DNA of 64,000 bases, from assembly GCA_964596525.1 (NCBI GenBank), contig CAZQUL010000001.1:601956-665955 (forward strand), given 5' to 3'. The notes below the pieces were generated by a model, which saw only the letters and a list, made by a program, of their open reading frames with translations, was not told the origin of the DNA and ran no database searches. The position numbers were made by a program, and so were the translations under genes. This DNA comes from an uncultured Gammaproteobacteria bacterium (GTDB taxonomy: Bacteria > Patescibacteriota > Patescibacteriia > Magasanikbacterales > GWA2-37-8). This document shows, piece after piece, positions 1-64,000 of the stretch; positions within the stretch are counted from its first letter, which is position 1, and the number at the start of each line of letters is the position of its first letter.

Positions 1-984
1 TTTCTGCCTAAACAAGAAATAGGTAAATGCACGGTCTCTCTCATTGATAGGAATTAAGTTCGCAACTCGTTGGTTTAAAAGATAATTTTCACCATAAACA
101 ACACAAACACGGCCTACGTTGCCAGTAAGAGAAAGCAAAATATCTCCATCCTTTAGTTGACAATGTGCTGGTACTTTCGCCGGTATTTCACTGAGAGAGT
201 CGGTGCATTCAGTTACAAAGTATCCATCCTGAACATTTTTTATAGTAACTAACTTATGGCTTCCATCTTCATCAAACATACTGCTATGAAACGGGAATCC
301 CGATTCGACTCTTATCAAATCTGAAACCTTGCCAATACTCCAACCTTTCGGCAATTCATCACCGAAGTCAACAAACCATTTTTTAAACAACGTGATTGCC
401 AGCTTTTCCAGATTGGCATTGATTTTGTGATTAATCTCTATTTTATCGTCGAGAGAGGAAAGAATACCTGTTATTAGTTTTCTTTCGTCTGGTGTTGGAA
501 TGAGTACCTGAATGTTCTTAAAAGTATCTCTTGTGATCGTATCAAAAACAGCACCATGAGATTTTTGTTTAAAATCGGAAATATAATTTTTAAGAAGATA
601 ATATAGAAAGTCGTTGGCTATCTCATCTTTTGCACTTAACCCATAGCATGATTGGTTGAAAGCCATATCCCTGCCGATTTGGGCAATAACTCCAACCGTT
701 CCACGAGCAGAAATAATTATTTGGCCTTTCTTTAAAATCTGTGTATTGCTTTCATTAAGCCCTTTTTCTGTTATTTTTCTTTCTGAATCGTAAACAAAAC
801 GCTGTCCATTGTTGAAATCTGTAACAGAAAGCCAAGGAATATCTCCGTCCCAATAATCGGTATTGCGTGTGTTTGGTGTTCCACCGCCAAGAATATCTAC
901 AATGTCGAAAATTGATGATATTTTCCAATCATTTGCTGTATTTCGATCATCTTTTTCAATTTTTGTGGCGATTTCCGTTTTCAT
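1..984 (-). CDS. hsdS: Type I restriction-modification specificity subunit HsdS, 3' end truncated by the window edge
   Basis: The minus-strand frame is open from an ATG at 982-984 to position 1. Translation begins MKTEIATKIEKDD...FDIVDILGGGTPNTRNTDYWDGDIPW, the classic HsdS target-recognition-domain signature. It sits 2 nt downstream of the small ORF that follows hsdM. Confidence 0.7.
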   Translation of the reverse strand, partial: MKTEIATKIEKDDRNTANDWKISSIFDIVDILGGGTPNTRNTDYWDGDIPWLSVTDFNNGQRFVYDSERKITEKGLNESNTQILKKGQIIISARGTVGVIAQIGRDMAFNQSCYGLSAKDEIANDFLYYLLKNYISDFKQKSHGAVFDTITRDTFKNIQVLIPTPDERKLITGILSSLDDKIEINHKINANLEKLAITLFKKWFVDFGDELPKGWSIGKVSDLIRVESGFPFHSSMFDEDGSHKLVTIKNVQDGYFVTECTDSLSEIPAKVPAHCQLKDGDILLSLTGNVGRVCVVYGENYLLNQRVANLIPINERDRAFTYFLFRQK

Positions 985-986
985 AA

Positions 987-1322
987 TTAAATTAAATTTT
1001 TCACGATTAGAAACCCGAATGAACAGATAAATATAATGCCGATAGCGAGCATAAGGCCTGTTATTGGATTATGGTGAATTTCTTTCCAAGAAATTAATGC
1101 TGTAGGTCCGGTATAAACGTTCGGCGGCTTAATTGTTGAAAATTTCTTTTCGGCGATCCAATAAGAGACACTAATAAGTAACATTCCAATTCCGAGACCG
1201 AATAGATGTTTGTTTTGTATAAATTCGGCTGTGACAGTAAGTGACATAAAAATAGCCCCCACTCCAAGCAGAAGTATAACTTTCCACCAAGTATCTATTT
1301 TTAAGCTTTCCAAAAATTTCAT
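987..1322 (-). CDS. Small polytopic membrane protein encoded between hsdM and hsdS
   Basis: 111-aa ORF with 3-4 hydrophobic helices, overlapping stop/start with both neighbours. No recognisable family. Confidence 0.4.
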   Translation of the reverse strand: MKFLESLKIDTWWKVILLLGVGAIFMSLTVTAEFIQNKHLFGLGIGMLLISVSYWIAEKKFSTIKPPNVYTGPTALISWKEIHHNPITGLMLAIGIIFICSFGFLIVKNLI

Positions 1323-1324
1323 AA

Positions 1325-2878
1325 CTATTTTATTTCAAAACCAATACTCTTGAGATTTTTGCTTATACGTTCCTCAAGAATTTTTGATTGTTTAAATTGA
1401 TCTGAAAGTTCGGCAGTGACCTTGGTCATTTTTTCCTCGAAAGTACCATCATCCTCTTCCACATAATCAGAACCAACGTAACGGCCTGGAGTTAGAACAA
1501 ATCCGCTCTTTTCAACTTCTTCAATCTTGGCCGCTTTACAAAAACCCTTAACATCCTCGTATTTGCCATTGATTGTTCGCCAAGCGTGATAAACGCCGGT
1601 GATCTTTTTTAAGTCATCGTCGGTAAGCTCGCGATTTTTGCGAGTGACCATTGTTCCCATTTTACGAGCATCAATAAAAAGAATCTCATCGTGACGATTA
1701 CGGAATTTGTGGTCGTAGCGATCACGAGAAACAAACCAAAGACACGCTGGAATTTGTGTCGTATAGAAAAGCTGGCTTGGGAGAGCGACTATACAGTCAA
1801 CTAAACCATTCTGAATAAGGCTCTTTCTGATCTCACCTTCGCCGGAAGTATTTGATGATAGTGATCCATTAGCCAAAACAAAACCGGCAATACCAGTGGG
1901 AGCAAGGTGATGGATCATGTGTTGAATCCAAGCGTAGTTTGCGTTGCCAGCTGATGGTGTGCCGTATTTCCAACGCACGTCATCTTTTAAGCGTTCGCCA
2001 CCCCAGTCGCTAATGTTGAACGGCGGATTCGCCAAAATAAAATCTGCTTTTAAATCTTTGTGTAGATCGTTATGGAAAGTGTCAGCGTTGTTCGGTCCGA
2101 GATTACCTTCAATGCCACGAATAGCAAGGTTCATCTTGCATAGTCTCCATGTGGTCGGATTTGATTCCTGACCGTAAATGGCCAAGTCATGAGTTTGACC
2201 GCCGTGTGCTTCCACGAATTTCTCACTCTGCACGAACATACCACCCGAACCGCAACAAGGATCGTAAACACGACCTTTGAACGGTTCGATCATTTCAACA
2301 AGAAGTTTGACGACAGACTGGGGAGTAAAAAATTCGCCTCCGCCTTTTCCTTCGGCTGATGCGAATCTACCCAAGAAGTATTCATAAACACGACCAAGCA
2401 CGTCTTTGCTTCGGCTGGCTTTATCGCCAAGACCAATCGTACTGATAAGATCAATCAATTCTCCGAGCCTGACTTTATCAAGATCGGGACGAGCGTAATT
2501 TTTGGCCAATACACCTTTAAGGCTTGGATTATCCTTCTCAATCGCAATCATGGCATCGTCAAGCATCTTGCCAATCTCCGGCTTTTTGGCGTTGGCCTTC
2601 AAATATTCCCAGCGAGATTCCTGTGGCACCCAAAATACACCCTCGGCAAGGTAAGCATCCTTGTCTTCTTCTTGGCCGGTGTAATAGTCTTTGTCGCTTT
2701 TAATTTCATTAAAAACTTCCTCAAAAGAGTCGGAAATATATTTGAGGAAAATCAAACCAAGAACCACGTGCTTATATTCAGCCGGGTCCATATTGTTTCG
2801 CATTTTATCAGCCGCCGACCAAAGGGTCTCTTCAAAACCTATATTCGCTCCATTGGTTTTTTTAGGTTGTTTTGCCAT
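1325..2878 (-). CDS. hsdM: Type I restriction-modification N6-adenine DNA methyltransferase HsdM
   Basis: 517 aa. The N-terminus ...[16 protein letters not shown] and the motifs DPCCGSGGM (SAM-binding) and ILANPPFN (catalytic NPPF) are canonical HsdM. Confidence 0.9.
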
Positions 2879-2999
2879 AATGTTTGATTGCTTATTTAAG
2901 CCCTAATTGTACAGCTTCATTGTACCTCCTTGACTATGATATGTCAATAATATATACTGGAAGTGGGAGAATATCCAACTTCCATCAAATAAACTCAAT

Positions 3000-3572
3000 A
3001 TGGACAGCTTAATTGCAAAATTATATCAATCTCCGAAAACGATCCTGAACAATAAGGATTTGGCTTTAATTTGGGAGGAAAACGATCCGATCAAACTAAA
3101 GGATAAAATAGCCTATTATGTGAGGCAGGGTGCTTTAATCCGCTTAACAAGAGGTGTTTTTGCCAAGGATAAGAATTTTAATGCAAGAGAATTGGCAACC
3201 AGTCTCTACACCCCCTCTTATGTCAGCTTCGAAACTGTTCTCCGGGAAGCTGGGGTGATTTTCCAGCACTACGATACGATATTTGTTGTGGCTAAGTGGC
3301 CGAAAACCATAACCGTAGATAAATACACTTTTACCTTCAGAAAACTGAAAGACACAATCTTGTTCAATTCGGCCGGTGTTATCAGCAAGGACAACTACAG
3401 CATCGCCACTCCGGAACGAGCCTTCTTGGATATGATTTATTTATTCCCGAACTACTACTTCGATAACCTGAAGCCAATCAACTGGGAAAAGTGTGAGGAG
3501 TTGGTCAAAATATATAACAACAAGGAATTGATAAAACGCTTGAATAAATACAAGAAAACCTATGCTCAATAG
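3000..3572 (+). CDS. AbiEi-family antitoxin / transcriptional regulator (type IV TA)
   Basis: 190 aa with ...LIRLTRGVFA...YTPSYVSFETVLREAGVI, the AbiEi N-terminal wHTH signature. It overlaps the downstream AbiEii-like gene by 11 nt. Confidence 0.6.
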   Translation: MDSLIAKLYQSPKTILNNKDLALIWEENDPIKLKDKIAYYVRQGALIRLTRGVFAKDKNFNARELATSLYTPSYVSFETVLREAGVIFQHYDTIFVVAKWPKTITVDKYTFTFRKLKDTILFNSAGVISKDNYSIATPERAFLDMIYLFPNYYFDNLKPINWEKCEELVKIYNNKELIKRLNKYKKTYAQ

Positions 3573-4275
3573 AGAAAAACACCAATTAATAATGGGACAG
3601 ATTCTGAAAGACATTTATACCGATGTCTCTATCAGTCCGCTCTTGGGATTCAAAGGCGGTACTTCTGCTTATTTCTTTTACGAACTGCCGAGATTCTCGG
3701 TGGACTTGGATTTTGATTTGCTGGAAGTAACCGAGGAAAACCAAAAGCTGGTTTTTGAAAAGGTGGTCGCCATTTTAAGCAAGTACGGCCAGATCAAGGA
3801 TCAGTACATCAAAAGATTTACAGTATTTGCCTTACTTTCCTACGGTGACGAGGATCATAACATCAAGGTTGAGATTAATGTTCGAAAGCTGGTAGAAAAC
3901 ATCAAAGAAAGCTACGAGCTGAAAGAATATCTCGGCATTTCAATGTTTGTCGCCAAAAAAGACTATCTGTTCGCAGGCAAGCTCTCGGCTTTGACGCTCC
4001 GAACCGAAACCGCCATGAGAGATATTTTTGATATTCACTACTTTGCCAAGAATCACTGGGATATCAATGCTGAAGTGGTTAAAAATCTGACCGGTAAAAG
4101 CGTGAAAGAATACTTGCCGGATTGTATTGCTTACATCGAGAAAATAAAGGACAGTCAGATATTGCAAGGACTGGGCGAACTTATCGACACCGAAAAGCAA
4201 AAGGATTGGGTCCGCAATCACTTGAAAGCTGATGCGGTTTTCATGCTGAAAAATTACATGTCAGTGTTAAAATAA
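3562..4275 (+). CDS. AbiEii/AbiGii-family nucleotidyltransferase toxin (DUF1814)
   Basis: 237 aa. FKGGTSAYFFY...RFSVDLDFD matches the GGT...RFSEDIDF NTase motif of AbiEii toxins. Confidence 0.75.
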   Translation: MLNREKHQLIMGQILKDIYTDVSISPLLGFKGGTSAYFFYELPRFSVDLDFDLLEVTEENQKLVFEKVVAILSKYGQIKDQYIKRFTVFALLSYGDEDHNIKVEINVRKLVENIKESYELKEYLGISMFVAKKDYLFAGKLSALTLRTETAMRDIFDIHYFAKNHWDINAEVVKNLTGKSVKEYLPDCIAYIEKIKDSQILQGLGELIDTEKQKDWVRNHLKADAVFMLKNYMSVLK

Positions 4276-4283
4276 AAAACATT

Positions 4284-4790
4284 ATGGTTAATAAGCAAAA
4301 CAACACATCCGAACCGGAAAAAGAAAAAAGATACCTCAAAAAGTTTGAGATTGTTGAAACCGATGTCGAACTGCCGATTCAAGGACAGGTCCAAGACCCG
4401 GAAGATTTGTATAAATTTCTTAAAGACTTGGAAAACGAAAACGTTTCTAAGGTTATTGGAATTTATCTCGATGACAAAAACCTGTTCCTCGGCCATCAGG
4501 TATTTCTCGGCATGACATCGAAAATTTTTGATACGCAACTTCTGTACCACTATTACGCATTATTTTTGGCAAAGAAGTTTATTCTTCTGATTAATCACCC
4601 AGACTCCATTGACCCGACACCGGATGATGCCGATAAGAAGCTGATGCGAGCATTGCAAGCGGACGCAGGGGTGCTCTCGTTCAAGCCGTTTTTTGCCGAT
4701 TTTATTATCGTGGCCAAGAGATCATACTTTAGTATGGCCATGAATGATGGTACCGCCGGTCACGGCCATCAGCACGTCATCAATGAATAA
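4284..4790 (+). CDS. RadC-like JAB/MPN-domain protein
   Basis: 168 aa. ...ILLINHPDSIDPTPDDADKKLMRAL... is the RadC/JAB metal-binding HxHPSG...PSxxD signature with the characteristic C-terminus. Confidence 0.7.
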   Translation: MVNKQNNTSEPEKEKRYLKKFEIVETDVELPIQGQVQDPEDLYKFLKDLENENVSKVIGIYLDDKNLFLGHQVFLGMTSKIFDTQLLYHYYALFLAKKFILLINHPDSIDPTPDDADKKLMRALQADAGVLSFKPFFADFIIVAKRSYFSMAMNDGTAGHGHQHVINE

Positions 4791-4800
4791 TAAAACAACT

Positions 4801-5013
4801 ATGGACGGTGGAGAAAAATACATGGTAGGTGTCTGGATCGTGGGAGTCATCTCCTTTATAGCGATTTGGATATACGCCCTGGCTTCATGGGGATTTTTAC
4901 TGGGTTTGATGTTTGGCTGGATACCAGCTCTAATCGGCGGAACTATTCTCGGTTTCATCTGGCCATTGGTGGTGCTGGCGGTTATCGGAATTATTATCCT
5001 GATAGCAAAATAG
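4801..5013 (+). CDS. Small membrane protein (two TM helices)
   Basis: ATG at 4801 lies just after the RadC stop. The product MDGGEKYMVGVWIVGVISFIAIW...VVLAVIGIIILIAK is strongly hydrophobic. Confidence 0.35.
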   Translation: MDGGEKYMVGVWIVGVISFIAIWIYALASWGFLLGLMFGWIPALIGGTILGFIWPLVVLAVIGIIILIAK

Positions 5014-5137
5014 TCCCGTTTATTATTTATGCACAGCTGGAACTATTGTTGCTTTTTTCAAAAAGGAGTACAATGCAATTAACAACTAAATAAATTTATG
5101 CCTTACGAGGCATCCTGAAAGGAATTCCGGGTTCAAG

Positions 5138-5188
5138 AGCTCGTGATCCATTATCACTTTTTGTGGTAATCGGTCACGAGCTTTTTTG
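5138..5188 (+). terminator. Rho-independent terminator-like hairpin
   Basis: agctcgtgatc (5138-5148) pairs with ggtcacgagct (5172-5182) as an 11-bp stem with one G-U pair, followed by TTTTTT. Confidence 0.45.
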
Positions 5189-5332
5189 TTTGGTTGTTGC
5201 CAGCTCTCTGTCACTCCTTGAAAAGGTCGACATCACCATCTCGCATAATCGACCTCACACTGCCCGAGCTCACGGGTTCGGGTACATAAAAATATTGCGA
5301 GAGATGTAGGAGTGCCAGAGAATTGAAAATTT

Positions 5333-6352
5333 ATGTTCAGCAAATTTCAAGCATTGCCGAGTTACTTCGGCGGAAAAAGAAAATTGGTCAAGCACATTTT
5401 TAAACCCATCAAAAAGACCGAGGGAGTTTTTATTGATGCCTTCTTGGGAGGCGGATCAGTAAGCCTCTACGCCAAAGCCAAAGGATACAAAGTGATATCA
5501 AACGACATTGCCTTCCGGTCCGTAATTATCGGCCGAGCAATCATCGCCAACAATTCCGTAAAGCTTGAATCCGAGGATCTGGCCAGACTGTTCTTTGAAA
5601 CCAAGAATGACGGCTTTATAAAGAAAAACTACTGCCCGAAAGTATTCACCAGCAAAATATCTGACTTTTTAGATAACGCCTTTGCATCCGCCAACAAGGT
5701 GGAAAATGATACTAAACGATACCTTCTGCTCCATTTATTGATTAAGTTTATTCTTTCGTGCCGACAATTTGGAAAATTTACGCATACCCGGGACACGCTG
5801 GACTTGGAAGCCCGAAAATGGGAGTGGCCTCTCCGGTCCAAGTCTCATGCACCGAAAAACCTGCGGATGATCCAAAACCCGATGCTTACTTTGGAAAAAT
5901 TAAAAGATGAAATAAACCATGGCATCTTTGATAACCATCAGGATAACGAAATACACCAAAAGGACGTGTTTGATTTCCTCAAGACCGTTCAGGGTGATGT
6001 TGTTTATTTTGATCCTCCTTACCCTGGCTCTTCTGCCTATGAAGTCGAGTACGGGATTTTAGACAACATCCTCGCCAATAAAAAGCTGGATAACAAACCG
6101 AGCGGATTCTCCAACAACGATGCCGATGAATTCTTGGAAAAAATGTTTGAATCGGCCAAGCACATTCCGCAGTGGATCATTTCGCTCGGCCAAAATAAAG
6201 AGGACGTGGGAGTAAAGCCGGAAAAGCTGTTGGCGATGGTGCAAAAGTACCGCAAAGCCGAAGTGCAGATGATGGAACACAAGTGGAGCGTGGCCAACGC
6301 CGGAGGTCGAAACCAGAGCAACAACATCGAATACATGATCGTAACTTTATGA
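5333..6352 (+). CDS. Dam-like (D12 class) N6-adenine DNA methyltransferase, orphan, phage-encoded
   Basis: 339 aa. SYFGGKRK near the N-terminus, FIDAFLGGGSV (motif I) and YFDPPY (motif IV). Confidence 0.8.
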   Translation: MFSKFQALPSYFGGKRKLVKHIFKPIKKTEGVFIDAFLGGGSVSLYAKAKGYKVISNDIAFRSVIIGRAIIANNSVKLESEDLARLFFETKNDGFIKKNYCPKVFTSKISDFLDNAFASANKVENDTKRYLLLHLLIKFILSCRQFGKFTHTRDTLDLEARKWEWPLRSKSHAPKNLRMIQNPMLTLEKLKDEINHGIFDNHQDNEIHQKDVFDFLKTVQGDVVYFDPPYPGSSAYEVEYGILDNILANKKLDNKPSGFSNNDADEFLEKMFESAKHIPQWIISLGQNKEDVGVKPEKLLAMVQKYRKAEVQMMEHKWSVANAGGRNQSNNIEYMIVTL

Positions 6353-7158
6353 AAAAAGAAAAAACCGAAATCAAAACAGTGAAAATAAAAGAGTGCGTTC
6401 CGAACTGGTGGAATCCGAACGAAATGAACGCACGCCAATTTACCTCGCTGAAAAAAGCTCTGACCAAATACGGGCAGACCAAACCGATCCAAGTCGGTGT
6501 CTGGCCGAACATGAAAGTCAAAGACGGCTACGTGATCGTGGGAGGTTATCACACTTGGAAAGTGCTCGGCGAACTGGGCGAAGCCGAGATTGAAGCCAAT
6601 ATCCACAATTTCAAGAATGAGGACGAAGCCAAGCTTTATGGATTGACCGATAACATTCACGGATCTAACCAGCAAATAAAACTCGGCAAGCTGGCCTACG
6701 AGCTGACCCAAAACGGATATTCAATCAAAGATATTGCCCAGAGTCTTGGCGAGGAGGATATCAACGTGAAAGATGCTCTCGACTTAGTGAAAGATGAAAT
6801 AGAAAAGAAAATGATTGAGCTTAAAAAAGCCGAGCGAGAAAACACTGTCGTTTTGAATTTTATCGTAGACAAAGACCCGGAAGCATCAGCTGATGAATTT
6901 ATAAAAGCCGTGACTGTATTTGCGAAAGCAAAAGGCGTAAAGGTCGAGAAAGCAGTCAAAGATATTAATAAGCAAAGAGAGACTATCGCCCTAATGAGTT
7001 TCAATGTGACCAATCCGCAAAAGGGCGTGATAGACGAAGCGTTAAATACACTGTCAAAAGAAACAAAAATGACCGAGAGTGAGGCGATCGCCGAGGTGTG
7101 TAGCCGATTTATAAATACACAAAACGGCAACATTCAGAAACAAGATACAACAAAATGA
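6349..7158 (+). CDS. ParB-like nuclease domain protein
   Basis: ATG at 6349 overlaps the MTase stop in an ATGA arrangement. KIKECVPNWWNPNEMN...IQVGVWPN is ParB N-terminal-domain-like. Confidence 0.55.
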   Translation: MKKEKTEIKTVKIKECVPNWWNPNEMNARQFTSLKKALTKYGQTKPIQVGVWPNMKVKDGYVIVGGYHTWKVLGELGEAEIEANIHNFKNEDEAKLYGLTDNIHGSNQQIKLGKLAYELTQNGYSIKDIAQSLGEEDINVKDALDLVKDEIEKKMIELKKAERENTVVLNFIVDKDPEASADEFIKAVTVFAKAKGVKVEKAVKDINKQRETIALMSFNVTNPQKGVIDEALNTLSKETKMTESEAIAEVCSRFINTQNGNIQKQDTTK

Positions 7159-7577
7159 GCAAAAAAGCCGACATCAAGAATGCAAAGTATCAAGAAGCGA
7201 TTCGCCTTAAGTATAACGGTGAGTCTTATCCTGTTATTGCCCGAAAGCTTAAAACCCCGGTCTCGACGGTCGAAAAATGGTTCGCTTTTGGCGGTCTGCT
7301 TAAGGAGGAATACGAACAATACCGAGATGAACAAAACGAAGTCAGAAAATCACAAGCCCAATGGATCATGCACAAGAGCGTTGAAACCGCCGCTTCAATG
7401 CTCGTCGCCCTTATGGGCAGTCCCGATGACGGCGTAAAATTTCGCGCGTGCAAAGAGATACTCGACCGTGAACTCGGAAGCCCCAAAGAAACGATCGAGC
7501 ACAAGGGATTATATGGAACAGGCCTAAGTTATGAACAAATACTCAGAAAAGCCAGAGAGAGACCACCCGACGGTTAA
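7155..7577 (+). CDS. Putative terminase small subunit (HTH)
   Basis: 140 aa with an N-terminal HTH (YPVIARKLKTPVSTVEKW), immediately upstream of and overlapping the terminase large subunit gene. Confidence 0.45.
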   Translation: MSKKADIKNAKYQEAIRLKYNGESYPVIARKLKTPVSTVEKWFAFGGLLKEEYEQYRDEQNEVRKSQAQWIMHKSVETAASMLVALMGSPDDGVKFRACKEILDRELGSPKETIEHKGLYGTGLSYEQILRKARERPPDG

Positions 7578-9177
7578 AACGCTGGTGGATTTCGTGAATT
7601 TTTTCGACGCTGATCCGAGAGAATTCATCGAGGAGTGCCTGTTCATAAAGACCAAAGACCAGCAGACTGTTCCTTTAAATTTTAATACCGCTCAATCCCT
7701 GATTTACAAGAGAATCAAACAGGTGAAAGCCCAAAAGAAGCCGATCCGAATGATTATTCTTAAGGCCAGACAAGAGGGCGTGTCCACGCTTTGCGAGGGT
7801 TTGATATTCGAACGGACAGCGAGGTTTGAAAACACCAATTCATTGATCGTTGCCCACGAACCCGAATCAACCGATGCGATATTCTCAATGAGCAAACTGT
7901 TCTACGACCTCCTGCCGTTTGATGTTAAGCCGATGCGACGGTACGACAACAAAAAGCAGATGGTCTTAGAGAATCCGGATGAGAAAGGCCGAACCAACAA
8001 TCCCGGACTGCGAAGCCGAATGGTCATATCAACCGCCGACAAGACAAAAATCGGTAGAGGTCTGACCATCCACAACTTCCACGGGTCAGAGGTGGCCTTT
8101 TGGAAAAACGCCAAGGCCTTGATGCTCTCAGTACTGCAATCAATTCCGAGTCTGCCAAACACCGCTGTCTTTCTTGAATCAACCGCTAATGGCTTCGGAG
8201 GTGACGGCGAATATTTCTACCAAATGGTGCAAGATGCCCTGGCTGGTAAGAACGAATTTGAGCTTATATTCCTGCCATGGCACCTGATGCCAGAATACAG
8301 CCAACCGTTCGCCAATGAGGCCGATAAAAAGAAGTTTGCCGAAACACTGGATGAATGCGAGAAAGAATTGCTGGCTAAAGAGAATCTGAAATATGAACAG
8401 CTGAAATGGCGTAGATGGGCAATCCAAAACCTCTGCGGTGGCGACACTGACAAATTCAAACAAGAATACCCAGCCACCATCGAGGAATCATTCGTTGCTT
8501 CAAGCAAGGCAGTAATCCCGAAGCAGTACATCGAAGCCCAGAGCAAATTCGTAAGGCAACCGATAAGAAAGCTGGATGACATCCTGATATACGAGGAACC
8601 TAATCTGAACCATTTCTACAGCTTGGGTGCCGATCCGGCCGAGGGTATCGGACAAGACGACTCGGCGATCACAATCATCGACAAGATGACCGGACGAGAA
8701 GTCGGAAGCTACATCGGGCAGATACAGCCAGACTTATTCGCCAAGAAAATCAGACAATCGGCCGAACTGTTCAATAACGCTCTGGCAGTAATCGAAATAA
8801 ACAATCACGGACTGGCGGTAATAAACGCTCTCAAGACCGAATACTCAAACATCTACCAACGGACGGTCTTTGATAAAGCCACGAACACCAAGAGAAAAGA
8901 GCTGGGATGGAAAACGAGCCAAACCACCAAACCTCTGATGGTCGATGACTTTATAGCCGGATTGCGTGACGATGACATCGGACTATCAAGCCAAGCCACT
9001 GTCAGCCAGATGATGACATTCGTTCATACCAGCGAAAGCAACAAATACGGCATGGGAGCGGAAACCGGACAAAAAGACGATGCTTTAATTTCGGCAATGC
9101 TCGCCTGGCAAGGATTAAAAGAACTGCCAAGCGAGATGCCAATGTCACGAAAAGGTCGAACAATAAAACTTTATTAA
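7531..9177 (+). CDS. Phage terminase large subunit
   Basis: 548 aa. ...MIILKARQEGVSTL... is the terminase ATPase Walker-A-like motif, followed by a C-terminal nuclease-like region. Position fits between TerS and portal. Confidence 0.85.
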   Translation: MNKYSEKPERDHPTVKTLVDFVNFFDADPREFIEECLFIKTKDQQTVPLNFNTAQSLIYKRIKQVKAQKKPIRMIILKARQEGVSTLCEGLIFERTARFENTNSLIVAHEPESTDAIFSMSKLFYDLLPFDVKPMRRYDNKKQMVLENPDEKGRTNNPGLRSRMVISTADKTKIGRGLTIHNFHGSEVAFWKNAKALMLSVLQSIPSLPNTAVFLESTANGFGGDGEYFYQMVQDALAGKNEFELIFLPWHLMPEYSQPFANEADKKKFAETLDECEKELLAKENLKYEQLKWRRWAIQNLCGGDTDKFKQEYPATIEESFVASSKAVIPKQYIEAQSKFVRQPIRKLDDILIYEEPNLNHFYSLGADPAEGIGQDDSAITIIDKMTGREVGSYIGQIQPDLFAKKIRQSAELFNNALAVIEINNHGLAVINALKTEYSNIYQRTVFDKATNTKRKELGWKTSQTTKPLMVDDFIAGLRDDDIGLSSQATVSQMMTFVHTSESNKYGMGAETGQKDDALISAMLAWQGLKELPSEMPMSRKGRTIKLY

Positions 9178-9179
9178 AT

Positions 9180-11048
9180 ATGGCAAACACAAAAGAACTG
9201 CAAAAATTTAACAGCGAGTACGATGAAGCCAAGAAAAACTTCCTGTACTACTACAAGCCTGAATTTGATCGGGCTTATAAGCTGTTCTCCTCTTTCAACG
9301 GCGATCGTGCCGAACAGCTTGAAAGAACCAATGACGGCGAGGTTTGGCAATCAAATGTTTTTATTCCTCAAGTTTTTTCATACATTAAAACCTTTTTGCA
9401 AAAGACAGTCGGAATAACCCCCGACTTCAAGCTCGAGGGCAAGAACAGCGAAGCATTAAAAGACCTTGTGCTGTGGCTCTGGGAGATCGGCATGAGCGAT
9501 GACCTGATTGATTACTTCCTGCAAGTATTCATCTGCGGAACGACGGTCGGCAAAGACTTCCTGCGTAAGGAAACCAAGAAAAAGAGACAAAAAGAAATCG
9601 GCATCGTTGATAAAATCAAAAAGCTTATTTTCAAGACAGCAACATCCAAGATCGTCTTCAGACCAGACTTTGATCCGGTGGATATTTATAACTTCTATCC
9701 GCATCCGAGAATGAAAAAGATTGCCGATCCATTCCCGGTATTCCACCGCTATGTCCTGACTCTGGATGAGATGAAAGCCCAATATCCCGATATAAGCGAA
9801 AGTGTCTGGAAACAATTCCTCAATACCGAGGGTGAAGTCGTGAAGTCCGGAGGTGACACCACCGACTACGCCTATGTCCGAAAAGAAGTCCTGATCCAGC
9901 TTAGAAAAAATATCAGAGAAACCACTAAGGCCTCAACTCCTGTGGAGGGTAACTCGAATAATGCAGTATCCGCACCGACCAGCGATGAAAAGCTGTTTGA
10001 AGTCGTTGAACGCTGGATTGACGAGAGGTTCACCGTATTCCTGCCGATGGACGGAACGCCGATAGAGATCAAGGACGGCGACAACCCATACGATCACGAA
10101 CAGAAGCCATATTCCCGAACAGGATTCTTCCCAAGACCGTTCTCGTTTTACTGGCTCGGTATTCCAAAGCTTGTCGACCATTTGCAAGAACTTCTCAATT
10201 CCGTAACCAACCAAAGAGTGGATGCGGTGACAATGAAAATTCACAGCATGATTGCGGCCGCACCGGTGGCTCTGCCCGGTTACAAGCAATCAACCATAAC
10301 GGTCAAACCTCTCGGAATTTTATGGACTAATGATCCGAACTCGGTCCGGGAATTAAAATTCGGCGATGTTAATTCCTCTGCATTTATAGAACCAGACCAC
10401 ATCAAAGAAGCCATGCGTATTGCCGTCGGTGTGGATGAATTCACTACCACGGCCGGTGTGGACAGAAAAGAAACTGCAACCGTTGCCTCATTTATGCGAG
10501 AAGCAACGCTCGAGGGCGTGAAGCTGTTCCTGATAATGCTTCGCAATTCCTACGTGATGCATTTTGACCACTGGATCAGCATGATCAAGCAATTCTGGAC
10601 AAAGAAGTCTGTAATGCCAGACAAGGCCGTAGCGATTCTGACCAGACACGGACTTATAACCGATGCCGATGAAAGCGTAAACGGACTCTTTGACGATGAA
10701 TACGAAATGTCGCTCGAATCAACCACTTCTCTGGCCACGTCATCCGAACTTAGAAAAGCCAAAGATTTGGAACTGTGGGAACTGATAAAAGACGTAAACG
10801 AGCTGACCGATGCCGAGACCGGAATCGTGTACTCAATCAAGAAATTCAAAATACTGATGAAACTTTTTGAGGATTACGGCTGGGAGCCGACCAACTATAT
10901 CACCGAACAAAAACAGCCGGTTTCGATGCCGACAGACCCGAATATTCCAACGGGCGAAGCTCCAGCAATTGATCCAAACGAAAATCCAGCACCGCCGCTT
11001 CCCGGAAATGAAATGGGAGCGATGCTGGGTAACGCACTAAAACAATAA
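9180..11048 (+). CDS. Putative phage portal protein
   Basis: 622 aa, directly after the large terminase, with an acidic Pro-rich C-terminus. Assignment is positional. Confidence 0.55.
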   Translation: MANTKELQKFNSEYDEAKKNFLYYYKPEFDRAYKLFSSFNGDRAEQLERTNDGEVWQSNVFIPQVFSYIKTFLQKTVGITPDFKLEGKNSEALKDLVLWLWEIGMSDDLIDYFLQVFICGTTVGKDFLRKETKKKRQKEIGIVDKIKKLIFKTATSKIVFRPDFDPVDIYNFYPHPRMKKIADPFPVFHRYVLTLDEMKAQYPDISESVWKQFLNTEGEVVKSGGDTTDYAYVRKEVLIQLRKNIRETTKASTPVEGNSNNAVSAPTSDEKLFEVVERWIDERFTVFLPMDGTPIEIKDGDNPYDHEQKPYSRTGFFPRPFSFYWLGIPKLVDHLQELLNSVTNQRVDAVTMKIHSMIAAAPVALPGYKQSTITVKPLGILWTNDPNSVRELKFGDVNSSAFIEPDHIKEAMRIAVGVDEFTTTAGVDRKETATVASFMREATLEGVKLFLIMLRNSYVMHFDHWISMIKQFWTKKSVMPDKAVAILTRHGLITDADESVNGLFDDEYEMSLESTTSLATSSELRKAKDLELWELIKDVNELTDAETGIVYSIKKFKILMKLFEDYGWEPTNYITEQKQPVSMPTDPNIPTGEAPAIDPNENPAPPLPGNEMGAMLGNALKQ

Positions 11049-11052
11049 ACCT

Positions 11053-11292
11053 ATGAGCGAAAAAATAAACAAACAAACCGAGGAAACCATAAGCAATTTG
11101 TACGAGACAAAATACTTTGAAGCGTTGTCCGAGCTTGTTGCCGATGAATTGGAAATAACCAAGACTTGGCTGTTAAACAAGGGACTGCCCAATGACGACA
11201 TTCGGCACTATCAAGGTCGAGCCGAAGGACTGGGAGTCGTGCTATTGAGAATCAAAGCAATCCACGATGAATTTATAAAACCAAAACTATGA
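11053..11292 (+). CDS. Hypothetical phage protein
   Basis: 79-aa ORF tightly following the portal gene. Confidence 0.3.
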   Translation: MSEKINKQTEETISNLYETKYFEALSELVADELEITKTWLLNKGLPNDDIRHYQGRAEGLGVVLLRIKAIHDEFIKPKL

Positions 11293-11394
11293 AAACCTGA
11301 CATTAAACAATCAAAGGAAATCGCCAAATTTTGAGGGGTTCAGCTGGCCTCTTAAGATGGGATTTCTGGCGATTTCCACATCTTGAGAAGCCAA

Positions 11395-11425
11395 CCGAGC
11401 CTCCACAAAGGGGCTCGGTTTTATT
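11395..11425 (+). terminator. Rho-independent terminator-like hairpin
   Basis: ccgagcc / ggctcgg 7-bp stem with a 10-nt loop, followed by TTTTATT. Confidence 0.45.
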
Positions 11426-11496
11426 AACAGACGGACGCTTTCAAGGTCTTTCGTGAGGTCAGACTTAACAAAGAACAATCCGTCATTAATACGCCT

Positions 11497-12342
11497 ATGG
11501 AAAAACCAAACAATTCCGGCGCCGATCCGAATCCAGCACCATCATTCGATGATGCGGTCGGAAAGGAACAACCGGTCAATCAGATTCCGTCAGGCACTCC
11601 GAGCGGAGAGCAACCTGACAACAAACCGGACGCTTCGGGCGAAAAGCCCAAAGATCAATCCGGCGTAACGCCTGCCGATAAAGGCGAAAGTCCCGAGGGA
11701 AAACAACCCGAGGGCAACAAGTCCTTCTGGGGCAAGTTCAAGAGCGAGGATGATGCTAAACGCTCATATGATGAAGCCCAGACGAAAATAATCGATCAAG
11801 GAAAAGAGATCAATGAATTGAAAACGACTCATGAGAAAAACGAACAGTTTCTCTCGGTGCTCGACAAGGCATTGGTCAAAAATCCCCAATTGGCCGAACA
11901 GCTGAAAGCAAGTCTTGCCGAAGCCATGAAAGCCAGCGATGACGAGCCGAAGGACACGCCCGATATAGAAGCACTCCTCGACAAGAAGCTTGAGGAACGA
12001 GATATGAAAGCCAAGACAAAATCCGAGATCGACAAATGGATCGAGGATCATCCGGATTTCAAAGAGCCGGAGCTTGGACATCAAATTCTCGACATCATCG
12101 AGAAAGAGAAACTCCCGTTCAATGCTCGGACACTACAATTGGCCTACGACTCCATAACCAAGGATGCCCAAGCCAAGAAAGCGACCGAGGAAGCTTTGAA
12201 AAAAGAGGAAGTGAAAAATCTCGAGCGAGAAAATGCATCAGGTGTCGGAGGCGGTACGCCAACCGCCAAAGGCCAAACACCCAAAGATAACCCCTTTGAC
12301 GATCTTGTGGGTGAAAGTATCAACCCTAACCGAGTCAGGTAA
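11497..12342 (+). CDS. Putative capsid scaffolding protein
   Basis: 281 aa with a low-complexity Pro/Glu-rich N-terminus and a long charged, coiled-coil-like body. Sits between portal and capsid genes. Confidence 0.45.
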   Translation: MEKPNNSGADPNPAPSFDDAVGKEQPVNQIPSGTPSGEQPDNKPDASGEKPKDQSGVTPADKGESPEGKQPEGNKSFWGKFKSEDDAKRSYDEAQTKIIDQGKEINELKTTHEKNEQFLSVLDKALVKNPQLAEQLKASLAEAMKASDDEPKDTPDIEALLDKKLEERDMKAKTKSEIDKWIEDHPDFKEPELGHQILDIIEKEKLPFNARTLQLAYDSITKDAQAKKATEEALKKEEVKNLERENASGVGGGTPTAKGQTPKDNPFDDLVGESINPNRVR

Positions 12343-12401
12343 CGCTTATAAGATTTGAGGTCCTGTGAGCGGTCACCGACTCGATAACATAACAAACAAT
12401 T

Positions 12402-13625
12402 ATGCCTGAACCAACCCATATCATTGGTACGAGAAATACGCTGACGATCGAACAGTCACAGCGTATTCCCGATGTCGATGACAAAATATTCCTCCTTGAA
12501 CCAGGCGAATCACCGCTCACTGCTTTCTTGACTCAAATCGGAAAGATCGGAGACGGCGGAGGCAAGTTCAAGGGCATGGCTCTACAAAAGAGAGTCGTGT
12601 ACAACCCGGAATTCACTGAATACGAGGATTCATATTCCGGCGTCTGGGCCCAGATCAACAACGGTGCTGGTTACAACGACTCAGCTACTGAATTGGTCGT
12701 AGACAACCCGGGCGGTTCGATATTCACCAAGTACGATCTGATCAAAAACACTCGTACCGGTGAAATCATGCGTGTGACTGCGGTCAACTACTCCACTCAC
12801 ACGATCACCGTAACTCGAGGTGCCGGTGCCACGGCGGCCGCCGCCATTAACAATGACGACTGGCTCTTAATCATCGGTCCTGCTTTTGAGGAAGGATCAA
12901 AGTCTGGCGATTCCAACACGACCAAACTCGTGAAAGTCACCAACTACACCCAAATCTTCAAAACCAAGTTCGGTGTCACTGCAACCGAGAACGCTTCGAA
13001 GCTCTATCCGTCCGGTAGTCCGGGTGCGGATCTTAAATACTTGCGTGCCAAACACGGCATCGAGCAAGCCAAGAAAATCGAACGCGCGTATTGGTTCGGT
13101 GAAAAGAAAGAAGTCACCGGTCCCGATGGCAAGCCTCTCCGCATAACCGGAGGTGTCTTGGAAGCCATCATCTCTGCGGGCAACGTGCAAGATGAAGCAA
13201 GTTCCGCTTTAACCGAAGCAGAATTCCGCTCGTTCTTGCAGAACTATGCCTTTAAGTATGGCTCGTCTGAAAAATACTTCTTCTGCGGAAACACCGTACT
13301 CGGATATTTGGAAAGCTTTGCCACTGGCAAGCTATACCTGACTCCGAGCGACAAGACCTTCGGTGTGGAAGTGAGAAAGTATCAGTCTTCATTCGGAACG
13401 CTGAACATTGTCCGTCATCCGATGTTCGACAATCAGTATGCCGGTATGGGAGTCGTGCTTGATCTCTCAACTTTGAAGCATTGTCCTTTGAACGGTCGAG
13501 ACACCACGCTCGAAACCAACATTCAGGACAACGATGCTGATGAGGAGATGGATCAGTACAAAACCGAAGTCGGTCTACAGAGAGTCAACTTCGAGAAAAA
13601 CGCCTTGATCAAGGGCGTAGCTTAA
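12402..13625 (+). CDS. Putative major capsid protein
   Basis: 407 aa, positioned after the scaffold. The gene is free of internal stops and codon usage matches its neighbours. Confidence 0.5.
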   Translation: MPEPTHIIGTRNTLTIEQSQRIPDVDDKIFLLEPGESPLTAFLTQIGKIGDGGGKFKGMALQKRVVYNPEFTEYEDSYSGVWAQINNGAGYNDSATELVVDNPGGSIFTKYDLIKNTRTGEIMRVTAVNYSTHTITVTRGAGATAAAAINNDDWLLIIGPAFEEGSKSGDSNTTKLVKVTNYTQIFKTKFGVTATENASKLYPSGSPGADLKYLRAKHGIEQAKKIERAYWFGEKKEVTGPDGKPLRITGGVLEAIISAGNVQDEASSALTEAEFRSFLQNYAFKYGSSEKYFFCGNTVLGYLESFATGKLYLTPSDKTFGVEVRKYQSSFGTLNIVRHPMFDNQYAGMGVVLDLSTLKHCPLNGRDTTLETNIQDNDADEEMDQYKTEVGLQRVNFEKNALIKGVA

Positions 13626-13726
13626 GCCTGATCATCGGCTCTGCTCTGACTCGCTGGCTTTCAAGATTTGGAAGCCAGGAGTAAGGGTGGAGGCCATCAA
13701 TTAAAAACTTTAATCAACCAACTTAT

Positions 13727-14083
13727 ATGGCTAAATACAATTCCCACATCAAAAAACTGCGAATCGTTCTCAAGCCGGCCACGCCGGTATATGAGGGCGG
13801 AGTGAAAGTCGGCGATCAGCCGGGTGAATACGCCCAGTTTGAGGATGGCCAATTCGAAACTCAAGACGAAGCGATAATCGAAAAACTCGAATCGCTTGGA
13901 ACATTCAAGATTGACTTCTGGAGGGTCTCCGAGGAGACATCTCCGACCGAGGATACGACGGTGGACAAAGACTTGGCCAAGCTGACCAAGAAAGAACTCC
14001 AGACTCTGGCTAAGGATAAAAGTGTCGAGGTCGACGGCACCGAGAGCAAAGAGAGATTAATCGAGCTTTTGCTTAACAAATAA
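13727..14083 (+). CDS. Phage head-associated protein with C-terminal SAP/Rho-N-like motif
   Basis: 118 aa. The C-terminal LTKKELQTLAKDKSVEVDGTESKERLIELLL resembles the SAP / Rho N-terminal DNA-binding motif common in phage head proteins. Confidence 0.35.
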   Translation: MAKYNSHIKKLRIVLKPATPVYEGGVKVGDQPGEYAQFEDGQFETQDEAIIEKLESLGTFKIDFWRVSEETSPTEDTTVDKDLAKLTKKELQTLAKDKSVEVDGTESKERLIELLLNK

Positions 14084-14115
14084 AATCGGCCGAGGTCGAT
14101 AACCAATTCAAACTT

Positions 14116-14895
14116 ATGCCAATAGTATCTGCGGACTTAAAAGAATATAAGTCATCCAATGCCAACTCAGACGGCGGTGGAATTTCCGCCACTGAAGTCG
14201 TGGATAATACCGACAACAACTTATTCACCGACATCACCGGTGATGAAGCTTCTGCCGGAGGAACAGAATATCGAAAAGTATTCCGTAAAAATAACCACGG
14301 CTCGCTGTCTTGGCAAAACGTGGTCTCGTGGCTTCAAAGCCAGCCGACCAATTCAGCCTTATCATTCGGATTCGGCGTAGATCACGCCGATGATGCCGAC
14401 GGTGCTCAAGGAAACATGTCGGCTTTTTCCGGTAATGCGGTAGTGGCCGTAGTTTCCGACGGTGCCGACACCAGACAAGTGACGATTGTCGGCGAGGATG
14501 CATCAGGAAACAGGCAGACCGAAACCCTGACGTTAAACGGCACAACCGAAGTCGTGGGAGCTCTCACATTCTCCAAGCTTTATGGTGCTTATGTAAACTC
14601 ACTCTCCGCATCCCGTTCGGTGACGATAAGGCAAGGATCGGGAGGAACTTCAAGAGGCGTGATCGGAATAAACAAAAAGATCAGTTTTATCTGGTATGGC
14701 AAACGCTATTCCGGAGGTTCTCTCGTTAATGCCGAGGGTGGCGACATGGCCAGCAAAGCGACCGGACTAAAACACGGCGACATCGCTTCAGCTGGTAATT
14801 TCGGCGTGTGGTATCGCATGACTTGGCCTGCCGGTGCCGGTGCGGTAACGGCAACAACCACGCAAGTGAAATCCGAGGGCGACACTGCGGCCTAA
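14116..14895 (+). CDS. Hypothetical phage structural protein
   Basis: 259 aa, Gly/Ser/Thr-rich, sitting in the structural module. Confidence 0.3.
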   Translation: MPIVSADLKEYKSSNANSDGGGISATEVVDNTDNNLFTDITGDEASAGGTEYRKVFRKNNHGSLSWQNVVSWLQSQPTNSALSFGFGVDHADDADGAQGNMSAFSGNAVVAVVSDGADTRQVTIVGEDASGNRQTETLTLNGTTEVVGALTFSKLYGAYVNSLSASRSVTIRQGSGGTSRGVIGINKKISFIWYGKRYSGGSLVNAEGGDMASKATGLKHGDIASAGNFGVWYRMTWPAGAGAVTATTTQVKSEGDTAA

Positions 14896-14909
14896 AAAGT
14901 TTATAAGCT

Positions 14910-16463
14910 ATGGCCAAAACATTCCTAACAAAAAAGAATAATGCCAAAAGCACAATCACGGACAATCCGCTTCTTTCGGTAGCGACAACTTTGAATGTGC
15001 TGACTGGCGACGGCTCAAAATATCCGGATGCACCGTTCCATGCGACTTTGTATGCGAGCGATCCTGCAACCAGCGAGATCGTGAAAGTGACGGCAAAATC
15101 AACAGACCAATTCACGATCGAAAGAGCCAAAGAAAACACCACTGCCCAGGAATGGCCTCAAGGCACACGCCTTGAACTTTTGGTCACGGCCAAACTTTTT
15201 GACGACTTGCAGACAAGAACAGAGGTTGTGGTCGCCACTGACGGTTCTGGCGATTATAACTGCGACGGCACGGCCGATCAGACGGAAATAAACGAAGCGA
15301 TCAGTAACCTGCCTGCCGGTGGCGGAATCGTAAGAATCAAAAAAGGAACCTACAACCTGACCGGAATCATTGAAATCTTAAAAAGCAACGTTGTCTTGGA
15401 GGGCGAAGGCTCGGCGACCATATTGCGAGCCGCGAATGCCAGCAACTTGGGAGATATTGTGAGAGTCGGAAACGGAGGCACGACCAGCTACCAAAACATC
15501 ATCATCCGAAAATTCATGATTGACGGCAATCAATCCAATCAGACATCGGGTGCCAGCAGTCCGCTGGTGTTATGGGGTACGAGCTCTTACAAACACAGCC
15601 GAATCACTGTCGAGAACATGTGGCTGACCGGTGCAAGACAAGATTGTATGAAAGTGATTGCTGTTGAGGACAGCGTGATAAGGAATAATTTTATTTATTC
15701 CAATACCGGAGCCGCGATCGGATTGTTTACCACTTCTCAATACATCAGCATCACCGGAAACATTCTGACATCGAATTCCTACGGGGTATACGACAATGCC
15801 TGCAATTACTGCACCATGACCGGAAATGTCCTGCGAAGCAACGGCTACGGTTTCTATGTGACCAACGGCTGGCGAGAAAACATATCGGGCAACACGATAT
15901 TCACCAGTACCAACTACGGTGTGTACCTGATCGGAGCTCAAAGAGTGACCGTAACCGGAAATAATTTCTACGGCGATAACTGGAGCATCGTTGTCGGCAA
16001 CAGCTCAAACATCACCCGATACAACGTGATCACCGGAAATGTCATCGCTTGGCCTACGAGCCAAGGAATCGCTTTGTACTACGGAACAGGAACAACTGTG
16101 GGCAATGTAATCACCGGAAACCATATCTTCGGGGCCGGTGGACATGGAATATATCTCTACGCTTCCTCTTACAACACGATCACTGGCAACGCTATCGACA
16201 ATGCTTCAAGAACCACCACTAACACATCACACAGCATCTATCTCTCAGATAACGGTACGGTTTACTCAACCTACAACGTAATCTCATCAAATAATCTGCA
16301 AGCGACCCAAACCAATAAAGTCGCCTACCACATTCGAGAACAAGGTGTGAGCGATGATTATAACCTTGCGATCGGCAATATCTGCAAAGATGCGGTGACC
16401 GGTCAAATCGGCCTGCAAGGTGCCAACTCTGTGCGAGGTACTAACATCCCAGCTTCGGGCTAA
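14910..16463 (+). CDS. Tailspike / right-handed parallel beta-helix (pectate-lyase fold) protein
   Basis: 517 aa with many tandem degenerate 22-25-aa units (..ITGNxI..N..YG.Y..), typical of PbH1 beta-helix repeats found in phage depolymerase tailspikes. Confidence 0.7.
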   Translation: MAKTFLTKKNNAKSTITDNPLLSVATTLNVLTGDGSKYPDAPFHATLYASDPATSEIVKVTAKSTDQFTIERAKENTTAQEWPQGTRLELLVTAKLFDDLQTRTEVVVATDGSGDYNCDGTADQTEINEAISNLPAGGGIVRIKKGTYNLTGIIEILKSNVVLEGEGSATILRAANASNLGDIVRVGNGGTTSYQNIIIRKFMIDGNQSNQTSGASSPLVLWGTSSYKHSRITVENMWLTGARQDCMKVIAVEDSVIRNNFIYSNTGAAIGLFTTSQYISITGNILTSNSYGVYDNACNYCTMTGNVLRSNGYGFYVTNGWRENISGNTIFTSTNYGVYLIGAQRVTVTGNNFYGDNWSIVVGNSSNITRYNVITGNVIAWPTSQGIALYYGTGTTVGNVITGNHIFGAGGHGIYLYASSYNTITGNAIDNASRTTTNTSHSIYLSDNGTVYSTYNVISSNNLQATQTNKVAYHIREQGVSDDYNLAIGNICKDAVTGQIGLQGANSVRGTNIPASG

Positions 16464-16470
16464 AAGAATT

Positions 16471-17772
16471 ATGTTCAACGCTTATCAATTCAACACCGCA
16501 CAACTTAACAGCACTGCGACCAAACCAATCGCAAAAGTGATGAATTATGCGGTGGATGTTCTTGGACTGATAGCCCGACCGATCACTTATGTCTTCGACC
16601 AATTCGTCTCGGTTTTTAATCTGACAACCTACAAAGCTGACATCCTGAACCTGATAGAGAAAACCGAAACTTACGTATTGGATGTTTACTCGGTAATCAG
16701 TAAAGCCATCTTGTATCTGCTGGATGTTAAGAATTTGATCGCCAATACCATGACTTACTCATGGGATTTGCGACAGCTGATATCTAAAACATTCTCGTAT
16801 GTGTGGGACGTGATCGGCGGTGCGTTAATGGGAGTGATTTATAAGCTGGATATCAGACAGCTGGCCGAAAAACAAACAAGATATCTGCACGATATTTTGT
16901 TCACGCTTAGCAAAACACTGACATACCGCTTTGACTCGTTTCTTTCCGCAATCAGTCAGACCATCTACAAGCTGGATATCAGGAATCTTGCGACAAAGTT
17001 TCAATCTTACCTGATAGATATCGGCGGTGTAGTAGCGAGAATCCACAACTACAAACTCGACATCTTAAATCTTGCCGATAAAGCGACTAATTACATTCAC
17101 AATATCAGAGCCTTGATCGCAAAATACTGGACTTATGGTTTTGAGATCAGAAGTTTAATCGCCAAGACACAAAGATACATCCTCGACATTCTCAACACGA
17201 TCGGAAAGACAATCAACTATGCGTTGGACATCTTACTTCTCGCAGTAAAACAGTCGGCTTATATCCTCGACATCCGAAATTTAGCAAACAGACTGACAGG
17301 TTATCTATTCGATGTAAGAAATTTGGCCGAACGAATAACCGCCTACAAGCTGGATATCAAAATACTCGTCGCCAAGATTGAAAGATATCTGTGGGACATC
17401 AGAAGTTTGATCGCAAAAACAGGAACTTACGTGCTGGATGTTCTAAGCAAAATTGCCAAAGCTTGGATGTACGCATTCGATGTCCTGATCGGAATCGGAA
17501 AACAATGGTCATACGTTCTCGATATCAAAGGACTTATAGCAAAGGTTTGGACTTATCGCCTCCGCATTTGGAAAGTCATCGAGGGAGTAAAAATCGCCGT
17601 TGAGTTTTTATCAGCCAAGCTGTCGGTCCTGATGTTTTCGGCAAAAGAAACTCTTGGCCTTACCACGGCCAAATCAAACATAGAGGTCAAAACCGCACGG
17701 CAGGATCAGCAGATGCAGACTTCGAAAACCGACATCAATCTGCCAAGCAATAAAAAAGACATAAACCTATGA
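16471..17772 (+). CDS. Tandem-repeat fibre-like protein (about 22 copies of a 14-aa unit K-x3-Y-x-L-D-I-R-x-L-I-A)
   Basis: ATG at 16471. The translation shows a strictly periodic 14-residue (42-nt) repeat from about residue 45 to 360. Confidence 0.5.
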   Translation: MFNAYQFNTAQLNSTATKPIAKVMNYAVDVLGLIARPITYVFDQFVSVFNLTTYKADILNLIEKTETYVLDVYSVISKAILYLLDVKNLIANTMTYSWDLRQLISKTFSYVWDVIGGALMGVIYKLDIRQLAEKQTRYLHDILFTLSKTLTYRFDSFLSAISQTIYKLDIRNLATKFQSYLIDIGGVVARIHNYKLDILNLADKATNYIHNIRALIAKYWTYGFEIRSLIAKTQRYILDILNTIGKTINYALDILLLAVKQSAYILDIRNLANRLTGYLFDVRNLAERITAYKLDIKILVAKIERYLWDIRSLIAKTGTYVLDVLSKIAKAWMYAFDVLIGIGKQWSYVLDIKGLIAKVWTYRLRIWKVIEGVKIAVEFLSAKLSVLMFSAKETLGLTTAKSNIEVKTARQDQQMQTSKTDINLPSNKKDINL

Positions 17773-18083
17773 GCATAAAAATCGTACAAAACGACACCAG
17801 ACCTCCACTGGAATTCAGCCTGACTCAAGACGGCTCGCCGGTCGATCTAACCGGATGCACGGTCAAATTCTACATGAAAGATGCGACAACCGGATCAGTA
17901 AAGATCAATGGAAGTGCTTGTGTTATCACCGATGCCACCAAGGGCAAATGCCGATACAACTGGACGGCCTCGGACACCAATACGGTTGCGACTTACCTGG
18001 GAGAGGTTGAGGTCACTTTTCCCGACGGCAAAATCCAAACTGGATATAAGCAATTATCAATCATCATCCGTGATGACATTTAA
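17769..18083 (+). CDS. Small phage structural protein (Ig-like / baseplate-associated?)
   Basis: 104 aa. Start codon overlaps the stop of the previous gene. Confidence 0.3.
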   Translation: MSIKIVQNDTRPPLEFSLTQDGSPVDLTGCTVKFYMKDATTGSVKINGSACVITDATKGKCRYNWTASDTNTVATYLGEVEVTFPDGKIQTGYKQLSIIIRDDI

Positions 18084-18088
18084 AACCT

Positions 18089-18721
18089 ATGACCAGAGGC
18101 GAAATTAAAACTGCAATAAAGAACGAGGTCGATGATCAGACAATCGATTCGTCTTTGCTGAACACGTGGATACAAAGAGCCGATGAAAAGGTGCAAAGCT
18201 GGAGACCGCCGGAGGATCGGGATCAGACATTCGACTATTGGGATTATTTAAAAACCGAACAGCCGTTCACGACGGTTGCCAATCAGGAAAAATATCCGGT
18301 ACCGGAAAATTACCGAGCGTTTATCGAACTCAGAATAGGGACAGACAAAACACCTTATAAGCTGGTCGACTTCCGAGACAGAGACAAGTTTGATGACCAT
18401 GCGGTGTACATGCTGGGCGGATATTTCTATCCGGTGGCAACTCCGACAACCAACGGCAACGCCATGAGATTTGTCTTTGTCCGAATATCTGATGACTTTG
18501 CGTCCGACAATGACGAACCGGAAGTCGAAAAACTCTACCATCAAGCTTATGTCGAATGGGGCAAAAAAATGTACTACAACCAGCAGGGCGACACCGAACT
18601 GGAACGACAAGCCGATAATAACTTCGAGAGGGTGATGCTTGGAAAATGGCGTGATCAAGAGCTGGCCAGAATGGCCTCGGCTTCGGATCAAGCGGAAATT
18701 TCAAGAAGCAGTCTCGTATAA
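18089..18721 (+). CDS. Hypothetical phage protein
   Basis: 210 aa in the tail module. No motif recognised. Confidence 0.3.
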   Translation: MTRGEIKTAIKNEVDDQTIDSSLLNTWIQRADEKVQSWRPPEDRDQTFDYWDYLKTEQPFTTVANQEKYPVPENYRAFIELRIGTDKTPYKLVDFRDRDKFDDHAVYMLGGYFYPVATPTTNGNAMRFVFVRISDDFASDNDEPEVEKLYHQAYVEWGKKMYYNQQGDTELERQADNNFERVMLGKWRDQELARMASASDQAEISRSSLV

Positions 18722-18728
18722 AACAGCT

Positions 18729-20420
18729 ATGGCACTACCTAAGAAAATTTGGAAAACATCGCAATTCCATAAAGGCATCTCAAACCTTAATGCCGAGGGC
18801 ACCTTTTGGTTTTCCAACGGCCTGGAATTTGATCAGTATCCGCCATATTTGAAAGTGGCAAATAAATTTTTTAAGGAAAGCGACAGTGTCAGCGTGCCGG
18901 GACTCGATGAGCCGACCTATATGTGTTATTTCAATTACCGATACTACTGCGTCAATCACGATGACGGGAAAATATTTGAAAACGATTACAGCAGTTGGGT
19001 CCAAGTACACGACAGCGTGAACATCTGGGGAGGAAGCGGATTGTACGCCGATGACGACTACATGTACTACGCTGGCAGTACTTGGGTCGGACGCTTTGAT
19101 AAAAACACATGGGTGGACAACTGGCAGTCGTTCAACGTGAACACCGCCTTTGACGATGTTCCCATTACGAAGTTTTTGAAATTTATTTGCTTCGGAAATA
19201 AAAACTATCTGGCCACGTGGGACACCGGTGCCAGCGTATGGAATCCAAACAAACTGACCTTGCCGACCGGGTATGTGATTATGTGGCTCGCACCGCTTAC
19301 TGACTATCTGGTTATTTCCGCCCACCATCCGACATTCGGTTCGGCTTTATTTTTCTGGGACGGCTATTCGCAGACTTATAATCGAGTCCTGCAATTAACC
19401 CAAACGCAAAGTCTTGCCGGAGTGGTCGACAAGAATGTCCTGTACTTTCTCACAAGAGACGGCTGGATTTGCCGATTCAACGGGTCCGGAATTGAAAAAC
19501 TAAACCGTTTTCCGGAAATGAGCCACGAGGACTACATCTCACTTAAAGCCGGATGCATGAAAGTCTATCAGGGCACCATTCTCATAGCTAAAGGATCAAA
19601 CACTTACGATGTGAGTCGCAGAAACCAGTATTGCGGAATTTGGTGCTATAACCCAGCAACGAACGCCCTCTATTTCAAACACCGAGTATCAAGCGGTGCG
19701 GTTAACCATGTGACTCCCGGAGTGGCGGTCATGTACGGACTCTTTGTCGACAACAATACGATCCGGGTGATGTACAGCGACGGCAATAAATCCATCATCG
19801 ACGTGAATCACGAGACCGGAACATTCAGACCTTACGAATTCGGGGCGTATTGGATCAGTCCATTAATCGACAACGAACCGTATCTCCGCAAGAGGTGGAA
19901 ACAGTTTATTTTGAACTTTTTTAAGCCGATGCCAAACAGCAGTTTTGCCCGGTTCGAGATCAAATACAACATCACCGAGCAAAACATAAGAGATCAGGCG
20001 AAGTACGTGACTGGTGGTAGCTATGATTATTTTACGCTGTCATCGATACCCAGCTCATTTGAACTTGGTGATGAAGTGATTGTTCTCGCCGGTCCGGCCG
20101 CTGGACAGATACGACACATAAAAAGCATAGACACTGTGACCAAGACAATCTATCTGGACGAGAGTTTGTACTATTCCGGTGCCTCACAGGGATATTTGCA
20201 AGCCGGAGATTATGTGGCGATCACGCCTTTCAAAAGACTCGGAACAATTAAGGGAAACGAAAACCAAGGCAAGGTAAATAAAATGCTTCGGTTTAATGCG
20301 AGGTCGAAAAAAATTCAATTTAAGGTCGAGGTCTGGAGTAACTCCGGGTACTCTGGCGAATGGGACATGGGAGTAAAAGACGTATCAGCTGTTTTTGTCC
20401 CGGACAGAATAATCAAATAA
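18729..20420 (+). CDS. Hypothetical phage tail/baseplate protein
   Basis: Likely start is MALPKKIW at 18729. The product is Trp/Tyr-rich and probably beta-rich, about 563 aa. Confidence 0.35.
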   Translation: MALPKKIWKTSQFHKGISNLNAEGTFWFSNGLEFDQYPPYLKVANKFFKESDSVSVPGLDEPTYMCYFNYRYYCVNHDDGKIFENDYSSWVQVHDSVNIWGGSGLYADDDYMYYAGSTWVGRFDKNTWVDNWQSFNVNTAFDDVPITKFLKFICFGNKNYLATWDTGASVWNPNKLTLPTGYVIMWLAPLTDYLVISAHHPTFGSALFFWDGYSQTYNRVLQLTQTQSLAGVVDKNVLYFLTRDGWICRFNGSGIEKLNRFPEMSHEDYISLKAGCMKVYQGTILIAKGSNTYDVSRRNQYCGIWCYNPATNALYFKHRVSSGAVNHVTPGVAVMYGLFVDNNTIRVMYSDGNKSIIDVNHETGTFRPYEFGAYWISPLIDNEPYLRKRWKQFILNFFKPMPNSSFARFEIKYNITEQNIRDQAKYVTGGSYDYFTLSSIPSSFELGDEVIVLAGPAAGQIRHIKSIDTVTKTIYLDESLYYSGASQGYLQAGDYVAITPFKRLGTIKGNENQGKVNKMLRFNARSKKIQFKVEVWSNSGYSGEWDMGVKDVSAVFVPDRIIK

Positions 20421-20424
20421 ACAT

Positions 20425-20616
20425 ATGGCTAAATTCACTTTGGAAAAAATAGATACCGAAAATGTAAAAAAGATTGACACTCAGGAGTCAGTCTCAATCG
20501 TGAACGTTCCTGCTCTGCAAAAGCAGAAAGAGGAAATAGAAAAACAAATCACCGCTATGCAAAAACAACTCGTCCAAATAAATGAGGTCTTGGACGAATA
20601 TAAAAAACTTCCATAA
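20425..20616 (+). CDS. Small coiled-coil protein
   Basis: 63-aa ORF with the heptad-like stretch QKQKEEIEKQITAMQKQLVQINEVL. Confidence 0.25.
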   Translation: MAKFTLEKIDTENVKKIDTQESVSIVNVPALQKQKEEIEKQITAMQKQLVQINEVLDEYKKLP

Positions 20617-20618
20617 AC

Positions 20619-20825
20619 ATGAACGACACACCAAACAATAAAGATCAGCCGTTTGATCCGAATCTGGGTTCGATACTCAACCTGCTCAGAGATATTCCGG
20701 TGTTAAACACACCGCCGTCCGATACGCCAAGAACCCCGATCAGCTTCGCTTTGTACGATAACGGAAGTACGCGACGCTTTTATATCTTTTTCAACGGAGT
20801 GTGGAGGTACGCAACGCTAACTTAA
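20619..20825 (+). CDS. Hypothetical small protein
   Basis: 68-aa ORF packed tightly between neighbouring genes. Confidence 0.2.
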   Translation: MNDTPNNKDQPFDPNLGSILNLLRDIPVLNTPPSDTPRTPISFALYDNGSTRRFYIFFNGVWRYATLT

Positions 20826-20831
20826 AAAACT

Positions 20832-22172
20832 ATGTCGCAGATAACAATACAAAAAGGTCAGACCCTTTCGGGAATCGCCAAGCAATACGGCACCACCGTA
20901 AACGATCTTCTGAAAGCCAATCCGACTATCAAGAATCCGAACCTGATATACGCCGGTTCTGCCTTAAATTTGCCCGGATCGCCAACTTCACCCGTTGTTG
21001 CCCCTAAGGCGAGCGTTCCGAGCCCAAGTCCCACCGTGACACCTTCTAAACCCGTAATACCCCCTGTTGCCCAAAATTCGAGCCCAGGGACGAGCGGTGT
21101 TCCTGAAAAGACCACGCTGTATGGAACTGATGTGCCTTCCAACACCTCTTTGCTCAAACAATACCGGTCCGAACTAGGCCTTGATACTTCCTTAAAGAGC
21201 ATGCAAGACAGCCAGACATCCTATCTCGACACTCTCAAGAATTTACCAAAAAAGTCTGATATCTACCAACAGGAGAGAACGAAAAGAGGAATCGATACGA
21301 TGGAAAAGAATTTGCAAAGCTTGGATAACAGGCTGGCGACAATGGAGGAAGCGATCAATAGTTCGGAAAAGGATATCAGAGACAGAATTGTTGGAAGTGG
21401 CGGACTCGTCACCGAAAGCCAAACCCAAAGATTGGTCGCTTCGGAAAAGCAACCGCTTATAGACGAATACAGAAAACTGCTCAATGAAAGAAACAGGCTT
21501 GCAACTCAAATGGGCACTGCCGAGACATCGGCAAAAGAAATTGCCGGTATGCAATATGAGGATTCAACTTTGCCTCTTACTGTCGCCGAAAAAACTCTCG
21601 GATTCCAGAAAGACCAATACAGCGTACTTGGTAACCTGTTAAGCCAAGTATTCGGTGCCTCAGAAAAAGATGTTGCGAACCTGATTGATTCCGCCAAATA
21701 CGGAAAAGAGCAAGAAAAGAAAGAAGCTCAAGACGTTATCGATCGAGCCATAAAACTTGCCCAGCTGGCCAATGATACTCCAGCCGGAACGGTGCTTGAT
21801 ATTGCCGGAACGAAAGTCTTAGGTACAAAGAAATCATCAGGCAGTGGATCGGATGGCGGTTCGGCGAGCGATGTCGAAGCGTACGCATTGGAACTACTGA
21901 ACAACCCGAACTTCACAGCAAGCAATGTCCCTCAGAACATTCGAGCTCAAGTCCTTCAAAAACGAGATCAGATCATAGCTGAAGCAAATACTCAACAGCA
22001 AGCAGATGCGGAGGCCGCCCAAGCACTGAAAGCGAGCCAGCCAAAGATAACAGCCCAAGACTTCGGTGCTGGGGTCAAAGATGTATTCACTCAAAAGATT
22101 CCGAGCCTTGCGAAGTCCGGATACAACACAACCAAGAACTTCTTCAAGGGTCTATTCGGCATCGGAAATTAA
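20832..22172 (+). CDS. LysM-domain virion protein
   Basis: 446 aa. The N-terminal [28 protein letters not shown]...[10 protein letters not shown] is a LysM peptidoglycan-binding domain, followed by a Pro/Ser linker and a long coiled-coil region. Confidence 0.6.
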
Positions 22173-22178
22173 AACGCT

Positions 22179-24986
22179 ATGGCTTACATTAAAGACCTTA
22201 AAACTGGAAAGTATATAAACACCGGATCTGCACCGGCCTCTCCTCCACTCACAAGATCGGCACCCGGTACTGCCATTAAGTACCAAAAGAATGCCGAGGG
22301 AAAGTACGTAACGACTGAAGTTGAAAAACCGGCAGGAAAACCGAACGTAACAACAGTCGAAGGACTGCGAGACTTTGCATTGCAAAATAATGTGGATGTC
22401 TCCTCCACTCAACCAAAAGAATCGACGTTGCAGAAAATTCTCCACGTACTCAATACCGGAGGATATGCTGTCGGCGGTCTTATAAGCGGAAAAGGGATCA
22501 TGGCCGGAATCAAAGAACACATCCAGCCGTCTGAAGCCCTCGGCATTAAGAGCAAGGTCGGCGGATTCATTGCCGACATTCTGCTTGATCCGACAACTTA
22601 TCTAAGTTTCGGCTACGGTGCCGGTGCAAAGCTTGCGACAAAAGCCGGAACAGTAGTCCTCAGTAAGACCGGAACCTCACTGCTCAAGAAATCTATCTTG
22701 GAGCTTGGCGAGGAAGGTGCGAGAAAAATGCTTGCCAAAAAGGTGCTTGAGGAAGGTGGCGAAAAGTTTTTGGCCAAGGGCGGTCTGAAATTTGCCGGTA
22801 AACAGATACTTCCACGTTCGGCCGTGACTGCACCGTTTAAAGCCGCAGACTGGCTTGTGGAAAAGACTCCTGTGGTCGGGAAAATATATGAGGGTGCAAA
22901 AGACTTGGCCGGAAAAGCATTTGTACCATTCAAGAGCATCAAAGATCTGCCCGGACGAATTGGCGAGGAATACATCGATAAATTTTCACAATTCAACAAA
23001 GCAACACGGTCCGAGATTGGAAAGGCTGTTGAGGAGGCGTCTGCATTGGGAAATACTGCCCGAAAGGAACTCGGTAAAGATTCCGGTACGGCTGTCGGTC
23101 GCATGATTGAAGGAATGACCGAAGCTCCTGCAAAGATTGCCGGTGGAATTGATCAAGTCGCCACTGCTGGCAATAAAGTAATTGACGACATCATTGGCCA
23201 CATTCGAGGAGAGCATAAACGTTTCGCAAGCCTTGAAAAAGAGCGAGGACTTTTGGAATTTGAATTGCCGGATTATTTGCGTCACTACCTGACACCGGAG
23301 GGTCGCGACTTTCTACAAAAGAATTCGGATGTTGCTGAGGAGCTAACAAAGAAAATGAGAGTCAGCACTCCATTTGCGAAATCTCGAACGCTTGATGACA
23401 CGATCGTGAACATAAACAAATACTTCCGAAAGACTCACGGCGTGAAGTTGTTTGAACAAGATGCATTCAAAGCATTTGCCGGACGTAAAGCCGAGCACAT
23501 CAAAGCTGTGAATACTTACGATTTCCTAACAGACGTAGGAAAACAATTCGGCAAGCAAGGCGAAGTGATAACCAAAGAATTCAAACATCCAGTGACCGGA
23601 AAAATGGCCACAAAAGAAACAATTAAACCGATTTATGAAAACGGCATGCGGTACATTGAAAGCACCGTGCCTCAACTTAAAGGCGTGCTTCTGCCCGAAC
23701 AGATCGTGAAGCATGTCGAGGAAACTTATAAGGTGCTTACTCATGACGAGGCGACAAAGAAATTCCTCAAAGTTTATGATAAGGCACTCGGCTTCTGGAA
23801 AGGATCAGTCACCGGGTGGTTTCCTGCTTTTCATATCAGAAACTCCATTGGTGGAATTTTCAACAACTGGATTGCTGGCGTGACGAATCCTACCCGGTAC
23901 CTCCAAGGCGACCAAATTGCCCGGGGAGTTAAGGGAATGATCACGACCAAGCTGGGTACAAAGTATTCATACCAAGAAATAAAGGAGATTGCCGAAAAAC
24001 TGGGAGTCGTCGGTCAGCCCGGTTATTTGGATGTGATGCGTGAAGTCGAAAAAGATATTGGCAAAGGGCCGATATCAAAATTGATGGATCTGCCCAAAGG
24101 TGCGATGGAAATAACAGAAAACCGATTGAGATTGCCACTCTTTGTTGATCGACTGATTAAGGGTGACGCACCGGAACAAGCTGCGAAATCGGTATTCCAA
24201 TTCCACTTCGACTACGCTCCTGAAGCTCTTGCACCGTTTGAGCAAAACATTATGAAGCGACTGTTGCCATTTTACCGATGGACACGAGGCAATATACCGC
24301 TTCAGCTTGAACAGATGGTTAAACAGCCAGGCAAGTACGCCGCTCTTGGCAAATTCATTGATAACATCCAAGTCGACAAAGAAAAAGCCAAAGAGGAATT
24401 CCAATACCTACCGCCTTATATGCGAGAAGGACTACCGGTCCGACTTGGTGAGAAAGGTGGATTCTCACAATATCTTTATGGTCTTGGTCTGCCGGTCGAG
24501 GATATTAACCGACTTTACAAAGGAAGTCCTCAAAGAACCTTGGCCAGCTTTGTCGGTGAGTTATCGCCATTGCTTAAATATCCGATAGAAGCCGGAACCG
24601 GACAAAATCTGTTCACTGGCGAGCCAATTATCGAAAACAGCCGAGTGTATCCGTTCGTGAACGCAATACCCGGACTGCGAGACTGGCTGGAAGTAACCGA
24701 ACACAAAGACAAGAACGGCAACGTGAGTTATCGGGCTAATGCTTATAAGCTTCACTTCTTAAATACGGCATTGGGACGTTTCTACACGACCGCCGGTAAG
24801 CTTACAGACGATAAGACATCAGGAGCCGTGAAATTCCTATACGGTCTTGTTGGAGCAAAAGCTAAATCGGTCGATATGGAAAAGGAAAAGTTTTGGCGAG
24901 ATCAGGAAGTGAAAGATCGACTTGAACAAGCATTGGAAAGTAGAGGTCTGATAAACCAGTATGAGCGTGCATACGTTCCGAAATAA
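22179..24986 (+). CDS. Large virion protein (935 aa), possible internal/ejection protein
   Basis: Largest ORF of the structural module, immediately upstream of the lysis cassette. No tail tube, sheath or obvious tape-measure genes are present, which suggests a podovirus-like arrangement. Confidence 0.4.
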   Translation: MAYIKDLKTGKYINTGSAPASPPLTRSAPGTAIKYQKNAEGKYVTTEVEKPAGKPNVTTVEGLRDFALQNNVDVSSTQPKESTLQKILHVLNTGGYAVGGLISGKGIMAGIKEHIQPSEALGIKSKVGGFIADILLDPTTYLSFGYGAGAKLATKAGTVVLSKTGTSLLKKSILELGEEGARKMLAKKVLEEGGEKFLAKGGLKFAGKQILPRSAVTAPFKAADWLVEKTPVVGKIYEGAKDLAGKAFVPFKSIKDLPGRIGEEYIDKFSQFNKATRSEIGKAVEEASALGNTARKELGKDSGTAVGRMIEGMTEAPAKIAGGIDQVATAGNKVIDDIIGHIRGEHKRFASLEKERGLLEFELPDYLRHYLTPEGRDFLQKNSDVAEELTKKMRVSTPFAKSRTLDDTIVNINKYFRKTHGVKLFEQDAFKAFAGRKAEHIKAVNTYDFLTDVGKQFGKQGEVITKEFKHPVTGKMATKETIKPIYENGMRYIESTVPQLKGVLLPEQIVKHVEETYKVLTHDEATKKFLKVYDKALGFWKGSVTGWFPAFHIRNSIGGIFNNWIAGVTNPTRYLQGDQIARGVKGMITTKLGTKYSYQEIKEIAEKLGVVGQPGYLDVMREVEKDIGKGPISKLMDLPKGAMEITENRLRLPLFVDRLIKGDAPEQAAKSVFQFHFDYAPEALAPFEQNIMKRLLPFYRWTRGNIPLQLEQMVKQPGKYAALGKFIDNIQVDKEKAKEEFQYLPPYMREGLPVRLGEKGGFSQYLYGLGLPVEDINRLYKGSPQRTLASFVGELSPLLKYPIEAGTGQNLFTGEPIIENSRVYPFVNAIPGLRDWLEVTEHKDKNGNVSYRANAYKLHFLNTALGRFYTTAGKLTDDKTSGAVKFLYGLVGAKAKSVDMEKEKFWRDQEVKDRLEQALESRGLINQYERAYVPK

Positions 24987-24990
24987 TCAC

Positions 24991-25218
24991 ATGGATAAAA
25001 ACTGCTACCAAAACCAAATACAAGATGAGCGTCTCGATCGGGTAGAAAAAACCGTAAACGAAATTAAAGACAATCATCTGGTGCATTTGCAGACTGACCT
25101 GACAAAAGTAGGGACGGATGTCGACTGGCTCAAACGGTTCTTTTGGATTTTAGCAACAGCATCAGTGGGAGGTCTGATAACGGCATTAATTAACTTATTA
25201 ATTTCTGTAACAAAATAA
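24991..25218 (+). CDS. Putative holin
   Basis: About 75 aa with a single C-terminal TM helix (FFWILATASVGGLITALINLLI), immediately upstream of the amidase endolysin. Confidence 0.4.
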   Translation: MDKNCYQNQIQDERLDRVEKTVNEIKDNHLVHLQTDLTKVGTDVDWLKRFFWILATASVGGLITALINLLISVTK

Positions 25219-25219
25219 T

Positions 25220-25735
25220 ATGGAACTTAAATCATCAAACATCAAATACTTGATTGTGCATCATTCGGCAACAGCCAGAGATACAACCACGTTTGAAGCG
25301 GTCAAAAAATATCACATCTCAAAAGGTTGGGGTGATATTGGATACCATTTCTTTATAACCCCCGAGGGCAAGGTACTGCCCGGACGAGCCGAAAATGTCG
25401 TCGGTGCTCAATGCCAAGCAGATAGCATGAATTTCAAATCATTAGGAATCTGCCTGCCGGGAAACTTTATGAATGAGGTGCCGACTACCCAACAGTTAGC
25501 ATCCTTGCTGAATCTGCTTCAAAAGCTGATGTCAAAGTACAACATTCCGAAAGAGAATGTCCTTGGCCACCGTGAGGTCAATGGTGCTTCGACAGCCTGC
25601 CCGGGAGATAATCTCCAAAGATGGGTAACCAGCTTCAGGATGCAAAAGAGTGAGGCCGATAACCGGTCCATGATCGCTGAGCAGGTCATGAACCACTTAG
25701 AGCAAGCAATCGATAAATTAAAACAATTACTATGA
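25220..25735 (+). CDS. N-acetylmuramoyl-L-alanine amidase endolysin (Amidase_2/PGRP fold)
   Basis: 171 aa with LIVHHSAT, GYHFFI and ACPG, the zinc-binding signature residues of type 2 amidases. Confidence 0.8.
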   Translation: MELKSSNIKYLIVHHSATARDTTTFEAVKKYHISKGWGDIGYHFFITPEGKVLPGRAENVVGAQCQADSMNFKSLGICLPGNFMNEVPTTQQLASLLNLLQKLMSKYNIPKENVLGHREVNGASTACPGDNLQRWVTSFRMQKSEADNRSMIAEQVMNHLEQAIDKLKQLL

Positions 25736-25950
25736 ACCCAGCACATAAAGAAGCTTTAAAGCACCTTGTCATCGTCTTTCTGTATTCCGGAGTCTCATCG
25801 ATCCTGCCGATCGTTTTGGCCTACGTCCAGAATGATCCTCGTTGGGCATTGTTAATTCCGATCATAAACTCCGCATGGTACGCCATAAGCCGGTATCTCA
25901 AAGAAAGGAAACTGATAGAGGAGGCCATACTGAGAGGTGATGAATTTTAA
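25732..25950 (+). CDS. Small two-TM membrane protein (holin/antiholin or spanin-like)
   Basis: 72 aa with two hydrophobic helices. Overlaps the amidase stop. Confidence 0.35.
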   Translation: MNPAHKEALKHLVIVFLYSGVSSILPIVLAYVQNDPRWALLIPIINSAWYAISRYLKERKLIEEAILRGDEF

Positions 25951-26193
25951 GCTAAAATAAGCAATTTACGATTTAATAGACTTTCTGGGCGAAAGCCGGA
26001 ACCTCAAAATAGCTAGGATTTGCCTTGTAAAATCCCCTTAATTGGCGTATAATTTTATCAAGTTTACTGAATGATAAAGTCCTGGCTGGTTCAAAGTTCG
26101 GGACATCCACACCGCACTGTATATTTAGTATCGGATGACTCAAGAGCCCTGTTTTAGGGGCTTTTGTTATAGCCAGAGAATTTCTGTGTTAAA

Positions 26194-26655
26194 ATGGATA
26201 ATCTGACCAAAGTATTTAAAAATATGGCTGATGTCTTTTCCAAAGAAAAGCGAAGCCAGGTGATGTCCTTAATCCGAGCTAAGAATACCAAGCCAGAATT
26301 GGCCCTTCGTAAATTAATCAGCACGGCCTTCTATCCTCTTGGCTTTCGCTATCGGATTCATTATAAAAAATTGCCTGGCAAGCCGGACCTAGTTTTCGTT
26401 TCACAAAAGATTGCCGTTTTTGTCGACGGGGCTTTTTGGCACGGATATACCTTTAGAAAGATAAAAAACAGGCTGCCTAAGAAATATTGGCGGGATAAAA
26501 TCATGTCCAATATTAGACGGGATAAGCAAACCAATCGTGCCCTCAGAAAATTAGGATGGAGAGTTATTAGAGTATGGGATCATGATATAAGTAGGCATTC
26601 CGATAGAGTTTTAAATAAAATCTCGGCCGTCATTAATGCGCGAAAGACGGTCTAG
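26194..26655 (+). CDS. vsr: Very-short-patch repair endonuclease Vsr
   Basis: 153 aa. RSQVMSLIRAKNTKPELALRKLI...GFRYR...LPGKPDLVF...FVDGAFWHG matches the Vsr signature. Confidence 0.8.
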   Translation: MDNLTKVFKNMADVFSKEKRSQVMSLIRAKNTKPELALRKLISTAFYPLGFRYRIHYKKLPGKPDLVFVSQKIAVFVDGAFWHGYTFRKIKNRLPKKYWRDKIMSNIRRDKQTNRALRKLGWRVIRVWDHDISRHSDRVLNKISAVINARKTV

Positions 26656-26700
26656 ACCTAAAAAATATTATGTGTAAAAATAAAGCAAGTACTCTTTTCC

Positions 26701-27510
26701 ATGAAATCGAATAAGCTTCCAAAACCAAACAGCCCTGAGCTGACCTCAATTTTGAAGGGGACCAAGGCTAGGGCTATATATAAGACTCTGTTTGAGAATA
26801 AAGAAAGACCTTTGACGATGTCTGAGATCAGGCTGTTTTTAGGGTTAGAAGCAGGAGAGCAAGAACACCTGAACCGAAGGATGCGCGAACTTTATGGATT
26901 CTTTAATATAGTGCGGTCCAAAAGAGGCAGTGATACTGTGTACCGTTTAGATTCTGTATCCGAGAAACCCTATCAAACGACTAGCAGTATTTCAATTAAA
27001 ACTAGGGCATGGGTCCTGCGCGATCAAAGGTGCGCTCAATGCGGACGCACTCCTGTCGAAGACGGAGTAAAGTTGCATGTAGACCACATAGTTCCCAAGG
27101 AATGGGGCGGAACGGATGATCCTGAGAACTTGCAAGCTCTCTGTTCCGAGTGCAATGAAGGTAAGAAAAATTTATACTCGAGTTTCAATAAATTTGGAAC
27201 TAAAATCAAAATTGCTATTAGTTATGATGAGCCTCACAAAAGAATCGGTGAACTACTAAAGGCTTTTGACGGGCAGCCTGTGCCTTCTGAGCTGCTAGAG
27301 ATAGTGGCTAAAGCCAAGCAGTATCAAGATGATTGGCAAAAAAGGATGCGCGAATTAAGAGAGCTTGGCTGGGAATATACATTCGAGAAACGGAAAGAGG
27401 GCTCGAGGTTCAAAACTTATTTTACCCTCAAAAAATTCGCTCCGTGGCCTGAAGGTAATATTAAGGCTGAAATAAGAAAAAGGGAGCTCCAAAAGAAAGC
27501 ATCTCTTTAA
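26701..27510 (+). CDS. HNH endonuclease with N-terminal wHTH, putative type II restriction enzyme of the Vsr/C5-MTase module
   Basis: 269 aa. CAQCGR...HVDHIVPKEWGG.DDPENLQALCSECN is an HNH motif with a zinc ribbon. It lies between vsr and a convergent C5-MTase. Confidence 0.5.
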   Translation: MKSNKLPKPNSPELTSILKGTKARAIYKTLFENKERPLTMSEIRLFLGLEAGEQEHLNRRMRELYGFFNIVRSKRGSDTVYRLDSVSEKPYQTTSSISIKTRAWVLRDQRCAQCGRTPVEDGVKLHVDHIVPKEWGGTDDPENLQALCSECNEGKKNLYSSFNKFGTKIKIAISYDEPHKRIGELLKAFDGQPVPSELLEIVAKAKQYQDDWQKRMRELRELGWEYTFEKRKEGSRFKTYFTLKKFAPWPEGNIKAEIRKRELQKKASL

Positions 27511-27520
27511 AAGAATTCCG

Positions 27521-28510
27521 TTAGGCAAAGGTTATTTTTTCCTTTCCTAAGAAAAGAGCTTCTTTAATAGCCTTTCCTACCGCCTCAGCAACGGGCGGAG
27601 GGAAAGCATTTCCTATCTGCCGGTAGGCAGCCGTCTTTTTTCCGTAAAATTTCCAATTTGAAGGGAATCCCTGTATAACAGCCGCCATTTCAATCGTAAG
27701 CCGGGGTTTTCCATTAAAATCTGCTGCTGGTACTGAGTCTGCTATGCCTCCGCCATCGACTCCCAATGCAGCCCAAGCGGCCTTTGCTCGAGTTGGGCCT
27801 AGGTCAGCACCTCCGTGTTTCTTTGATCCTCCCACAAGCGTCGGCGCCACTTTTGAGGCCCGCAGCTTCCACTCTTCCGCGCCTTTCCATCCCTGGCTAG
27901 ACATTAAAGCGTAAAGGGCTTCGCCGACAGTTAGTAGTTGATTCTCATTTCCTGTCGGCCATTTGAAATATTCGGCATAAGGTTGCTGTAAGGCAACCAT
28001 TAAAGTTCTTGGGCGTAATTGAGGAACTCCAAAATGAGCCGCATGTAGCAGTTTCCACTCTACCTTATAACCAATTTCTTCCAGCTGTCGTGAAATTTCT
28101 TCTCTATAATCTCTAAATTTAGGATCTAACAACCCTCTTACGTTCTCAATCATTACTGCTTTTGGCCTAGTCTTTTTTATAAGTTTCAGCGCAGCAGGAA
28201 ATAGGTCTCTCTCATCTAAATGCCCCAATTGTTTTCCAGCTTTTGAAAAAGGAGGACAGGGCACTCCGCCCGCAACCAGATCGACCTTTCCTTTGTAAGA
28301 TTCGCCGTCAAAATTATTAAGGTCTTCTTGGATTACATTCCACTGCGGACGATTTAATTTCAGTGTCGAACAAAATTGAGGTTCGATTTCTACAAGAGCG
28401 ATATGATCAAAACCCGCACGTTCAAGGCCTATGGCTTGGCCCCCGGCTCCGGCGCAAACTTCTATGGAAGTTAATTTTTCTTCTCTATGTTTCATAACAT
28501 CTTGTATCAC
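27521..28510 (-). CDS. DNA cytosine-5 methyltransferase
   Basis: 329 aa with motif I (VCAGAGG), the PC motif (GGVPCPPFSKAG), ENV (MIENVRGL) and motif X (QIGNAFPPPV). Confidence 0.85.
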   Translation of the reverse strand: MIQDVMKHREEKLTSIEVCAGAGGQAIGLERAGFDHIALVEIEPQFCSTLKLNRPQWNVIQEDLNNFDGESYKGKVDLVAGGVPCPPFSKAGKQLGHLDERDLFPAALKLIKKTRPKAVMIENVRGLLDPKFRDYREEISRQLEEIGYKVEWKLLHAAHFGVPQLRPRTLMVALQQPYAEYFKWPTGNENQLLTVGEALYALMSSQGWKGAEEWKLRASKVAPTLVGGSKKHGGADLGPTRAKAAWAALGVDGGGIADSVPAADFNGKPRLTIEMAAVIQGFPSNWKFYGKKTAAYRQIGNAFPPPVAEAVGKAIKEALFLGKEKITFA

Positions 28511-28632
28511 GTATAGCTTTAATTTTTTCTTTCTGAAAGACTCAAGTTTTCTGGAGGATCGACTAATTTACGATTAATCTTATCTAGGTGCTTCTCGATT
28601 ATAGCCTATAAGCCTTCTTTTTTGAATGTCTT

Positions 28633-29964
28633 TTATGGCTCATTAATCCTTATTCGCCCTTCCTTTACTTGAATTTTTGATTTAAAATAGCTCATTAATT
28701 CTCTTTTCTCTTCATTTGTTCCATCCCTTAGAATATACTTAACATAAGCCTTTAGATCTATTTCTTCATAGTTAGCCGGGGATTGGGCTATACCCAGCAC
28801 TCGCTTTTGAAGCTTATTTATTCTTTTAATTTCTTCCTCAAATTTATGCTGGATTCCTATGGAATTTAACTCTATCTGGTCTATAAGCTTTTCTAGCTGA
28901 TTAACGAGTTCCTCTTCCCTTAAATACTGATTCTTACAATGCCTATCTTTCGACCTCCCGCACCCATAATAAATATACTTCGCCACCGTTCCATCTTTCA
29001 GCTGCTTATACTTCTCCTCGGCAGAAATACCTGAGCCGCATAAACCGCACGCCATAAGCTTGGTAAAGGCAAACTCGTGACTCTGCCGTACGATATTATC
29101 CCGTTTAAGCTGTGCTTGAGCCAGATCAAACAATTCTTTAGTAATAATCGGCTCATGCTTCCCTTGATACCAATTGCCGGAGTTTTTAGGGTATTCAAAA
29201 ACCCCATAATAAAGGGGGTTTTGCAAGACGCGGAATATGTTTCCTAAAGCCAAGTTGTGATTACCGATTGTCTTGAAATTAAGCTCGAATTTCAGCCAAT
29301 GATATATTTTCCTTCCCGACCATTTCTCATAGGCCATCTTTTCAAAAATTTTCTTCACAATCGGTGCTCGATCTGGATCGATGATAATCTGGCATCTCTT
29401 GTCTATCAGCTTCTGGTTTAAATAGCCGACAGGCGCCAAGCCGGGCCATAAACCCATTTCTACCCGGGCCCTTAAGCCTCGTTTCACATTAATACCTCGA
29501 TTATCGTTCTCCAGTTTTGCCTGACTTCCTAAAATCATGAGAAGGAATTTTTCATTAGGAGAGTTGGTAAAACGCTGTCCATACGTACGGATCTCAGTTA
29601 AAACGTTCTGGTCTATGAGATCGACTATCTTTCCTAGATCGCCGGCGTTTCTAGAAATACGATCTGGTGCCCAGGTAAGTATGCCATTGTATTTTTGATG
29701 CTTGAGGTCTTCAATTATTTCGTTAAAAATCGGACGTTCACCCGCCTCTTTTGCTGAATGGGATTCACGTTTTATTTCTACTACCGTTAACCCTTCTCGC
29801 TCTGCTAGTTGCAACATCTCTTTTACTTGGGAATCAACGGAAAGGACCTGCCGCTCTTCGGACTCAGTACTTTTCCGAGCGTAGAGGCAGTAGCGTACTT
29901 GAGGCACGGCCGTTTGTTTTGCTGCCATCTGTTGAGTTATAGGTGCCATATAAGCTGCATTCAT
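28633..29964 (-). CDS. Large serine recombinase (putative prophage integrase)
   Basis: 443 aa. N-terminal resolvase domain (YARKSTESEERQVLSVDSQ), a central recombinase domain, and a Cys-rich zinc ribbon (CGLCGS...CGRSKDRHC). The true start may be an internal Met. Confidence 0.8.
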   Translation of the reverse strand: MNAAYMAPITQQMAAKQTAVPQVRYCLYARKSTESEERQVLSVDSQVKEMLQLAEREGLTVVEIKRESHSAKEAGERPIFNEIIEDLKHQKYNGILTWAPDRISRNAGDLGKIVDLIDQNVLTEIRTYGQRFTNSPNEKFLLMILGSQAKLENDNRGINVKRGLRARVEMGLWPGLAPVGYLNQKLIDKRCQIIIDPDRAPIVKKIFEKMAYEKWSGRKIYHWLKFELNFKTIGNHNLALGNIFRVLQNPLYYGVFEYPKNSGNWYQGKHEPIITKELFDLAQAQLKRDNIVRQSHEFAFTKLMACGLCGSGISAEEKYKQLKDGTVAKYIYYGCGRSKDRHCKNQYLREEELVNQLEKLIDQIELNSIGIQHKFEEEIKRINKLQKRVLGIAQSPANYEEIDLKAYVKYILRDGTNEEKRELMSYFKSKIQVKEGRIRINEP

Positions 29965-30347
29965 AAGGCAGGCTAATATCTTGCCGGTAAAGCCCGGCTT
30001 TCAATGCACACTTATGACGCGATTGCTCTGATGCGTCTACTTTGGCTTTTGTTGGTAACTCAGACTTCACAAATATTCGCGTATGGTCTAAAATGGCCTT
30101 ACAATTTAAATGGCCTAAACCAGGTGAGGCATCTCCCTGGCATGGCCATAAGTCCTCAACAGTAGAAAGCTCCTAGTCAGAGCGCTGTTGAGGCTATGCA
30201 GGGAAACTTGCATAGGTCCCGTAAGGGATCGCTGACCGGGAGCTTTGTGTTTTTCCGGAAGCTGCCTATTTCCAAGTTTTTATGACAAAACAATCATTTA
30301 AGGAAGCTTAAAAATTTGCTTATTAATTTATTTTTTAGCAAGATTAT

Positions 30348-30596
30348 ATGCCTTTCGTCATACTTTGGATTATCTGCGCTTTTGTTGGGGCAGCCCTTGG
30401 AAAGAGAAAGGGTAGGGGAGGTGTAGGATTCCTTCTGGGTTTATTATTTGGCCCTATTGGCATTTTAGTTGTCCTAGCTATCAGAGGAAATCGAAAAACT
30501 TGTCCTGCCTGCAAAGAACTGATCCACAAAGAAGCTATTAGATGTCCGAGATGCCAATATGATTTAACTACAACTAATAATCCTCCGGCTGCTTAA
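30348..30596 (+). CDS. Small membrane protein with C-terminal zinc ribbon
   Basis: 82 aa with two TM helices, followed by CPAC...CPRC. Confidence 0.35.
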   Translation: MPFVILWIICAFVGAALGKRKGRGGVGFLLGLLFGPIGILVVLAIRGNRKTCPACKELIHKEAIRCPRCQYDLTTTNNPPAA

Positions 30597-30623
30597 GCCG
30601 TATTGTCGGGGTAATTTAGTTTT

Positions 30624-31004
30624 CTAAACACCCCTATCTTCATCAATTAAGTCTTCTAATGTTTTCTCTGGTACTTTAATAGGAATATTTGATTCTGTCC
30701 GGTGCGTTAAGATAACATTCTTTTTTTTCGGCTTATATCTTGGAGAGTTGTGGCTGAGCACGTACTTTATTGCTTCTAGCCTCTTTTCTTTCACGAGCAA
30801 CATTAACGAATGCTCAGCCGCATCGCTCATATTTTCCCTGCCCTGACGCTCGGCCAGTTTTGCTTGTTTATGGAAATCCTTATCTTCTTTACACCACCGA
30901 TAGTAAGTTGATTTATCAATCCCTGTTTTTATGCACGACAAAGACACGTTCCCGCTTTTTGCGATTTCGATAATCAGCTTGGACTTAGTCTCTGCATCGA
31001 TCAT
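30624..31004 (-). CDS. HTH-domain protein (terminase-small-subunit-like or transposase-like HTH)
   Basis: 126 aa. IIEIAKSGNVSLSCIKTGIDKSTYYRWCKEDKDF is an HTH. Lies adjacent to the ParB-MTase gene. Confidence 0.35.
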   Translation of the reverse strand: MIDAETKSKLIIEIAKSGNVSLSCIKTGIDKSTYYRWCKEDKDFHKQAKLAERQGRENMSDAAEHSLMLLVKEKRLEAIKYVLSHNSPRYKPKKKNVILTHRTESNIPIKVPEKTLEDLIDEDRGV

Positions 31005-31009
31005 ATTTG

Positions 31010-32323
31010 TTATTTAATCTTTACCGGTTTTTTACCCGTTTCCTTTTCCCAGCGTCGTAAAATGACTTGGGTATAAACCGGAGACTTTTCCATAATATAA
31101 CAACGGCGTTTCATCCGTACCGCGCTTATAAGCGTTGACCCACTTCCACCGAATGGTTCAACAATCAAATCATTGCGTTTTGTAAGCACCTTGATGTAGG
31201 GGATAAGGATTTCAACCGGCTTCGTACCGAAAATAATCCCCTGGCCGGAAGACTTCTCATCCGCCGCTTTATAGTCAATAAAATCCGTGGGGCAGATCTT
31301 CTTGCCTTTTTCGTATGATTCCCAGTGCGGCTTGCCGCTGATCGCGTAGAGCGCGGTTTCATACTCGTTTTCCAAGAATTCGCCTTCATCCTCGGTCCGA
31401 GGAGTAATGCCTTCCGTTCCCCCGACAATGGCGATATCATGCTTGTTGAAGAACTTGTTGCTGGCAGCAAAACCCTGCATCCGGTTCGGCACGTGCCAGA
31501 CGATCATGTTCCTCACCTTCCAGTGCTTTTCCATCTCGTTCCAAATAGTCCGGATATTCTTCCAGTTCTCGTATACGATGATGGAGAAATTTTCCTTGGC
31601 GACTTTCCGGATATTGCCCATCCATTTTTCGGTAAAGTCCGGCGGGAGCTCGTCAGTCTCTAAATATCTCCGGTTTTTCTTTGAGCCAAAGCCTCCGTCT
31701 TTGTCCTTCGCTCCCTTGAGATAATCGAGGATGTAGGGCGGATCAGTAAAACACATGTCGGCTTTTTGACCGTTCATAAGCTTAAGCATGTCCTCAGGAA
31801 TCGTAGAGTCTCCGCAAAGAATACGTGATCCGTCTAATTCGTAAATGTCACCTTTTTGCACGGTAACGGTCTGGATATCGATCTTCTCCAACTCTTTCTT
31901 TAAATCAAATTGTTCTTCGTGAATCTCCTGTGGAAAGATATTGTCGAGCTCTTCGCTATCGAAACCGACATCAGACAGGAACGATTCATCGAATTGCGCG
32001 AGCAAGTCGAGATCAAATTCACCGGTATTCTTGTTAAGGCGCAGATTCAGCTTTTTCTCCTTGGAAAGGTCAGGAATATTCACGTAAACGACTGGTATGG
32101 TGACTAGCCCAAGCTCTTTTGCGACTTCGGCTCTGAAATGGCCGCCGATAATGACGTTCAAGCGCTCAGGGGCGCTGTTGCAGATAATGGGGTCAACGAG
32201 GCCGAACTGCTGGATCGATTTTTTAAGCTGCTCGGATTGTTCTTTGGAATGCTTGCGCGGGTTGTATTCCGCGGCGCGCAGATTGTTGATAGGTACTTCG
32301 ATGATACTTATTTTGGGGTTCAT
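31010..32323 (-). CDS. ParB-N-domain / DNA methyltransferase fusion (N6/N4 class)
   Basis: 437 aa. N-terminal ParB-like nuclease domain (…YNPRKH…GGHFRAEVAKELG), then CFTDPPY (motif IV) and EPFGGSGSTLISA (motif I). Confidence 0.8.
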   Translation of the reverse strand: MNPKISIIEVPINNLRAAEYNPRKHSKEQSEQLKKSIQQFGLVDPIICNSAPERLNVIIGGHFRAEVAKELGLVTIPVVYVNIPDLSKEKKLNLRLNKNTGEFDLDLLAQFDESFLSDVGFDSEELDNIFPQEIHEEQFDLKKELEKIDIQTVTVQKGDIYELDGSRILCGDSTIPEDMLKLMNGQKADMCFTDPPYILDYLKGAKDKDGGFGSKKNRRYLETDELPPDFTEKWMGNIRKVAKENFSIIVYENWKNIRTIWNEMEKHWKVRNMIVWHVPNRMQGFAASNKFFNKHDIAIVGGTEGITPRTEDEGEFLENEYETALYAISGKPHWESYEKGKKICPTDFIDYKAADEKSSGQGIIFGTKPVEILIPYIKVLTKRNDLIVEPFGGSGSTLISAVRMKRRCYIMEKSPVYTQVILRRWEKETGKKPVKIK

Positions 32324-32605
32324 AGGTAAGGTTTAAGGTTAAACAAAAAAGCTAATTCCTATCATGGATTAGCGTTTTTTGAGTTCGACCTGGAAACCTC
32401 AAAGAATCATTTTTCCAATGATAGGGAAATAATGATTTTCGAGATTCCTGGTCTATTTTCTTCTCTGAAGAGTGGCTACGGCTAAATCCGTATTCTGTGA
32501 GCCAAATGAGAAGTTTTTGGTGATCAGGTCCGAAAGATCGAAAGAGGGGTGCTGCATCGGCTGAGCCTGGCAGCTGTAGATAGGATACACTGGGGATAAA
32601 TTGCG

Positions 32606-32640
32606 TGTCAATGCTGTCAATAAATCTATTGACGGAGAAG
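32606..32640 (+). promoter_or_regulatory. Putative operator palindrome plus -10 box upstream of the lexA-like gene
   Basis: gtcaat-aaatct-attgac inverted repeat (32606-32623), with an extra gtcaat half-site at 32597, then TATAAT at 32635-32640. The gene begins at 32696. Confidence 0.3.
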
Positions 32641-32695
32641 GCTGTATAATGATAAAATTCGATCATCACCACTTCCTTTCATTATTTTTCAGCTT

Positions 32696-33331
32696 ATGAA
32701 TGAGAATCAACAAAAGATTATTGACCTGGCCAAAAAGAAGAATATCTCCCGAATGAGCTTTCGCGAAATCGGGCGCGAGCTGGGGATTCCGAATCCTCAA
32801 ACGGTTATCTATCATCTGGATCAATTAAAGAAAAAAGGGGTTGTCTATTCTGATGCCGCTCATAAAACCCGCGTCGCAAAACCGAAGGCGTTTGCGATAG
32901 ATAAAATTTTCAACATCCCGATCGTCGGCTCCGCTAATTGCGGGCCTGCTTCGGAATTGGCGCAAGAAGATATACAGGGCTATTTGAAAATTTCACAAAA
33001 ATCGCTCGGCGTCTCCAAGCCCGATGGCTTGATCGCGATTAAGGCGATAGGAGATTCGCTCAATAAAGCGAATATTAACGGTGATGCCATTGAAAATGGC
33101 GATTATGTAGTGGTTGACGCAAAGAAGCAGCCGAAAAACGGTGACTATGTCCTGTCGGTTATCGATAATGCTGCAAATTTTAAGAAGTTTTTTAAAGATG
33201 AAAAAAGAGGGGAGATCAGGTTGATCTCAGAGTCTACGTTCGATTTTCCGCCAATTGTTTTGCACGAAGAAGACTTTGAGAGTTCTGGTTATTTAGTAAA
33301 TGGCGTGGCGGTAAGGGTTGTAAAGACTTAG
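32696..33331 (+). CDS. lexA: LexA-like repressor (wHTH + S24 autopeptidase)
   Basis: 211 aa. N-terminal wHTH (SFREIGRELGIPNPQTVIYHLDQLKKKG). The Ala-Gly cleavage context VGSANCGPASE, the Ser motif IGDSL and a downstream Lys are all present. Confidence 0.7.
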   Translation: MNENQQKIIDLAKKKNISRMSFREIGRELGIPNPQTVIYHLDQLKKKGVVYSDAAHKTRVAKPKAFAIDKIFNIPIVGSANCGPASELAQEDIQGYLKISQKSLGVSKPDGLIAIKAIGDSLNKANINGDAIENGDYVVVDAKKQPKNGDYVLSVIDNAANFKKFFKDEKRGEIRLISESTFDFPPIVLHEEDFESSGYLVNGVAVRVVKT

Positions 33332-33339
33332 GAAGTTTT

Positions 33340-34710
33340 ATGAGGTATGTATTTCCAAAACCCGCGTCGGAAGATGATTTTGAAGAAATGGTCTGCGATA
33401 TTTTTTCTCGAATTTTTCAGAATCCCAATTTGCAAAGATTTGGTCGGCGGGGGCAAGACCAAAAAGGTCTAGATATTTTAGGGGGTTTTGCGGGTCAGGA
33501 TTTTAGCGATGGAAAATTGGCCGCTATTCAGTGTAAAAATCATCCTGCTGGCATTAAATCCTCTAAGCTTAGACGAGAGCTGGAAAAAGATTTAAAGAAG
33601 TTTGATAAATCCGGTCTTCAAATTAAAAAATTTTATTTTGTAACAAGTGCCGAGAGTGACAAAGATTTAATAGAGTTTGTTTTAAAGATAAATAAGGATC
33701 GCAAGAAAAAGAGGAAAAGTTTAGTAACTATCCGTTTTTGGAATTTTATTCAACAAGAAATATTTAAATATCAAGATCTGGTTTATAAGTATTTCACAAG
33801 GCTGCTTCCCTCAGAAAAAGGCCTTGATACCTACATTCCTGATTTAAAAATGAAAAATAGAGAGACTCTTGTCGTAAAATACAATGAACTTATCGATAAA
33901 GAAGCCGTGTTGAAAATTCGTAAATCATTAGAAAGAATTATTGAAATTAATCTTAAAAATCTAAAACAGTCTAAAGAATATAACTTATATATAGGCGTTT
34001 CTTCAAAAGAAAATAGTATCTCTGATGGAGTAGTTGATCTGAATATAGATTTTAGCGACCTTTTTAAAACTGAAGAGAATCTGGAAGAAAACTTTCGGAA
34101 TATGGCTTCTTCCCTAAAAGGTCTTTTAAAAATCCTTGATAATAAAATTTTTTCTAAACAGGTAGTTCTATATCTAGAGACTGAGATAAGCCTCGCTTTT
34201 TTACTTGGATTATTTTTTAGGAAATATAAGTTTAACGTTAAGATAGTTTTTAAAGACCAGGTATGGACCACTTCTCAAAATGATCTTCAGTATGTAGACC
34301 CGCAACTTGTTGATAAAAAGCCGATTTTAAAATTTCCTGAAAATGATCAGGGTGGAATAATAGTAGACGTACGTAACGGTGCTGGCTTAGATATTGAGCC
34401 TGAGGTTCAGCAGTATCTAAATTCAATCCCAAATTCTCCCTCAGTCCTCCTGTCTTATAGAGTAATAGGTGAAAGAATCCAAAATAGTGCGCATGCGCTA
34501 TCTTTTGCAAAAGGAATAGCGGATAAAATTCTTCAGCTCAGAATGTGGAATATTAATCATATCCATCTTTTTTTCGCAGTCCCAAAACCGGTCGCTTTTC
34601 TTATTGCTTATTCCCTTAATACTTTAAATAGTAGTTTGCACCTGTATTTTAGAAGCGCAGATCGTACAACTTATTTAAAATCATATACTATCACTAACAA
34701 TACTTTTTAA
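33340..34710 (+). CDS. CBASS Cap4-like effector candidate: N-terminal Mrr-type PD-(D/E)xK nuclease plus a large C-terminal domain (possible SAVED-like sensor)
   Basis: 456 aa. FEEMVCDIFSRIF...GRRGQDQKGLDILGG...AIQCKNH matches the Mrr_cat restriction-endonuclease fold (D...QxK). About 330 C-terminal residues have no recognisable motif. SD-like aggaag precedes the ATG, 8 nt after the lexA stop. Confidence 0.5.
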   Translation: MRYVFPKPASEDDFEEMVCDIFSRIFQNPNLQRFGRRGQDQKGLDILGGFAGQDFSDGKLAAIQCKNHPAGIKSSKLRRELEKDLKKFDKSGLQIKKFYFVTSAESDKDLIEFVLKINKDRKKKRKSLVTIRFWNFIQQEIFKYQDLVYKYFTRLLPSEKGLDTYIPDLKMKNRETLVVKYNELIDKEAVLKIRKSLERIIEINLKNLKQSKEYNLYIGVSSKENSISDGVVDLNIDFSDLFKTEENLEENFRNMASSLKGLLKILDNKIFSKQVVLYLETEISLAFLLGLFFRKYKFNVKIVFKDQVWTTSQNDLQYVDPQLVDKKPILKFPENDQGGIIVDVRNGAGLDIEPEVQQYLNSIPNSPSVLLSYRVIGERIQNSAHALSFAKGIADKILQLRMWNINHIHLFFAVPKPVAFLIAYSLNTLNSSLHLYFRSADRTTYLKSYTITNNTF

Positions 34711-34713
34711 TAT

Positions 34714-35724
34714 ATGGCCTCTCTTAACTCTTCTTTTGAAGAATTTCTCAGTAAAATAGAACCAAATAGCAAAATCCAACAATATGCGCAAAAAGCCCAT
34801 ATTTCGCTTACAGATCATCTCAAAAACGATGCTGAATTTGGGGAATTTGTTGAAAACTCTTTCCTTTACGGTTCTTATAAGCGGCACACTGCAGTTGGCG
34901 ATATTGAGGATATCGATATTTGTCTAATAACAAATTTTAACTCCAACGATCCTTCATTGAAACCAAGCGAAGTTTTAAGAAAGCTTAAAGCATCGATAAG
35001 TAATTTTTATAAATTAGAAAATAATACTGAAATTCAAAGAAAGTCCGTTAAAGTAAAAGATGCTCTCCCCGATAATCCTTCAGTCGAGATTTCGCTTGAT
35101 GTTCTACCTGCAATCGCACCGTATGGAGAAGACGGTGTTTTATTGGTGCCGGATAAAGAATTGGCAGCCTGGGTGAAAAGTGACCCGAAAGCTCATCTAG
35201 CTTATGCCACAAATCTAAATTCGCCAGAAAATAGTAATGGTCGTTACATTCCATTAGTTAAGTTGATGAAATGGTGGTGGAAATATCAAAAGGAAGAGAG
35301 GTGGCCTGGCGAGAAACATAAACCTAAAGGTTTTTGGGTAGAATGTTTAACGGGATTATTTTTTAATCCAAACAAGGAAAATTGGGCGGAAAATTTTATA
35401 GCAGTTCTTGAAGGTGTTGAAAATAGCTATGGTAGTGCATCTGACGTGCCCGCTTTACCCGACCCAGGTTTGCCGGGTGAGAGCATAAAAACAAAAATGA
35501 CTAATGAGGATTTTCAAGATTTTATTGAAGTCGTAAAGAATTCTTTAGATTTAGCAAGAAATGCATATAATGAGAGCGATAATTTTCTAAGCTCAAAATT
35601 ATGGCAGTCAATTTTTGGACATAAATTTCCTCTCTCCGAAGGAAATGGTGGCTCAGAAAATAAGTCGATAAATCCGAGCGTTGGAATTAAACCTCATCGG
35701 CCGTGGCATGCGTATGTTGAATGA
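34714..35724 (+). CDS. cGAS/DncV-like nucleotidyltransferase (CD-NTase, SMODS type)
   Basis: 336 aa. GSYKRHTAVGDIEDIDICL is the pol-beta NTase GS...[DE]h[DE]h motif as found in CdnC/CdnD-type enzymes. Starts 3 nt after the effector gene. Confidence 0.75.
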   Translation: MASLNSSFEEFLSKIEPNSKIQQYAQKAHISLTDHLKNDAEFGEFVENSFLYGSYKRHTAVGDIEDIDICLITNFNSNDPSLKPSEVLRKLKASISNFYKLENNTEIQRKSVKVKDALPDNPSVEISLDVLPAIAPYGEDGVLLVPDKELAAWVKSDPKAHLAYATNLNSPENSNGRYIPLVKLMKWWWKYQKEERWPGEKHKPKGFWVECLTGLFFNPNKENWAENFIAVLEGVENSYGSASDVPALPDPGLPGESIKTKMTNEDFQDFIEVVKNSLDLARNAYNESDNFLSSKLWQSIFGHKFPLSEGNGGSENKSINPSVGIKPHRPWHAYVE

Positions 35725-36403
35725 AAGCGATAAAAAGTGGTTAAAAGAAAAAAATCCAGGATTAGTTATCGAGCCTGATAAAATAACTGGGACCATAAAA
35801 TTTATAGGCGCTTATAGTCCTTCGCTTGATAAATTTTGGCAAATTGAAAAAGGCGTTGTCCCTAGTAAAGACTCCTATATATTAGGGGGTTCATTTTTGG
35901 TGCGTATTCAGGAGAAGGTCGGCCACAGATTTCCCATTCTCTTTTTAGAGGACAGCAAAATTAAAAAAATTCCAGACCGTCATCTTAACTCAGATGGCTC
36001 TGCATGTCTGTATGTTCGTTTAGAAGAGAGTTTTGTTCTGCCTAATTCTGATTTTAAAATTTTTTTTCAACAATTAATCATTCCTTTTTTATACGCACAG
36101 TTATTTTTTGATAGGAAAGGTTGTTGGCCCTGGGATGAATATTCACATGGTTCGGCGGGGATCTTAGAGTCTTTTTTATATTCAAGTGGAAAAATAAAGG
36201 CAGAAGATTGTTTAATAGAGCTAAAAAAATCCAATGATTGGGAAGATGTTAAAAGGATTTTGTCTCAGAAGAAGATTAAAGGCCACTTGACGAGATGTTT
36301 TTGTCCGAAAAAGGATTATTTAAGACGCTGCCATTCCGATGCTTGGAAGGGGATTATAAAGTTGCATGAAGATATGATTGCTCAAAGAATTTTGATTCCT
36401 TAA
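35714..36403 (+). CDS. E2 (UBC)-like protein candidate
   Basis: ATG at 35714 overlaps the CD-NTase stop. About 229 aa. HLNSDGSACLYV resembles the E2 HPN...C active-site loop, and a beta-meander precedes it. Confidence 0.4.
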   Translation: MLNESDKKWLKEKNPGLVIEPDKITGTIKFIGAYSPSLDKFWQIEKGVVPSKDSYILGGSFLVRIQEKVGHRFPILFLEDSKIKKIPDRHLNSDGSACLYVRLEESFVLPNSDFKIFFQQLIIPFLYAQLFFDRKGCWPWDEYSHGSAGILESFLYSSGKIKAEDCLIELKKSNDWEDVKRILSQKKIKGHLTRCFCPKKDYLRRCHSDAWKGIIKLHEDMIAQRILIP

Positions 36404-36431
36404 TTCTTTTTTAAGCAAGAAAAACGTAAGT

Positions 36432-37142
36432 ATGGAATTAAATCTCAAGCCAAAACAGTATTATATCGACCTTTATGATCATGGGACGGTCGATATTTGT
36501 CGGAGGTTCGACAAGTCATCAGCCGATTATGATCCTATGGAACTTAAGAAAAATAAGATATCTAAACGGCAAACGCTCTTAATAGATAAAGGAGCTCGGC
36601 AATGGCTCGTTCATGTGCAATCCGGCGAGCGGCATTTGAATAAGGAAAAAACTATTCGCGAATGGATGGATGCTGATCAGAAGAGAGACGAGCTGTACGA
36701 ATCTGCCCAGCCTCCCGAAGACATCCCTTGCCTCACGTGCCGCAACCGTCTCAAGGTGGCATGCAAGGAACTTTGGACCGAGCACGAAAAAGAAGATCGA
36801 GTTCTTTTCATGTACGACTGCCCCAATAAGTGCCTTCCGCATCGTGCGTTCTTTTCCGATGGTGAAGAGTGGAGGACGAAGCAACCTGCCTGTCTTCGTT
36901 GTGGATCTCTACTCATCCAAGAATCAGAAGATGACGGGCTTAAGCTCATCACCACATCTTCTTGCAAGAAGTGCAGCCATGCCGAAAAGGAGGAGTATGT
37001 CTGGAGTGCAAAGAAAGGGGAAGATATCGACGAGAACTTTGCTGCCGATCGCGACCGCTATTGTATGACCGACGAGGAAGGCAAGAAGTATCAGGATGAA
37101 AAATGGAACATAGAACGCATCGGAAAGTTCATGAAAGAATAG
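36432..37142 (+). CDS. Double zinc-ribbon protein (CLTC/CPNKC/CLRC/CKKC)
   Basis: 236 aa with four CxxC pairs in the C-terminal half. 28 nt after the E2-like gene. Confidence 0.3.
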   Translation: MELNLKPKQYYIDLYDHGTVDICRRFDKSSADYDPMELKKNKISKRQTLLIDKGARQWLVHVQSGERHLNKEKTIREWMDADQKRDELYESAQPPEDIPCLTCRNRLKVACKELWTEHEKEDRVLFMYDCPNKCLPHRAFFSDGEEWRTKQPACLRCGSLLIQESEDDGLKLITTSSCKKCSHAEKEEYVWSAKKGEDIDENFAADRDRYCMTDEEGKKYQDEKWNIERIGKFMKE

Positions 37143-37157
37143 AAAGAAAAGGAAAAG

Positions 37158-37457
37158 ATGCAGGAAGAAAAGCTCAAGCTAAATCCGAAAGGTTTTCATC
37201 TCGATGGTGCCGGATACGCCTGCTGCATTTGCGGCGATCATACGCCCGAAGGAGATAATTGGCATGAAAAGTACGGAATCAAATGCCTTGTCTGCCAGAA
37301 AGCGATCGACGAGGGCGAGATACCAGCGGCTTTGGCGAAGTACAAAGATAGCTGGTACACCAAGTATGATTTTGAGCACTATTTCAACGTGAAGGGTCCC
37401 GCTCTTAGAATGTGGATCAAGAAAGGTGTTGTCAGTCCGCGCATCATCAGTCATTAG
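37158..37457 (+). CDS. Small zinc-finger protein
   Basis: 99 aa with CCICGDH...CLVCQ. Confidence 0.3.
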   Translation: MQEEKLKLNPKGFHLDGAGYACCICGDHTPEGDNWHEKYGIKCLVCQKAIDEGEIPAALAKYKDSWYTKYDFEHYFNVKGPALRMWIKKGVVSPRIISH

Positions 37458-37487
37458 GGCAAAGGCGAGCATGCGCAGGTATTTCTC

Positions 37488-37754
37488 ATGAGAGATAACA
37501 AGAACTTTCTTCCACCGAAGAATCTGTTAAAGAGCCATAGCGTCAACGAGAGAAAGGAAGGTGGAAAGGTCTGGACGCATATGGAACCCTGGTATCGTTT
37601 TGTTGATCCGTATAAGTACCTAAAGAAGTGCAGGATTATGAACTATTTGCGTGTTGTTCCACCCGAAGAAGTGAAGGCTAGGGAGGAGGAAGAAAAGAAG
37701 AAGTATGAAGAGAAAAAAATCCGTCGAGAAGCTCAAAGAAAAATGCGGAAGTAG
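37488..37754 (+). CDS. Small Lys/Glu-rich protein
   Basis: 88 aa. Charged C-terminal tail EEVKAREEEEKKKYEEKKIRREAQRKMRK. Confidence 0.25.
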   Translation: MRDNKNFLPPKNLLKSHSVNERKEGGKVWTHMEPWYRFVDPYKYLKKCRIMNYLRVVPPEEVKAREEEEKKKYEEKKIRREAQRKMRK

Positions 37755-37774
37755 TGTCGCATTTGTCGTATTTT
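37755..37774 (+). repeat. 20-mer tgtcgcatttgtcgtatttt, copy 1 of a duplicated promoter-like motif
   Basis: 19 of 20 nt identical to 45444-45463. Intergenic, immediately after the 37488-37754 stop. Confidence 0.5.
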
Positions 37775-37819
37775 GTTTTTTTCAATTGTTTTAACTATTC
37801 TATTTCTTACTAAATTTTT

Positions 37820-38119
37820 ATGACTCTTTATATCTATGATACAAGCGGCCGAACAGTAGGTTTCCGGAGAGGAAAGTATATTCACGATATGCATGGTAAA
37901 GCCATAGGGCAGATTAACAGGGAGACGCACGTCCACAAGCTCTCAGGAGAATATGTAGGAGAACTCGATCATGACATGGTGGTTGATAAGCATCTGGGCA
38001 ACCTTGGGAATATTGGAAATCCCGGGAATCCCGGTAATCCAGGTTCTCCGGGCAACCCAGGTAGCCGGGGAAGTGTTAATTATGGTTATCCTGATGTTTT
38101 TTCAAAACTTGAAGAATAA
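37820..38119 (+). CDS. Small protein with C-terminal collagen-like G-X-Y triplet run
   Basis: 99 aa. GNLGNIGNPGNPGNPGSPGNPGSRGS is 9 consecutive GXY triplets, encoded by a 9-nt periodic DNA repeat at 37990-38070. Confidence 0.35.
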   Translation: MTLYIYDTSGRTVGFRRGKYIHDMHGKAIGQINRETHVHKLSGEYVGELDHDMVVDKHLGNLGNIGNPGNPGNPGSPGNPGSRGSVNYGYPDVFSKLEE

Positions 38120-38154
38120 TACCCAAATCTTGACGCGTGTTAATCGATTATCAC

Positions 38155-38236
38155 CCTCCGGCCCGAGTACCTCAGTTTAGCCGCTCGACAGAAAGCCCAG
38201 AAAGCCTTACATTGTTGAAGCTACACTCTCCCGGCC
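38155..38236 (+). repeat. Conserved non-coding element, copy 1 (cccgagtRcctca...gctcgacagaa...ccttacaYtg)
   Basis: About 80 nt, alignable at roughly 70% identity to 45475-45551. Lies 30 nt upstream of the MccF-like gene. Confidence 0.5.
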
Positions 38237-38267
38237 AAATTCATCTCCTTCGCTACGAACTTACTCT

Positions 38268-39278
38268 ATGAATCAAATTAAAATACTGCCGCCCCAACTC
38301 CTGCGCGGTAAAAAAATAGGAATGATTGCTCCTGCGGATCCGGTCAGGGGCGTTTGTGCTGAAGAAGCTATCCAGCGCGGCTATAAGTATCTAGAAAGTA
38401 AAGGATTCCCTGTCGTAGAAGGGGAATCAGTAAAAATTCTCGCTCAAACCCATACTGCAGGCTCAATCCCTCTTCGCGTAAAAGATATTCATGATTTTGT
38501 GCAGCGTGAGGATATCGGCTGCATTATGGCTTTTTGGGGTGGTTTTAATACCAACCAGTTACTGGATTATCTAGATTACGATTTAATTAAAGTACGTCCT
38601 AAGATTTTTATCGGCTATTCGGACGTGACCGCCCTTACTACTGCTATTACAACCAAGACAGGGTTGGTAACGTTTTCTGGTCCGGGCGGGATTTCTTTCT
38701 CTAAGCCAGAACCTTTTGAATATGCCTGGAATTATTTTGAGAAAGCCTGTGTTAAACCTCAAAAAAATATTTTGATAGAAGCGTCGCCGGAGTACGCTGA
38801 TGATCTCTATTTTTTGAGAAAAGATAATGATCGCCGGATCATAAAACGCAATGACGGAATAAAGGTATTCGTTAACGGCAAAGCTAAAGGCGAAGTCGTT
38901 GCGGGAAACCTACAGACACTGCTCGTTTTAAGTGGCACTCAGTACCTGCCGGATATGGCCGGGAAAATCCTTTTTGTTGAGGAAGACGAAACCAGCACGC
39001 CATCGCATGTCGATAGATTTATCTGCCAGGCTAAGCAGTTGGGATGGTTCGAAAAGATCTCCGGAATAGTTTTTGGGCGCTTTACGGAACAGTCCCAGTT
39101 CTCCCCGAATGATTCTTTTGAAGATCTTTTGAAGGAATATTTTTCTCGCGCTCAGTTTCCGGTGGTCTATAACGCCGATTTTGGGCATTCAGATCCGATG
39201 ATTACCATACCAAACGGCGGAGTTTGTTCTGTAGACGGCGGACAGATCAGTTTTGAACAGTCGGTTTCAGCAACATGA
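38268..39278 (+). CDS. S66-family LD-carboxypeptidase / MccF-like serine peptidase
   Basis: 336 aa. GYSDVTAL (nucleophile Ser) and DFGHSDP (His) are the S66 catalytic motifs. Confidence 0.75.
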   Translation: MNQIKILPPQLLRGKKIGMIAPADPVRGVCAEEAIQRGYKYLESKGFPVVEGESVKILAQTHTAGSIPLRVKDIHDFVQREDIGCIMAFWGGFNTNQLLDYLDYDLIKVRPKIFIGYSDVTALTTAITTKTGLVTFSGPGGISFSKPEPFEYAWNYFEKACVKPQKNILIEASPEYADDLYFLRKDNDRRIIKRNDGIKVFVNGKAKGEVVAGNLQTLLVLSGTQYLPDMAGKILFVEEDETSTPSHVDRFICQAKQLGWFEKISGIVFGRFTEQSQFSPNDSFEDLLKEYFSRAQFPVVYNADFGHSDPMITIPNGGVCSVDGGQISFEQSVSAT

Positions 39279-39456
39279 AGTAAATCCGTAAGAGCGCCTG
39301 AAAGATTATAGATTAAAAATACTATCATTACTCCACCATTCGGGCAAGTATACTTCGGGTTCCTCATTGACCTGAAGATAAATGCATTGTAGTTTTTCTT
39401 GTGCGGCAATCGATGAACAAGCGCCCTTTTACAACTCTTCAGACAGGTGGTAAATC

Positions 39457-40194
39457 ATGGAATCTCTCGACCGTCTCTATTTCGGCACCTGGCAGTTGGG
39501 AGGGCAGTTCAAAAGCTTTTCTTCCCTTGAAATCGAAGCACTCTTACGCTTTGCTCTTGATTCCGGTATCCGACGTTTTGATACGGCAGCTGTCTACGGT
39601 GGCGGGAGAGTCGAGGAAATGCTCGGCCTCTGCCTTCCGGAAGATGCGGTTATCGTAACCAAAATACCGGCGATCCAAAAACCTGATCTTAGTTCGCCCA
39701 GGCCGATCCAAGAGTGCTACTCACACGATTATCTCTTTAGCAGCCTGGAGAACTCTTTGCGCCGTCTGCGGAGATCTTCCGTCGATACGGTTCTCCTCCA
39801 TAACTGGCTGCCATCATGGTCGTCCGCTGGAAACGAAGTTCTTCAATGCCTGGGTGAAATGAAAAATAAAGGCCTGGTCAAAAGAGTGGGGATTTCTCTC
39901 CCCGACGACTTCGGTTCCTTGCTCGATCAAACAGTCTTATCCTGCATTGACGTCGTCGAAGCCCCGTTTAATCCAGGGCAGCAATGGATCCTAGAGCAGC
40001 TTCCTGACCCGCTTAAGATCAAAAAGGAAGTGCTCCTGAGAAGCTTATTTTGCCAGGGCAAACTGCTTCGTGGACGCTCGGCCGAACCGATACTGCATGA
40101 CGCGCTCAAACTCGGCACGTCGCTCGTCATCGGGATGACAGCTAAAGAACAGATCACTCAGAATATTGAGTGTCTGAAAGGATCAGTCACATGA
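39457..40194 (+). CDS. Aldo/keto reductase family oxidoreductase
   Basis: 245 aa. FGTWQLGG...FDTAAVYGGGRVEEMLG is the AKR N-terminal signature. Confidence 0.7.
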   Translation: MESLDRLYFGTWQLGGQFKSFSSLEIEALLRFALDSGIRRFDTAAVYGGGRVEEMLGLCLPEDAVIVTKIPAIQKPDLSSPRPIQECYSHDYLFSSLENSLRRLRRSSVDTVLLHNWLPSWSSAGNEVLQCLGEMKNKGLVKRVGISLPDDFGSLLDQTVLSCIDVVEAPFNPGQQWILEQLPDPLKIKKEVLLRSLFCQGKLLRGRSAEPILHDALKLGTSLVIGMTAKEQITQNIECLKGSVT

Positions 40195-41426
40195 GTTCCA
40201 AGCAAGAATACTTCGCGGCCGTTAATTCCGAGCCGCTTATTACTATTAAAGGTCGGACTACCGGAGAGGAATTCGCGCTACGCGAATATACCTACGGGGC
40301 CCTTGTTCCTGACAATCAGCACCCTCTTTCCTCGGTCAGTGTCTCCAACAGTTCTCTGAGTATCGATCTGTGGATCGGTTGCGCCTGGCAATGCCGATAT
40401 TGCCATGTTCAGGGAACCTACCAAGATCTGGCGGAACAGGGTGCTATGCCGAGACGCCCGAGACGGCGCAATTCGTTTTCCGTCGATCAAATTCTGGATG
40501 AGCTCGTTAAGCATCCGTTTTTCATCGCCGACGAGACGATTATCAGTATCGGAACAGCCAGTACCGAACCGTTCGCGCCGGGGCCGGTCACCGAAAGCAC
40601 CTTCGAGATCATGAACGCCTTTCTCCGGCGGGAACTCCGGAATCCTTTCTGGATCGTTACCAAAGGCGGCGTTCCCAAGGGGAGAAAGCTCGACTTCGCC
40701 CGGATTTCGAACGTAACCCGCGGGCTTATGCTATCGCTATGCTGGGCTGACAATCCTGATACGATCGAGCCGGCTCATAACAACCGCTTCCTTAATGCTG
40801 CAGAAGCCAAAGAAGCGGGAGCTACTGTCGCTTGGTATATGCGGCCGATTGTTCCGGAATGGAGCGGTAATCGTGATCGCATTGAGATGATGATGCTCTG
40901 GGTCAAAAAATACTACAGCGGCGTCATCGACATGATCGTTCCCGGCGGCTTGCGCTGGACCGAAGGGATTGAAAATGGCTTAGTGGAGATTCATAACCTT
41001 CCTATGCCCAGTATCCCTCGGGATGACAACGTGAAATCCCTGCCACAAGAATTGGTGGATGCGATTTTCTCGCTGAGCGCTGAGCATTTTCCGGGTATTC
41101 CGGTCTATCTCAAATCGTCATGTGCCCTTACGCGAATGCTGAAAATTCCAAGCATCACCTCGGTGCAGGTTTTCGCTCGGCAGGAATGTGAGTCGTCTCA
41201 CTGTCCTCTAGCCCAGCGTCAAATCTGTGCTCAAGGAGCAGCGTACACCATGACAACTGAGCGGGCACAGAGCGTTCTTGATGCGCTGGGAATTCCGGCA
41301 TGTGTCGTAAGTTGGGACGCTCACCGCGGACTTGTTACCCATCCTGAGATGAGTAATTTCAGCTATGCGGTCAGGCAGACGGTATTCAAACATCTGGCAC
41401 GAGGAGGCCTTCATGAAGTTCTCTGA
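40170..41426 (+). CDS. Radical SAM enzyme (SplB-like CxxxCxxC)
   Basis: 418 aa. GCAWQCRYCHV is a CX3CX2C cluster motif. The start may be at the internal Met at 40191. Overlaps the AKR stop. Confidence 0.7.
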   Translation: MSERISHMSSKQEYFAAVNSEPLITIKGRTTGEEFALREYTYGALVPDNQHPLSSVSVSNSSLSIDLWIGCAWQCRYCHVQGTYQDLAEQGAMPRRPRRRNSFSVDQILDELVKHPFFIADETIISIGTASTEPFAPGPVTESTFEIMNAFLRRELRNPFWIVTKGGVPKGRKLDFARISNVTRGLMLSLCWADNPDTIEPAHNNRFLNAAEAKEAGATVAWYMRPIVPEWSGNRDRIEMMMLWVKKYYSGVIDMIVPGGLRWTEGIENGLVEIHNLPMPSIPRDDNVKSLPQELVDAIFSLSAEHFPGIPVYLKSSCALTRMLKIPSITSVQVFARQECESSHCPLAQRQICAQGAAYTMTTERAQSVLDALGIPACVVSWDAHRGLVTHPEMSNFSYAVRQTVFKHLARGGLHEVL

Positions 41427-42537
41427 AGACGCCCAGCGTCACTTCCAACGTTTCGGTTTCGAGTGGCAGGAGGGCGGCCCGATCGTGAGCGCTAATTCCA
41501 AGCTCTTGTTCAATATCTCCGGAGGGGTCGTATTCGAGGAAGCGATCTGCTACGGAGCCGCTCCTACAAAACGGCGCGTGGTATCGGTTCAGACCTGCCT
41601 CAGAACGGACGGCTGGGAAAAGATTGGGCTGTCCGGCCGACACCATCTGGCTTTCGACATGCTCGGTCACTTCTCTCTGTATGAGAAGGGTGGACGTGAA
41701 ACGAAAGAACTGATGATTGAGAGCGCCTGGCGCTATCTGACAGATTTTTTAGAGATTAGTTCTAACAGTCTGTCAGCGACCGTTCATCCCGGTGACCACG
41801 TATCGTCAAAGATATGGGAGAGCTTGGGAGTTAAGACGGTGCTCAACGATGGGAACATCTCGCACACTCCCGCCAGAAACCGTTGCGGCATGCGCACGGA
41901 AATCGTCTGGAAAAATCCGAGTACGCAGCGACCCATCGAGCTGTGGAACTTAGTCTTCACGGAGTTCGAGGGTACCACGCTCTTTGAGTGCCCGCTTTCC
42001 ACAATCGCCGCTGATTCCGGGGCAAGTATCGATCGCATCGTTACGGCAGTCGAATGCTGTTCTAGCGACTACGATAACTCGAACTGGAAGAGTGTCGTTA
42101 GTTTCCTCTCCGAGCTGTCCCGGATTAACGACCGAGCTCTCGCGTGCCGATTGGCTGATCTTGGTAAAGCGGCAACACTGCTGATGGGAGAAGGGCTTCG
42201 ACCGGGAAACCGAGCGGCAGAATATGTCCTTCGGAAAATCATCCGTGAAGCCCTTGTCCTGTGCCAGCAAGCATCTATCCCAGCTGGGGACTTCGCAACA
42301 GTGATGGCAGAACGTTGGGATTCCTCTCAAACAGCGCAAGCCGCGTTTGTCGAAGAGGCAGTCAGATTCGAAAAAGCCCTGGATCGGGGAAGAAAAGAAC
42401 TGGCAAAGCTCTCTGTCCGCCGGAATGGCCCTCTCACCGAACAAGACGTTGAATACCTTGCATCCACGTTCGGTTTTCCTAAAACTCTCATCAAGTTCGG
42501 AGAATCCAAACGGGAGACGGGGGAACACAATGAATAA
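41413..42537 (+). CDS. Stand-alone alanyl-tRNA synthetase catalytic-domain paralogue
   Basis: ATG at 41413 follows a ggagg SD and overlaps the rSAM stop. RHHLAFDMLGHFSL matches AlaRS RHHTFFEMLGNFSF, CGMRTEIVW matches GPCGPCTEIF, ELWNLVFTEF matches EIWNIVFMQF, and IAADSGASIDRI matches VDTGMGLERI (Ala-binding Asp conserved). No editing or C-Ala domains. Confidence 0.7.
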   Translation: MKFSEDAQRHFQRFGFEWQEGGPIVSANSKLLFNISGGVVFEEAICYGAAPTKRRVVSVQTCLRTDGWEKIGLSGRHHLAFDMLGHFSLYEKGGRETKELMIESAWRYLTDFLEISSNSLSATVHPGDHVSSKIWESLGVKTVLNDGNISHTPARNRCGMRTEIVWKNPSTQRPIELWNLVFTEFEGTTLFECPLSTIAADSGASIDRIVTAVECCSSDYDNSNWKSVVSFLSELSRINDRALACRLADLGKAATLLMGEGLRPGNRAAEYVLRKIIREALVLCQQASIPAGDFATVMAERWDSSQTAQAAFVEEAVRFEKALDRGRKELAKLSVRRNGPLTEQDVEYLASTFGFPKTLIKFGESKRETGEHNE

Positions 42538-43288
42538 TAATCTTGTCTTCGAACTGGGCGACGTCTTGCGTGGCCTGCCTGGTATCCAGCTGCTCTTACA
42601 GGTCGGGCTACAGAGGGATAACGAGAAAGATAAAGTCGATTTACTGGCAGGTTGCGCTCGGGGAAGTATCGAGGGGTATGCTAGCCCTGTCCAGTCACTG
42701 CTTAAAGATCGGTGGCCGAACGGAACATCGTTCGTTTGCGATGATAGCGTTCGGTTTGACCTGCCAATCGGAACCGGGGGGATCGCCCTGTGTGACTCAT
42801 CCGTGTTGGTGAGCCAAGTCAAAGAGTGGTCTGCGGGGAAAAATATAAGTGGGCAGCATCGTCCCTGGGCCACTGCGTACTGGGTGCCGGAAGCCTTGTG
42901 CGGAGACATTGCAACGGCGGAGATTCTCTACGACCCCGACAGCACCAGCGCTCTACTGAAAGAACTTGTCGCTGCTTATCCGGTTCCGCTCTCAAAAGCG
43001 ATAACCGACCTGTGCGTGGATGAGCTGAGGCAGAAGATGCAAACGTCCGAAAGACTGCTTGATGGGGATGGGTTGGTTGAGCTGGAGCTATGCATTTCAG
43101 ACGTGGTTGCCGCGCTAGTCCGGCTGGCGTTCGCTCGTAGCCGCGTATATTTCCGCGGTTTCCGATCGCTTGAACAGCAGGCAAGATTGCTTAAGCCAGC
43201 TGATCTCGCCCTCTACCACCTTGCCATAAAGCTATCCGGTAGGAAGAAAGTAAAAAATCTCCTGAAGAACATCCGGGAGATTCTCTAA
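42530..43288 (+). CDS. Hypothetical protein (possible NTase/helical-domain protein)
   Basis: About 252 aa starting at MNNNLVF, overlapping the previous gene's stop. No firm motif. Confidence 0.35.
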   Translation: MNNNLVFELGDVLRGLPGIQLLLQVGLQRDNEKDKVDLLAGCARGSIEGYASPVQSLLKDRWPNGTSFVCDDSVRFDLPIGTGGIALCDSSVLVSQVKEWSAGKNISGQHRPWATAYWVPEALCGDIATAEILYDPDSTSALLKELVAAYPVPLSKAITDLCVDELRQKMQTSERLLDGDGLVELELCISDVVAALVRLAFARSRVYFRGFRSLEQQARLLKPADLALYHLAIKLSGRKKVKNLLKNIREIL

Positions 43289-43319
43289 TATGGAGGCCTA
43301 CAACCGTACGCCTCCTTTT

Positions 43320-43925
43320 TTATTTGAGCATAATTTTTTGGCCATTTTTTATAAACACGGCTTGAGAGTTGTTTATCCGCTCAACGACCACTCCATGTTT
43401 TTTTTCAAAGACTTTCGTTCTCTCCTCTAGTTCGGAAGAATAATGGGGGAGAATGGTAGTGTCTACTAAATCAAGTCCCACTAATTCTTTCAGACTGAGG
43501 TCGTTCTTGTCATCTAATACCTCACCGGCGATCTCGATGGATGGACCGAGAATAATGCTCCCCGCACTTACACCGATATATATGCCATCTCTTTCCAAGA
43601 GATTTTTGATAGCGTCTTTAAAATGGGTTTCCCGTGCGAATTTAAGAAGCTTAAAGGTATTGCCCCCGCAAACGTAGATTATTCCATATTTTGAAAAATC
43701 CCGGGCAGGCTCTGTTTCAAGATCAGTAAATTCAATATCTTTAAATCCAAGATCAGCAAATTGCTTATGTGCCAGTTGGGAGTATTTATTAAGCTCCTTT
43801 CCGTCAGCTGCTGTGGTGATAATAGCCACTGGTTCTCTTTTCTCTAGAGTAAGGCTTTTTAGCTGTTGAACGACCGTGTCGGCAGAGAGGCCGGTAGAGG
43901 TTAGTAGAAGCGCTCCATAATTCAT
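43320..43925 (-). CDS. Peptidase E-like (S51 family, class I glutamine-amidotransferase-like fold) dipeptidase
   Basis: 201 aa. ...YVCGGNTFKLL...GVSAGSII... matches the S51 Ser/His nucleophile-elbow context. Confidence 0.65.
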   Translation of the reverse strand: MNYGALLLTSTGLSADTVVQQLKSLTLEKREPVAIITTAADGKELNKYSQLAHKQFADLGFKDIEFTDLETEPARDFSKYGIIYVCGGNTFKLLKFARETHFKDAIKNLLERDGIYIGVSAGSIILGPSIEIAGEVLDDKNDLSLKELVGLDLVDTTILPHYSSELEERTKVFEKKHGVVVERINNSQAVFIKNGQKIMLK

Positions 43926-44085
43926 AGGTTTTTGTGTAAGCGATCGGTAGAGATTTGAGTTTATAGTATAAAATAAGGCTTAAAAAGAAACAAACATTTG
44001 AACGCTTATCTTTTTAATTGTTATTATCAAAGCCCTGTGCTACCATCGTCTCGGCTGGTAAATCTCAGAAGGAAGGAATGCCGCC

Positions 44086-45378
44086 ATGAAGGTACCGTAT
44101 AAAACGACCGAAGAAGTGCGACAGACGTTTCTGGGCTATTTTCTCAAGCACGACCATCAGCTCGTGGAGCCATCAGGGATCATTCCGAAGAATGATCCGA
44201 CGCTCATGTTCATCAACTCAGGCATGGCTCCGCTTAAGCCCTATTTCCTCGGCCAAGCGAAGCCGCCCTATCCGCGCCTCACGAACGTACAGGATTGTAT
44301 CAGATTTGTGGACGTTGAGAGCGTCGGCGACTCTTACCACGGAACCAGCTTCCGCATGATGGGTTCCTGGTCTTTCGGAGACTACTTCAAGGAACGGGCC
44401 ATCGAGCTCGCCTTCGAACTGATTACCGTTGGATTCGGCATTCCCGCCGACCGTCTCTGCGCCACTGTATTCATGGCTGACGAAAGTCTGCCGGGAGTTC
44501 CGAGTGATGAAGAATCTGCGCGCATCTGGGAGAAATTCCTGCCGCGGGATCGAATCATCGGGCGTCCGCCTGCCGACAACTTCTGGGGTCCGGCTGGAAC
44601 AGCTGGCCCCTGCGGCCCGTGCACCGAAATATTCTTCGATCGCGGCAAGGAATTCGCCGAGAAAGAAACTGATGACGCGCTTGTCCCCGGGCGGCACATC
44701 GAGATCTGGAACGCCGGAGTGTTCATGCAGTACTTCAAGGACGAGCAGGGAAATTTCACCCCGCTGCCCATAAAGTGCGTGGATACCGGAGCCGGGCTGG
44801 AGCGGTTCGCCATGATTCTCCAAGACCGCGCTTCGATCCACGAGATTGACCAGTATGATTCGTCCTACCAGCTCATCCATCAGAAGATCGGCGATGCGGT
44901 ATGGACGCGGATCATCCTCGATCACCTCAAGACGTCGATTATGATGCTCCGCGAGGGTATCATTCCGAACAACACTCGGGAGGGATACCTTCTGCGCCGC
45001 GCTCTCCGGCGAGCGATGATCGGCATGTTCCTGCGAGGGGTCAGCCTGAGTATTCTTGAGGAGTGGATGGAGTCGCTCAGCCAGGTGATGGACAACAAAG
45101 ATCTGACCATGCGCCAGAAACCGGCTATCGACCGCTGGCTCAGCATAGAACGTGACGGCTTTGAAAAACTGATGCAGCGCAGCAGGAAGCATCTGGACAA
45201 AATCGCCTCAGCTAAAGAACTGGACGCGCACTATGCTTTCACGCTCAAGACCGGCATGGGAATTCCCGAAGACCTGCTAGAGGAATTTTGCCTTCGCCAG
45301 GGCATCGCTTTTCCTAAAGCCGGTTTCCTCCGGCTTATCGAGGAGCATAAAGACATCTCTCGGCAGCCGAAAAAATAG
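44086..45378 (+). CDS. alaS: Alanyl-tRNA synthetase N-terminal fragment (aminoacylation plus tRNA-recognition domains only)
   Basis: 430 aa collinear with E. coli AlaRS residues 1 to about 460: FINSGM, HGTSFRMMGSWSFGDYFK, NFWGPAGTAGPCGPCTEIF, EIWNAGVFMQY, VDTGAGLERF. Ends before the editing domain and is diverged at normally invariant positions. Confidence 0.75.
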   Translation: MKVPYKTTEEVRQTFLGYFLKHDHQLVEPSGIIPKNDPTLMFINSGMAPLKPYFLGQAKPPYPRLTNVQDCIRFVDVESVGDSYHGTSFRMMGSWSFGDYFKERAIELAFELITVGFGIPADRLCATVFMADESLPGVPSDEESARIWEKFLPRDRIIGRPPADNFWGPAGTAGPCGPCTEIFFDRGKEFAEKETDDALVPGRHIEIWNAGVFMQYFKDEQGNFTPLPIKCVDTGAGLERFAMILQDRASIHEIDQYDSSYQLIHQKIGDAVWTRIILDHLKTSIMMLREGIIPNNTREGYLLRRALRRAMIGMFLRGVSLSILEEWMESLSQVMDNKDLTMRQKPAIDRWLSIERDGFEKLMQRSRKHLDKIASAKELDAHYAFTLKTGMGIPEDLLEEFCLRQGIAFPKAGFLRLIEEHKDISRQPKK

Positions 45379-45443
45379 CCCTTTCAGCTTATAGCCAGGC
45401 CTGCCTCGCTCATCGGGGCGGGTCTTTTATTATCATTGGGCAC

Positions 45444-45551
45444 TGTCGCATTTGTCTTATTTTAACTTCTAGAACCCCGACCCGAGTGCCTCAAATTCAT
45501 TGCTCGACAGAAGGGCTGGAAACCCTTACACTGATTGCAGTTCTCGGGTAC
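45444..45551 (+). repeat. Conserved non-coding element, copy 2 (20-mer tgtcgcatttgtcttatttt plus an 80-nt core)
   Basis: Aligns to 37755-37774 and to 38155-38236. Sits upstream of the CxxC-x17-CxxC gene. Confidence 0.5.
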
Positions 45552-45626
45552 TTAACTCGAGTGGCCCGCACTGCATGGTTAGTTTCAGAGCGCCCGAATA
45601 CTGCGGGTCTTTTATATGAAGAACTT

Positions 45627-45655
45627 AAAAATCCGATTGATAAGATCGGATTTTT
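45627..45655 (+). terminator. Perfect 11-bp hairpin in a 5' leader (attenuator/terminator-like)
   Basis: aaaaatccgat-tgataag-atcggattttt, then a U-rich tract. Located between the conserved element and the start codon at 45741. Confidence 0.4.
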
Positions 45656-45740
45656 AAGTTGCCTTTTATTGAAAATAACACTAGAATCCAATTCTAGTGA
45701 GTAGTAGCCCGCACTTTAGCAGGCATGATTTTAAACCACT

Positions 45741-46271
45741 ATGGGATATTTCAATGATCGACATGGCGGCGGTTTTCGCGGTGGAAAAGGCGGGGGTTTC
45801 AAGAAGCGTTGGGATAACGATCGTCACGGACCGGGCAGTATGCATAAGGCTACCTGCGCCGAATGTGGTAAGGGGTGCGAGGTGCCCTTTCGTCCGACGG
45901 GTGATAGGCCCACCTATTGCTCGGATTGCTTTGCTAAGAAGCGCGGTGAAGGCGAATTTCCGCTTAAACCGAAACGTGAATTTTCGGATCGTCCATCATT
46001 CAAATCGGTTTCGGGAAGCGATGATCTTAAAAAACAGATCGGCGAATTGAGCGCCAAGATCGATCGTTTGGTAAGTACTGTTGAGCGTCTTGCGCGCGGT
46101 GGTCAGGGCACCTCAAAAGACGAAGAAAAGAAAGAGGATGCTAAAGCCGCTCCGCTGGCTGCCGTTAAAGAAAAAACCTTAAAAAAATCCGAAGTAAAGA
46201 CGGCTGGGGAAAAGACTGCTAAGTCTAAAGCGGCACCGGCCAAAAAAGTGGCTGCTAAGAAAAAGAAGTAA
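45741..46271 (+). CDS. CxxC-x17-CxxC zinc-ribbon protein with RGG-like N-terminus and Lys-rich tail
   Basis: 176 aa. CAECGKGCEVPFRPTGDRPTYCSDC has exactly 17 residues between the two CxxC pairs. The C-terminus is KAAPAKKVAAKKKK. Confidence 0.6.
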   Translation: MGYFNDRHGGGFRGGKGGGFKKRWDNDRHGPGSMHKATCAECGKGCEVPFRPTGDRPTYCSDCFAKKRGEGEFPLKPKREFSDRPSFKSVSGSDDLKKQIGELSAKIDRLVSTVERLARGGQGTSKDEEKKEDAKAAPLAAVKEKTLKKSEVKTAGEKTAKSKAAPAKKVAAKKKK

Positions 46272-46290
46272 GCCAATTTAGCTCCGTTTC

Positions 46291-46322
46291 AATAACCCTC
46301 ATAGTGGGGGTTATTGTTTTTT
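46291..46322 (+). terminator. Rho-independent terminator
   Basis: aataaccctc / gggggttatt stem (9 of 10 positions pair), then TTTTTT. Confidence 0.55.
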
Positions 46323-46379
46323 ACGCACTATTGACTCGTTGGTTTTTAACGTGGCAACAATTTTGGTACTATAGTTCAT

Positions 46380-47108
46380 ATGCTCAACAAGAAGAAGATT
46401 TTTATTGTCCTGATCGCCGTCGTAGCTTTGGTTGTAATCCTTTTGGTAGGGTTTTTCAAGATCAGCAAATCACGCACATTCCAGTTTTTCGACGGTTTAA
46501 CAAACCGAGTGGCGACCGTTGAAAAAGTCGTTGCGCTTACGTTTGATGACGCACCGTCATCTGTTAGCAACGACGTACTGACCCTGCTTCGTCAAAAAAA
46601 CGTACAAGCGACGTTCTATGCCATCGGCTCGAATATCGAGAAGTATCCTGAGGAAGCGAAAGCTATCGTGCGGGCAGGGCATGAGCTTGGTAATCATTCG
46701 TATTCGCACCCGCGGTTTTTACTCGTTTCATCGAAAAAAATAAAGAACGAGATCGAGACGACGAATGAACTTATCCGTTCGGCCGGTTTTGAAGGTGAGA
46801 TAACGTTCCGGCCGCCGTACGGCAAAAAGCTGTTCGGCCTACCGCGGTATCTGGCTAAAAATGACATTAGGACAGTCATGTGGGATGTCGAACCGGATAC
46901 ATATTTCCCGAACGACGCCGAAGAGATGGTGCGCCACACACTTCAAAATGTGCGTCCCGGTTCCATCATCTTGCTGCATCCGTTCTGTGGTGATGGGTGT
47001 AAAGCCGCCCGGGCGGCACTACCCGCGATTATCGATGGGTTGAAAGAGCGTGGCTACCGTTTTGTAACGGTTGGCCAACTGCTGAATGATTTCATCGGCA
47101 TGCCTTAA
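46380..47108 (+). CDS. Polysaccharide deacetylase (NodB-homology) with N-terminal TM anchor
   Basis: 242 aa with TFDDAP and HELGNHSYSH, the NodB motifs. Confidence 0.75.
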   Translation: MLNKKKIFIVLIAVVALVVILLVGFFKISKSRTFQFFDGLTNRVATVEKVVALTFDDAPSSVSNDVLTLLRQKNVQATFYAIGSNIEKYPEEAKAIVRAGHELGNHSYSHPRFLLVSSKKIKNEIETTNELIRSAGFEGEITFRPPYGKKLFGLPRYLAKNDIRTVMWDVEPDTYFPNDAEEMVRHTLQNVRPGSIILLHPFCGDGCKAARAALPAIIDGLKERGYRFVTVGQLLNDFIGMP

Positions 47109-47123
47109 TTTTTTTCTTACTAT

Positions 47124-47411
47124 ATGAACATGGAATATCCACATCCCACGCCTTCCGATAAGTCATCCGAAAAGCAGCGCCCCAAAGGCATGCTTGAAAA
47201 AATCAAGAAACCCGCGGAACGCCTGGCTCAAGCTGCGGCACTCGCGGCTGGTTTAGCAGTGGGTGTCGATACGGTGCGTCCAGATGCCAATGATTACACA
47301 GCTGAAGGTAAAGCCAAGCAAATCCAGGATATCCGTTCGCAAGAAGACGAGCGCCGCCGCAAAGAGAAATCCGGGGTAAAAAGCGGGGAAGGAAATTCCA
47401 CCGATATCTAG
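47124..47411 (+). CDS. Hypothetical small protein
   Basis: 95-aa ORF with an Ala-rich hydrophobic segment. Confidence 0.3.
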   Translation: MNMEYPHPTPSDKSSEKQRPKGMLEKIKKPAERLAQAAALAAGLAVGVDTVRPDANDYTAEGKAKQIQDIRSQEDERRRKEKSGVKSGEGNSTDI

Positions 47412-47437
47412 TTGAAATGAGTTTGTCTGCGTGTGCC

Positions 47438-47464
47438 AAAAACCGCCTCAGTGGGGTGGTTTTT
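47438..47464 (+). terminator. Rho-independent terminator
   Basis: aaaaaccgcc / ggtggtttt 9-bp stem with one G-U pair, 7-nt loop, then a T-run. Confidence 0.5.
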
Positions 47465-47578
47465 GAATTTAAAACGAATGCCTTTTTAAGGCATAACCGT
47501 TGACAAAAAAGAGTTTTTGTGGCAGGGTGAGGGCGGTTCCGTCTATCTCAATGATAACACTGCAAAGGAGTAAAGATC

Positions 47579-47965
47579 ATGGGTTGCCAAGCACCACGCG
47601 ACCTGAACGGAGACGATTTCGGCGTACCTGAGCTCAAGGAGAAAAACAAGAAGCTTAAGCGCGAGCTTGACCGTGTAACGCGACTCCTGTGTGCCTTGTG
47701 CACGAGAGCTGAAAACGAAGGAGTGGTGAGCATCTCGATTTTTGAAAAGATTAAAGGAATGCGAACCTGGTTTGCTCAGCACAAGCGCGCTGACGCCCGC
47801 CGAAAGCGGCTCGAAGAGAAGAAGCGGCGCGAAGCACTTACGCAAAAGGCAACACGCCGTGATTTTGAAGCGCAGGAGCTCGAGCGCGTCCTTGGCGGAC
47901 TCTCGCCGGATGATCGTAGGATCGTCGAGAAACGACTGCGTAGAACCTCCGCCAAAAAGAAGTAG
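47579..47965 (+). CDS. Hypothetical charged coiled-coil protein
   Basis: 128-aa ORF, Arg/Lys/Glu-rich. Confidence 0.3.
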   Translation: MGCQAPRDLNGDDFGVPELKEKNKKLKRELDRVTRLLCALCTRAENEGVVSISIFEKIKGMRTWFAQHKRADARRKRLEEKKRREALTQKATRRDFEAQELERVLGGLSPDDRRIVEKRLRRTSAKKK

Positions 47966-48067
47966 CGCCCGCTTCCCATTTTAAGCCCTGTAGCGTCCTC
48001 GGCGGCCAGGGCTTTTTTGATACTTCGTTTTCTGGTATCGTTTCAAAAACGAATCGCGTGTGTTTTT

Positions 48068-48733
48068 ATGAAATCAAACCTGCAATCGCTTTTTAATCAG
48101 TTCGACGCCTGTGAACGTTGCCGCCGTGAAAACAATCCGTTGCGTCACATCCTGGGCGGTGGTCGTACCGAGCGGCCGCGATTTCTATTTCTTTTCATCA
48201 ATCCGACGCACCAGAATAGTTCGAGTCATCCGGAGTATGGGGGAGAGCGGCGGTTTCCGTTTCTTGGTGTCAGGTATTTTTGGAAGCTTATGGCTAGGGC
48301 CGGCGTGGTAGATGAAAAGATCGTAGAAGATATTTACGAGCGCGGATGGCAGACTAAAGATGAACATGCCATCGAAGCGGAACTCATTAAACGGAGCATT
48401 TATATTACTAATCTCGTGAAATGCACGCAGCCGCATGCGGATAATCCCAGCAAAGAAATCGTAGCTGCGGATCTGCCGCTTTTATGGCGGGAAATTGAAC
48501 TCGTCAAACCAGATTATATCATCGCCTTCGGTAAGCTTCCGACCTCAGCTCTTACGGATCAAGATGTGACTCTTAGAGATTATTTCGCTGCTGCCGAGCA
48601 GGGGACGTACCAACCGCTTACGGCTGCTTATGGTGGAAAAGAATGGAAAGTGCTACCCTGCTACTTCCCCGTCGGTCGGGGTAATCCGCCGAAAGCCCTT
48701 GCCATCCTGAAGTATACTTTGAATACCTTTTAA
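48068..48733 (+). CDS. Uracil-DNA glycosylase superfamily protein (family-4-like)
   Basis: CERCRR near the N-terminus followed by ...FLFLFINP... resembles the UDG family 4 Fe-S/active-site region. ATG at 48068. Confidence 0.45.
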   Translation: MKSNLQSLFNQFDACERCRRENNPLRHILGGGRTERPRFLFLFINPTHQNSSSHPEYGGERRFPFLGVRYFWKLMARAGVVDEKIVEDIYERGWQTKDEHAIEAELIKRSIYITNLVKCTQPHADNPSKEIVAADLPLLWREIELVKPDYIIAFGKLPTSALTDQDVTLRDYFAAAEQGTYQPLTAAYGGKEWKVLPCYFPVGRGNPPKALAILKYTLNTF

Positions 48734-48743
48734 TCCTTTCGAT

Positions 48744-49166
48744 ATGTCATGTGAAGGTGGTTGTTTGTGCGGCACAATCCGCTACCGCTTAACCGGCGAA
48801 CCGGGTAAAGAAGGGGCGGGCTATTGCCATTGTCGCCGCTGTCAGCGATCGACCGGAGCTCCGGTTGGCGCCTGGGTTACGTTTCCCAAGAGCGCACTTG
48901 CGATTCTTGCTGGTGTGCCGAAAACCTTTGCGTCATCCGCCAAGGCAGTGCGCCAGTTTTGCCCGAACTGCGGCACGCAGCTCTTTTTCGCCTTTACCGA
49001 AGGCCCGGAGGATATCGATGTTTCGCTTGCGAGCCTCGATGATCCGGCAGTTTTTCCGCCCACATACCATATTTGGACGGGAAGCCAGATACCGTGGTTC
49101 ACCATTACGGATAACCTGCCGCGCTACGTCGATGACGGCCCGGATTTTACTCCCTACCAGCATTAA
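48744..49166 (+). CDS. GFA-family (CENP-V / glutathione-dependent formaldehyde-activating-like) zinc protein
   Basis: 140 aa. CLCG...YCHCRRCQ...CPNCG is the GFA Cys pattern. Confidence 0.6.
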   Translation: MSCEGGCLCGTIRYRLTGEPGKEGAGYCHCRRCQRSTGAPVGAWVTFPKSALAILAGVPKTFASSAKAVRQFCPNCGTQLFFAFTEGPEDIDVSLASLDDPAVFPPTYHIWTGSQIPWFTITDNLPRYVDDGPDFTPYQH

Positions 49167-49299
49167 AGAACGATTTGACAAATTTACTCAGCATGATAGA
49201 GTACTCCCATCTTGATGTAACCTAACGCAGGTTACCTTTCTTCCTGAAAAACCTCGTAGGGTTTCCTACTGAGGTTTTTCGTTTGTGGTGTTTTACCGT

Positions 49300-52014
49300 A
49301 TGAAAGACAAAATCACTATTAAAGGCGCGCGCGAGCATAATCTTAAGAATATCTCGCTCGAACTGCCGCGCAATAAAATGATCGTTTTTACGGGTTTGTC
49401 CGGTTCCGGCAAATCAAGTTTGGCGTTTGATACCATTTTTGCCGAAGGACAACGCCGCTACATCGAAAGCTTGTCGGCCTATGCGCGCCAGTTTTTGGGT
49501 GGTATGCAAAAACCTGATGTGGACGAGATCGAAGGGTTGTCACCGGCTATTTCTATCGATCAGAAAGCACATAGCGCCAACCCGCGCTCGACGGTGGCGA
49601 CTATCACCGAAATCTACGATTATCTGCGTGTTCTTTTTGCACGTGTCGGCCGGCCTTTTTGCCCGATGTGCGGCACCAAGATCGAGCGCATGACGATCGA
49701 CCAGATGCTCGAGACGATTACGAAGCAGCGCAAGCGCGTTCATAAAGAAGGTAAGAAAGTCGAAGAGATTCTCATTCTTTCGCCGGTCGTGCGCGGGCGC
49801 AAAGGGGAGTACTACCAGATGCTCTACGACATGTACAACGCTGGATATTTGGAAGTACGCGTCGACGGTGCGATGAAGAGTTTGCGCGATCGCATCGTAC
49901 TCTCTAAAAACAATAAGCATACTATCGAGATCGTTACTGATCGCATTCCGCTTATCACTGAAAGCGGCAAGAAAAACGATGCAGCCGATGAGCAGCGCCT
50001 CGCCGAAGCTGTGCGTGCGGCCGTAGATCTGGCCAACGGCTTGTGTTTGGTTATCTATCCGGATGGCACGGAAACGCTCTACAGTACCGAATATGCCTGC
50101 CCTAACGACGGCTTCAGTTTTCCGGAAATCGAACCGCGACTTTTTAGCTTCAACAGTCCTTATGGTTACTGCGAAGCCTGCACTGGTCTTGGCACCAAAG
50201 AACTCTTCAGCGAAGAAATCTGCGCGGTGTGCGAAGGTAAGCGCCTCAATAAAACCGCACTCAGCGTGCGCGTGACGGGTAAAAATATTTGGGAAGTGAC
50301 CAATTTTACCATCAGCGAAGCGCGCGAATTTTTCGCGAGCGCGGAACTCGACATGACCGAAAGCGAACGGGAAATTTCCACCGCGGTCTTTAAAGAAATC
50401 ACGAGTCGTCTGCAGTTCATGTTTAATGTCGGTTTGCACTACCTCACGCTTAGCCGCAAGGCTGGTACGCTCTCGGGTGGCGAAGCGCAGCGCATTCGGT
50501 TGGCATCCCAGGTGGGTACCCGACTTGTCGGCGCCCTCTATGTGCTCGATGAGCCGACCATCGGTCTGCATCAGCGCGACAACGACCAGCTCGTCAAAAC
50601 ACTCCGTAATCTCTGTGATGTGGGCAACACGATCATTGTCGTTGAGCATGATGAAGATACGATTTTGACGAGCGATTGGGTAGTGGATATCGGTCCGGGC
50701 GCGGGTAAGCACGGCGGCGATGTGGTGTATTCTGGTCCGCTCAAAGAATTGCTCGAGCCATCCGCCGAAAAGAAAACCGAAGACAAAGCCGTTTCTGCCA
50801 AGAAAACCTCACGAACTGTATCCGCCTCGGCGAGCGCTTTGGCGGTTAAAAATTCCATTACCAAAACCATACCCGCCGCTCTGCCGGTTTCTAAAACCGC
50901 CCGTACAGTATTCGATTGTACGGTTCAAGGTTCGGCCGAAGCATCCCTCACCGGCCAGTTTTTGCGCGGCGAGCAGAAAATCGCACTGCCCGAAAAACGT
51001 CGTAAAGTAGACGAAGCCACGCCGAAAATAAAAATCAAAGGGGCGGCCGAACACAACCTCAAAGATATCGATGTCACCATTCCGCTCCGCCGTCTCGTGT
51101 GTCTCACTGGTGTGTCGGGTTCGGGCAAGTCCACTCTCATGCATAGCATCCTCTACCAATCGCTTGCCAACAAGTTCAACCACACCAACCACCCGGTCGG
51201 CAAACACAAAGAAATCACGGGTACCGAATACATCGATAAAATGATCACGATCGACCAGTCGGCGATCGGCCGCACGTCGCGCTCCAACCCAGCTACGTAT
51301 ACCAAAGCGTTCGACTACATCCGCGATCTGTTCGCTGCTACGCCCGAAGCGAAAATCCGTGGGTTCAAAAACGGGATGTTCAGTTTCAACGTGCCGGGTG
51401 GGCGCTGCGAACACTGTGAGGGAAAAGGAGTCCTCGAAATTGAGATGCATTTCTTGCCGAGCGTGGAAATCCAGTGCGACGTGTGCCGTGGCAAACGTTT
51501 TACGAATGAAGTGTTGCAGGTTAACTATAAAGAAAAGAACATCGCCGACGTACTCGCCATGACCATCGAAGACGCCGAAGAATTTTTCCGCGATATCCCG
51601 ATGATCAGTGACAAACTCAAAGTGCTCAACCAGGTCGGTTTGGCGTATCTTACCCTCGGACAATCGGCCACCACGCTCTCGGGCGGCGAAGCGCAGCGCA
51701 TCAAACTGAGCCGCGAGCTGGCCAAACAGGGGACAAGCAAAACACTGTACCTCCTCGACGAACCGACGACCGGTTTGCACTACGAAGACGTGCGCAAACT
51801 CATCGACGTTATCCAGCGACTCGTATCGCAAGGCAATACCGTAATGGTCATCGAGCATAACCTAGATGTCATCAAATCCGCAGACTGGATCATTGATCTG
51901 GGCCCGGAAGGTGGCGACAAAGGGGGGCAGGTGATTGCGACCGGGACGCCGGAAACAGTCGCTAAAACCGCTGGGAGTTTTACGGGGCATTATTTGAAGC
52001 GCCTGTTAAAATGA
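49300..52014 (+). CDS. uvrA: Excinuclease ABC subunit A
   Basis: [12 protein letters not shown]...[14 protein letters not shown]..., two ABC ATPase modules (LSGGEAQRI twice) and zinc-finger Cys clusters. 905 aa from the ATG at 49300. Confidence 0.9.
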
Positions 52015-52057
52015 AAAGCCTGCCCGTGGTCGGGTAGGCGGCGTTAAGCAGAAAGCT

Positions 52058-52468
52058 CTAGTTGTTAGCCTGGGTTCTGCGACGATTTCTTACGAACAAG
52101 CTCGCTAGCAGTCCGATCAGAATCCAGCTTCCGGATTTTTCGTGGTGGACGCCCGGGGTGGTTGAGCAGCTGCCCTCACTCGCTTGCTTGGCGCGTTGCT
52201 CAGCTGCTTGTGTTGCTGCGGATTTTGTCGGATTGTTTTTGACCCCCAAAAGATGAGTGTCACGTGCATTTCGATACTCTTCCCACGGTGTCGCTAATCG
52301 GGAAACGGGTTGGAAGATGGGGTCTGAATCTGGCACCGGAGTCGGCGGGCTGGCGGCCTCTTGGTTTTTTTCGGGTTGCTCTTGGGCCCGTGTGGCGTGG
52401 GGTGTTAGAAAAAGCGGAACTAGAAAAAGAATCATTCGTCGTTTCATGGTTTTGTGTCTCCTTGTCAC
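52058..52468 (-). CDS. Small secreted / membrane-anchored protein
   Basis: Signal peptide (MKRRMILFLVPLFLT), low-complexity middle and a C-terminal hydrophobic helix. The region carries overlapping antisense ORFs, so confidence is low. Confidence 0.3.
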   Translation of the reverse strand: MTRRHKTMKRRMILFLVPLFLTPHATRAQEQPEKNQEAASPPTPVPDSDPIFQPVSRLATPWEEYRNARDTHLLGVKNNPTKSAATQAAEQRAKQASEGSCSTTPGVHHEKSGSWILIGLLASLFVRNRRRTQANN

Positions 52469-52607
52469 CCGACATAAGCAGTTTTCTCCCGGTTGGAGAG
52501 ATTGTCAAGGTTTTTTGTATAAAAAACCGCTTAATGCCGAGTAGCGGGTAAGCGGGTTTTAAGTAGATAAGATGCGGGATGTGTTGCTGCTGGTAGAAGC
52601 GGCGCTC

Positions 52608-52955
52608 TTACACAACAGGTTTATTTTTACGGTGCAAGAGATGATAGGCGGTGAGCGCGCTGGCAAAAATAAGCAGGGCAGAATTCGACGAGTGCTTTAC
52701 ACCCCCTCCAGGAACTGCGGCGCAGCTCGGACGGGAATCTTCGGCAGCACTCGCCGCCCGATCTTCTTGGTTCCAGCGGGCAATAGCTTCCTTTCCACTC
52801 CGAACCCACGGTTGCGTTTCTGGGGGTCTGCTCTGCGGTGCAGTTTCGCGTGATTGGGATGCGGTTGGAACGCTTTGATTTGTTTCCGGTTCTTCCGCCC
52901 GTGCACCGTTTTCCAAGCTAATTGCAAAGAGTAAGGCAAGGAACGTTCGTGCCAT
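52608..52955 (-). CDS. Small secreted / membrane-anchored protein (same architecture as 52058-52468)
   Basis: Signal peptide MARTFLALLFAISL..., Pro/Gln/Ser-rich middle, and a C-terminal TM helix. Confidence 0.3.
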   Translation of the reverse strand: MARTFLALLFAISLENGARAEEPETNQSVPTASQSRETAPQSRPPETQPWVRSGKEAIARWNQEDRAASAAEDSRPSCAAVPGGGVKHSSNSALLIFASALTAYHLLHRKNKPVV

Positions 52956-53114
52956 GTAAAAGCCTCCGTAATGTATCCAGCGAACACATGATTATGTGTT
53001 TTTTTGTACTTGTCAAGATAAGCTGAAGAAAAAATAATTTGACGATAAACTAAAACGCCCGGAATCGTCCCGGGCGTTGTGTGTTCATTTTACCGAACCT
53101 TGCTTTAGACCTCG

Positions 53115-53768
53115 TTATTTCTTGAACATGAACGACTGGGCGATCGTCTGCATGGTGTTAAAGTTTTCGCCTGGTTTACTGGCTAGGTTCGTGATGGTCA
53201 CGATGTAAGCCTTGCCGTCTTTGATGGTGAAATATTGCGTGGTGCGCAGGTTGGTAGGATTCGGGGGGCGCGAAGTGGCGGTATAGATAATAAGGCGGGC
53301 AGGCTGTCCGCCGAGGGTCGAACTTTCGTTTTTGATAAGTTTATAATCAGTAAAGAATTCTTTGAGTTTTTCTTCCGAAACTTTGAAATAATCGGCGAGC
53401 GTTACCGACAGATCGTTGATATCCTCTACAACAACACTGACGTTTTCAGAAAACTGATCTTGGGCGTTTGAACGTGGTGAAAGGAAAGAGATGATGGGGT
53501 AGCTTGAGGTGGCGTTTTCGGCGGTTTTGATACTACCTTCGCGTACCTGCCAGTTTGTCGGAATGGCGATATTGATACCTAAATCGCGGTGGTGATACAC
53601 GTTCTTATCGCCCTGCGGGGTGAGTGTTGAAGCTGGCTCTGAACTCGTGGCGGTTGGCGTGGGCGTAACGATAGCAGTCGATGGTGTGTTCGAGCGGCAA
53701 CCGCCGCCGCCAATAACGAGGAGTAATCCTGCTGCTAAAATGCTCGTGCGGATGCGTGATGTGTTCAT
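53115..53768 (-). CDS. Putative lipoprotein
   Basis: 217 aa. Signal peptide ending LLLVIGGGGC. Confidence 0.5.
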   Translation of the reverse strand: MNTSRIRTSILAAGLLLVIGGGGCRSNTPSTAIVTPTPTATSSEPASTLTPQGDKNVYHHRDLGINIAIPTNWQVREGSIKTAENATSSYPIISFLSPRSNAQDQFSENVSVVVEDINDLSVTLADYFKVSEEKLKEFFTDYKLIKNESSTLGGQPARLIIYTATSRPPNPTNLRTTQYFTIKDGKAYIVTITNLASKPGENFNTMQTIAQSFMFKK

Positions 53769-53935
53769 ACCAAAATGAAGTTTAAGTCACGGGTAGTATA
53801 AGAGCGGCCCTTGCTCATTGTCAACCGACGAATGAGGTATGAAGAATTCGGCTGGTTAAGGTTGTTCACCATATGTATTGACTACCGCCGTCCTTTGCCG
53901 GCATGTACTGGTATAACCCTAGGCAGGAGAAGATC

Positions 53936-54541
53936 ATGCCCACCGCACATGAGAATCGCGCTGCGTTTATGGCCCGTATTGTTCCGCTCCACGCCCCATC
54001 GACGGTCCGCCGCATTATGGCTGCTTACGACCGCAGTAAAGAAAACCATCGCAGCCAGAAACGCAAGGGTGGTGAGCGCTATTTCGAGCATCCGCGTGGT
54101 GTCGCGCTTATCCTCATCGACGAGCTTGGGTGTATCGATGCTGACCTTATGTGCGCAGCGCTCTTGCACGACGTCCTCGAGGACGCCTGCCTCGTCGGCG
54201 CGCCCTTTACTGCCGAAGGTCTCGAAGAGCTTTTTGGCGAACGGGTGTGCCGTATCGTGGTGCGGCTCAGCAAAATCCCCAAAGAGGGCTATCACGATCG
54301 TTTAGCCAGATTCGGCACCTGGGAAGAGTTTATGGTCAAACTCTGCGACCAGCTGCACAACCTGCGCAGCATGGACAAGGGAACCACACCTGAGTGGCGT
54401 CGTAAGCAGCGCCTCGAAAGTCGCGAGGTATATGTGCCGCTGTTTGGGCAGCTTACCGATTTGGTGCCGCTGTGTTACCGCAAGCAGGTAGAATACGCGG
54501 TTCGAGAAGTCATCGAGCGCGTAGACCCATCTCTTCCGTAG
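53936..54541 (+). CDS. HD-domain (p)ppGpp-hydrolase-like protein (small alarmone hydrolase-like)
   Basis: aggaga SD precedes the ATG at 53936. ...RKGGERYFEHPRGVALIL...AALLHDVLED... is the RelA/SpoT-type HD motif. Confidence 0.6.
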   Translation: MPTAHENRAAFMARIVPLHAPSTVRRIMAAYDRSKENHRSQKRKGGERYFEHPRGVALILIDELGCIDADLMCAALLHDVLEDACLVGAPFTAEGLEELFGERVCRIVVRLSKIPKEGYHDRLARFGTWEEFMVKLCDQLHNLRSMDKGTTPEWRRKQRLESREVYVPLFGQLTDLVPLCYRKQVEYAVREVIERVDPSLP

Positions 54542-54599
54542 TTTCTTTCTATATCGGCAGTGTGCCGGTATTTTTGTTTCTGTTCGTTCGCTCCAAATC

Positions 54600-54628
54600 T
54601 TGACTTACGCCTGGTTTTTTGGTATAGA
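54600..54628 (+). promoter_or_regulatory. Sigma70-like promoter TTGACT-N17-TATAGA
   Basis: -35 at 54600-54605, 17-nt spacer, -10 at 54623-54628. A gggagg SD follows, and the GTG start is at 54653. Confidence 0.45.
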
Positions 54629-54652
54629 ATCGGCCACCAAGGGAGGTGTATA

Positions 54653-55249
54653 GTGAACCGAACTACACGTTATCCGATCCTGGGACTTCTTGCGGCCTTC
54701 GCTGGTGCGTGCACGCCGCTTCCCCCACAGCTCCGCATGGAACGCGAAGCGATCCGTTGGGTAGGTGCGGGAACAGGTGGGGCCGTTTCTTCTTCGACGC
54801 TAGCATCGCTTGATTGCCGGGCATGGTGCAAAACCGCTCCTGAGCCCGCGCGTGCAGCCTGCTTGCGCACCGTGGAAGAGCGTCTGCATCGCTTAGGCCG
54901 GTTCTACAACGAGCGGTTGCTGTATACGCAGACTGCGGCCTGGAGCTTTTGCCTCGCTGCCCACCAAGATGAGATGCTCGCGGCGGGTGTTAAGCTCGAG
55001 GAACCGGCAGGGGAATGCCGTGTCCGCGAACTCCTCGAATCCATTTCCGTTACGCGCGAACAGTGGATGCGCGAGTGTGGCGAAGCACCGTATGATCCAT
55101 ATAAATGCGACCGCGTTCCCGGGTTATCCCTAGGGAAAATGCAGTATTTGATGGTCCTGCCGGTCTACGATGGTCCGGGCTGCCCCGCGCCCATACCGCC
55201 CCGCGAGGCCGAGCGCCTCATTCCGCGCGAACTCCGCATTCTGGAGTAA
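54653..55249 (+). CDS. Putative Cys-rich lipoprotein
   Basis: GTG start after a gggagg SD. Signal peptide ends ...LLAAFAGAC. The mature protein is Cys-rich. Confidence 0.45.
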   Translation: MNRTTRYPILGLLAAFAGACTPLPPQLRMEREAIRWVGAGTGGAVSSSTLASLDCRAWCKTAPEPARAACLRTVEERLHRLGRFYNERLLYTQTAAWSFCLAAHQDEMLAAGVKLEEPAGECRVRELLESISVTREQWMRECGEAPYDPYKCDRVPGLSLGKMQYLMVLPVYDGPGCPAPIPPREAERLIPRELRILE

Positions 55250-55301
55250 ATCAAAACAGCCGCCTTCCCGGCGGCTTTTGCAATGGTATACTATCTGCAC
55301 T

Positions 55302-56564
55302 ATGAATGCAGTTATAGAAAAACTCCTCACCGAACTCCCCGATAGCCCTGGCATCTATCTATTTTACGATACCCAGGGCGAACTCATCTACGTCGGCAAA
55401 GCCACCTCGCTCACGTCGCGCGTAAGGAGTTACTTCCGCGGCAAACGCACGCCACGCCCTATCGAGAACATGATCCATGAAGTGGTCCGTTTCGAAACCA
55501 AAACCACCGACTCCGCGCTCGAAGCCGTCATTCTCGAAGGTGTTTACATCAAAAAATACTTGCCCAAGTATAACGTCATGGGCAAAGACAATAAAAGCTG
55601 GAACTACCTCGTCCTCACCAAAGAAACGTACCCGCATCTCCGCAGTTTGCGCGAGCACGACCTCAAGCTCCTCGGTGCCCGCGAACGGGCGGCACAGTTT
55701 CGGGAGGAATTCGGTCCCTATCCCGGGCTTAACATGCGTGCCGCGCTCAAAACGCTCCGGCGGCTTTTCGTCATTTCCTCCTGCACGCCGGATGAAGGCC
55801 GTCCGTGCCTTTACCGCCAAATGGGCCAATGCCTCGGCGTCTGCACTGGCGAGATTACTCCCAAAGAATACGAAGAACGCGTCATCCGTCCGCTTACCCT
55901 CTTTTTGCGCGGCGAAAAAAAGCGCCTCATCCGCGAACTCGAACGCTGCATGAAAAAACTCGTTAAAGAAGAAAAATTCGAAGAAGCAACCCGCGTACGC
56001 GACCAACTGCGCGCTCTCATGCATATCCATGATGTCGCCCTTCTTAATGATTCGTTCGTTGAGGATGTGGGCCTCATCCGCGCGCATCGGGGTGGGGAAG
56101 TGGAGAGCCTGCGCATCGAGGGGTACGACATCTCCAATCTCGGCTCAACCGGCAAAGTCGGCAGTATGGTTGTTTTCGACGGCGACGGACCGGTCAAATC
56201 GCAGTACCGCAAGTTCAACATCAAAACCGTCGAAGGGCAAAGCGACGTGGACTGTCTCAAAGAAGTTCTTGCCCGTCGCTTCACGCATCCCGAATGGCCA
56301 CAGCCAACCCTTTTACTCATTGATGGTGGCCGCCCGCAGGTCAACGCCGCGCATTCCGTGATGCAGAGCCTCGGCCTCACCATTCCGGTCGTCGGGATCG
56401 CCAAAGGTCCCGAGCGCAAGCGCAATGATTTCATCTTCGCCGAAGTGGAAGCGAAGACGGTGGAGTTCGTAAGTACCCATCAACCCCTTCTCATCCGCGT
56501 GCGCGACGAGGCGCATCGGTTCGCGATTACGTTTCAGAGGAGTAAGAGGAGGATTACGAGGTAG
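55302..56564 (+). CDS. uvrC: Excinuclease ABC subunit C, short form lacking the C-terminal (HhH)2 domain
   Basis: N-terminal GIY-YIG (GIYLFYD...LIYVGKA...R), a UVR coiled-coil (EEATRVRDQLRAL) and an RNase-H-like endonuclease region ending ...RVRDEAHRFAITFQR. 420 aa. Confidence 0.75.
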   Translation: MNAVIEKLLTELPDSPGIYLFYDTQGELIYVGKATSLTSRVRSYFRGKRTPRPIENMIHEVVRFETKTTDSALEAVILEGVYIKKYLPKYNVMGKDNKSWNYLVLTKETYPHLRSLREHDLKLLGARERAAQFREEFGPYPGLNMRAALKTLRRLFVISSCTPDEGRPCLYRQMGQCLGVCTGEITPKEYEERVIRPLTLFLRGEKKRLIRELERCMKKLVKEEKFEEATRVRDQLRALMHIHDVALLNDSFVEDVGLIRAHRGGEVESLRIEGYDISNLGSTGKVGSMVVFDGDGPVKSQYRKFNIKTVEGQSDVDCLKEVLARRFTHPEWPQPTLLLIDGGRPQVNAAHSVMQSLGLTIPVVGIAKGPERKRNDFIFAEVEAKTVEFVSTHQPLLIRVRDEAHRFAITFQRSKRRITR

Positions 56565-56654
56565 TTTGTTTCACGCCCTTAATCCTTGCGGACAAGACGA
56601 TTTTAAGCCAGTATAAAACGCTATTCTAATAGGAAACTAATTCCCTTTATACCT

Positions 56655-57287
56655 ATGAAAAAAATACTTTTCTTTCTACCAGCTATTCTTTTATTAGGCA
56701 CTGCCTGTACCCGCAGTCAACCGGTTATGCAACAGAGTTTTAAAGATCAGCCGGCTGCCGTTGCTACCGAAACGTTGAAACAGTCCATCTATAGTATTTC
56801 AGATGGTCCAAAAAAAGGTTGGAAAACATATACTAACTCTGCCTATAATTTTAGCTTTAGTTTTCCAGCCGATTTTCAATTTAAAGAACATCCTGCCTAT
56901 CAGCTAAAGGACGAGAACGAGATCGGTGGCTCTCCCGAGCGGTACGGTCAGACGTTCAACGTCGTCACTATCGAGCTGAATAAAGGACCGAAAGTCAGTT
57001 TCAATCTTGCTATGAATCTGGCGGGCGGTTGCAGCGAGACCGCTACAATTGTTACTGAGCAGGCCATGAGAATAGGCGGGCAGGCGATAACCAAATATGT
57101 TACTACCGATGAAAAGATTGACCCTTCCGTTGTTTGTTTTGACTATGCCGGGTTCGAGTTGGGAAGGAATCTTTTCAAGATGGTGGGCCAGGCCCCTTTG
57201 AATGATAAAAAAATTGAATTTATTTTCGATTCGATCGCGCAGAGTTTCAGGTTTACCAGTACAACCAACCCCGTTCCGCTTAAATAG
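56655..57287 (+). CDS. Putative lipoprotein
   Basis: Signal peptide MKKILFFLPAILLLGTAC. Confidence 0.5.
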   Translation: MKKILFFLPAILLLGTACTRSQPVMQQSFKDQPAAVATETLKQSIYSISDGPKKGWKTYTNSAYNFSFSFPADFQFKEHPAYQLKDENEIGGSPERYGQTFNVVTIELNKGPKVSFNLAMNLAGGCSETATIVTEQAMRIGGQAITKYVTTDEKIDPSVVCFDYAGFELGRNLFKMVGQAPLNDKKIEFIFDSIAQSFRFTSTTNPVPLK

Positions 57288-57397
57288 CCAGGGGTAATGA
57301 GAAACAGCTACATTACGTGGTTTGGTAAAGTCCGCCGGGTGCTTGACGTATATCATAAGTACCTATATAATAAGTACACTTATTATTATATCGTACT

Positions 57398-57823
57398 ATG
57401 ATCACCGCAACGTATTCCATCGTCACCCGAGAAGTAAGCAAGGAACAGATGTGGAAGCTTATGTCGAACGTCGACGGCTGGAAAGAATGGGACCCGACCG
57501 TGGAATACTCAAAGCTCGAAGGTAATTTTGTAACCGGCAGTTTTTTCACCCTCAAAGCCGTCAAAGCCCCGCGCGTCAAAATCCGTTTGGCCGATGTCCG
57601 CGCGCCGGGGTACTTCAAAGATGAAACGTCGTTTCCTCTCGCGACTATGAACGGCGAACATTGGTATGAAGACACGGCGGAAGGGCTCAAGATCACCGTC
57701 ACCATGACCATCACCGGCCCGCTGTCGTGGCTCTGGAACAAAATCGTGATGAACGACATCGTCAAAAATCTTCCGGACGACGTGGCACGCCAGACCGCGG
57801 CCGCGAAAAAAATTTCTCTCTAA
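57398..57823 (+). CDS. SRPBCC (START/Bet v1-like) family protein
   Basis: 141 aa with the polyketide-cyclase-like beta-grip pattern. Confidence 0.45.
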   Translation: MITATYSIVTREVSKEQMWKLMSNVDGWKEWDPTVEYSKLEGNFVTGSFFTLKAVKAPRVKIRLADVRAPGYFKDETSFPLATMNGEHWYEDTAEGLKITVTMTITGPLSWLWNKIVMNDIVKNLPDDVARQTAAAKKISL

Positions 57824-57825
57824 AT

Positions 57826-58281
57826 ATGCCGACTAAGAATGATTCCACGTTTTCCGTGGAAACTCCCGCCGAGAGCAGTGGCTTTTTGCTCTGGCAGGTG
57901 ACGAGCTGCTGGCAGCAGGAAATCAAACAAGCTCTGCGCGAGTTCGACTTGACGCACACGCAGTTCGTCCTGCTCGCTAGTATGCTCTGGTTTCTGGAAC
58001 ATAAAGAACCGGTGCACCAAATCAAACTTTCGTCGCATGCGCTCATCGACCCGATGACCACGTCGACGGTTTTACGCACGCTCGAGAAAAAAGGCTATGT
58101 TACGCGTGTCGATAACCAAAAAGATGCGCGTGCCAAAAACATCACGCTGACGAATGCGGGGAAGAAATGCGCGGAAAAAGCGGTTAAGAAAGTTGAAGAG
58201 TGTGATAGGGATTTTTTTAAAACGCTTGGCAAACAAACAAGAGAACTCAACGTTCTCTTGGGAAAGCTCGTGCAATGTTAG
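57826..58281 (+). CDS. MarR-family transcriptional regulator
   Basis: wHTH ...LTHTQFVLLASML...IKLSSHALIDPMTTSTVLRTLEKKGYVTRV. Confidence 0.65.
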   Translation: MPTKNDSTFSVETPAESSGFLLWQVTSCWQQEIKQALREFDLTHTQFVLLASMLWFLEHKEPVHQIKLSSHALIDPMTTSTVLRTLEKKGYVTRVDNQKDARAKNITLTNAGKKCAEKAVKKVEECDRDFFKTLGKQTRELNVLLGKLVQC

Positions 58282-58333
58282 TTATACTTCTCTCACACGG
58301 TTCACAATGATTCTGATCAGCTGTAGAATTTAT

Positions 58334-58762
58334 TTATAAGGGCTTTTTTTCGTCAAATAAAGATTTAACTATCATAAAAATCTGACCCACGATCAAAAGA
58401 GGCGAAAAAAGAATTATAAGCGCCACGTTCCCCAAGGGAAATCCCCGGTAAAATGGTTCCGCCGGCGTTAGACGCAGTCCAGCGGCCTCAAAACGGGCCT
58501 GGATCTCGGTGGGCTGAATTTGGTCAGTATCGAACAACACGTCGACATACTCGTTCAGATCGTCACTCTCGCGTTTCCAAGGAATATGCTGGCAGTTAAA
58601 ATCATTATTAATATTCACGTCCGCCTCGCCGTGGATCATCTCTTCAAGTAGATAGTTAACGCTGTGACGATAGTATTTCTCGCGATAGGGATTGCTCCAG
58701 CCCAGAACGCGGAAACGGATGAGTTTTATGGAGGGATAGGGGAGACCGAGGTAGAGCATCAT
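58334..58762 (-). CDS. Hypothetical protein with C-terminal TM helix
   Basis: 142-aa ORF. Confidence 0.3.
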   Translation of the reverse strand: MMLYLGLPYPSIKLIRFRVLGWSNPYREKYYRHSVNYLLEEMIHGEADVNINNDFNCQHIPWKRESDDLNEYVDVLFDTDQIQPTEIQARFEAAGLRLTPAEPFYRGFPLGNVALIILFSPLLIVGQIFMIVKSLFDEKKPL

Positions 58763-58842
58763 ATAGTAGAGTTCATCTCTAGCGAGCCGTATAAGTTTTT
58801 CAGGGGAAAAATTTGATCCGATGATGAACTAAGGTTCATTAG

Positions 58843-59766
58843 TCACAGTTTTTTTACTTCTTCGCATGTCGGGTAAAAGATTGTTTTTGGCCGGCTGTAA
58901 CTGCCGTCCTCAAAAAGCGTCCAGGCGTAATCTTTGCTGACGGTTGTATTGCTGGTGCATTCGTGTGTGCCGCCATAACAGCGCCATGTCAGGTGTCCTT
59001 GCGCGGCCGATGTCCCGCAAGGGTATACATCACCACCGCCCGTTCCGGTATCCCCGATGGCCGGTAACCCGCGGTAAGCATGGATTGTTTTTCCTTGCAC
59101 GGCTAGTATGATCGTCGAACTGCGCGCGAAAGCTTCTTCGGCGCGGACGCCCTGGTATTCATTAAAATAATAGGGCGAAGTACTGGCGCTCCACAGGCTT
59201 CCGGCAACGATATCGGTATTTCCTTCTCGGCAAAAATAATAGGTGTAGATATCTCGTCCGTACCTTGTACGTGCAAAGTTTTGAATTTTTTCCGATAGAT
59301 TTTTTAGGTATTCCGGCGTATAAATCGTCAGGTGCGTAGTCTGTTGTCGGTTGGTAGTAAAGGCGGGTAAAGTGCTTACCTTTTGGTAGGTTTCCGAATC
59401 ATTAATCAGGGTCGTGATGAGATCGCCGCCTTCAGTGCGCGCTTGCCGATAGCCGATGCAGTCGTCACGGTCGTAGGTATAAAAATAAAGATAGTAGTCT
59501 GATTGGCTTTGATGGCTAATACTTTTATATTCCGATTGGGGAATTATCTTTTTATCAAAGTAATTAGTCTTATAAAAATTGAGCAGCTTTTGACGCTCAT
59601 CGGCAGTCATTTCTTCGGGCCGTGTAACCGACGCAGCGATGGAGGCTGCTTTAGTCGAAGATTGTGTTCTCGATTGCGCCTGTTTACTTGCTGGCAAGTT
59701 CGTTGAGCAACCGGAGATAAGTAATGACAAAGTAATGAGATAGAATATCGAGCGATAGGTAGGCAT
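58843..59766 (-). CDS. Putative lipoprotein
   Basis: Signal peptide ending LLISGC (canonical lipobox). 307 aa. Confidence 0.5.
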   Translation of the reverse strand: MPTYRSIFYLITLSLLISGCSTNLPASKQAQSRTQSSTKAASIAASVTRPEEMTADERQKLLNFYKTNYFDKKIIPQSEYKSISHQSQSDYYLYFYTYDRDDCIGYRQARTEGGDLITTLINDSETYQKVSTLPAFTTNRQQTTHLTIYTPEYLKNLSEKIQNFARTRYGRDIYTYYFCREGNTDIVAGSLWSASTSPYYFNEYQGVRAEEAFARSSTIILAVQGKTIHAYRGLPAIGDTGTGGGDVYPCGTSAAQGHLTWRCYGGTHECTSNTTVSKDYAWTLFEDGSYSRPKTIFYPTCEEVKKL

Positions 59767-59884
59767 ACTTTTTTGTTTAACACATTAATTATACTAAATC
59801 TATTTACCGGAAAATGGAAATAAAAGGTAAGAAAATGAGCAGTTTTTTGAAAACTGCTCAAAGTATTTTCGACGCTTGTCGCGG

Positions 59885-60919
59885 TTACGGACGAAGCGTG
59901 AAAATTTTGCGCGGACTGCTGCTCATGATTACGCTGAAGTTGTACTCAACGCCTTTTGCGTATGAGCCAGTATCGTAGCAGTATGTTCCGCCTCCACAGC
60001 CGCGCCATCGGCCGTTAGGATCGTTGGCGATAATCGTGGCGGTTCGATAGTCGTTACCGTTAAAGCCGGTTACGACAATGTAGTGTCCCGCGCTGCTGAA
60101 CGCTCGTGAGCCGAGAATGACCGGCCGTCCGGCACGTATCTCTGTTTGGATGGCGGAAAAAATTTGTGCCGAACTCGACTCGTCGTAACCTATGGCTAGG
60201 CTGTACGTCCCTTGCAGGTAGTCGATCAGAACATCTTTTCCCCGGAGTCCTTCGGGGCCGGACGTGGCCGCAAAACACGATTGGGCAGCTGTGATCATGC
60301 TATTCTTGTCGGCTCTGATTTTGGCTTGATAGGCCAAGATCATTGCCGCGCTGGTCGAAGCACAGGCTGACGGGCCGATTACCGGGATTTCGTATTGGCT
60401 GAAGTACGGCACGTCCAGCTCTAGCCGATTCCCGACTTCCCACGATACCGACAGGCTGAACCCGGCATCCACATTGCTCGCGACGTAAAAGTAGTCGCTG
60501 CTACCGAAGCCAGTGCCCTGCATTCGATCCACGTATAGAGCCCCGTTTGTACTCGTGCCGCGGTACAGCCATCCCAGGCCTGTCCAACTGTAGCGTGTCA
60601 GATCAGGATTGCCTTTCGTCGGTGTCAACGTGGCGAAGTATGTTTGATTGCTGGCTAAACCTGAAGGCTTAAAGAGCACTCCAGAACCGCCAAACAATGA
60701 AAAGCCTGTGGTGTAATTGAGGCCTTGCCGCAGCATGCCTGTCTGACCACTTTCTTCCGCGTTCGACGTATCTGCAGAAGAGAAGTTTCGGAGGTGAATT
60801 ACACTCCCATCAGATGCAGGGAGTTCTCCTGTGGCTGTACCGTCGCACCCCAACATTAGAAGCGCTGCCCCTGCGAGCATCGCCACGCCGCTTGTCAACG
60901 AACGAACGCTTTTCAACAT
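59885..60919 (-). CDS. Lipoprotein with C-terminal papain-like C39-like peptidase domain
   Basis: Start MLKSVRSL... with lipobox LMLGC. C-terminal YFSQ...GPSACASTSAAMILAY (Cys nucleophile) and SAGHYIVVTG (His). Confidence 0.5.
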   Translation of the reverse strand: MLKSVRSLTSGVAMLAGAALLMLGCDGTATGELPASDGSVIHLRNFSSADTSNAEESGQTGMLRQGLNYTTGFSLFGGSGVLFKPSGLASNQTYFATLTPTKGNPDLTRYSWTGLGWLYRGTSTNGALYVDRMQGTGFGSSDYFYVASNVDAGFSLSVSWEVGNRLELDVPYFSQYEIPVIGPSACASTSAAMILAYQAKIRADKNSMITAAQSCFAATSGPEGLRGKDVLIDYLQGTYSLAIGYDESSSAQIFSAIQTEIRAGRPVILGSRAFSSAGHYIVVTGFNGNDYRTATIIANDPNGRWRGCGGGTYCYDTGSYAKGVEYNFSVIMSSSPRKIFTLRP

Positions 60920-61117
60920 GACCCATCTTCTTTCCGCCGGTATCATAAAACCGGCCTCGTTGCCGGTGTAAGAAAAAAAACGCCTCAACGCGAGACGTTC
61001 CCTCCTTACTACCGAAGAATAGTTTAGACCTGCAAAAATCGAGCGCATGGGTTTCGTGTGGATAAGATTCAAATGTAAGTACGCATCGGGCTCATTTTCT
61101 GCTACGATTATCTCACT

Positions 61118-61846
61118 ATGAAAAAACTCCACCACCTCATCCTCCCTTCCTTTGATTTGGCTTCGCAGACTCCCGGTTCACCGTTCACCCTAACCGATCG
61201 TGCTTCCCTCCATCACCTCACGCGCGTTCTCAAACTCACTCCCGGCGAATGTTGTGTCGTGGGTGATGGCAAAGGAGTGCAGCTCTTCCTCGAACTCACC
61301 GACGTCGGAATACAAAAACTATCCGGCATCGTCCGCGAAGTCTTTCGGGGGAGAGGGGAGAGTAAACGCTCGGTTGCGCTCTGCATTGCCGTCCTCAAAC
61401 GCGACTCCTTCGAATGGGCTGTCCAAAAGGCCGTCGAAGTCGGTGTTACAACGATTGTTCCGCTTCTCACCGAACGCACCGTCAAAACCGGTTTCAACAA
61501 AGAACGCCTCATGACCATCATCCGCGAAGCGGTGGAACAATCCGAACGCAGTGTTGTGCCTAAACTCTATGACCCGATGAAGCTCGGCGATGCGTTCACC
61601 TGGTGTGTGCAAGAAAAGCACATGCCGTACTGGTGTGATACGCCGTCTGATTTTCAGCGTGATTCATCTTTTGTCGGTAGCCAGCCGGCGGCGGTATTTA
61701 TCGGTCCAGAGGGTGGTTGGAGTGAAGCTGAGCGTCTGCGGGCTCATTCTCAGAATGTGCAGACGTTACTTCTCACCCCCACCGTCCTGCGCGCCGAGAC
61801 TGCTGCAACGCTCGCCTGCTTTGCACTTCTCGGTCAAAACGAGTAA
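61118..61846 (+). CDS. rsmE: 16S rRNA (uracil1498-N3)-methyltransferase RsmE
   Basis: 242 aa. C-terminal FIGPEGGWSEAE SPOUT-fold motif with an N-terminal PUA-like domain. Confidence 0.75.
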   Translation: MKKLHHLILPSFDLASQTPGSPFTLTDRASLHHLTRVLKLTPGECCVVGDGKGVQLFLELTDVGIQKLSGIVREVFRGRGESKRSVALCIAVLKRDSFEWAVQKAVEVGVTTIVPLLTERTVKTGFNKERLMTIIREAVEQSERSVVPKLYDPMKLGDAFTWCVQEKHMPYWCDTPSDFQRDSSFVGSQPAAVFIGPEGGWSEAERLRAHSQNVQTLLLTPTVLRAETAATLACFALLGQNE

Positions 61847-61877
61847 GGTAATGGTACAATTTACCTAAGCCCCTAAC

Positions 61878-62348
61878 GTGTCAGCTATGCCTCTCTCTGC
61901 CCGTGTTACAGCTCCCACCTTTTCCCTTTCCGACCAAGACGGCAAACTCCACAGCCTTGCCGATTACCGCGGCTCATGGGTCGTGCTCTACTTTTATCCC
62001 AAAGACGACACTCCGGGATGCACCAAAGAAACCTGCAGTTTCCGGGACAACCTCCCGCACTTCAAAGATCTCAAGGCCCAGGTTTTCGGTATTAGCGCCG
62101 ACTCGGTGAAAAGCCACAAGAAATTCGCCGAAAAATTCCAGGTTTCCTTTCCGCTCCTGTCCGATGAAAGTAAAGAAACCATCCATGCGTACGGCGTCTG
62201 GGGCAAGAAAAAGTTTATGGGGCGCGAATACGACGGTATTTTGCGCACTACCTTTATTATCAATCCGCAAGGGGAGATCGCGCGGGTGTTTGAGAATGTA
62301 AAGCCGGAAGGGCATGCCGAAGAAGTTATGCGGGCTATTTCTTCCTAA
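61878..62348 (+). CDS. bcp: Peroxiredoxin Bcp (thiol peroxidase)
   Basis: YFYPKDDTPGCTKE is the peroxidatic Cys motif. Confidence 0.85.
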   Translation: MSAMPLSARVTAPTFSLSDQDGKLHSLADYRGSWVVLYFYPKDDTPGCTKETCSFRDNLPHFKDLKAQVFGISADSVKSHKKFAEKFQVSFPLLSDESKETIHAYGVWGKKKFMGREYDGILRTTFIINPQGEIARVFENVKPEGHAEEVMRAISS

Positions 62349-62460
62349 GTAAGGCCCTTTCACACCCTGCAACGCACCCTGGCCAGGCTTTTTTGCCGCC
62401 ACGACCTCTATTCTTGACATTTCTCGCTTCTTCCTTTAGGATAGCGTCACGTTCTTCTCT

Positions 62461-62802
62461 ATGGCTCGACAATCGCGCGCCTCCGATTCTTCCAGTGAGG
62501 CGCTTAAATTCATCACCAAATGTCCGCTCTGTAACGAAGCGTACGACCCGAGCCGTGCTCACTTTTTTGGTAAAACCGATCGTGCCACGCTCGTGCACAT
62601 TACCTGTCTCAACTGTCAGAGCTATTTCATGGCCATGGTCGTCATGATGGGGCACGGCCTTAGTTCTGTGGGCATGATCACCGATTTGAGCCTCTCTGAT
62701 GCCGAACGTCTGTACCAAGCCCCGCCCGTCACGCTCGACGAAGCTCTCAAGGCTGTGGAAGAAATGGAAAACCCCTCTTTTATCTCGCATTTTATTTCTT
62801 AA
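62461..62802 (+). CDS. Small zinc-ribbon protein
   Basis: 113 aa with CPLC...CLNC. Confidence 0.35.
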   Translation: MARQSRASDSSSEALKFITKCPLCNEAYDPSRAHFFGKTDRATLVHITCLNCQSYFMAMVVMMGHGLSSVGMITDLSLSDAERLYQAPPVTLDEALKAVEEMENPSFISHFIS

Positions 62803-62826
62803 AAAAATTCCGTTTAACCGTTATAT

Positions 62827-63531
62827 ATGTCCCATAGTTTGGTTGCCCTCACTCGCTCTGGCCGCGCCGATGTTACCCGCGCCAGTGGTCAAATCCCCGG
62901 TACGCTCTACGGCGGTACCTTACCTCCGGCTTCCATTGCCGTCGATCTGCAGCAGTTTACCAAGCTTTACTCCGAAGCTGGTGAGTCCACCCTTATCGAC
63001 CTCACGGTTGATGGCAAGAGCGCTGGCAAGGTTCTTGTTCAGGATGTTCAGCATGACCCGCTTACGTCGCGCCTCATCCACCTCGATCTGCGCCGCATCG
63101 ACATGAACAAAGAGCTCACTGCTCCGGTCGAACTGCGCTTCGTGGGCGAAGCTCCGGTCATCAAAGCTTCGGGTGGTACGCTCGTCACTACCCTCAATAC
63201 AGTTACGGTTAAATGTTTGCCGAAAGATCTCGTTTCACACATTGACGTCAATATTTCTACACTTGCTTCCTACGATGTATCGATTGCGGTAAAAGACATC
63301 GTCGTTCCTGCGGGCATTGCCATCATCGAACCGGCCCCAGAAGCGCTCGTCGTCAAAGCCGCCCCGGCTATCACCGAAGAAGAAATCAAAGCTATGGAAG
63401 AAGCTGGCAAAGCTCCAGTCGACCTCTCGAAGATCGAATCTGCGGTCAAGAAGAAAGAGAAAGAAGATGAAGCTGAAGGTGCTGCCGCCGCTACCGAAGG
63501 TGACAAGGCCGAAAAGTCCGACAAAAAATAA
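62827..63531 (+). CDS. rplY: 50S ribosomal protein L25 / general stress protein Ctc
   Basis: 234 aa. N-terminal L25 beta-barrel (…RSGRADVTRASGQIPGTLYGG...) plus a Ctc-type C-terminal extension with an acidic tail. Confidence 0.8.
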   Translation: MSHSLVALTRSGRADVTRASGQIPGTLYGGTLPPASIAVDLQQFTKLYSEAGESTLIDLTVDGKSAGKVLVQDVQHDPLTSRLIHLDLRRIDMNKELTAPVELRFVGEAPVIKASGGTLVTTLNTVTVKCLPKDLVSHIDVNISTLASYDVSIAVKDIVVPAGIAIIEPAPEALVVKAAPAITEEEIKAMEEAGKAPVDLSKIESAVKKKEKEDEAEGAAAATEGDKAEKSDKK

Positions 63532-63550
63532 TCTTCCAACACGTATACCA

Positions 63551-63576
63551 CAAAACGGGATGAACTCCCGTTTTTT
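63551..63576 (+). terminator. Rho-independent terminator after rplY
   Basis: aaaacggga-tgaac-tcccgtttt, a 9-bp stem followed by a T-run. Confidence 0.6.
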
Positions 63577-63744
63577 GGTTCGTCAAAACCTTTAAGTTTA
63601 AGAGTTTGTCAGATTAACATCAGCGAGTGTGCTATCATTGTCTTGGTAAGATAGGGGTGAGGTGTCGAGGTGGGGTTTTATGTTTCATATATAATTTAAA
63701 ACCGCATGACGTTCCGTCTGCGGCTTGAAGGTGCGGTGGTGATA

Positions 63745-64000
63745 TTATACGGCGAGGTGCGTATCGAACCAGCGGACGAGCTTGGTCCACTGTTCGGTAG
63801 AAAAGGCCCCTTCCGCGCACCGCTCAGGGTTGGAAGCGCCGGGCGTTCCCCAGATGACAATCATCATGCCAGGGAGCCCGTAATCTTTGTACACCGCAGC
63901 ATGACTCCGGGGGCTCGGCGGATGATCGGTCGCGCCGATAGTGCCGCGCAGATCAATGGTGCGCATGGTGGGCTCGCTGAACCTATCCGGTGCGGAAATG
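63745..64000 (-). CDS. Partial ORF running off the window end (unknown function)
   Basis: Open minus-strand frame from the window edge to a stop at 63745. No motif recognised. Confidence 0.2.
   Translation of the reverse strand, partial: ISAPDRFSEPTMRTIDLRGTIGATDHPPSPRSHAAVYKDYGLPGMMIVIWGTPGASNPERCAEGAFSTEQWTKLVRWFDTHLAV

Follow-up and report, generated by a model that had tools for sequence, protein, structure and literature searches.

Genomic context of the repeat gene

The window, a stretch of 64,000 nucleotides of a bacterial chromosome, carries an integrated prophage of the SU10-like podovirus type. Its structural module codes for a SU10-type major capsid protein and a SU10-type head-to-tail adaptor (Table 1) and also gives a weak match to the SU10 portal. 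The genes of this module follow the order capsid protein, 118-aa protein, 259-aa protein, 517-aa beta-helix protein, repeat protein, 104-aa protein, adaptor, 563-aa protein, and LysM protein, an order that is kept in 14 of the 14 loci examined. The capsid protein shares at most 31% identity with that of any cultured phage. Beyond the serine recombinase lie host genes, including a SAVED plus SMODS pair, an LD-carboxypeptidase gene, alaS pieces, uvrA, uvrC, and the gene for ribosomal protein L25. Relatives of the repeat gene are found in contigs of metagenome-assembled genomes (MAGs) of Parcubacteria, Paceibacterota, Saccharibacteria, Kaiserbacteria, and Nomurabacteria, with further relatives in contigs of 0.27 to 0.76 Mb labelled "Gammaproteobacteria." The taxonomy of the contigs bearing these relatives therefore indicates that the hosts of the prophages are CPR/Patescibacteria.

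Table 1. Coordinates of the repeat gene, its parts, and its neighbors in the window
Feature	Position	Strand	Evidence or remark
SU10-type major capsid protein	12402..13625	+	Pfam SU10_MCP, E = 1.4e-41
259-aa phrog_13135 protein, conserved module companion	14116..14895	+	phrog_13135, E = 4e-14
517-aa beta-helix fibre/spike protein, directly upstream of the repeat gene	14910..16463	+	Pfam Beta_helix/NosD, E = 3e-25
Repeat-protein gene	16471..17772	+	intact ORF, 433 aa plus stop; 42 distinct intact orthologs
N-terminal 21 residues, MFNAYQFNTAQLNSTATKPIA, putative docking segment	16471..16533	+	strongly conserved among orthologs
Array of 25 units of 14 residues (42 nt), aa 22 to 371, predicted beta-solenoid rod	16534..17583	+	
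Conserved C-terminal 62 residues of the repeat protein	17584..17769	+	conservation among orthologs
Four 9-residue units in the last 36 residues (TTAKSNIEV, KTARQDQQM, QTSKTDINL, PSNKKDINL)	17662..17769	+	
104-aa BppU_N-like/phrog_1084 small protein	17769..18083	+	BppU_N, E = 6e-12; phrog_1084, E = 6e-13
SU10-type head-to-tail adaptor	18089..18721	+	Pfam SU10_adaptor, E = 2.7e-16
Serine recombinase	28633..29964	-	

An earlier interpretation made from the letters alone, here called the sequence-only reading, had placed the repeat gene in a tail-fibre locus, directly after a beta-helix protein. The upstream gene is indeed of the Beta_helix/NosD type, and tail-fibre locus is a fair description of the region: residues 9 to 123 of the 517-aa protein match tail-fibre PHROGs, and its N terminus matches (E = 1.7e-7) the chain named "Putative tail fiber protein" in PDB entry 8jov, which contains 18 copies of that chain. 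In SU10, the adaptor gene and the long tail-fibre genes also come right after the capsid gene (PMC9509320). The repeat gene is encoded within this fibre locus of the structural module and is part of it, with a fibre shaft as its most plausible product. The stop codon of the repeat gene and the start codon of the 104-aa gene share a 4-nt overlap, ATGA, an arrangement suggesting that the two genes may be expressed in a coupled manner.

Architecture of the array and its unit

The repeat gene is an uninterrupted ORF. Its start codon is the ATG at 16471, and MFN[AS]YQFN opens every ortholog; a GTG at 16420 only lengthens the mechanical ORF, to 450 aa. The array consists of 25 consecutive units in register, with zero insertions or deletions, over 1,050 nt; the sequence-only reading had the consensus right but counted about 22 units over about 950 nt. 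In the window protein, the unit consensus is K-T-x-T-Y-x-[LF]-D-[IV]-[RL]-x-L-[AIV]-x, with Tyr at position 5 in 25 of 25 units, Asp at position 8 in 22, and Lys or Arg at position 1 in 21. These preferences extend to the 1,073 units of the 42 orthologs, where the same residues occupy positions 5, 8, and 1 in 100%, 95%, and 89% of cases, respectively.

The 14-residue, 42-nt periodicity is real at both the protein and the DNA levels. Protein identity at lag 14 is 0.327, compared to 0.075 ± 0.014 in 2,000 shuffles (z = 18), and DNA identity at lag 42 is 0.431, compared to 0.257 (z = 12.6), while the lag-identity peak in control proteins from the window is at most 0.106. The description of the repeats as near-perfect did not survive: units within the window protein share a mean identity of 33%, and Tandem Repeats Finder, run over positions 15000 to 19000, reported no DNA repeat because the copies are too diverged, the best of them within the array being 60 to 80% identical across 20 to 55 nt. 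When split by codon position, the lag-42 DNA identity is 0.47 at the first position and 0.50 at the second but only 0.32 at the third. This codon-position pattern, together with the divergence of the DNA copies, implies that the repeat has been maintained by selection at the protein level and not by recent duplication. The array is more regular than most fibre repeats. A second periodicity marks the end of the protein, where, owing to the 9-residue units of the C terminus, the residue-class autocorrelation over the orthologs rises from a background of ~0.2 to 0.61 at lag 9 and to 0.50 at lag 18.

A wider group of proteins with related arrays

A profile built from eight 3-unit segments of the window protein and compared to 1.84 billion representative proteins retrieved 31 proteins at an E value of 1e-3 or better. 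The matches that are not orthologs bear arrays of 14-residue units of their own, such as KTNTLKFDIRQQVE, KTSTLRYDVRNAIA, KDLTAQWDILNLVN, and DTFTHKWNIRNLIA, and the consensus of this wider group is K-[TDS]-x-[TQ]-x-x-[WFY]-[DN]-[IV]-x-x-L-[VIA]-x, in which position 7 is aromatic in 97% of the units. Occasional units of 17 to 18 residues are also seen in the group. Most of the arrays are C terminal to globular domains of LamG-like look, the sole LamG-type Pfam match being that of P0007 to Laminin_G_3 (26.4 bits, just under the cut-off of 27.6). In P0006, for which no Pfam family was found, and in P0024, the array is N terminal to a C-terminal domain that, to judge from reading the sequences, resembles J-like tail-tip proteins. 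Wherever the gene context is readable, members of the group lie in phage contigs, and the names on their source records go no further than "hypothetical protein."

One member of the group, P0016, has 234 aa with seven units in which Tyr occupies position 5; it gives an E value of 6e-16 with the window protein and is encoded in the 32.6-kb contig L053 of an unrelated phage, which bears a tail-tube gene. Positions 4627 to 5136 of this contig match the N-terminal 86 aa of the 259-aa protein (51% identity, E = 4e-27), and a homolog of the 104-aa protein is encoded directly downstream of P0016 (E = 5e-7). The intervening protein, which is LamG-like by eye and has matches in PHROGs only, takes the place of the beta-helix protein of the window. 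This suggests that the phrog_13135 protein, the rod, and the phrog_1084 protein constitute a conserved scaffold bearing exchangeable binding proteins.

Scans of the window protein against Pfam, PHROGs, and NCBIfam returned only sub-threshold noise (the best Pfam match, Syndetin_C, reached 23 bits, below the cut-off of 38.4), and neither the protein nor profiles of its orthologs and of the repeat had a match among PDB sequences, even at an E value of 10. PHROGs covers the wider group only through the phiNIT1-type family (phrog_19577). Among cultured phages, tblastn gave Klebsiella phage matches with E values of ~1 to 8, including one to a tape-measure gene, which we rejected as noise. An exact look-up of the window protein in protein collections found no match, and a word-index search of a 5.8-billion-protein database came back empty. 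The orthologs thus seem to be absent from protein collections, the exhaustive profile search having given only a chimeric 79-aa fragment, P0005. A literature search on phage fibre repeats of 14 residues and on the fibres of CPR prophages found nothing relevant. The repeat type, being without an entry in Pfam, NCBIfam, PDB, or the function-bearing PHROGs, is an unannotated and probable fibre-shaft repeat.

Predicted fold and alternative readings

For structure prediction with AlphaFold, units 14 to 25 of the window protein were aligned with its own units 2 to 13 and with 36 array segments from the wider group, the rows being checked to lie in unit phase. With this in-register 38-row alignment, the monomer of 12 of the 25 units was modeled as nearly all strand, with a mean pLDDT of 73 (70 to 73 in four of five models) and a pTM of 0.57, values of moderate confidence. 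As in the solenoid class, the model has one coil per repeat with stacked strands. Foldseek found no significant match to it in PDB or BFVD; it does align over 158 to 163 of its 168 residues with real single-chain beta-helices, at an identity of at most 10%. A prediction from the single sequence was helical, with a pLDDT of 44, and was set aside as uninformative.

The 2.33-residue, beta-like harmonic of hydrophobicity (4.42) exceeds the 3.5-residue one (3.72), and the Chou-Fasman propensity is 1.13 for beta versus 1.03 for alpha. The 3.5-residue harmonic is nevertheless also strong, and we counted it against the solenoid reading. Mutual information over 875 three-unit windows of the orthologs revealed no coupling at lag 14, the couplings found being local ones at positions 10 to 12 that carry no information on the fold. 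Since the units within an array evolve in concert, covariation between columns i and i+14 is expected under any fold, and this may bias AlphaFold toward stacking.

A beta-solenoid shaft, one of the forms that the sequence-only reading had proposed, stands as the best-supported of the folds considered in these predictions. We put at about 0.55 the probability that the repeat gene encodes an exposed beta-solenoid rod of the prophage fibre apparatus.

The main alternative to the solenoid is an intertwined trimeric beta structure, in which the shaft would be a homotrimer of the triple beta-helix or triple beta-spiral kind and the single-chain solenoid an artefact of predicting a monomer. Phage fibres are usually trimers, and the triple beta-spirals of adenovirus and reovirus are built from shaft repeats of ~15 residues. 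Within our own data, the pLDDT of the solenoid model is only 73, position 11 is enriched in Asn, Gly, and Ser in a turn-like manner, and positions 6 and 13, when taken as outward facing, carry mostly hydrophobic residues, as if buried in an oligomer. What the repeat lacks is the conserved Gly or Pro of the turn: across the 1,073 units, Gly reaches 19% at position 11 and Pro is close to 0. Together with the near-full-length alignment of the monomer model to single-chain beta-helices, this makes the homotrimer, in our estimate, unlikely.

A different alternative concerns the place of the rod on the virion, which could be a fibre or decoration associated with the head or neck, with the Ig-like 104-aa protein as its base on the capsid or neck. 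Such a placement would be in keeping with the position of the repeat gene between the capsid and adaptor genes and with that of the L053 module, which lies between head genes and the genes for an HK97-gp10-like connector and a tail tube. An Ig-like gene that follows the capsid gene in SU10 has likewise been compared to the head-fibre base of phi29 (PMC9509320). The long tail-fibre genes of SU10, however, occupy the same position after the capsid and adaptor genes, the N terminus of the upstream neighbor has a match in a tail fibre of solved structure, of which there are 18 copies, and J-like tail-tip proteins have related arrays fused to them. Weighing these points, we regard a head or neck fibre as unlikely.

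The sequence-only reading had also noted that the unit is two heptads long, which would allow an alpha-helical coiled coil in the form of a ~50-nm helical fibre or a ruler-like protein. Besides the arithmetic (14 = 2 x 7), an a/d stripe takes in Ile9, Leu12, position 2, and Tyr5, hydrophobicity has the strong 3.5-residue harmonic noted above, the single-sequence AlphaFold model is helical, and the array of P0011 has a weak match to the heptad coiled coil of orf378 of Bacillus phage phiNIT1. That last match, to a "minor head protein" of phrog_19577 in a baseplate module, we judged to be compositional, its unit being of 7 and not 14 residues, and the helical model, with its low pLDDT, gives way to one that is all beta once an alignment is supplied. 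Moreover, position 7, the most conserved hydrophobic or aromatic position (Leu/Phe/Trp), would land on the exposed position f, and the overall beta propensity is above that for alpha. In homologous arrays, Pro occupies a fixed place in nearly every unit (position 5 in P0019; position 6 in P0010 and P0006), and a continuous helix is therefore excluded there. The array does not combine a hydrophobic a/d stripe with polar positions b, c, and f in a helix-compatible sequence, and the helical reading is improbable. A tape-measure ruler was also rejected: the structural genes annotated in this podovirus-like module include none for a tail tube, the only tape-measure match has an E value of 7, and the predicted fold is beta.

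Copy number among orthologs

Contig scans yielded 42 distinct complete orthologs, of which 31 are 433 aa long with 25 units, 6 are 489 aa with 29 units, 4 are 447 aa with 26 units, and 1 is 363 aa with 20 units. The length differences are always exact multiples of 14 residues, and the changes mostly map to the region of units 4 to 8, in the array's N-terminal third. The 25-unit form covers three sequence clusters with a mutual identity of only 54 to 63%, and each variant length is restricted to its own clade. Rod length can change by whole units, as had been expected, but rarely does, and this near-constant number of coils points to a length constraint, set either by a partner protein or by the host envelope. 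The further proposal of a contingency locus, in which slipped-strand mispairing would change the repeat number and so drive host-range switching, could appeal to the exact unit multiples but is very improbable, and a slippage hotspot is ruled out because the copy number rarely changes and the DNA copies are diverged, with third codon positions almost aperiodic, so that the array is not a slippage-prone tandem DNA repeat.

Divergence, selection, and mosaicism

The repeat gene evolves under purifying selection (dN/dS of 0.10 to 0.16), with nonsynonymous change (pN) in the array 3 to 8 times that of both termini together. Within the unit, positions 2, 3, 4, 6, and 14 are the freest (dN/dS of 0.2 to 0.5) and positions 1, 5, and 8 are frozen; a search for positive selection at each unit position found none, with dN/dS at most 0.5 and never above 1. 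In every locus compared, the repeat protein is the most diverged member of the module, at 47 to 63% identity versus 77 to 97% for its neighbors. Two loci, L034 and L048, illustrate this: at the nucleotide level their capsid genes are 99.2% identical and their genes for the 259-aa protein 96.8%, but their repeat genes reach only 68.0%, with arrays of 25 versus 29 units. The window and L034 have one repeat allele in common (85%), whereas L010, with flanking genes that are equally similar, carries a different one (63%).

By these sequence comparisons, the module is mosaic, with classes of repeat alleles apparently exchanged between phage backbones. A component of a fibre apparatus is recognized by diverging faster than the other genes of its structural module and by mosaic exchange against that background; the repeat gene shows both properties, and they fit an exposed, host-facing element. 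The sequence-only reading was thus right in locating the variation in this gene but not in its mode: positions predicted to be exposed accumulate substitutions, and allele classes are swapped between backbones, all under purifying selection. The combination of conserved termini and a variable middle differs from the usual tail-fibre pattern, in which the C-terminal tip is variable.

Proposed working of the rod

In the solenoid that we favor, the 14 residues of a unit would make up a single coil, and the coils would stack into a narrow parallel beta-solenoid with two sheets. Stacked ladders would arise from Tyr5, Leu/Phe7, Ile/Val9, Leu12, and Ala/Ile/Val13, and charged ladders from Asp8 and Lys1, with positions 2, 3, 6, 10, 11, and 14 probably facing outward. 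The standard rise of a beta-solenoid is ~4.8 Å per coil, at which 25 coils would give a rod of ~12 nm and the range of 20 to 29 coils rods of ~10 to 14 nm. The fibre apparatus would probably attach at the adaptor or neck. The conserved N-terminal 21 and C-terminal 62 residues may dock the rod to conserved partners, candidates for which are the 104-aa BppU_N-like protein, the 259-aa phrog_13135 protein, the adaptor, and the beta-helix fibre, while the surface of the rod would be free to diverge and to be swapped between backbones as allele classes. The periodicity, conservation pattern, synteny, copy numbers, selection regime, and prediction of a beta fold come directly from the analysis; the rod's presence in the virion, length, oligomeric state, docking partners, and division into inside and outside positions are what we infer from it.

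A broader proposal, which we advance tentatively as a possibility that may well prove wrong, is that the unit K-T-x-T-(Y)-x-(aromatic/Leu)-D-[IV] defines an undescribed and widespread class of thin beta-solenoid fibre rods, with one coil per unit, in uncultivated phages, deployed in this lineage of CPR/Patescibacteria prophages as an exchangeable host-recognition element with the number of coils acting as a ruler. Such a rod might use its variable face to bind a polymeric surface receptor, and the coil number, almost fixed at 25 (~12 nm), would then be matched to the host envelope or a partner protein.

Significance

To our knowledge, few parts of phage genomes are as poorly annotated as those for fibre shafts. 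With a sequence signature for fibre rods, receptor-binding modules would be easier to locate in metagenomic phages, including the little-known phages of CPR bacteria, and the signature would be of use in annotation because Pfam, NCBIfam, the function-bearing PHROGs, and PDB hold no entry for it. If the rod is a single-chain solenoid with 14 residues per coil, its nearly fixed and countable coils would offer a simple natural model for the setting of rod length and possibly a scaffold from which rods of defined length could be engineered. The clean opposition of invariant scaffold positions to free surface positions, combined with the exchange of alleles between prophages that are otherwise nearly identical, makes this a tractable system for the study of fibre diversification at constant shape.

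Comparison with known systems

The prophage resembles the Kuravirus SU10 in having a capsid protein, adaptor, and, weakly, portal of the SU10 type and in the clustering of fibre genes near those for the capsid and adaptor. It differs in gene order, and the SU10 fibre proteins gp12, gp13, and gp16 have no counterpart of the 14-residue repeat. Among proteins of cultured phages, gp47, a J-like tail protein of Aeromonas phage BUCT551 (Casjensviridae), is matched by P0011 from the wider group (tblastn, E = 1e-9). It is a tail-tip protein with a C-terminal array of 14-residue units, DLTAPYGLRPGVIA, in ~22 copies and thus of the same period. The gp47 unit has two Pro and two Gly residues, is without the K..Y..D-I signature, and gives no direct match to the window protein, so that homology between the two arrays is uncertain.

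The triple beta-spirals of the adenovirus fibre and reovirus sigma1 consist of ~15-residue repeats with a Gly or Pro at the turn, wound into an intertwined trimer. The repeat protein is similar to them in having a short shaft repeat of regular length, in which hydrophobic residues alternate ahead of a turn, and unlike them in having no conserved Gly or Pro at that turn. The heads of YadA and other trimeric autotransporter adhesins are left-handed parallel beta-rolls of 14-residue NSVAIG-S repeats. Here the likeness lies in the one coil per 14 residues predicted for the repeat protein and in a rodlike form, that of YadA being a trimeric surface adhesin. The NSVAIG-S motif, with its small residues and Gly, is absent from the repeat protein, which has no Hep_Hag/YadA match in Pfam, and, in contrast to the left-handed YadA roll, the best structural matches of the predicted model are right-handed helices.

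Among these narrow right-handed parallel beta-helices are the SufB/SufD core domain, bactofilin, and the C-terminal domain of CAP. They show no sequence relationship to the repeat protein (at most 10% identity), are without a strict 14-residue repeat, and have cellular functions rather than roles as virion fibres. The repeat protein also has no match to the Pfam Beta_helix family (PF13229), and it stands apart from the tailspikes and depolymerases of that type, whose coils of ~22 or more residues form three sheets with a catalytic groove, in the regular 14-residue coil predicted for it.

C-terminal end of the repeat protein and mosaicism of its locus

The repeat protein ends in four 9-residue units, which make up its C-terminal 36 residues, give a residue-class autocorrelation of 0.61 at lag 9 and are kept in all orthologs. 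These units may form a separate small β tip or docking element. When two contig loci encoding orthologs, L034 and L048, are compared at the nucleotide level, the capsid gene (99.2% identity) and the 259-aa gene (96.8%) are nearly the same, but identity falls to 68% in the repeat gene and to 78% in the BppU_N-like gene downstream of it. The mosaic boundary is sharp, and this drop in identity indicates a recombination junction close to the end of the β-helix gene.

Distribution

The prophage is present at five loci (L034, L036, L039, L043, and L049) on MAG contigs of 0.09 to 0.76 Mb titled "uncultured Gammaproteobacteria." Dozens of contigs in nucleotide collections encode orthologs of the repeat protein; in contrast, neither of two large protein collections holds a full-length one, their sole ortholog entry being P0005, a chimeric 79-aa fragment. 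Outside the contigs of that title, the prophage was found in Parcubacteria and Saccharibacteria MAGs; the gammaproteobacterial label on the prophage-bearing contigs is probably wrong.

Features of the window and of phage phiNIT1 (phiNIT1 coordinates for orf378, otherwise window coordinates)
Feature	Position	Strand	Remarks
Type I HsdM methyltransferase	1325-2878	-	In or around prophage
D12-class adenine methylase	5333-6352		In or around prophage
Four 9-residue units of repeat protein	17662-17769		TTAKSNIEV KTARQDQQM QTSKTDINL PSNKKDINL
LysM-domain protein	20832-22172		After putative nozzle gene; long coiled-coil-like region
935-aa protein	22179-24986		After putative nozzle gene and LysM-domain protein
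ParB_N-fused N6/N4 methylase	31010-32323	-	In or around prophage
SAVED-domain protein and SMODS nucleotidyltransferase	33340-35724		Adjoining
Alanyl-tRNA synthetase core (class II) ORF	41365-42537		tRNA-synt_2c, E 6e-39
Second, separate ORF with the same core	44086-45378		tRNA-synt_2c, E 1e-101
phiNIT1 orf378 (L052)	71023-72159		Annotated "minor head protein"

Neighboring genes and phage phiNIT1 orf378

The LysM-domain protein and the 935-aa protein are candidates for ejection or cell wall-acting proteins. The latter was without matches; its counterpart gave no match to the structural genes of the window at 12402-22172, a set that stops short of the 935-aa gene. Among the host genes, the two tRNA-synt_2c ORFs may represent a duplicated or split alaS in a small host genome.

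In Bacillus phage phiNIT1, orf378 has baseplate genes (A511 gp104- and gp105-like) on both sides, and its product is a heptad coiled coil whose C terminus is globular. Because of this architecture and setting, its annotation looks wrong. Near the presumed end of the prophage, about 3.4 kb past the serine recombinase gene (28633-29964), the SAVED-SMODS pair looks like a CBASS-type antiphage system.

Follow-up and report, generated by a model that had tools for sequence, protein, structure and literature searches.

A LexA-like repressor with a putative GTCAA operator heads a CBASS operon in a prophage of a Magasanikbacteria-like bacterium, and its relatives head many other defence systems

How bacteria hold suicidal antiviral systems quiet until they are needed is an active question. 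The three described classes of DNA-damage-responsive CBASS regulators all work by unusual means: a metallopeptidase cuts its HTH partner in CapH/CapP (10.1101/2022.04.27.489752), a WYL domain binds single-stranded DNA in CapW (PMC9122588, PMC11662680), and a kinase phosphorylates the repressor in CapK/CapS (PMC13373217). In the stretch of 64 kb analysed here (the window), a CBASS operon follows a LexA-like gene, and this locus, together with about 65 related ones, suggests that bacteria also employ the classical SOS mechanism, in which RecA triggers a LexA-type repressor to cleave itself, and that they do so for many different defence systems. The genes and their putative control signals are arranged as follows.

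32606..32633, no strand: putative operator, the sole three-half-site cluster in the window and the sole conserved intergenic block
32629..32658, + strand: rightward sigma-70-like promoter by sequence match, TTGACG-18 nt-TAAAAT, with TG before the -10
32696..33331, + strand: LexA-family repressor, N-terminal winged helix-turn-helix and C-terminal S24 autopeptidase (Pfam, PHROG, alignment with E. coli LexA)
33340..34710, + strand: effector, Mrr-type PD-(D/E)xK nuclease plus SAVED (SAVED 3.6e-10)
34714..35724, + strand: CD-NTase, a cGAS/DncV-like nucleotidyltransferase (SMODS 2e-21; PADLOC cyclase 2e-67)
35708..36403, + strand: E2-only, Cap2-like protein (PADLOC E2 7e-28)
36432..37142, + strand: Cys-rich 236-aa protein in the same gene string (homologues beside other cargo)
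37158..37754, + strand: conserved terminal gene of the element, about 210 aa in relatives
37741..37764, + strand: terminator-like hairpin and T-run that close the gene string, the best-placed of the terminator-like matches

The original prediction had described a CBASS-like operon of four abutting or overlapping genes, and the ORFs within 32696-36403 (LexA-like, effector, CD-NTase, E2) bore this out, with a gap of 8 nt between the LexA-like gene and the effector, one of 3 nt before the CD-NTase, and an E2 start, at 35708 or 35714, that overlaps the CD-NTase stop. The Mrr-type nuclease motif that it had noticed (G43-x-D45 and Q64-C-K66) lies in an effector domain of approximately residues 1-150, which is fused to a SAVED sensor domain (approximately residues 210-456), the sensor and the killing domain being in one protein. 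This architecture is rare (10 homologues were found); it resembles the Cap4-type effectors in combining a DNA nuclease with a SAVED sensor, but the nuclease domain is of the Mrr type and not of the Cap4 endonuclease family. The GS...D-I-D motif claimed for the CD-NTase was likewise recovered with its catalytic residues intact (G53-S54, D66-I-D68 and D129), and a cGAS/DncV-like fold is predicted because the sequence aligns end to end with solved CD-NTases (PDB 9sa4, E = 6e-46, residues 6-316). The E2 protein carries the motif DRH-x3-G-x-A-C100-L, whose DRH...G-x-A-C100-L residues are invariant in an alignment of three homologues, and a C-terminal CxC...CH. HMM searches, which had been proposed as a check, matched Peptidase_S24, SAVED and SMODS; the E2 protein was above threshold only in PADLOC, its Pfam E2-ntca match falling below the cutoff (20 bits versus 27.5), and a PDB sequence search with it gave no match. 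No E1 (ThiF) or JAB domain was matched in the operon by Pfam or PADLOC. Judged by sequence, the effector, CD-NTase and E2 form a complete E2-type (type II short) CBASS. E2-CBASS has been described as a type II CBASS with a single E2, whose cyclase is typically long, of clade G and equipped with a C-terminal E2-recruiting motif (PMC12948482). The present operon shares with it a CD-NTase and a stand-alone E2 with a conserved catalytic Cys, with neither E1 nor JAB, but its cyclase is short (336 aa) and has 9sa4 and CdnD-type enzymes as its best solved relatives; it looks unlike the long clade-G enzymes.

The regulator in front of this system matches Peptidase_S24 (PF00717, 7e-15) and LexA_DNA_bind (PF01726, 26.5 bits with a cutoff of 23.7). 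As in bacterial LexA, its alignment with the E. coli protein runs over the full length, the HMM match reaching only E = 5e-10, and it places the predicted cleavage site Cys82-Gly83 and the dyad Ser121/Lys163 opposite Ala84-Gly85 and Ser119/Lys156; the presence of an S24 repressor of the LexA type in the operon, as first proposed, is upheld by these residues, which are invariant in 27 homologues. UmuD also uses a Cys-Gly cleavage site. RecA-dependent cleavage and operator binding are predicted properties of the protein. That the regulator class differs from CapH/CapP also held up: neither a CapH/CapP-type pair (an HTH repressor and a separate metallopeptidase) nor CapW was found here, the single S24 protein being the sole regulator; no gene between 30348 and 38119 encodes a WYL domain of the CapW/BrxR wHTH-WYL-WCX kind, and for the LexA-like protein PADLOC returned only weak HTH matches. 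It would have in common with CapH/CapP, CapW and CapK/CapS that a repressor beside CBASS and other defence operons, a module common to unrelated systems, is released by a DNA-damage signal (a release that we infer here). It differs from all three in being one protein, an S24 Ser/Lys autopeptidase that is presumably RecA-stimulated, and in being the first gene of the same-strand string.

Could the S24 protein answer a signal other than RecA filaments, as some LexA-like proteins do, so that the cassette would be linked with a different stress or with a trigger encoded by a phage? PMC7101444 describes IrvR of Streptococcus mutans as LexA-like and regulated independently of RecA, and in at least 12 related loci the gene right behind the regulator encodes a small DUF2188 protein, which might be a partner. 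The window, however, has no DUF2188 gene, and in the alignments the loop at the cleavage site and the Ser/Lys dyad match those of the RecA-responsive LexA and UmuD; such a signal is considered highly improbable.

The presumed binding site of the repressor had been described as a palindromic operator over its promoter. The half-sites do overlap the promoter, but they form two direct repeats and an inverted copy and not a simple palindrome: the direct copies of TGTCAAT begin 9 nt apart, at 32606 and 32615, and the inverted copy TATTGAC lies at 32627-32633. An inverted repeat, GTCAATA-N4-TATTGAC at 32616-32633, overlaps the -35 TTGACG, with a third GTCAA at 32607; shuffled sequences give 0.2 such clusters. 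In the related loci the half-sites are approximately 10-fold enriched upstream of the homologues, a tandem repeat with a 9-nt period is present in 14 of 24 close loci versus 0.2% of control windows, and at least two half-sites occur in 58 of 81 loci versus about 2% of controls. The promoter feature that is conserved consists of a direct pair of GTGTCAA repeats, 9 nt apart, and an inverted copy serving as the -35 box, the relatives having TTGACA-17 nt-TATAAT at the same position; the spacing of the inverted copy ranges from 8 to 11 nt among loci, a variation that a rigid dimer site would not normally show. There is also a leftward promoter-like site (TTGACA at 32611, TATCCT ending at 32582), whose -35 is the first half-site. 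Because the half-sites coincide with the -35 hexamers of two divergent promoters, their conservation could partly reflect promoter function instead of repressor binding. The position of the repeats upstream of the repressor's own gene suggests self-regulation, as in LexA, but the candidate site is a GTCAA-type array and not CTGT-N8-ACAG, the motif with which it was compared. A LexA motif for Patescibacteria was reportedly published by Sanchez-Osuna et al. in 2017. A further difference from LexA is that the genes behind the regulator are mobile defence cargo and not repair genes.

From these elements a mechanism can be proposed that is judged rather probable overall: the LexA-like repressor and the GTCAA array would control the defence gene string of the prophage, and cleavage upon DNA damage would raise the operon. 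The repressor would bind the array, which covers the -35 of its own promoter and that of the divergent leftward one, and would therefore hold expression of the string (the E2-type CBASS, the 236-aa protein and the terminal gene of the element) low and self-limited. As RecA-bound single-stranded DNA accumulates after DNA damage or during the replication of an infecting phage, the repressor would cut itself at Cys82-Gly83 and leave the DNA, and the operon would rise. By analogy with the family, the cyclase would then make a cyclic oligonucleotide on infection, SAVED would bind it, and the nuclease would destroy DNA, resulting in an aborted infection. Co-transcription of the LexA-like gene with the CBASS is predicted: the 8-nt gap contains an AGGA ribosome-binding site that overlaps the stop codon of the regulator, and the interval holds nothing convincing as a terminator (the region has 7 terminator-like matches where chance predicts 5.6).

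The locus was found to be the cargo at a prophage end, a context absent from the original prediction, and the repressor may in the first place serve the element itself as its switch, in the manner of lambda cI-rexAB. A temperate phage has integrated into the chromosome of a Ca. Magasanikbacteria-like bacterium of the candidate phyla radiation (CPR); the region forms its accessory defence arm, at the right end, and the left end may lie outside the window. Both immunity and temperate phages are poorly known in CPR bacteria, and the locus offers a concrete look at them. The following features (Pfam, PHROGs) lie to the left of the regulator.

7531..25735, + strand: prophage structural and lysis genes (large terminase, portal, major head protein, tail fibre, lysins)
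28633..32323, - strand: conserved backbone (recombinase, HTH, ParB methyltransferase), made up of the next three genes
28633-29964, - strand: serine recombinase
30624-31004, - strand: small HTH / terminase-small-like protein
31010-32323, - strand: ParB-N6/N4 DNA methyltransferase, divergent from the LexA-like gene

In the lambda immunity region, the order of the genes is cI-rexA-rexB. Defence genes beside prophage repressors are well known from lambda rexAB and from BTP1, where BstA is encoded beside the repressor (PMC8585504), and in both an S24-family self-cleaving prophage repressor is accompanied, in the same unit or adjoining it, by a defence that shields the lysogen through abortive infection, as it is here. 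The LexA-like protein might be mainly a lysogeny repressor, with the CBASS a passenger co-expressed in lysogens that protects host and prophage, and DNA damage would induce the prophage and not arm the CBASS. This reading, which overlaps with the one proposed above and differs in which output matters, is considered unlikely. A CI-like master repressor would be expected to diverge from early or lytic genes and to have operators at the lytic promoters. The regulator here lies inside a prophage, adjoining the recombinase, and diverges from the ParB-methyltransferase, HTH and recombinase genes; it matches the transcriptional repressor family phrog_4 of phages, and its putative operator also covers the leftward promoter facing the ParB-methyltransferase, HTH and recombinase genes. 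Yet there is a single operator cluster in 64 kb, and a terminator-like hairpin separates the leftward promoter from the ParB-methyltransferase start. The sister phages also speak against it: the structural and lysis genes are 73-90% identical to those of the IMG/VR genome UViG_3300025154_002045, whereas the LexA-like genes are only 40% identical. In a sister genome the LexA-like, DUF2188, CD-NTase and Cap15 genes are placed after the lysis genes. Moreover, the family occurs outside phages; in locus P0075 it is found with the same repeats in a chromosomal site between a PIF1 helicase and RarA, with no phage genes, and it heads R-M, toxin and Thoeris genes also where the recombinase/ParB backbone is absent. 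Compared with cI-rexAB, then, the DNA-binding domain is a LexA-type winged helix instead of a CI-type HTH, the cargo is a CBASS in a position that serves as a slot for many systems, the host is a CPR bacterium, and the repressor family extends to non-phage contexts.

How far the arrangement extends was followed in 115 de-duplicated related loci (a close tier of 60 and a distant tier of 55), many of which come from few environments and therefore may not be fully independent. Behind the repressor family and its half-site array there is a CBASS (types I, II and III) in 24 of the 115, and in 41 the genes found there are Avs4, Thoeris, Pycsar, Shedu, SIR2, HEPN, R-M or toxin genes. By tier, CBASS occupies 21 of the close loci and other defence genes 13, and defence genes are found in 31 of the distant ones; the ParB methyltransferase is upstream of the regulator in 32 of the close loci. 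The originally proposed link between the LexA-like gene and CBASS was thus seen to recur, but not as a specific one: the LexA-like repressor stands in front of a slot that takes varying cargo. Locus L024 has the regulator followed by the conserved terminal gene with no cargo between.

Adjacency of this kind could also arise with no control at all, if mobile defence cassettes insert beside a host-type SOS repressor or its remnant and the CBASS has its own, regulator-independent promoter. One chromosomal copy indeed has a variable toxin-antitoxin insertion right behind the gene, the median gap to the next gene is 65 nt in the distant tier, homologues of the effector-cyclase pair occur in other genomes without a LexA-like regulator, and a weak promoter-like match within the LexA-like gene (33141-33169, 9 of 12) could by itself drive CBASS expression. 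Against this stand the short gap and overlapping ribosome-binding site in the window, and the gaps among close homologues (median 20 nt, at most 30 nt in 18 of 25 loci). Without exception, the cargo shares the strand of the regulator and follows it directly; of 53 loci, 29 have genes labelled as defence within 5 kb downstream and none has them upstream, a control that is biased because cargo classification used reference proteins from downstream genes. In a sister phage, the regulator and the CBASS type were exchanged together. Adjacency without control is considered improbable, and control of the string by the repressor remains the preferred reading.

No earlier description of this LexA-like repressor/defence arrangement was found in the literature, and the presence of relatives of the repressor at the head of many defence systems points to an undescribed wiring of immunity to DNA-damage sensing. 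The wider proposal, put forward tentatively, is that LexA-family wHTH-S24 repressors might be a widespread fourth class of DNA-damage-responsive immune-operon regulators, a reusable front end (regulator and GTCAA operator) with interchangeable cassettes in CPR/Patescibacteria and their phages. [quoted passage not shown] Raising an abortive-infection system while the same cleavage induces the prophage could harm the phage itself, and no element conferring self-immunity was found. It has been proposed that the SOS repressors of cells and the repressors of phages exchange roles (PMC8565304); the present family, which occurs both on phages and at chromosomal positions, bears on this proposal.

Downstream of the CBASS, the 236-aa Cys-rich protein, for which Pfam, PADLOC and PHROG gave no match, has homologues adjoining other cargo in loci L010, L071, L081 and L114 and behaves as an optional backbone gene of the element, outside the CBASS. 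The conserved terminal gene that follows it is interrupted here by an in-frame TAG (37455-37457), which leaves two ORFs, of 99 and 88 aa.

All four open reading frames originally claimed for the locus are present at exactly the coordinates proposed. The profile searches suggested for them returned S24, SAVED and SMODS matches, and the E2 protein was recovered by PADLOC, its Pfam match (E2-ntca) falling below that profile's cutoff.

32696-33331, plus strand: LexA-like gene (Peptidase_S24, 7e-15; LexA_DNA_bind above its cutoff)
33340-34710: effector, an Mrr-nuclease-SAVED protein (SAVED, 3.6e-10)
34714-35724: CD-NTase (SMODS, 2e-21; PADLOC cyclase, 2e-67)
35708 or 35714 (start) to 36403: E2 gene (PADLOC E2, 7e-28)

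The spacing is as tight as had been described, with 8 nt between the LexA-like and effector genes, 3 nt between the effector and CD-NTase genes, and an E2 gene that begins within the 3′ end of the cyclase gene. The 8-nt gap contains an AGGA ribosome-binding site, which overlaps the stop codon of the LexA-like gene. A terminator scan found no credible candidate between the repressor and effector genes, where termination would have spoken against the proposed link; the region has about as many terminator-like matches as chance would give, and the best placed of them (37741-37764) lies at the end of the gene string. In close homologues of the regulator, the cargo follows at a median spacing of 20 nt.

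The capacity of the repressor for autocleavage had been made to depend on a Ser/Lys dyad, and this is present when a profile built from the repressor together with 26 homologues is aligned at full length with E. coli LexA. Ser121 aligns with Ser119, Lys163 with Lys156, and Cys82-Gly83 with Ala84-Gly85 of the E. coli protein, and these residues are invariant in the 27 sequences (27/27). A Cys-Gly pair is the cleavage site of UmuD. Homologues of the LexA-like protein number in the hundreds (211 aa, 62-76% identity) and come nearly all from CPR assemblies; no close relative was found in deposited phage genomes, where the best match has 32% identity. When viral contigs were searched with the regulator, the matches listed were two distant ones, and a search with a 935-aa tail-region protein found a related phage genome.

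The palindrome proposed as an operator at the promoter was found as an inverted repeat, GTCAATA-N4-TATTGAC (32616-32633), that overlaps the -35 box TTGACG, itself paired with TAAAAT 18 nt downstream. The palindrome is part of a larger arrangement: a third half-site at 32607 completes a three-half-site cluster that is the sole one in the 64-kb window (0.2 in shuffles), and the sole conserved intergenic block across related loci, GTGTCAAnnGTGTCAA...TTGACA-17 nt-TATAAT, also carries two direct repeats, spaced by 9 nt in every case and by 8-11 nt from the inverted copy. Upstream of homologues, such half-sites show an enrichment of about 10-fold. They are also the -35 boxes of the rightward and leftward promoters, and conservation alone is therefore no proof of repressor binding. 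Elsewhere in the 370-nt intergenic region (32324-32695) no conservation was seen across loci; no structured RNA or small gene came to light there, Rfam giving chance matches only, and a 106-aa minus-strand open reading frame was rejected as a gene for want of support. A bidirectional terminator-like hairpin (32345-32379), with no Rfam match and a sequence not kept in relatives, lies between the operator and the start codon of a ParB-methyltransferase gene (32323, minus strand), so that transcription running leftward from the promoter-like site 32611-32582 would stop after ~230 nt, which suggests a leader or small RNA.

The CD-NTase, whose fold and active site were singled out as decisive for the CBASS assignment, aligns with the solved CD-NTase 9sa4 over residues 6-316 (E = 6e-46) and also with CdnD-type enzymes, with G53-S54, D66-x-D68 and D129 in register. 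The effector motifs G43-x-D45 and Q64-C-K66 are invariant. The E2 protein, for which a sequence search of the PDB gave no match, retains DRH...G-x-A-C100-L, and no E1 or JAB partner was found, which makes the system an E2-only type II CBASS. This class is known (PMC12948482), and the CBASS of the window is an ordinary member of it with a rare effector. Homologues of the effector-cyclase pair occur elsewhere with full Cap2 and JAB and without the LexA-like regulator, from which it follows that the CBASS is a self-contained cassette, captured behind the regulator. One effector homologue (50% identity; locus L097, protein P0149) belongs to a full type II CBASS with Cap2 and JAB, next to a serine recombinase and a Hachiman system on a 512-kb contig, a separate defence island from which the LexA-like gene is absent. 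At another locus (L099), a 221-aa gene 5′ of the effector homologue was examined as a LexA-like candidate and found not to be one.

The locus had been read without its prophage context: a prophage occupies the left half of the window.

7531: large terminase
9180: portal
12402: major head protein
14910: tail fibre
20832 and 25220: lysins
26194-28510: Vsr, HNH and Dcm
28633-29964: serine recombinase
30624-31004: small HTH protein
31010-32323, minus strand: ParB-N6/N4 methyltransferase, divergent from the LexA-like gene

The phage has a G+C content of ~45%, the CBASS one of 35-40%, and the host DNA to the right one of 50-53%. The nature of the host was deduced from the relatives of its UvrA, the named ones being Ca. 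Magasanikbacteria / Patescibacteria. An IMG/VR phage genome, with structural genes 73-90% identical to those of the window, carries after its lysis genes a LexA-like gene (40% identical), DUF2188, a CD-NTase-like gene and Cap15, followed by a recombinase and a type I R-M system. Sister phages thus differ in both regulator and CBASS, and from this layout the regulator-plus-CBASS modules are phage-borne accessory cargo. The Vsr, HNH nuclease and C5 cytosine methyltransferase genes adjoining the serine recombinase (26194-28510) look like a second variable cargo region; related elements have at the same position MamI R-M (L089), two Dcm (L091) or type I R-M (L092). The sites of serine recombinases have few bases in common.

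The regulator, taken at first as one of CBASS, is not specific to it, since other defence genes also follow the family. Related loci were drawn from genomes, metagenomes and assemblies, and the genes behind the regulator were classed with Pfam and PADLOC and then by similarity to the proteins so annotated.

Genes behind the regulator, by regulator identity to the LexA-like protein (counts after de-duplication, restricted to loci whose downstream sequence extends for 1.5 kb or more; lower bounds)
Close tier (≥53% identity), 60 loci: CBASS 21, other defence 13, housekeeping 10, unclassified 16
Distant tier (<53% identity), 55 loci: CBASS 3, other defence 28, housekeeping 6, unclassified 17, no cargo 1

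The close-tier CBASS types include patatin, Cap15, SAVED-nuclease plus E2, and Cap2 plus Cap4, and the other defence genes of this tier comprise four Avs4, two Thoeris-like TIR, two restriction-type and one each of PDC-S54, SIR2, HEPN, Shedu and HigB. In the distant tier they are R-M (19), MazF/PemK (5), Pycsar (2), Shedu (1) and Thoeris (1), and one of the three CBASS is of type III, with HORMA and TRIP13. Of 53 loci, 29 have defence-labelled genes in the 5 kb downstream and none has them upstream, a control that is biased by a reference set taken from downstream genes. A reading of the distant tier as the LexA of the host, adjacent to a ribonucleotide reductase, was rejected, the recurrent 791-aa neighbour being an N6-methyltransferase/specificity fusion.

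The most likely reading is that the repressor, seated on the repeat array, would limit its own operon, CBASS included, and that RecA filaments formed upon DNA damage or phage replication would trigger its self-cleavage and thereby derepression, after which the CBASS would act in its usual manner. The parts, their integrity, tight spacing and conserved repeats are established at the level of sequence; binding, co-transcription, RecA dependence and defence we infer. The main rival follows lambda cI-rexAB, the classical precedent for a repressor followed by defence cargo: the repressor would serve chiefly in prophage maintenance, with the CBASS as a co-expressed passenger. Against this stand the single operator cluster in the window, the hairpin ahead of the ParB-methyltransferase gene, and the occurrence of the same repressor family, with its repeats, in plainly chromosomal settings and at the head of defence genes without a phage backbone. 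The lambda-type reading and release through RecA overlap.

The described CBASS regulators CapW, CapH/CapP and CapK/CapS are all released by DNA damage and common to several defence systems, and the papers on them make no mention of LexA-type regulators (PMC9122588, PMC11662680, 10.1101/2022.04.27.489752, PMC13373217). None of them is an S24 autopeptidase, the family to which the regulator of the window belongs. In the literature searched, nothing comparable was found on defence operons under S24 or LexA regulators or on CPR prophage defence. The novelty lies in the class of the regulator and in its place at the head of a cargo slot in CPR phages and genomes. The repressor's regulation of the cargo is putative; its association with defence genes is broad and apparently unreported, and lends itself to direct testing.

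Some regulator copies have other surroundings. Four (L006, L007, L026, L169; 74-75% identity) have no upstream GTCAA repeat array and are followed by an 81-aa open reading frame and an HhH-GPD glycosylase with HTH, in chromosomal settings with transporters nearby. Two loci (L085, L086) share one chromosomal LexA-like gene (P0075), with a PIF1 helicase upstream and NYN and RarA/MgsA downstream; of these two assemblies, one has a Gp49/HigB-like toxin gene directly after it and the other does not.

The end of the cargo slot is marked by a conserved gene of ~210 aa (L002, L003, L017, L024), which in L024 comes directly after the regulator. In the window this gene (37158-37754) is divided by an in-frame TAG (37455-37457) into open reading frames of 99 and 88 aa; the TAG may represent either a nonsense mutation or a stop that is recoded. 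A small beta-flower protein (PF21784; 37820-38119) with a GNPGNPG collagen-like repeat is encoded between the element's end and the LD-carboxypeptidase gene of the host. A Cys-rich 236-aa protein (36432-37142), without a match in Pfam, PADLOC or PHROG, has homologues beside differing cargo (after Pycsar genes in L071; also L010, L081, L114) and therefore behaves as an optional backbone gene. A DUF2188 protein (phrog_3220, 77-81 aa), missing from the window, directly follows the LexA-like gene in many related loci (L003, L009, L010, L013, L016, L023, L062, L087, L089, L091, L092 and many of L101-L164) and in some is encoded upstream, on the other strand; it may act as a co-regulator.

What the first reader, a model, noticed from the sequence alone, without database searches (positions are those of the whole stretch)
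35714..37457. Non-canonical CBASS accessory module: E2-like protein without E1 or JAB, followed by two zinc-ribbon proteins
Type II CBASS normally carries a Cap2 E1-E2 fusion plus a Cap3 JAB. Here only a short E2-like ORF (HLNSDGSACLYV loop) follows the CD-NTase. It is then followed by a 236-aa protein with four CxxC pairs and a 99-aa CCxC...CxxC protein, neither of which is a described Cap protein. These could be new conjugation or regulatory partners for the CD-NTase, or unrelated cargo.
Basis: inference. Interest (0 to 1): 0.7.

Follow-up and report, generated by a model that had tools for sequence, protein, structure and literature searches.

The report
E2-type CBASS beside a broken prophage gene
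The short E2-like gene is a genuine but already described kind of CBASS regulator, and the "two zinc-ribbon proteins" are pieces of one prophage backbone gene, broken by two stop codons, that sits next to many different defence systems in related genomes.

Summary

2. **The zinc-ribbon ORFs.** The 236-aa ORF, the 99-aa ORF and a further 88-aa ORF are in one frame. Together they are colinear with single 390-444-aa proteins, so they form one gene (36432-37754) cut by two in-frame TAG codons. A more than 90% identical intact ortholog has Trp and Tyr at those positions.

3. **What that gene is.** It belongs almost entirely to Patescibacteria mobile elements. It lies to the right of a divergent ParB-methyltransferase gene, with 0.3-8.5 kb of variable cargo in between. 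The cargo includes this E2-CBASS, other CBASS types, Gabija, helicases or nothing. It is therefore a hotspot anchor gene, not a Cap protein. I predict it is a zinc-ribbon plus excisionase-like winged-helix DNA-binding protein.

One oddity remains: the cyclase tail ends YVE where the studied system has a Gly that it needs.

The parts
28633..29964 (-). Large serine recombinase (443 aa), the likely integrase of the element
   Evidence: Resolvase/Recombinase/Zn_ribbon_recom Pfam hits on the identical gene in L001. Homologs at 44-72% identity lie upstream of the zinc-ribbon gene in about 25 related loci.
30624..31004 (-). Small-terminase-like HTH protein (126 aa), a backbone gene
   Evidence: PHROG terminase small subunit families at 1e-5 to 1e-2. 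It is syntenic with ParB-MTase in many loci and is followed by a large terminase in L006.
31010..32323 (-). ParB-N-terminal / N6-N4 DNA methyltransferase fusion (437 aa), the LEFT anchor of the cargo hotspot
   Evidence: phrog_498 at 1e-82; ParB_N + N6_N4_Mtase. 85% nucleotide identity to L087 up to window position 32543, where homology stops.
32582..32658 (.). Divergent promoter-like pair between ParB-MTase and the + strand operon
   Evidence: Consensus scan: TTGACG-18-TAAAAT (+, with TG) at 32629-32658 and TTGACA-18-TATCCT (-) at 32611-32582. These are pattern matches only.
32696..33331 (+). LexA/CI-like S24 peptidase repressor (211 aa), first gene of the + strand operon, 8 nt before the effector gene
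   Evidence: Peptidase_S24 7e-15 and LexA_DNA_bind 6e-6. A homolog holds the same first position in L010, L033, L049, L061, L072, L076 and L086.
33340..34710 (+). CBASS effector: N-terminal Mrr/LmuA-like nuclease domain plus C-terminal SAVED sensor (456 aa), Cap4-like
   Evidence: SAVED 3.6e-10. PADLOC SAVED_PDDEXK 5e-13, endonuclease Effector 1e-10, and LmuA N-terminal domain 9e-10.
34714..35724 (+). CD-NTase (336 aa), clade-D-like, with C-terminal tail ...KPHRPWHAYVE
   Evidence: SMODS 2e-21; PADLOC Cyclase 2e-67. Nearest solved chains are 9sa4/9sa5 (6e-46), then CdnD02 7to3_C (2e-28). Tail comparison.
35714..36403 (+). Stand-alone CBASS E2 (229 aa): UBC fold with His90/Cys98 (HLNSDGSAC) and a C-terminal SEC-C-like CxC...CH zinc motif
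36432..37754 (+). One 440-codon gene ('ZN') disrupted by two in-frame TAGs: a pseudogene of a conserved backbone protein and the RIGHT anchor of the cargo hotspot
   Evidence: Single-frame translation. Colinear with 389-444-aa homologs. The intact >90%-identical ortholog P0095 is 444 aa. 94% nucleotide identity to L087 over 36441-38121.
36432..37142 (+).
   Evidence: Model of homolog P0004: helices 8-32 and 45-91, beta domain 100-186 carrying the four Cys pairs. Pfam DZR weak hits in 14 of 15 members. The N-module is also found fused to a different C-terminal domain in about 360-aa homologs.
37140..37142 (+). In-frame TAG no. 1, at a position that is Trp in most of the aligned homologs, including the closest intact ortholog (TGG to TAG)
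   Evidence: FMKE*KEKEK against FMEEWKEKEK in P0095 and in the family alignment.
37158..37457 (+).
   Evidence: Aligns to residues 243-341 of the family. Model: ribbon at 272-281, then a beta-alpha-alpha-beta-beta winged helix at 304-348. HTH_17 weak hits in 9 of 15 members and MerR in 4 of 15.
37455..37457 (+). In-frame TAG no. 2, at a family-invariant Tyr, cutting the wing of the winged helix
   Evidence: ISH*GKGEH against ISHYGKGEH. Y342 is invariant in A1.
37488..37754 (+).
   Evidence: Same frame as fragments 1 and 2. Aligns to family columns 353-440.
37741..37774 (+). Terminator-like hairpin plus T-run over the ZN stop codon; nothing similar lies between E2 and ZN
   Evidence: Consensus scan. 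The E2-ZN spacer is 28 nt.
37820..38119 (+). 99-aa beta-flower protein with a GNPGNPG repeat, the last gene shared with the related element L087
   Evidence: Pfam Bflower 4.5e-11. Homology with L087 ends at 38121.

Best explanation
The interval straddles the end of a cargo cassette and the start of a backbone gene in a prophage or integrative element of a Patescibacteria-type genome.

The cassette (32696-36403) is a prophage-borne E2-CBASS. It encodes a LexA/CI-like S24 repressor, a nuclease-SAVED (Cap4-like) effector, a clade-D-like CD-NTase and a stand-alone E2. By analogy with the studied Serratia system, the E2 uses its catalytic Cys (C98, in HLNSDGSAC) to capture and process the C-terminal tail of the cyclase. 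This controls how much cyclic oligonucleotide is made. The nucleotide then activates the SAVED-nuclease effector to destroy DNA in infected cells. These steps are inferred, not shown here.

The two 'zinc-ribbon proteins' are not part of this system. Together with a third ORF they are one 440-codon gene (36432-37754) inactivated by two nonsense mutations, Trp237 to TAG and Tyr342 to TAG.

The intact protein is a conserved backbone gene of a family of Patescibacteria mobile elements. The space between the divergent ParB-methyltransferase gene and this gene is a hotspot into which different defence systems are slotted. The whole unit is probably read from the promoter in front of the repressor gene.

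I predict that the intact protein binds DNA, through zinc ribbons plus an excisionase/MerR-type winged helix. I think it acts in the lysogeny module as a regulator or a recombination directionality factor. This functional assignment is the weakest step. The confidence of 0.8 applies to the structural and genomic reading. My confidence in the proposed biochemical role of the intact protein is about 0.3.
For: E2 identity:
- PADLOC E2 models match at 6e-28 over nearly the full length.
- The family has 788 representatives of about 230 aa with invariant His and Cys.
- E2-only CBASS and its mechanism are published.

One gene, not two:
- The three ORFs share a frame and align end to end with 389-444-aa proteins.
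- An ortholog in the same 90% cluster (P0095, 444 aa) is intact, with W and Y at the two TAG positions.

Backbone gene, not a Cap protein:
- There are 75 loci in species-representative genomes, nearly all Patescibacteria.
- Synteny is conserved as serine recombinase / TerS-like / ParB-MTase (all minus strand), then a variable gap of 318-8560 bp, then the ZN gene.
- Some loci have no cargo at all (L015, L034 and others).
- Cargo elsewhere includes: Gabija (L002, L025, L073); CBASS with Cap15 (L006); CBASS with Cap2 (L033); an SNF2 helicase (L013); AAA_13 + DUF2779 (L014); DUF2779 + an SF1 helicase (L017); HsdR (L018); and others.
- The closely related element L087 keeps the flanks at 85% and 94% nucleotide identity, but carries a single HATPase_c_3 gene where the window has LexA + CBASS.
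- The CBASS cassette occurs without ZN in L089.

Pseudogene rather than recoding:
- TAG ends 11 of the window's 51 large ORFs, including the LexA-like gene of the same operon.
- The window has no tRNA genes.
- Other lineages carry independent in-frame stops of all three kinds at other positions: TAA at Q47 in L006, TAG at W277 in L008/L022, TGA at position 281 in L010, and TGA at W229 in L091. L037 has a frameshift.

DNA-binding prediction:
- The model (pLDDT 86.5) has a beta-alpha-alpha-beta-beta winged helix after a zinc ribbon.
- Weak HTH_17 hits occur in 9 of 15 members, MerR in 4 of 15 and DZR in 14 of 15.
- The C-terminal module alone, or with other N-termini, occupies the same position next to ParB-MTase or the recombinase in other loci.
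- The gene sits directly beside a serine recombinase (L029, L068) or a tyrosine integrase (L003).
Against: - The cyclase tail ends ...HAYVE, with Val where S. marcescens CdnG has Gly406. In that system G406V abolished linkage to E2. The conjugation chemistry may therefore differ here, or the processing site may lie elsewhere.
- The cyclase is shorter (336 aa) and not clade G, unlike most E2-CBASS cyclases.
- For the pseudogene reading: both window stops are TAG, the rest of the ORF is intact, and only 3 of 86 family-invariant positions are changed, no more than in intact homologs. Inactivation is therefore recent, and leaky read-through cannot be excluded.
- ZN is 28 nt from E2 with no terminator-like site between them. 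An E2-like gene also directly abuts ZN in L021. A functional link is therefore not formally excluded.
- No ZN homolog was found in IMG/VR or INPHARED phages. The 'phage backbone' label therefore rests on synteny with phage-like genes in MAGs.
Confidence: 0.8

Rival explanations
1. One reading: the 236-aa and 99-aa zinc-ribbon ORFs are functional new accessory (Cap-like) proteins that replace E1/JAB and act with the E2 on the CD-NTase.
For: The ORFs are tightly packed on the same strand directly after E2, with no terminator-like site between. The syntenic relative L086 has the same order. An E2-like gene also abuts ZN in L021. The 236-aa ORF corresponds to a self-contained N-module that exists in other domain contexts.
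Against: The ORFs are fragments of one gene with premature stops. The second stop cuts inside a predicted folded domain at an invariant Tyr. The family sits next to many unrelated defence systems, or next to none. The nearest relative of the element has intact ZN and no CBASS. The cassette occurs without ZN. E2-only CBASS is known to work without further partners.
Confidence: 0.04
2. The two TAG codons are read through (by a suppressor tRNA, programmed read-through or phage stop-codon recoding), so a full-length ZN protein is still made.
For: Both internal stops are TAG. The remainder of the 440 codons is intact and in frame. Conserved-site violations are no more frequent than in intact homologs.
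Against: TAG is a normal terminator here, ending 11 of 51 large ORFs including the upstream LexA-like gene and ZN itself. No tRNA of any kind is in the 64-kb window. The two positions are different residues (W and Y) in the intact ortholog. Disrupted homologs in other lineages use TAA, TGA and TAG at unrelated positions, and one has a frameshift. That pattern fits decay rather than a programmed signal.
Confidence: 0.05
3. ZN is not just a neighbour but a generic regulator or sensor that serves whatever defence cassette is inserted upstream. For example, it could couple cassette expression or activity to the state of the prophage.
For: ZN always has the same orientation as the cargo and directly follows its last gene. 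Spacers are short, and in L021 there is a 4-nt overlap. There is no terminator-like site before ZN and one right after it. It is predicted to be a DNA-binding protein.
Against: ZN is present where there is no cargo (L015, L034, L066, L071). It is repeatedly knocked out while the neighbouring defence genes remain intact ORFs (window, L006, L008, L010). Conserved genes that flank variable defence cargo in other prophages (for example P2/P4 hotspots; my own knowledge) have no role in defence.
Confidence: 0.1
4. The stops are sequencing or assembly errors and the gene is intact in the organism.
For: The genome derives from metagenomic or short-read data. Single-base errors occur.
Against: There are two separate substitutions. 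An independent Logan assembly is identical over 20.7 kb. Comparable nonsense alleles are seen in unrelated samples, and one allele recurs in L008, L009 and L022 from different assemblies.
Confidence: 0.03

Closest known systems
E2-CBASS (type II CBASS with a stand-alone E2; Serratia marcescens CdnG-E2, PDB 8hsb; Yan et al. preprint 10.1101/2022.05.25.493364; Xiao et al. 2026, PMC12948482)
   Same: The operon has an effector, a CD-NTase and a stand-alone E2 of about 230 aa directly after the cyclase, with no E1 and no JAB. The E2 has a UBC fold with a conserved His...Cys loop. The best structural match of the model is the S. marcescens E2 itself.
   Different: The cyclase is clade-D-like and 336 aa, not the longer clade G type that makes up about 74% of E2-CBASS. 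Its penultimate residue is Val rather than the conserved Gly. The E2 carries a C-terminal SEC-C-like zinc motif that is conserved across its family. The system sits on a Patescibacteria mobile element behind a LexA-like repressor.
Enterobacter cloacae CdnD02-Cap4-Cap2-Cap3 (type II CBASS with E1-E2 fusion and JAB; PDB 7to3)
   Same: The cyclase is second-closest in sequence to CdnD02 among solved structures (2e-28). The effector is a nuclease-SAVED protein like Cap4. A 62%-identical cyclase in L090 sits in exactly such a Cap2 + JAB operon.
   Different: Here Cap2 and Cap3 are replaced by the stand-alone E2, and the cyclase tail does not end in Gly or Ala.
Defence hotspots of temperate phages and satellites (for example the P2 and P4 hotspots of E. 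coli; recalled from my own knowledge, Rousset et al. 2022)
   Same: Two conserved backbone genes (ParB-MTase and ZN) bracket a site with interchangeable defence cargo. Closely related elements keep the flanks (85-94% nucleotide identity) but differ completely in cargo.
   Different: The host range is Patescibacteria/CPR, and the anchor genes and the integrase (a large serine recombinase) are unrelated to those of P2/P4. As far as the library searches showed, this hotspot has not been described.
Excisionase / MerR-type winged helix proteins (Pfam HTH_17; for example the Xis-type directionality factor of the phiRv1 serine integrase, recalled from my own knowledge)
   Same: The predicted beta-alpha-alpha-beta-beta winged helix in the C-module gives recurring weak HTH_17 and MerR hits. 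The gene lies in a lysogeny module beside recombinases.
   Different: ZN is 6-fold larger, with three zinc ribbons, a coiled-coil hairpin and a C-terminal beta region. No hit reaches Pfam thresholds, and no structural neighbour was found for the whole chain. No function has been tested.

Membership tests
E2-CBASS (type II CBASS, E2-only) | A CD-NTase gene and a cyclic-nucleotide-sensing effector gene in one operon | tested here: met
   SMODS 2e-21 and PADLOC Cyclase 2e-67 for 34714-35724. SAVED 3.6e-10 plus a nuclease N-terminal domain for 33340-34710. The genes are 3 nt apart.
E2-CBASS (type II CBASS, E2-only) | A stand-alone protein with the UBC (E2) fold and a conserved catalytic Cys, encoded next to the cyclase | tested here: met
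E2-CBASS (type II CBASS, E2-only) | No E1 (ThiF) domain and no JAB peptidase in the operon | tested here: met
   None of the ORFs between 32696 and 38119 hits ThiF, Cap2_linker or Prok-JAB. Relatives L090 and L033 do carry them, which shows the models would have detected them.
E2-CBASS (type II CBASS, E2-only) | A conserved Gly at the penultimate position of the cyclase C-terminus, which is linked to the E2 Cys/Lys (G406 in SmCdnG) | tested here: not met
   The window tail is ...RPWHAYVE and the L086 tail is ...RPYAYVE. Related ~330-aa cyclases share a 'KPW' motif 2-5 residues from the end, without Gly. G406V abolished linkage in S. marcescens. Whether another residue is used here is unknown.
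E2-CBASS (type II CBASS, E2-only) | An extended cyclase C-terminal helix plus three-stranded sheet that recruits E2; clade G cyclase (typical of the class, but not universal) | tested here: inconclusive
   The cyclase is 336 aa. Its nearest solved relatives are 9sa4/9sa5 and clade D enzymes, not CdnG.
E2-CBASS (type II CBASS, E2-only) | Covalent E2-cyclase linkage and anti-phage activity | not testable with these tools
   This needs biochemistry and a phage challenge.
CBASS-associated (Cap) protein, for the zinc-ribbon ORFs | Recurrent, specific co-occurrence with CD-NTase operons | tested here: not met
   The family has 75 loci in species-representative genomes. In the 35 loci where both the ParB-MTase gene and ZN could be placed, CD-NTase or CBASS cargo was identified only in the window/L086 system, L006 and L033. 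The others carry Gabija, helicases, other cargo or nothing. Further loci carry RM or other helicase cargo upstream of ZN. The cassette occurs without ZN in L089.
CBASS-associated (Cap) protein, for the zinc-ribbon ORFs | An intact coding sequence | tested here: not met
   There are two in-frame TAGs relative to the intact 444-aa ortholog.
Prophage/MGE defence hotspot | Conserved flanking genes with interchangeable cargo between closely related elements, the cargo being enriched in defence genes | tested here: met
   Against L087 the flanks are 85% and 94% identical and there is no homology across 32544-36440. The gap ranges from 318 to 8560 bp across 35 loci. PADLOC and Pfam cargo hits include GajA/GajB, Cap2, Cap15, DrmD-like, HsdR, AAA_13 and others.
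Excisionase/MerR-type winged helix (Pfam HTH_17), for the ZN C-module | A match to the family profile above threshold | tested here: inconclusive
   HTH_17 hits 9 of 15 members (best E 0.003) and MerR hits 4 of 15, all below gathering scores. The window sequence itself gives no hit.
Excisionase/MerR-type winged helix (Pfam HTH_17), for the ZN C-module | Beta-alpha-alpha-beta-beta winged-helix topology | tested here: met
   In the predicted model of P0004: E304-306, H307-314, H318-326, E333-337, E342-348, with block-mean pLDDT of about 72-92 across this stretch. This is a prediction only.
Stop-codon-recoded phage (TAG reassigned) | TAG depleted as a terminator, many genes with in-frame TAG, and a suppressor tRNA | tested here: not met
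   TAG ends 11 of 51 large ORFs (5 of 28 within the prophage part). The window has no tRNA. Only this gene shows in-frame TAGs among those examined.

The most novel reading that the evidence does not exclude
The roughly 440-aa zinc-ribbon/winged-helix protein family could be a previously undescribed lysogeny-module factor of temperate elements of Patescibacteria, acting as a regulator or as a recombination directionality factor for their serine or tyrosine integrases. It would mark a so-far undescribed defence-cargo hotspot in these ultra-small bacteria. Its repeated knock-out by nonsense mutations would 'ground' the element, leaving the defence cassette as a domesticated host asset. At least five independent lineages in this sample carry such knock-outs. 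In addition, the E2-CBASS carried here may use a non-glycine cyclase C-terminus (YVE, with a conserved PW motif), which would imply a variant of the E2-cyclase linkage chemistry.
Probability: 0.25. Interest if true: 0.55.

Novelty: new member of a known kind. Interest (0 to 1): 0.3.

Why it matters
For the question asked, it matters mainly as a correction. There is no new CBASS accessory module here, and E2-only CBASS is already a characterised class.

Three smaller points have some value:

1. **Defence on CPR mobile elements.** Patescibacteria are often described as poor in defence systems. Here a family of their integrative elements carries a well-defined hotspot with CBASS, Gabija, restriction and helicase systems. 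The hotspot is bracketed by two easily recognised anchor genes, which could be used to mine CPR genomes for new defence genes.

2. **A test case for E2-cyclase linkage.** This E2-CBASS pairs a clade-D-like cyclase lacking the conserved C-terminal Gly with a stand-alone E2. That makes it a useful case for asking how general the Gly-Cys/Lys linkage mechanism is.

3. **An annotation lesson.** Adjacent small 'zinc-finger ORFs' in one frame should be checked against longer homologs before being treated as separate genes.

Tried and rejected
- **Family and collection searches for ZN.** Pfam, PADLOC and PHROG scans of the 236-aa and 99-aa ORFs gave nothing usable. ZN was not found in IMG/VR or in INPHARED phages.
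- **TAG recoding or read-through.** I considered this because both internal stops are TAG and several truncated homologs end just before a Trp. I rejected it after reading the codons. The stops are a mix of TAG, TGA and TAA at different positions, which is what single transitions in TGG and CAA codons would produce. TAG is also a normal terminator in the window.
- **A functional E2-ZN link.** I considered this because an E2-like gene abuts ZN in L021 as well. With many other kinds of cargo in the same position, this is explained by the hotspot.
- **Relaxed selection on the window copy.** I tested this by counting changes at family-invariant positions. The count was 3 of 86, the same as in intact homologs, so the test is uninformative beyond showing that inactivation is recent.
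- **The ~100-nt conserved motif downstream of ZN/Bflower.** I tested it for RNA structure and Rfam membership. It has no consensus structure and no family match.

Full report
**Observation.**
- The CD-NTase (34714-35724; SMODS 2e-21, PADLOC Cyclase 2e-67) is followed, with an 11-nt overlap, by a 229-aa ORF (35714-36403) containing HLNSDGSACLYV.
- A 236-aa ORF (36432-37142) has four Cys pairs: CLTC, CPNKC, CLRC and CKKC.
- A 99-aa ORF (37158-37457) has CCIC...CLVC.
- Upstream in the same tight + strand array are a LexA/S24-like repressor (32696-33331) and a nuclease-SAVED protein (33340-34710).
- None of the ORFs between 32696 and 38119 matches an E1 or JAB model.

**The E2.** The 229-aa protein matches the PADLOC models built for stand-alone CBASS E2 proteins (6e-28, near full length). 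It matches Pfam E2-ntca only below threshold.
- A full HMMER scan of 1.84 billion cluster representatives found 788 relatives, nearly all about 230 aa.
- In an alignment of 60 of them, His90, Cys98 (the HLNSDGSAC loop), Cys195 and Cys206 are invariant. Cys197 and His207 are at least 90% conserved. These last four residues form a C-terminal CxC...CH motif that resembles the SecA SEC-C zinc motif.
- Sequence searches of the PDB did not reach any E2.
- The UBC fold is therefore confirmed, and the closest solved relative is exactly the E2 of an E2-only CBASS.

**Is an E2-only CBASS non-canonical?** No. [quoted passage not shown] E2-CBASS has 616 operons that encode only an E2. In the S. marcescens system the E2 processes the cyclase C-terminus. 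It links Gly406 to its Cys101 and then to Lys159, and it drives poly-cGASylation that activates the cyclase.

The window's system is a member of this class with some differences.
- The cyclase is 336 aa. Among solved structures it is closest to 9sa4/9sa5 and then to clade D enzymes such as CdnD02. Most E2-CBASS cyclases are longer clade G enzymes.
- The effector is Cap4-like.
- A 62%-identical cyclase (L090) sits in a classical SAVED / CD-NTase / Cap2 / JAB operon. A 45%-identical one (L089) sits in a SAVED / CD-NTase / E2-like operon. The same cyclase-effector lineage is therefore served by either regulator type.
- The cyclase tail ends ...KPHRPWHAYVE, and ...RPYAYVE in the 90%-identical L086 copy. 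Val sits where SmCdnG has the conserved Gly, and G406V abolished linkage in that system. Related ~330-aa cyclases share a 'KPW' motif 2-5 residues from the end rather than a Gly. This is the one feature of the class that I tested and found not met. It does not change the classification of the E2, but the linkage chemistry may differ.

**The 'two zinc-ribbon proteins' are one broken gene.** A homolog search with the 236-aa ORF returned 91 proteins, most of them 350-413 aa long and covering 97-100% of the query.
- The sequences of the 390-413-aa group continue past the end of the 236-aa ORF. They run through a stretch identical in pattern to the 99-aa ORF and on into the 88-aa ORF at 37488-37754.
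- All three window ORFs are in the same frame. Translating 36432-37757 gives a continuous 440-codon sequence with only two interruptions.
- The first is TAG at 37140-37142, in FMKE*KEKEK where most homologs have W.
- The second is TAG at 37455-37457, in ISH*GKGEH where a Tyr is invariant in the family.
- The 90%-identity cluster that holds the 236-aa and 99-aa ORFs also holds an intact 444-aa protein (P0095), with W and Y at those two positions.
- An independent assembly of SRR11567528 is identical to the window over 20.7 kb, including both stops.

**Pseudogene or recoding?** Both stops are TAG. The rest of the ORF is undamaged: only 3 of 86 family-invariant positions are changed, which is no more than in intact homologs. 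I therefore considered read-through, and the evidence is against it.
- TAG terminates 11 of the 51 large ORFs in the window, including the LexA-like gene of the same operon and ZN itself.
- There is no tRNA gene in the window.
- Disrupted copies in other lineages carry different stops at different places. These are TAA at Gln47 (L006/L007), TAG at Trp277 (L008/L009/L022), TGA at position 281 (L010), TGA at Trp229 (L091) and a frameshift (L037).
- All but the window's Tyr codon change are single C:G to T:A transitions in TGG or CAA codons, as expected for ordinary mutational decay.
- The gene is therefore a recent pseudogene, and the family is knocked out unusually often.

**What the intact gene is.** The family is almost confined to Patescibacteria/CPR genomes. 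It has 75 loci among GTDB species representatives, none in IMG/VR and none in INPHARED phages.
- Searching the loci with the window's own neighbours shows a conserved architecture. The order is large serine recombinase (-), small-terminase-like gene (-), ParB-N6/N4 methyltransferase (-), a variable interval, then ZN (+).
- The interval ranges from 318 bp (no gene) to 8.5 kb.
- Its contents differ from locus to locus:
  - window and L086: LexA-like + E2-CBASS;
  - L002, L025 and L073: Gabija (GajA/GajB);
  - L006: CD-NTase + Cap15;
  - L033: a Cap2-containing CBASS;
  - L013: an SNF2/DrmD-like helicase;
  - L014: AAA_13 + DUF2779;
  - L017: DUF2779 plus an SF1 helicase;
  - L018: HsdR;
  - L008/L022: a DUF4365 protein;
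  - L087: a single HATPase_c_3 protein.
- L087 is decisive. It is the closest relative of the window's element. The methyltransferase side is 85% identical and ZN + beta-flower gene are 94% identical at the nucleotide level. Yet there is no homology at all across window 32544-36440.
- ZN is thus the right-hand anchor of a defence-cargo hotspot, and the CBASS is the cargo.
- The window's left 30 kb carries a large terminase, portal, major head, tail fibre and lysin genes, so the element is a prophage or prophage remnant.

**What ZN probably does.** The model of a full-length homolog (pLDDT 86.5) shows five parts:
- a helical hairpin;
- a beta domain carrying the four Cys pairs (two zinc ribbons);
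- a long helix;
- a third zinc ribbon followed by a beta-alpha-alpha-beta-beta winged helix;
- a final beta-hairpin region.

Whole-chain structure searches were uninformative. A lenient Pfam scan of 15 family members gave recurring sub-threshold hits to DZR (14 of 15), HTH_17 (9 of 15) and MerR (4 of 15).

The C-terminal module (NPKGFHL, zinc ribbon, winged helix) also occurs with only a short N-terminal extension (195-224 aa). It occurs as well with a different N-terminal region (335 aa), in the same position beside the methyltransferase or the recombinase. The N-module also occurs fused to an unrelated C-terminal domain. ZN sits directly beside a serine recombinase in L029 and L068, and beside a tyrosine integrase in L003.

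My best inference is a DNA-binding protein of the lysogeny module, either a regulator of the divergent promoter region or a recombination directionality factor. This is an inference with modest confidence. In the window copy, the second stop falls inside the wing of the winged helix, so the DNA-binding module is destroyed.

**Operon structure.**
- A promoter-like pair lies between the methyltransferase and the LexA-like gene (32582-32658).
- No terminator-like site separates E2 from ZN, and the spacer is 28 nt.
- A hairpin plus T-run overlaps the ZN stop (37741-37774).
- These are pattern matches only. They fit a lysogeny-expressed operon of repressor, defence cargo and ZN, similar in logic to cI-rexAB of lambda (my own knowledge).
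- The LexA-like gene is the first + strand gene in eight loci with different cargo. It therefore belongs to the element rather than to the CBASS, though it could couple CBASS expression to DNA damage.

**Comparison and verdict.** The E2 is a new member of a known class (E2-CBASS). Its two atypical traits are a clade-D-like cyclase and a non-Gly tail. The zinc-ribbon ORFs are not Cap proteins.

What is not in the literature I could search is the ParB-MTase/ZN hotspot of Patescibacteria elements and the ZN family itself. That is a modestly interesting by-product rather than the finding as proposed.

Overall interest is low to moderate.

Noticed in passing
window 30112-30230 (+): This is the only Rfam gathering-level hit in the 64-kb window: LOOT RNA (RF03000), 78.5 bits, full length. 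It lies between the serine recombinase gene and an 82-aa zinc-ribbon membrane ORF. Its role in a prophage lysogeny module is unknown.
   Followed up: no
window 38150-38240 and 45476-45569; also L087 11724-11817 and 13086-13162, L024 11349-11444, L012 1946-2071: A conserved ~100-nt motif (…CCGACCCGAGTGCCTCAAATT…GCTCGACAGAAGGC…AAACCCTTACACTGATTG…GGGTACTTAAC…) lies just downstream of ZN/beta-flower in several loci and recurs 7.3 kb further on in the window. RNAalifold finds no consensus structure and there is no Rfam match. It could be an attachment-site or regulatory DNA element that marks the end of the element.
   Followed up: partly
L021 632-1234 and 1222-1932: A TIR-like 200-aa protein and a 236-aa E2-like protein (29% identical to the window E2, with the same SEC-C-like C-terminus) lie directly upstream of an intact ZN, overlapping it by 4 nt. 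No CD-NTase is visible in the 1.2 kb before the contig start. This may be an E2-containing system without a cyclase.
   Followed up: no
window 35700-35724 (cyclase C-terminus) and homologs P0296-P0342: The short (~330 aa) relatives of this CD-NTase share a C-terminal 'KPW' motif 2-5 residues from the end (for example ...PKPWHNNE) instead of a terminal Gly or Ala. The 348-aa relatives end in ...KKPGGFG. This may define a distinct tail type for E2-only partners.
   Followed up: partly
ZN homologs: window 37140, L008 8841, L010 8841, L091 ~2413, L006 7992: ZN is knocked out by nonsense mutations in at least five independent lineages, four of them at Trp codons, while the remainder of each ORF stays intact. 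One further locus (L037) has a frameshift. In the same loci only one in-frame stop each was seen in the recombinase and methyltransferase homologs. The difference was not tested statistically.
   Followed up: partly
window 37820-38119 (+): A 99-aa protein with a 4-fold beta-flower domain (PF21784, 4.5e-11) and a collagen-like GNPGNPGNPGSPGNPG repeat is conserved with ZN in L087 (94% nucleotide identity). It is the last gene before homology ends.
   Followed up: no
window 32696-33331 (+) and the first cargo gene in L010, L033, L049, L061, L072, L076, L086: A LexA/CI-like S24 peptidase repressor is repeatedly the first gene of the + strand operon, ahead of different defence cargo. Here it is 8 nt upstream of the CBASS effector gene. 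This suggests DNA-damage-responsive control of prophage-borne defence. It would be analogous in logic to CapH/CapP, but using a different protein.
   Followed up: no
window 41365-42537 and 44086-45378 (+): Two separate ORFs (390 and 430 aa) both hit the class II alanyl-tRNA synthetase core family (tRNA-synt_2c) within 4 kb, in the higher-GC region to the right of the element.
   Followed up: no
window 26194-28510: A Vsr-like very-short-patch endonuclease, an HNH endonuclease and a Dcm-type cytosine methyltransferase sit just left of the serine recombinase. They are conserved with L087 at 80% nucleotide identity. A further methyltransferase lies at 1325-2878 and another at 5333-6352, so the element carries at least four DNA methyltransferases.
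   Followed up: no
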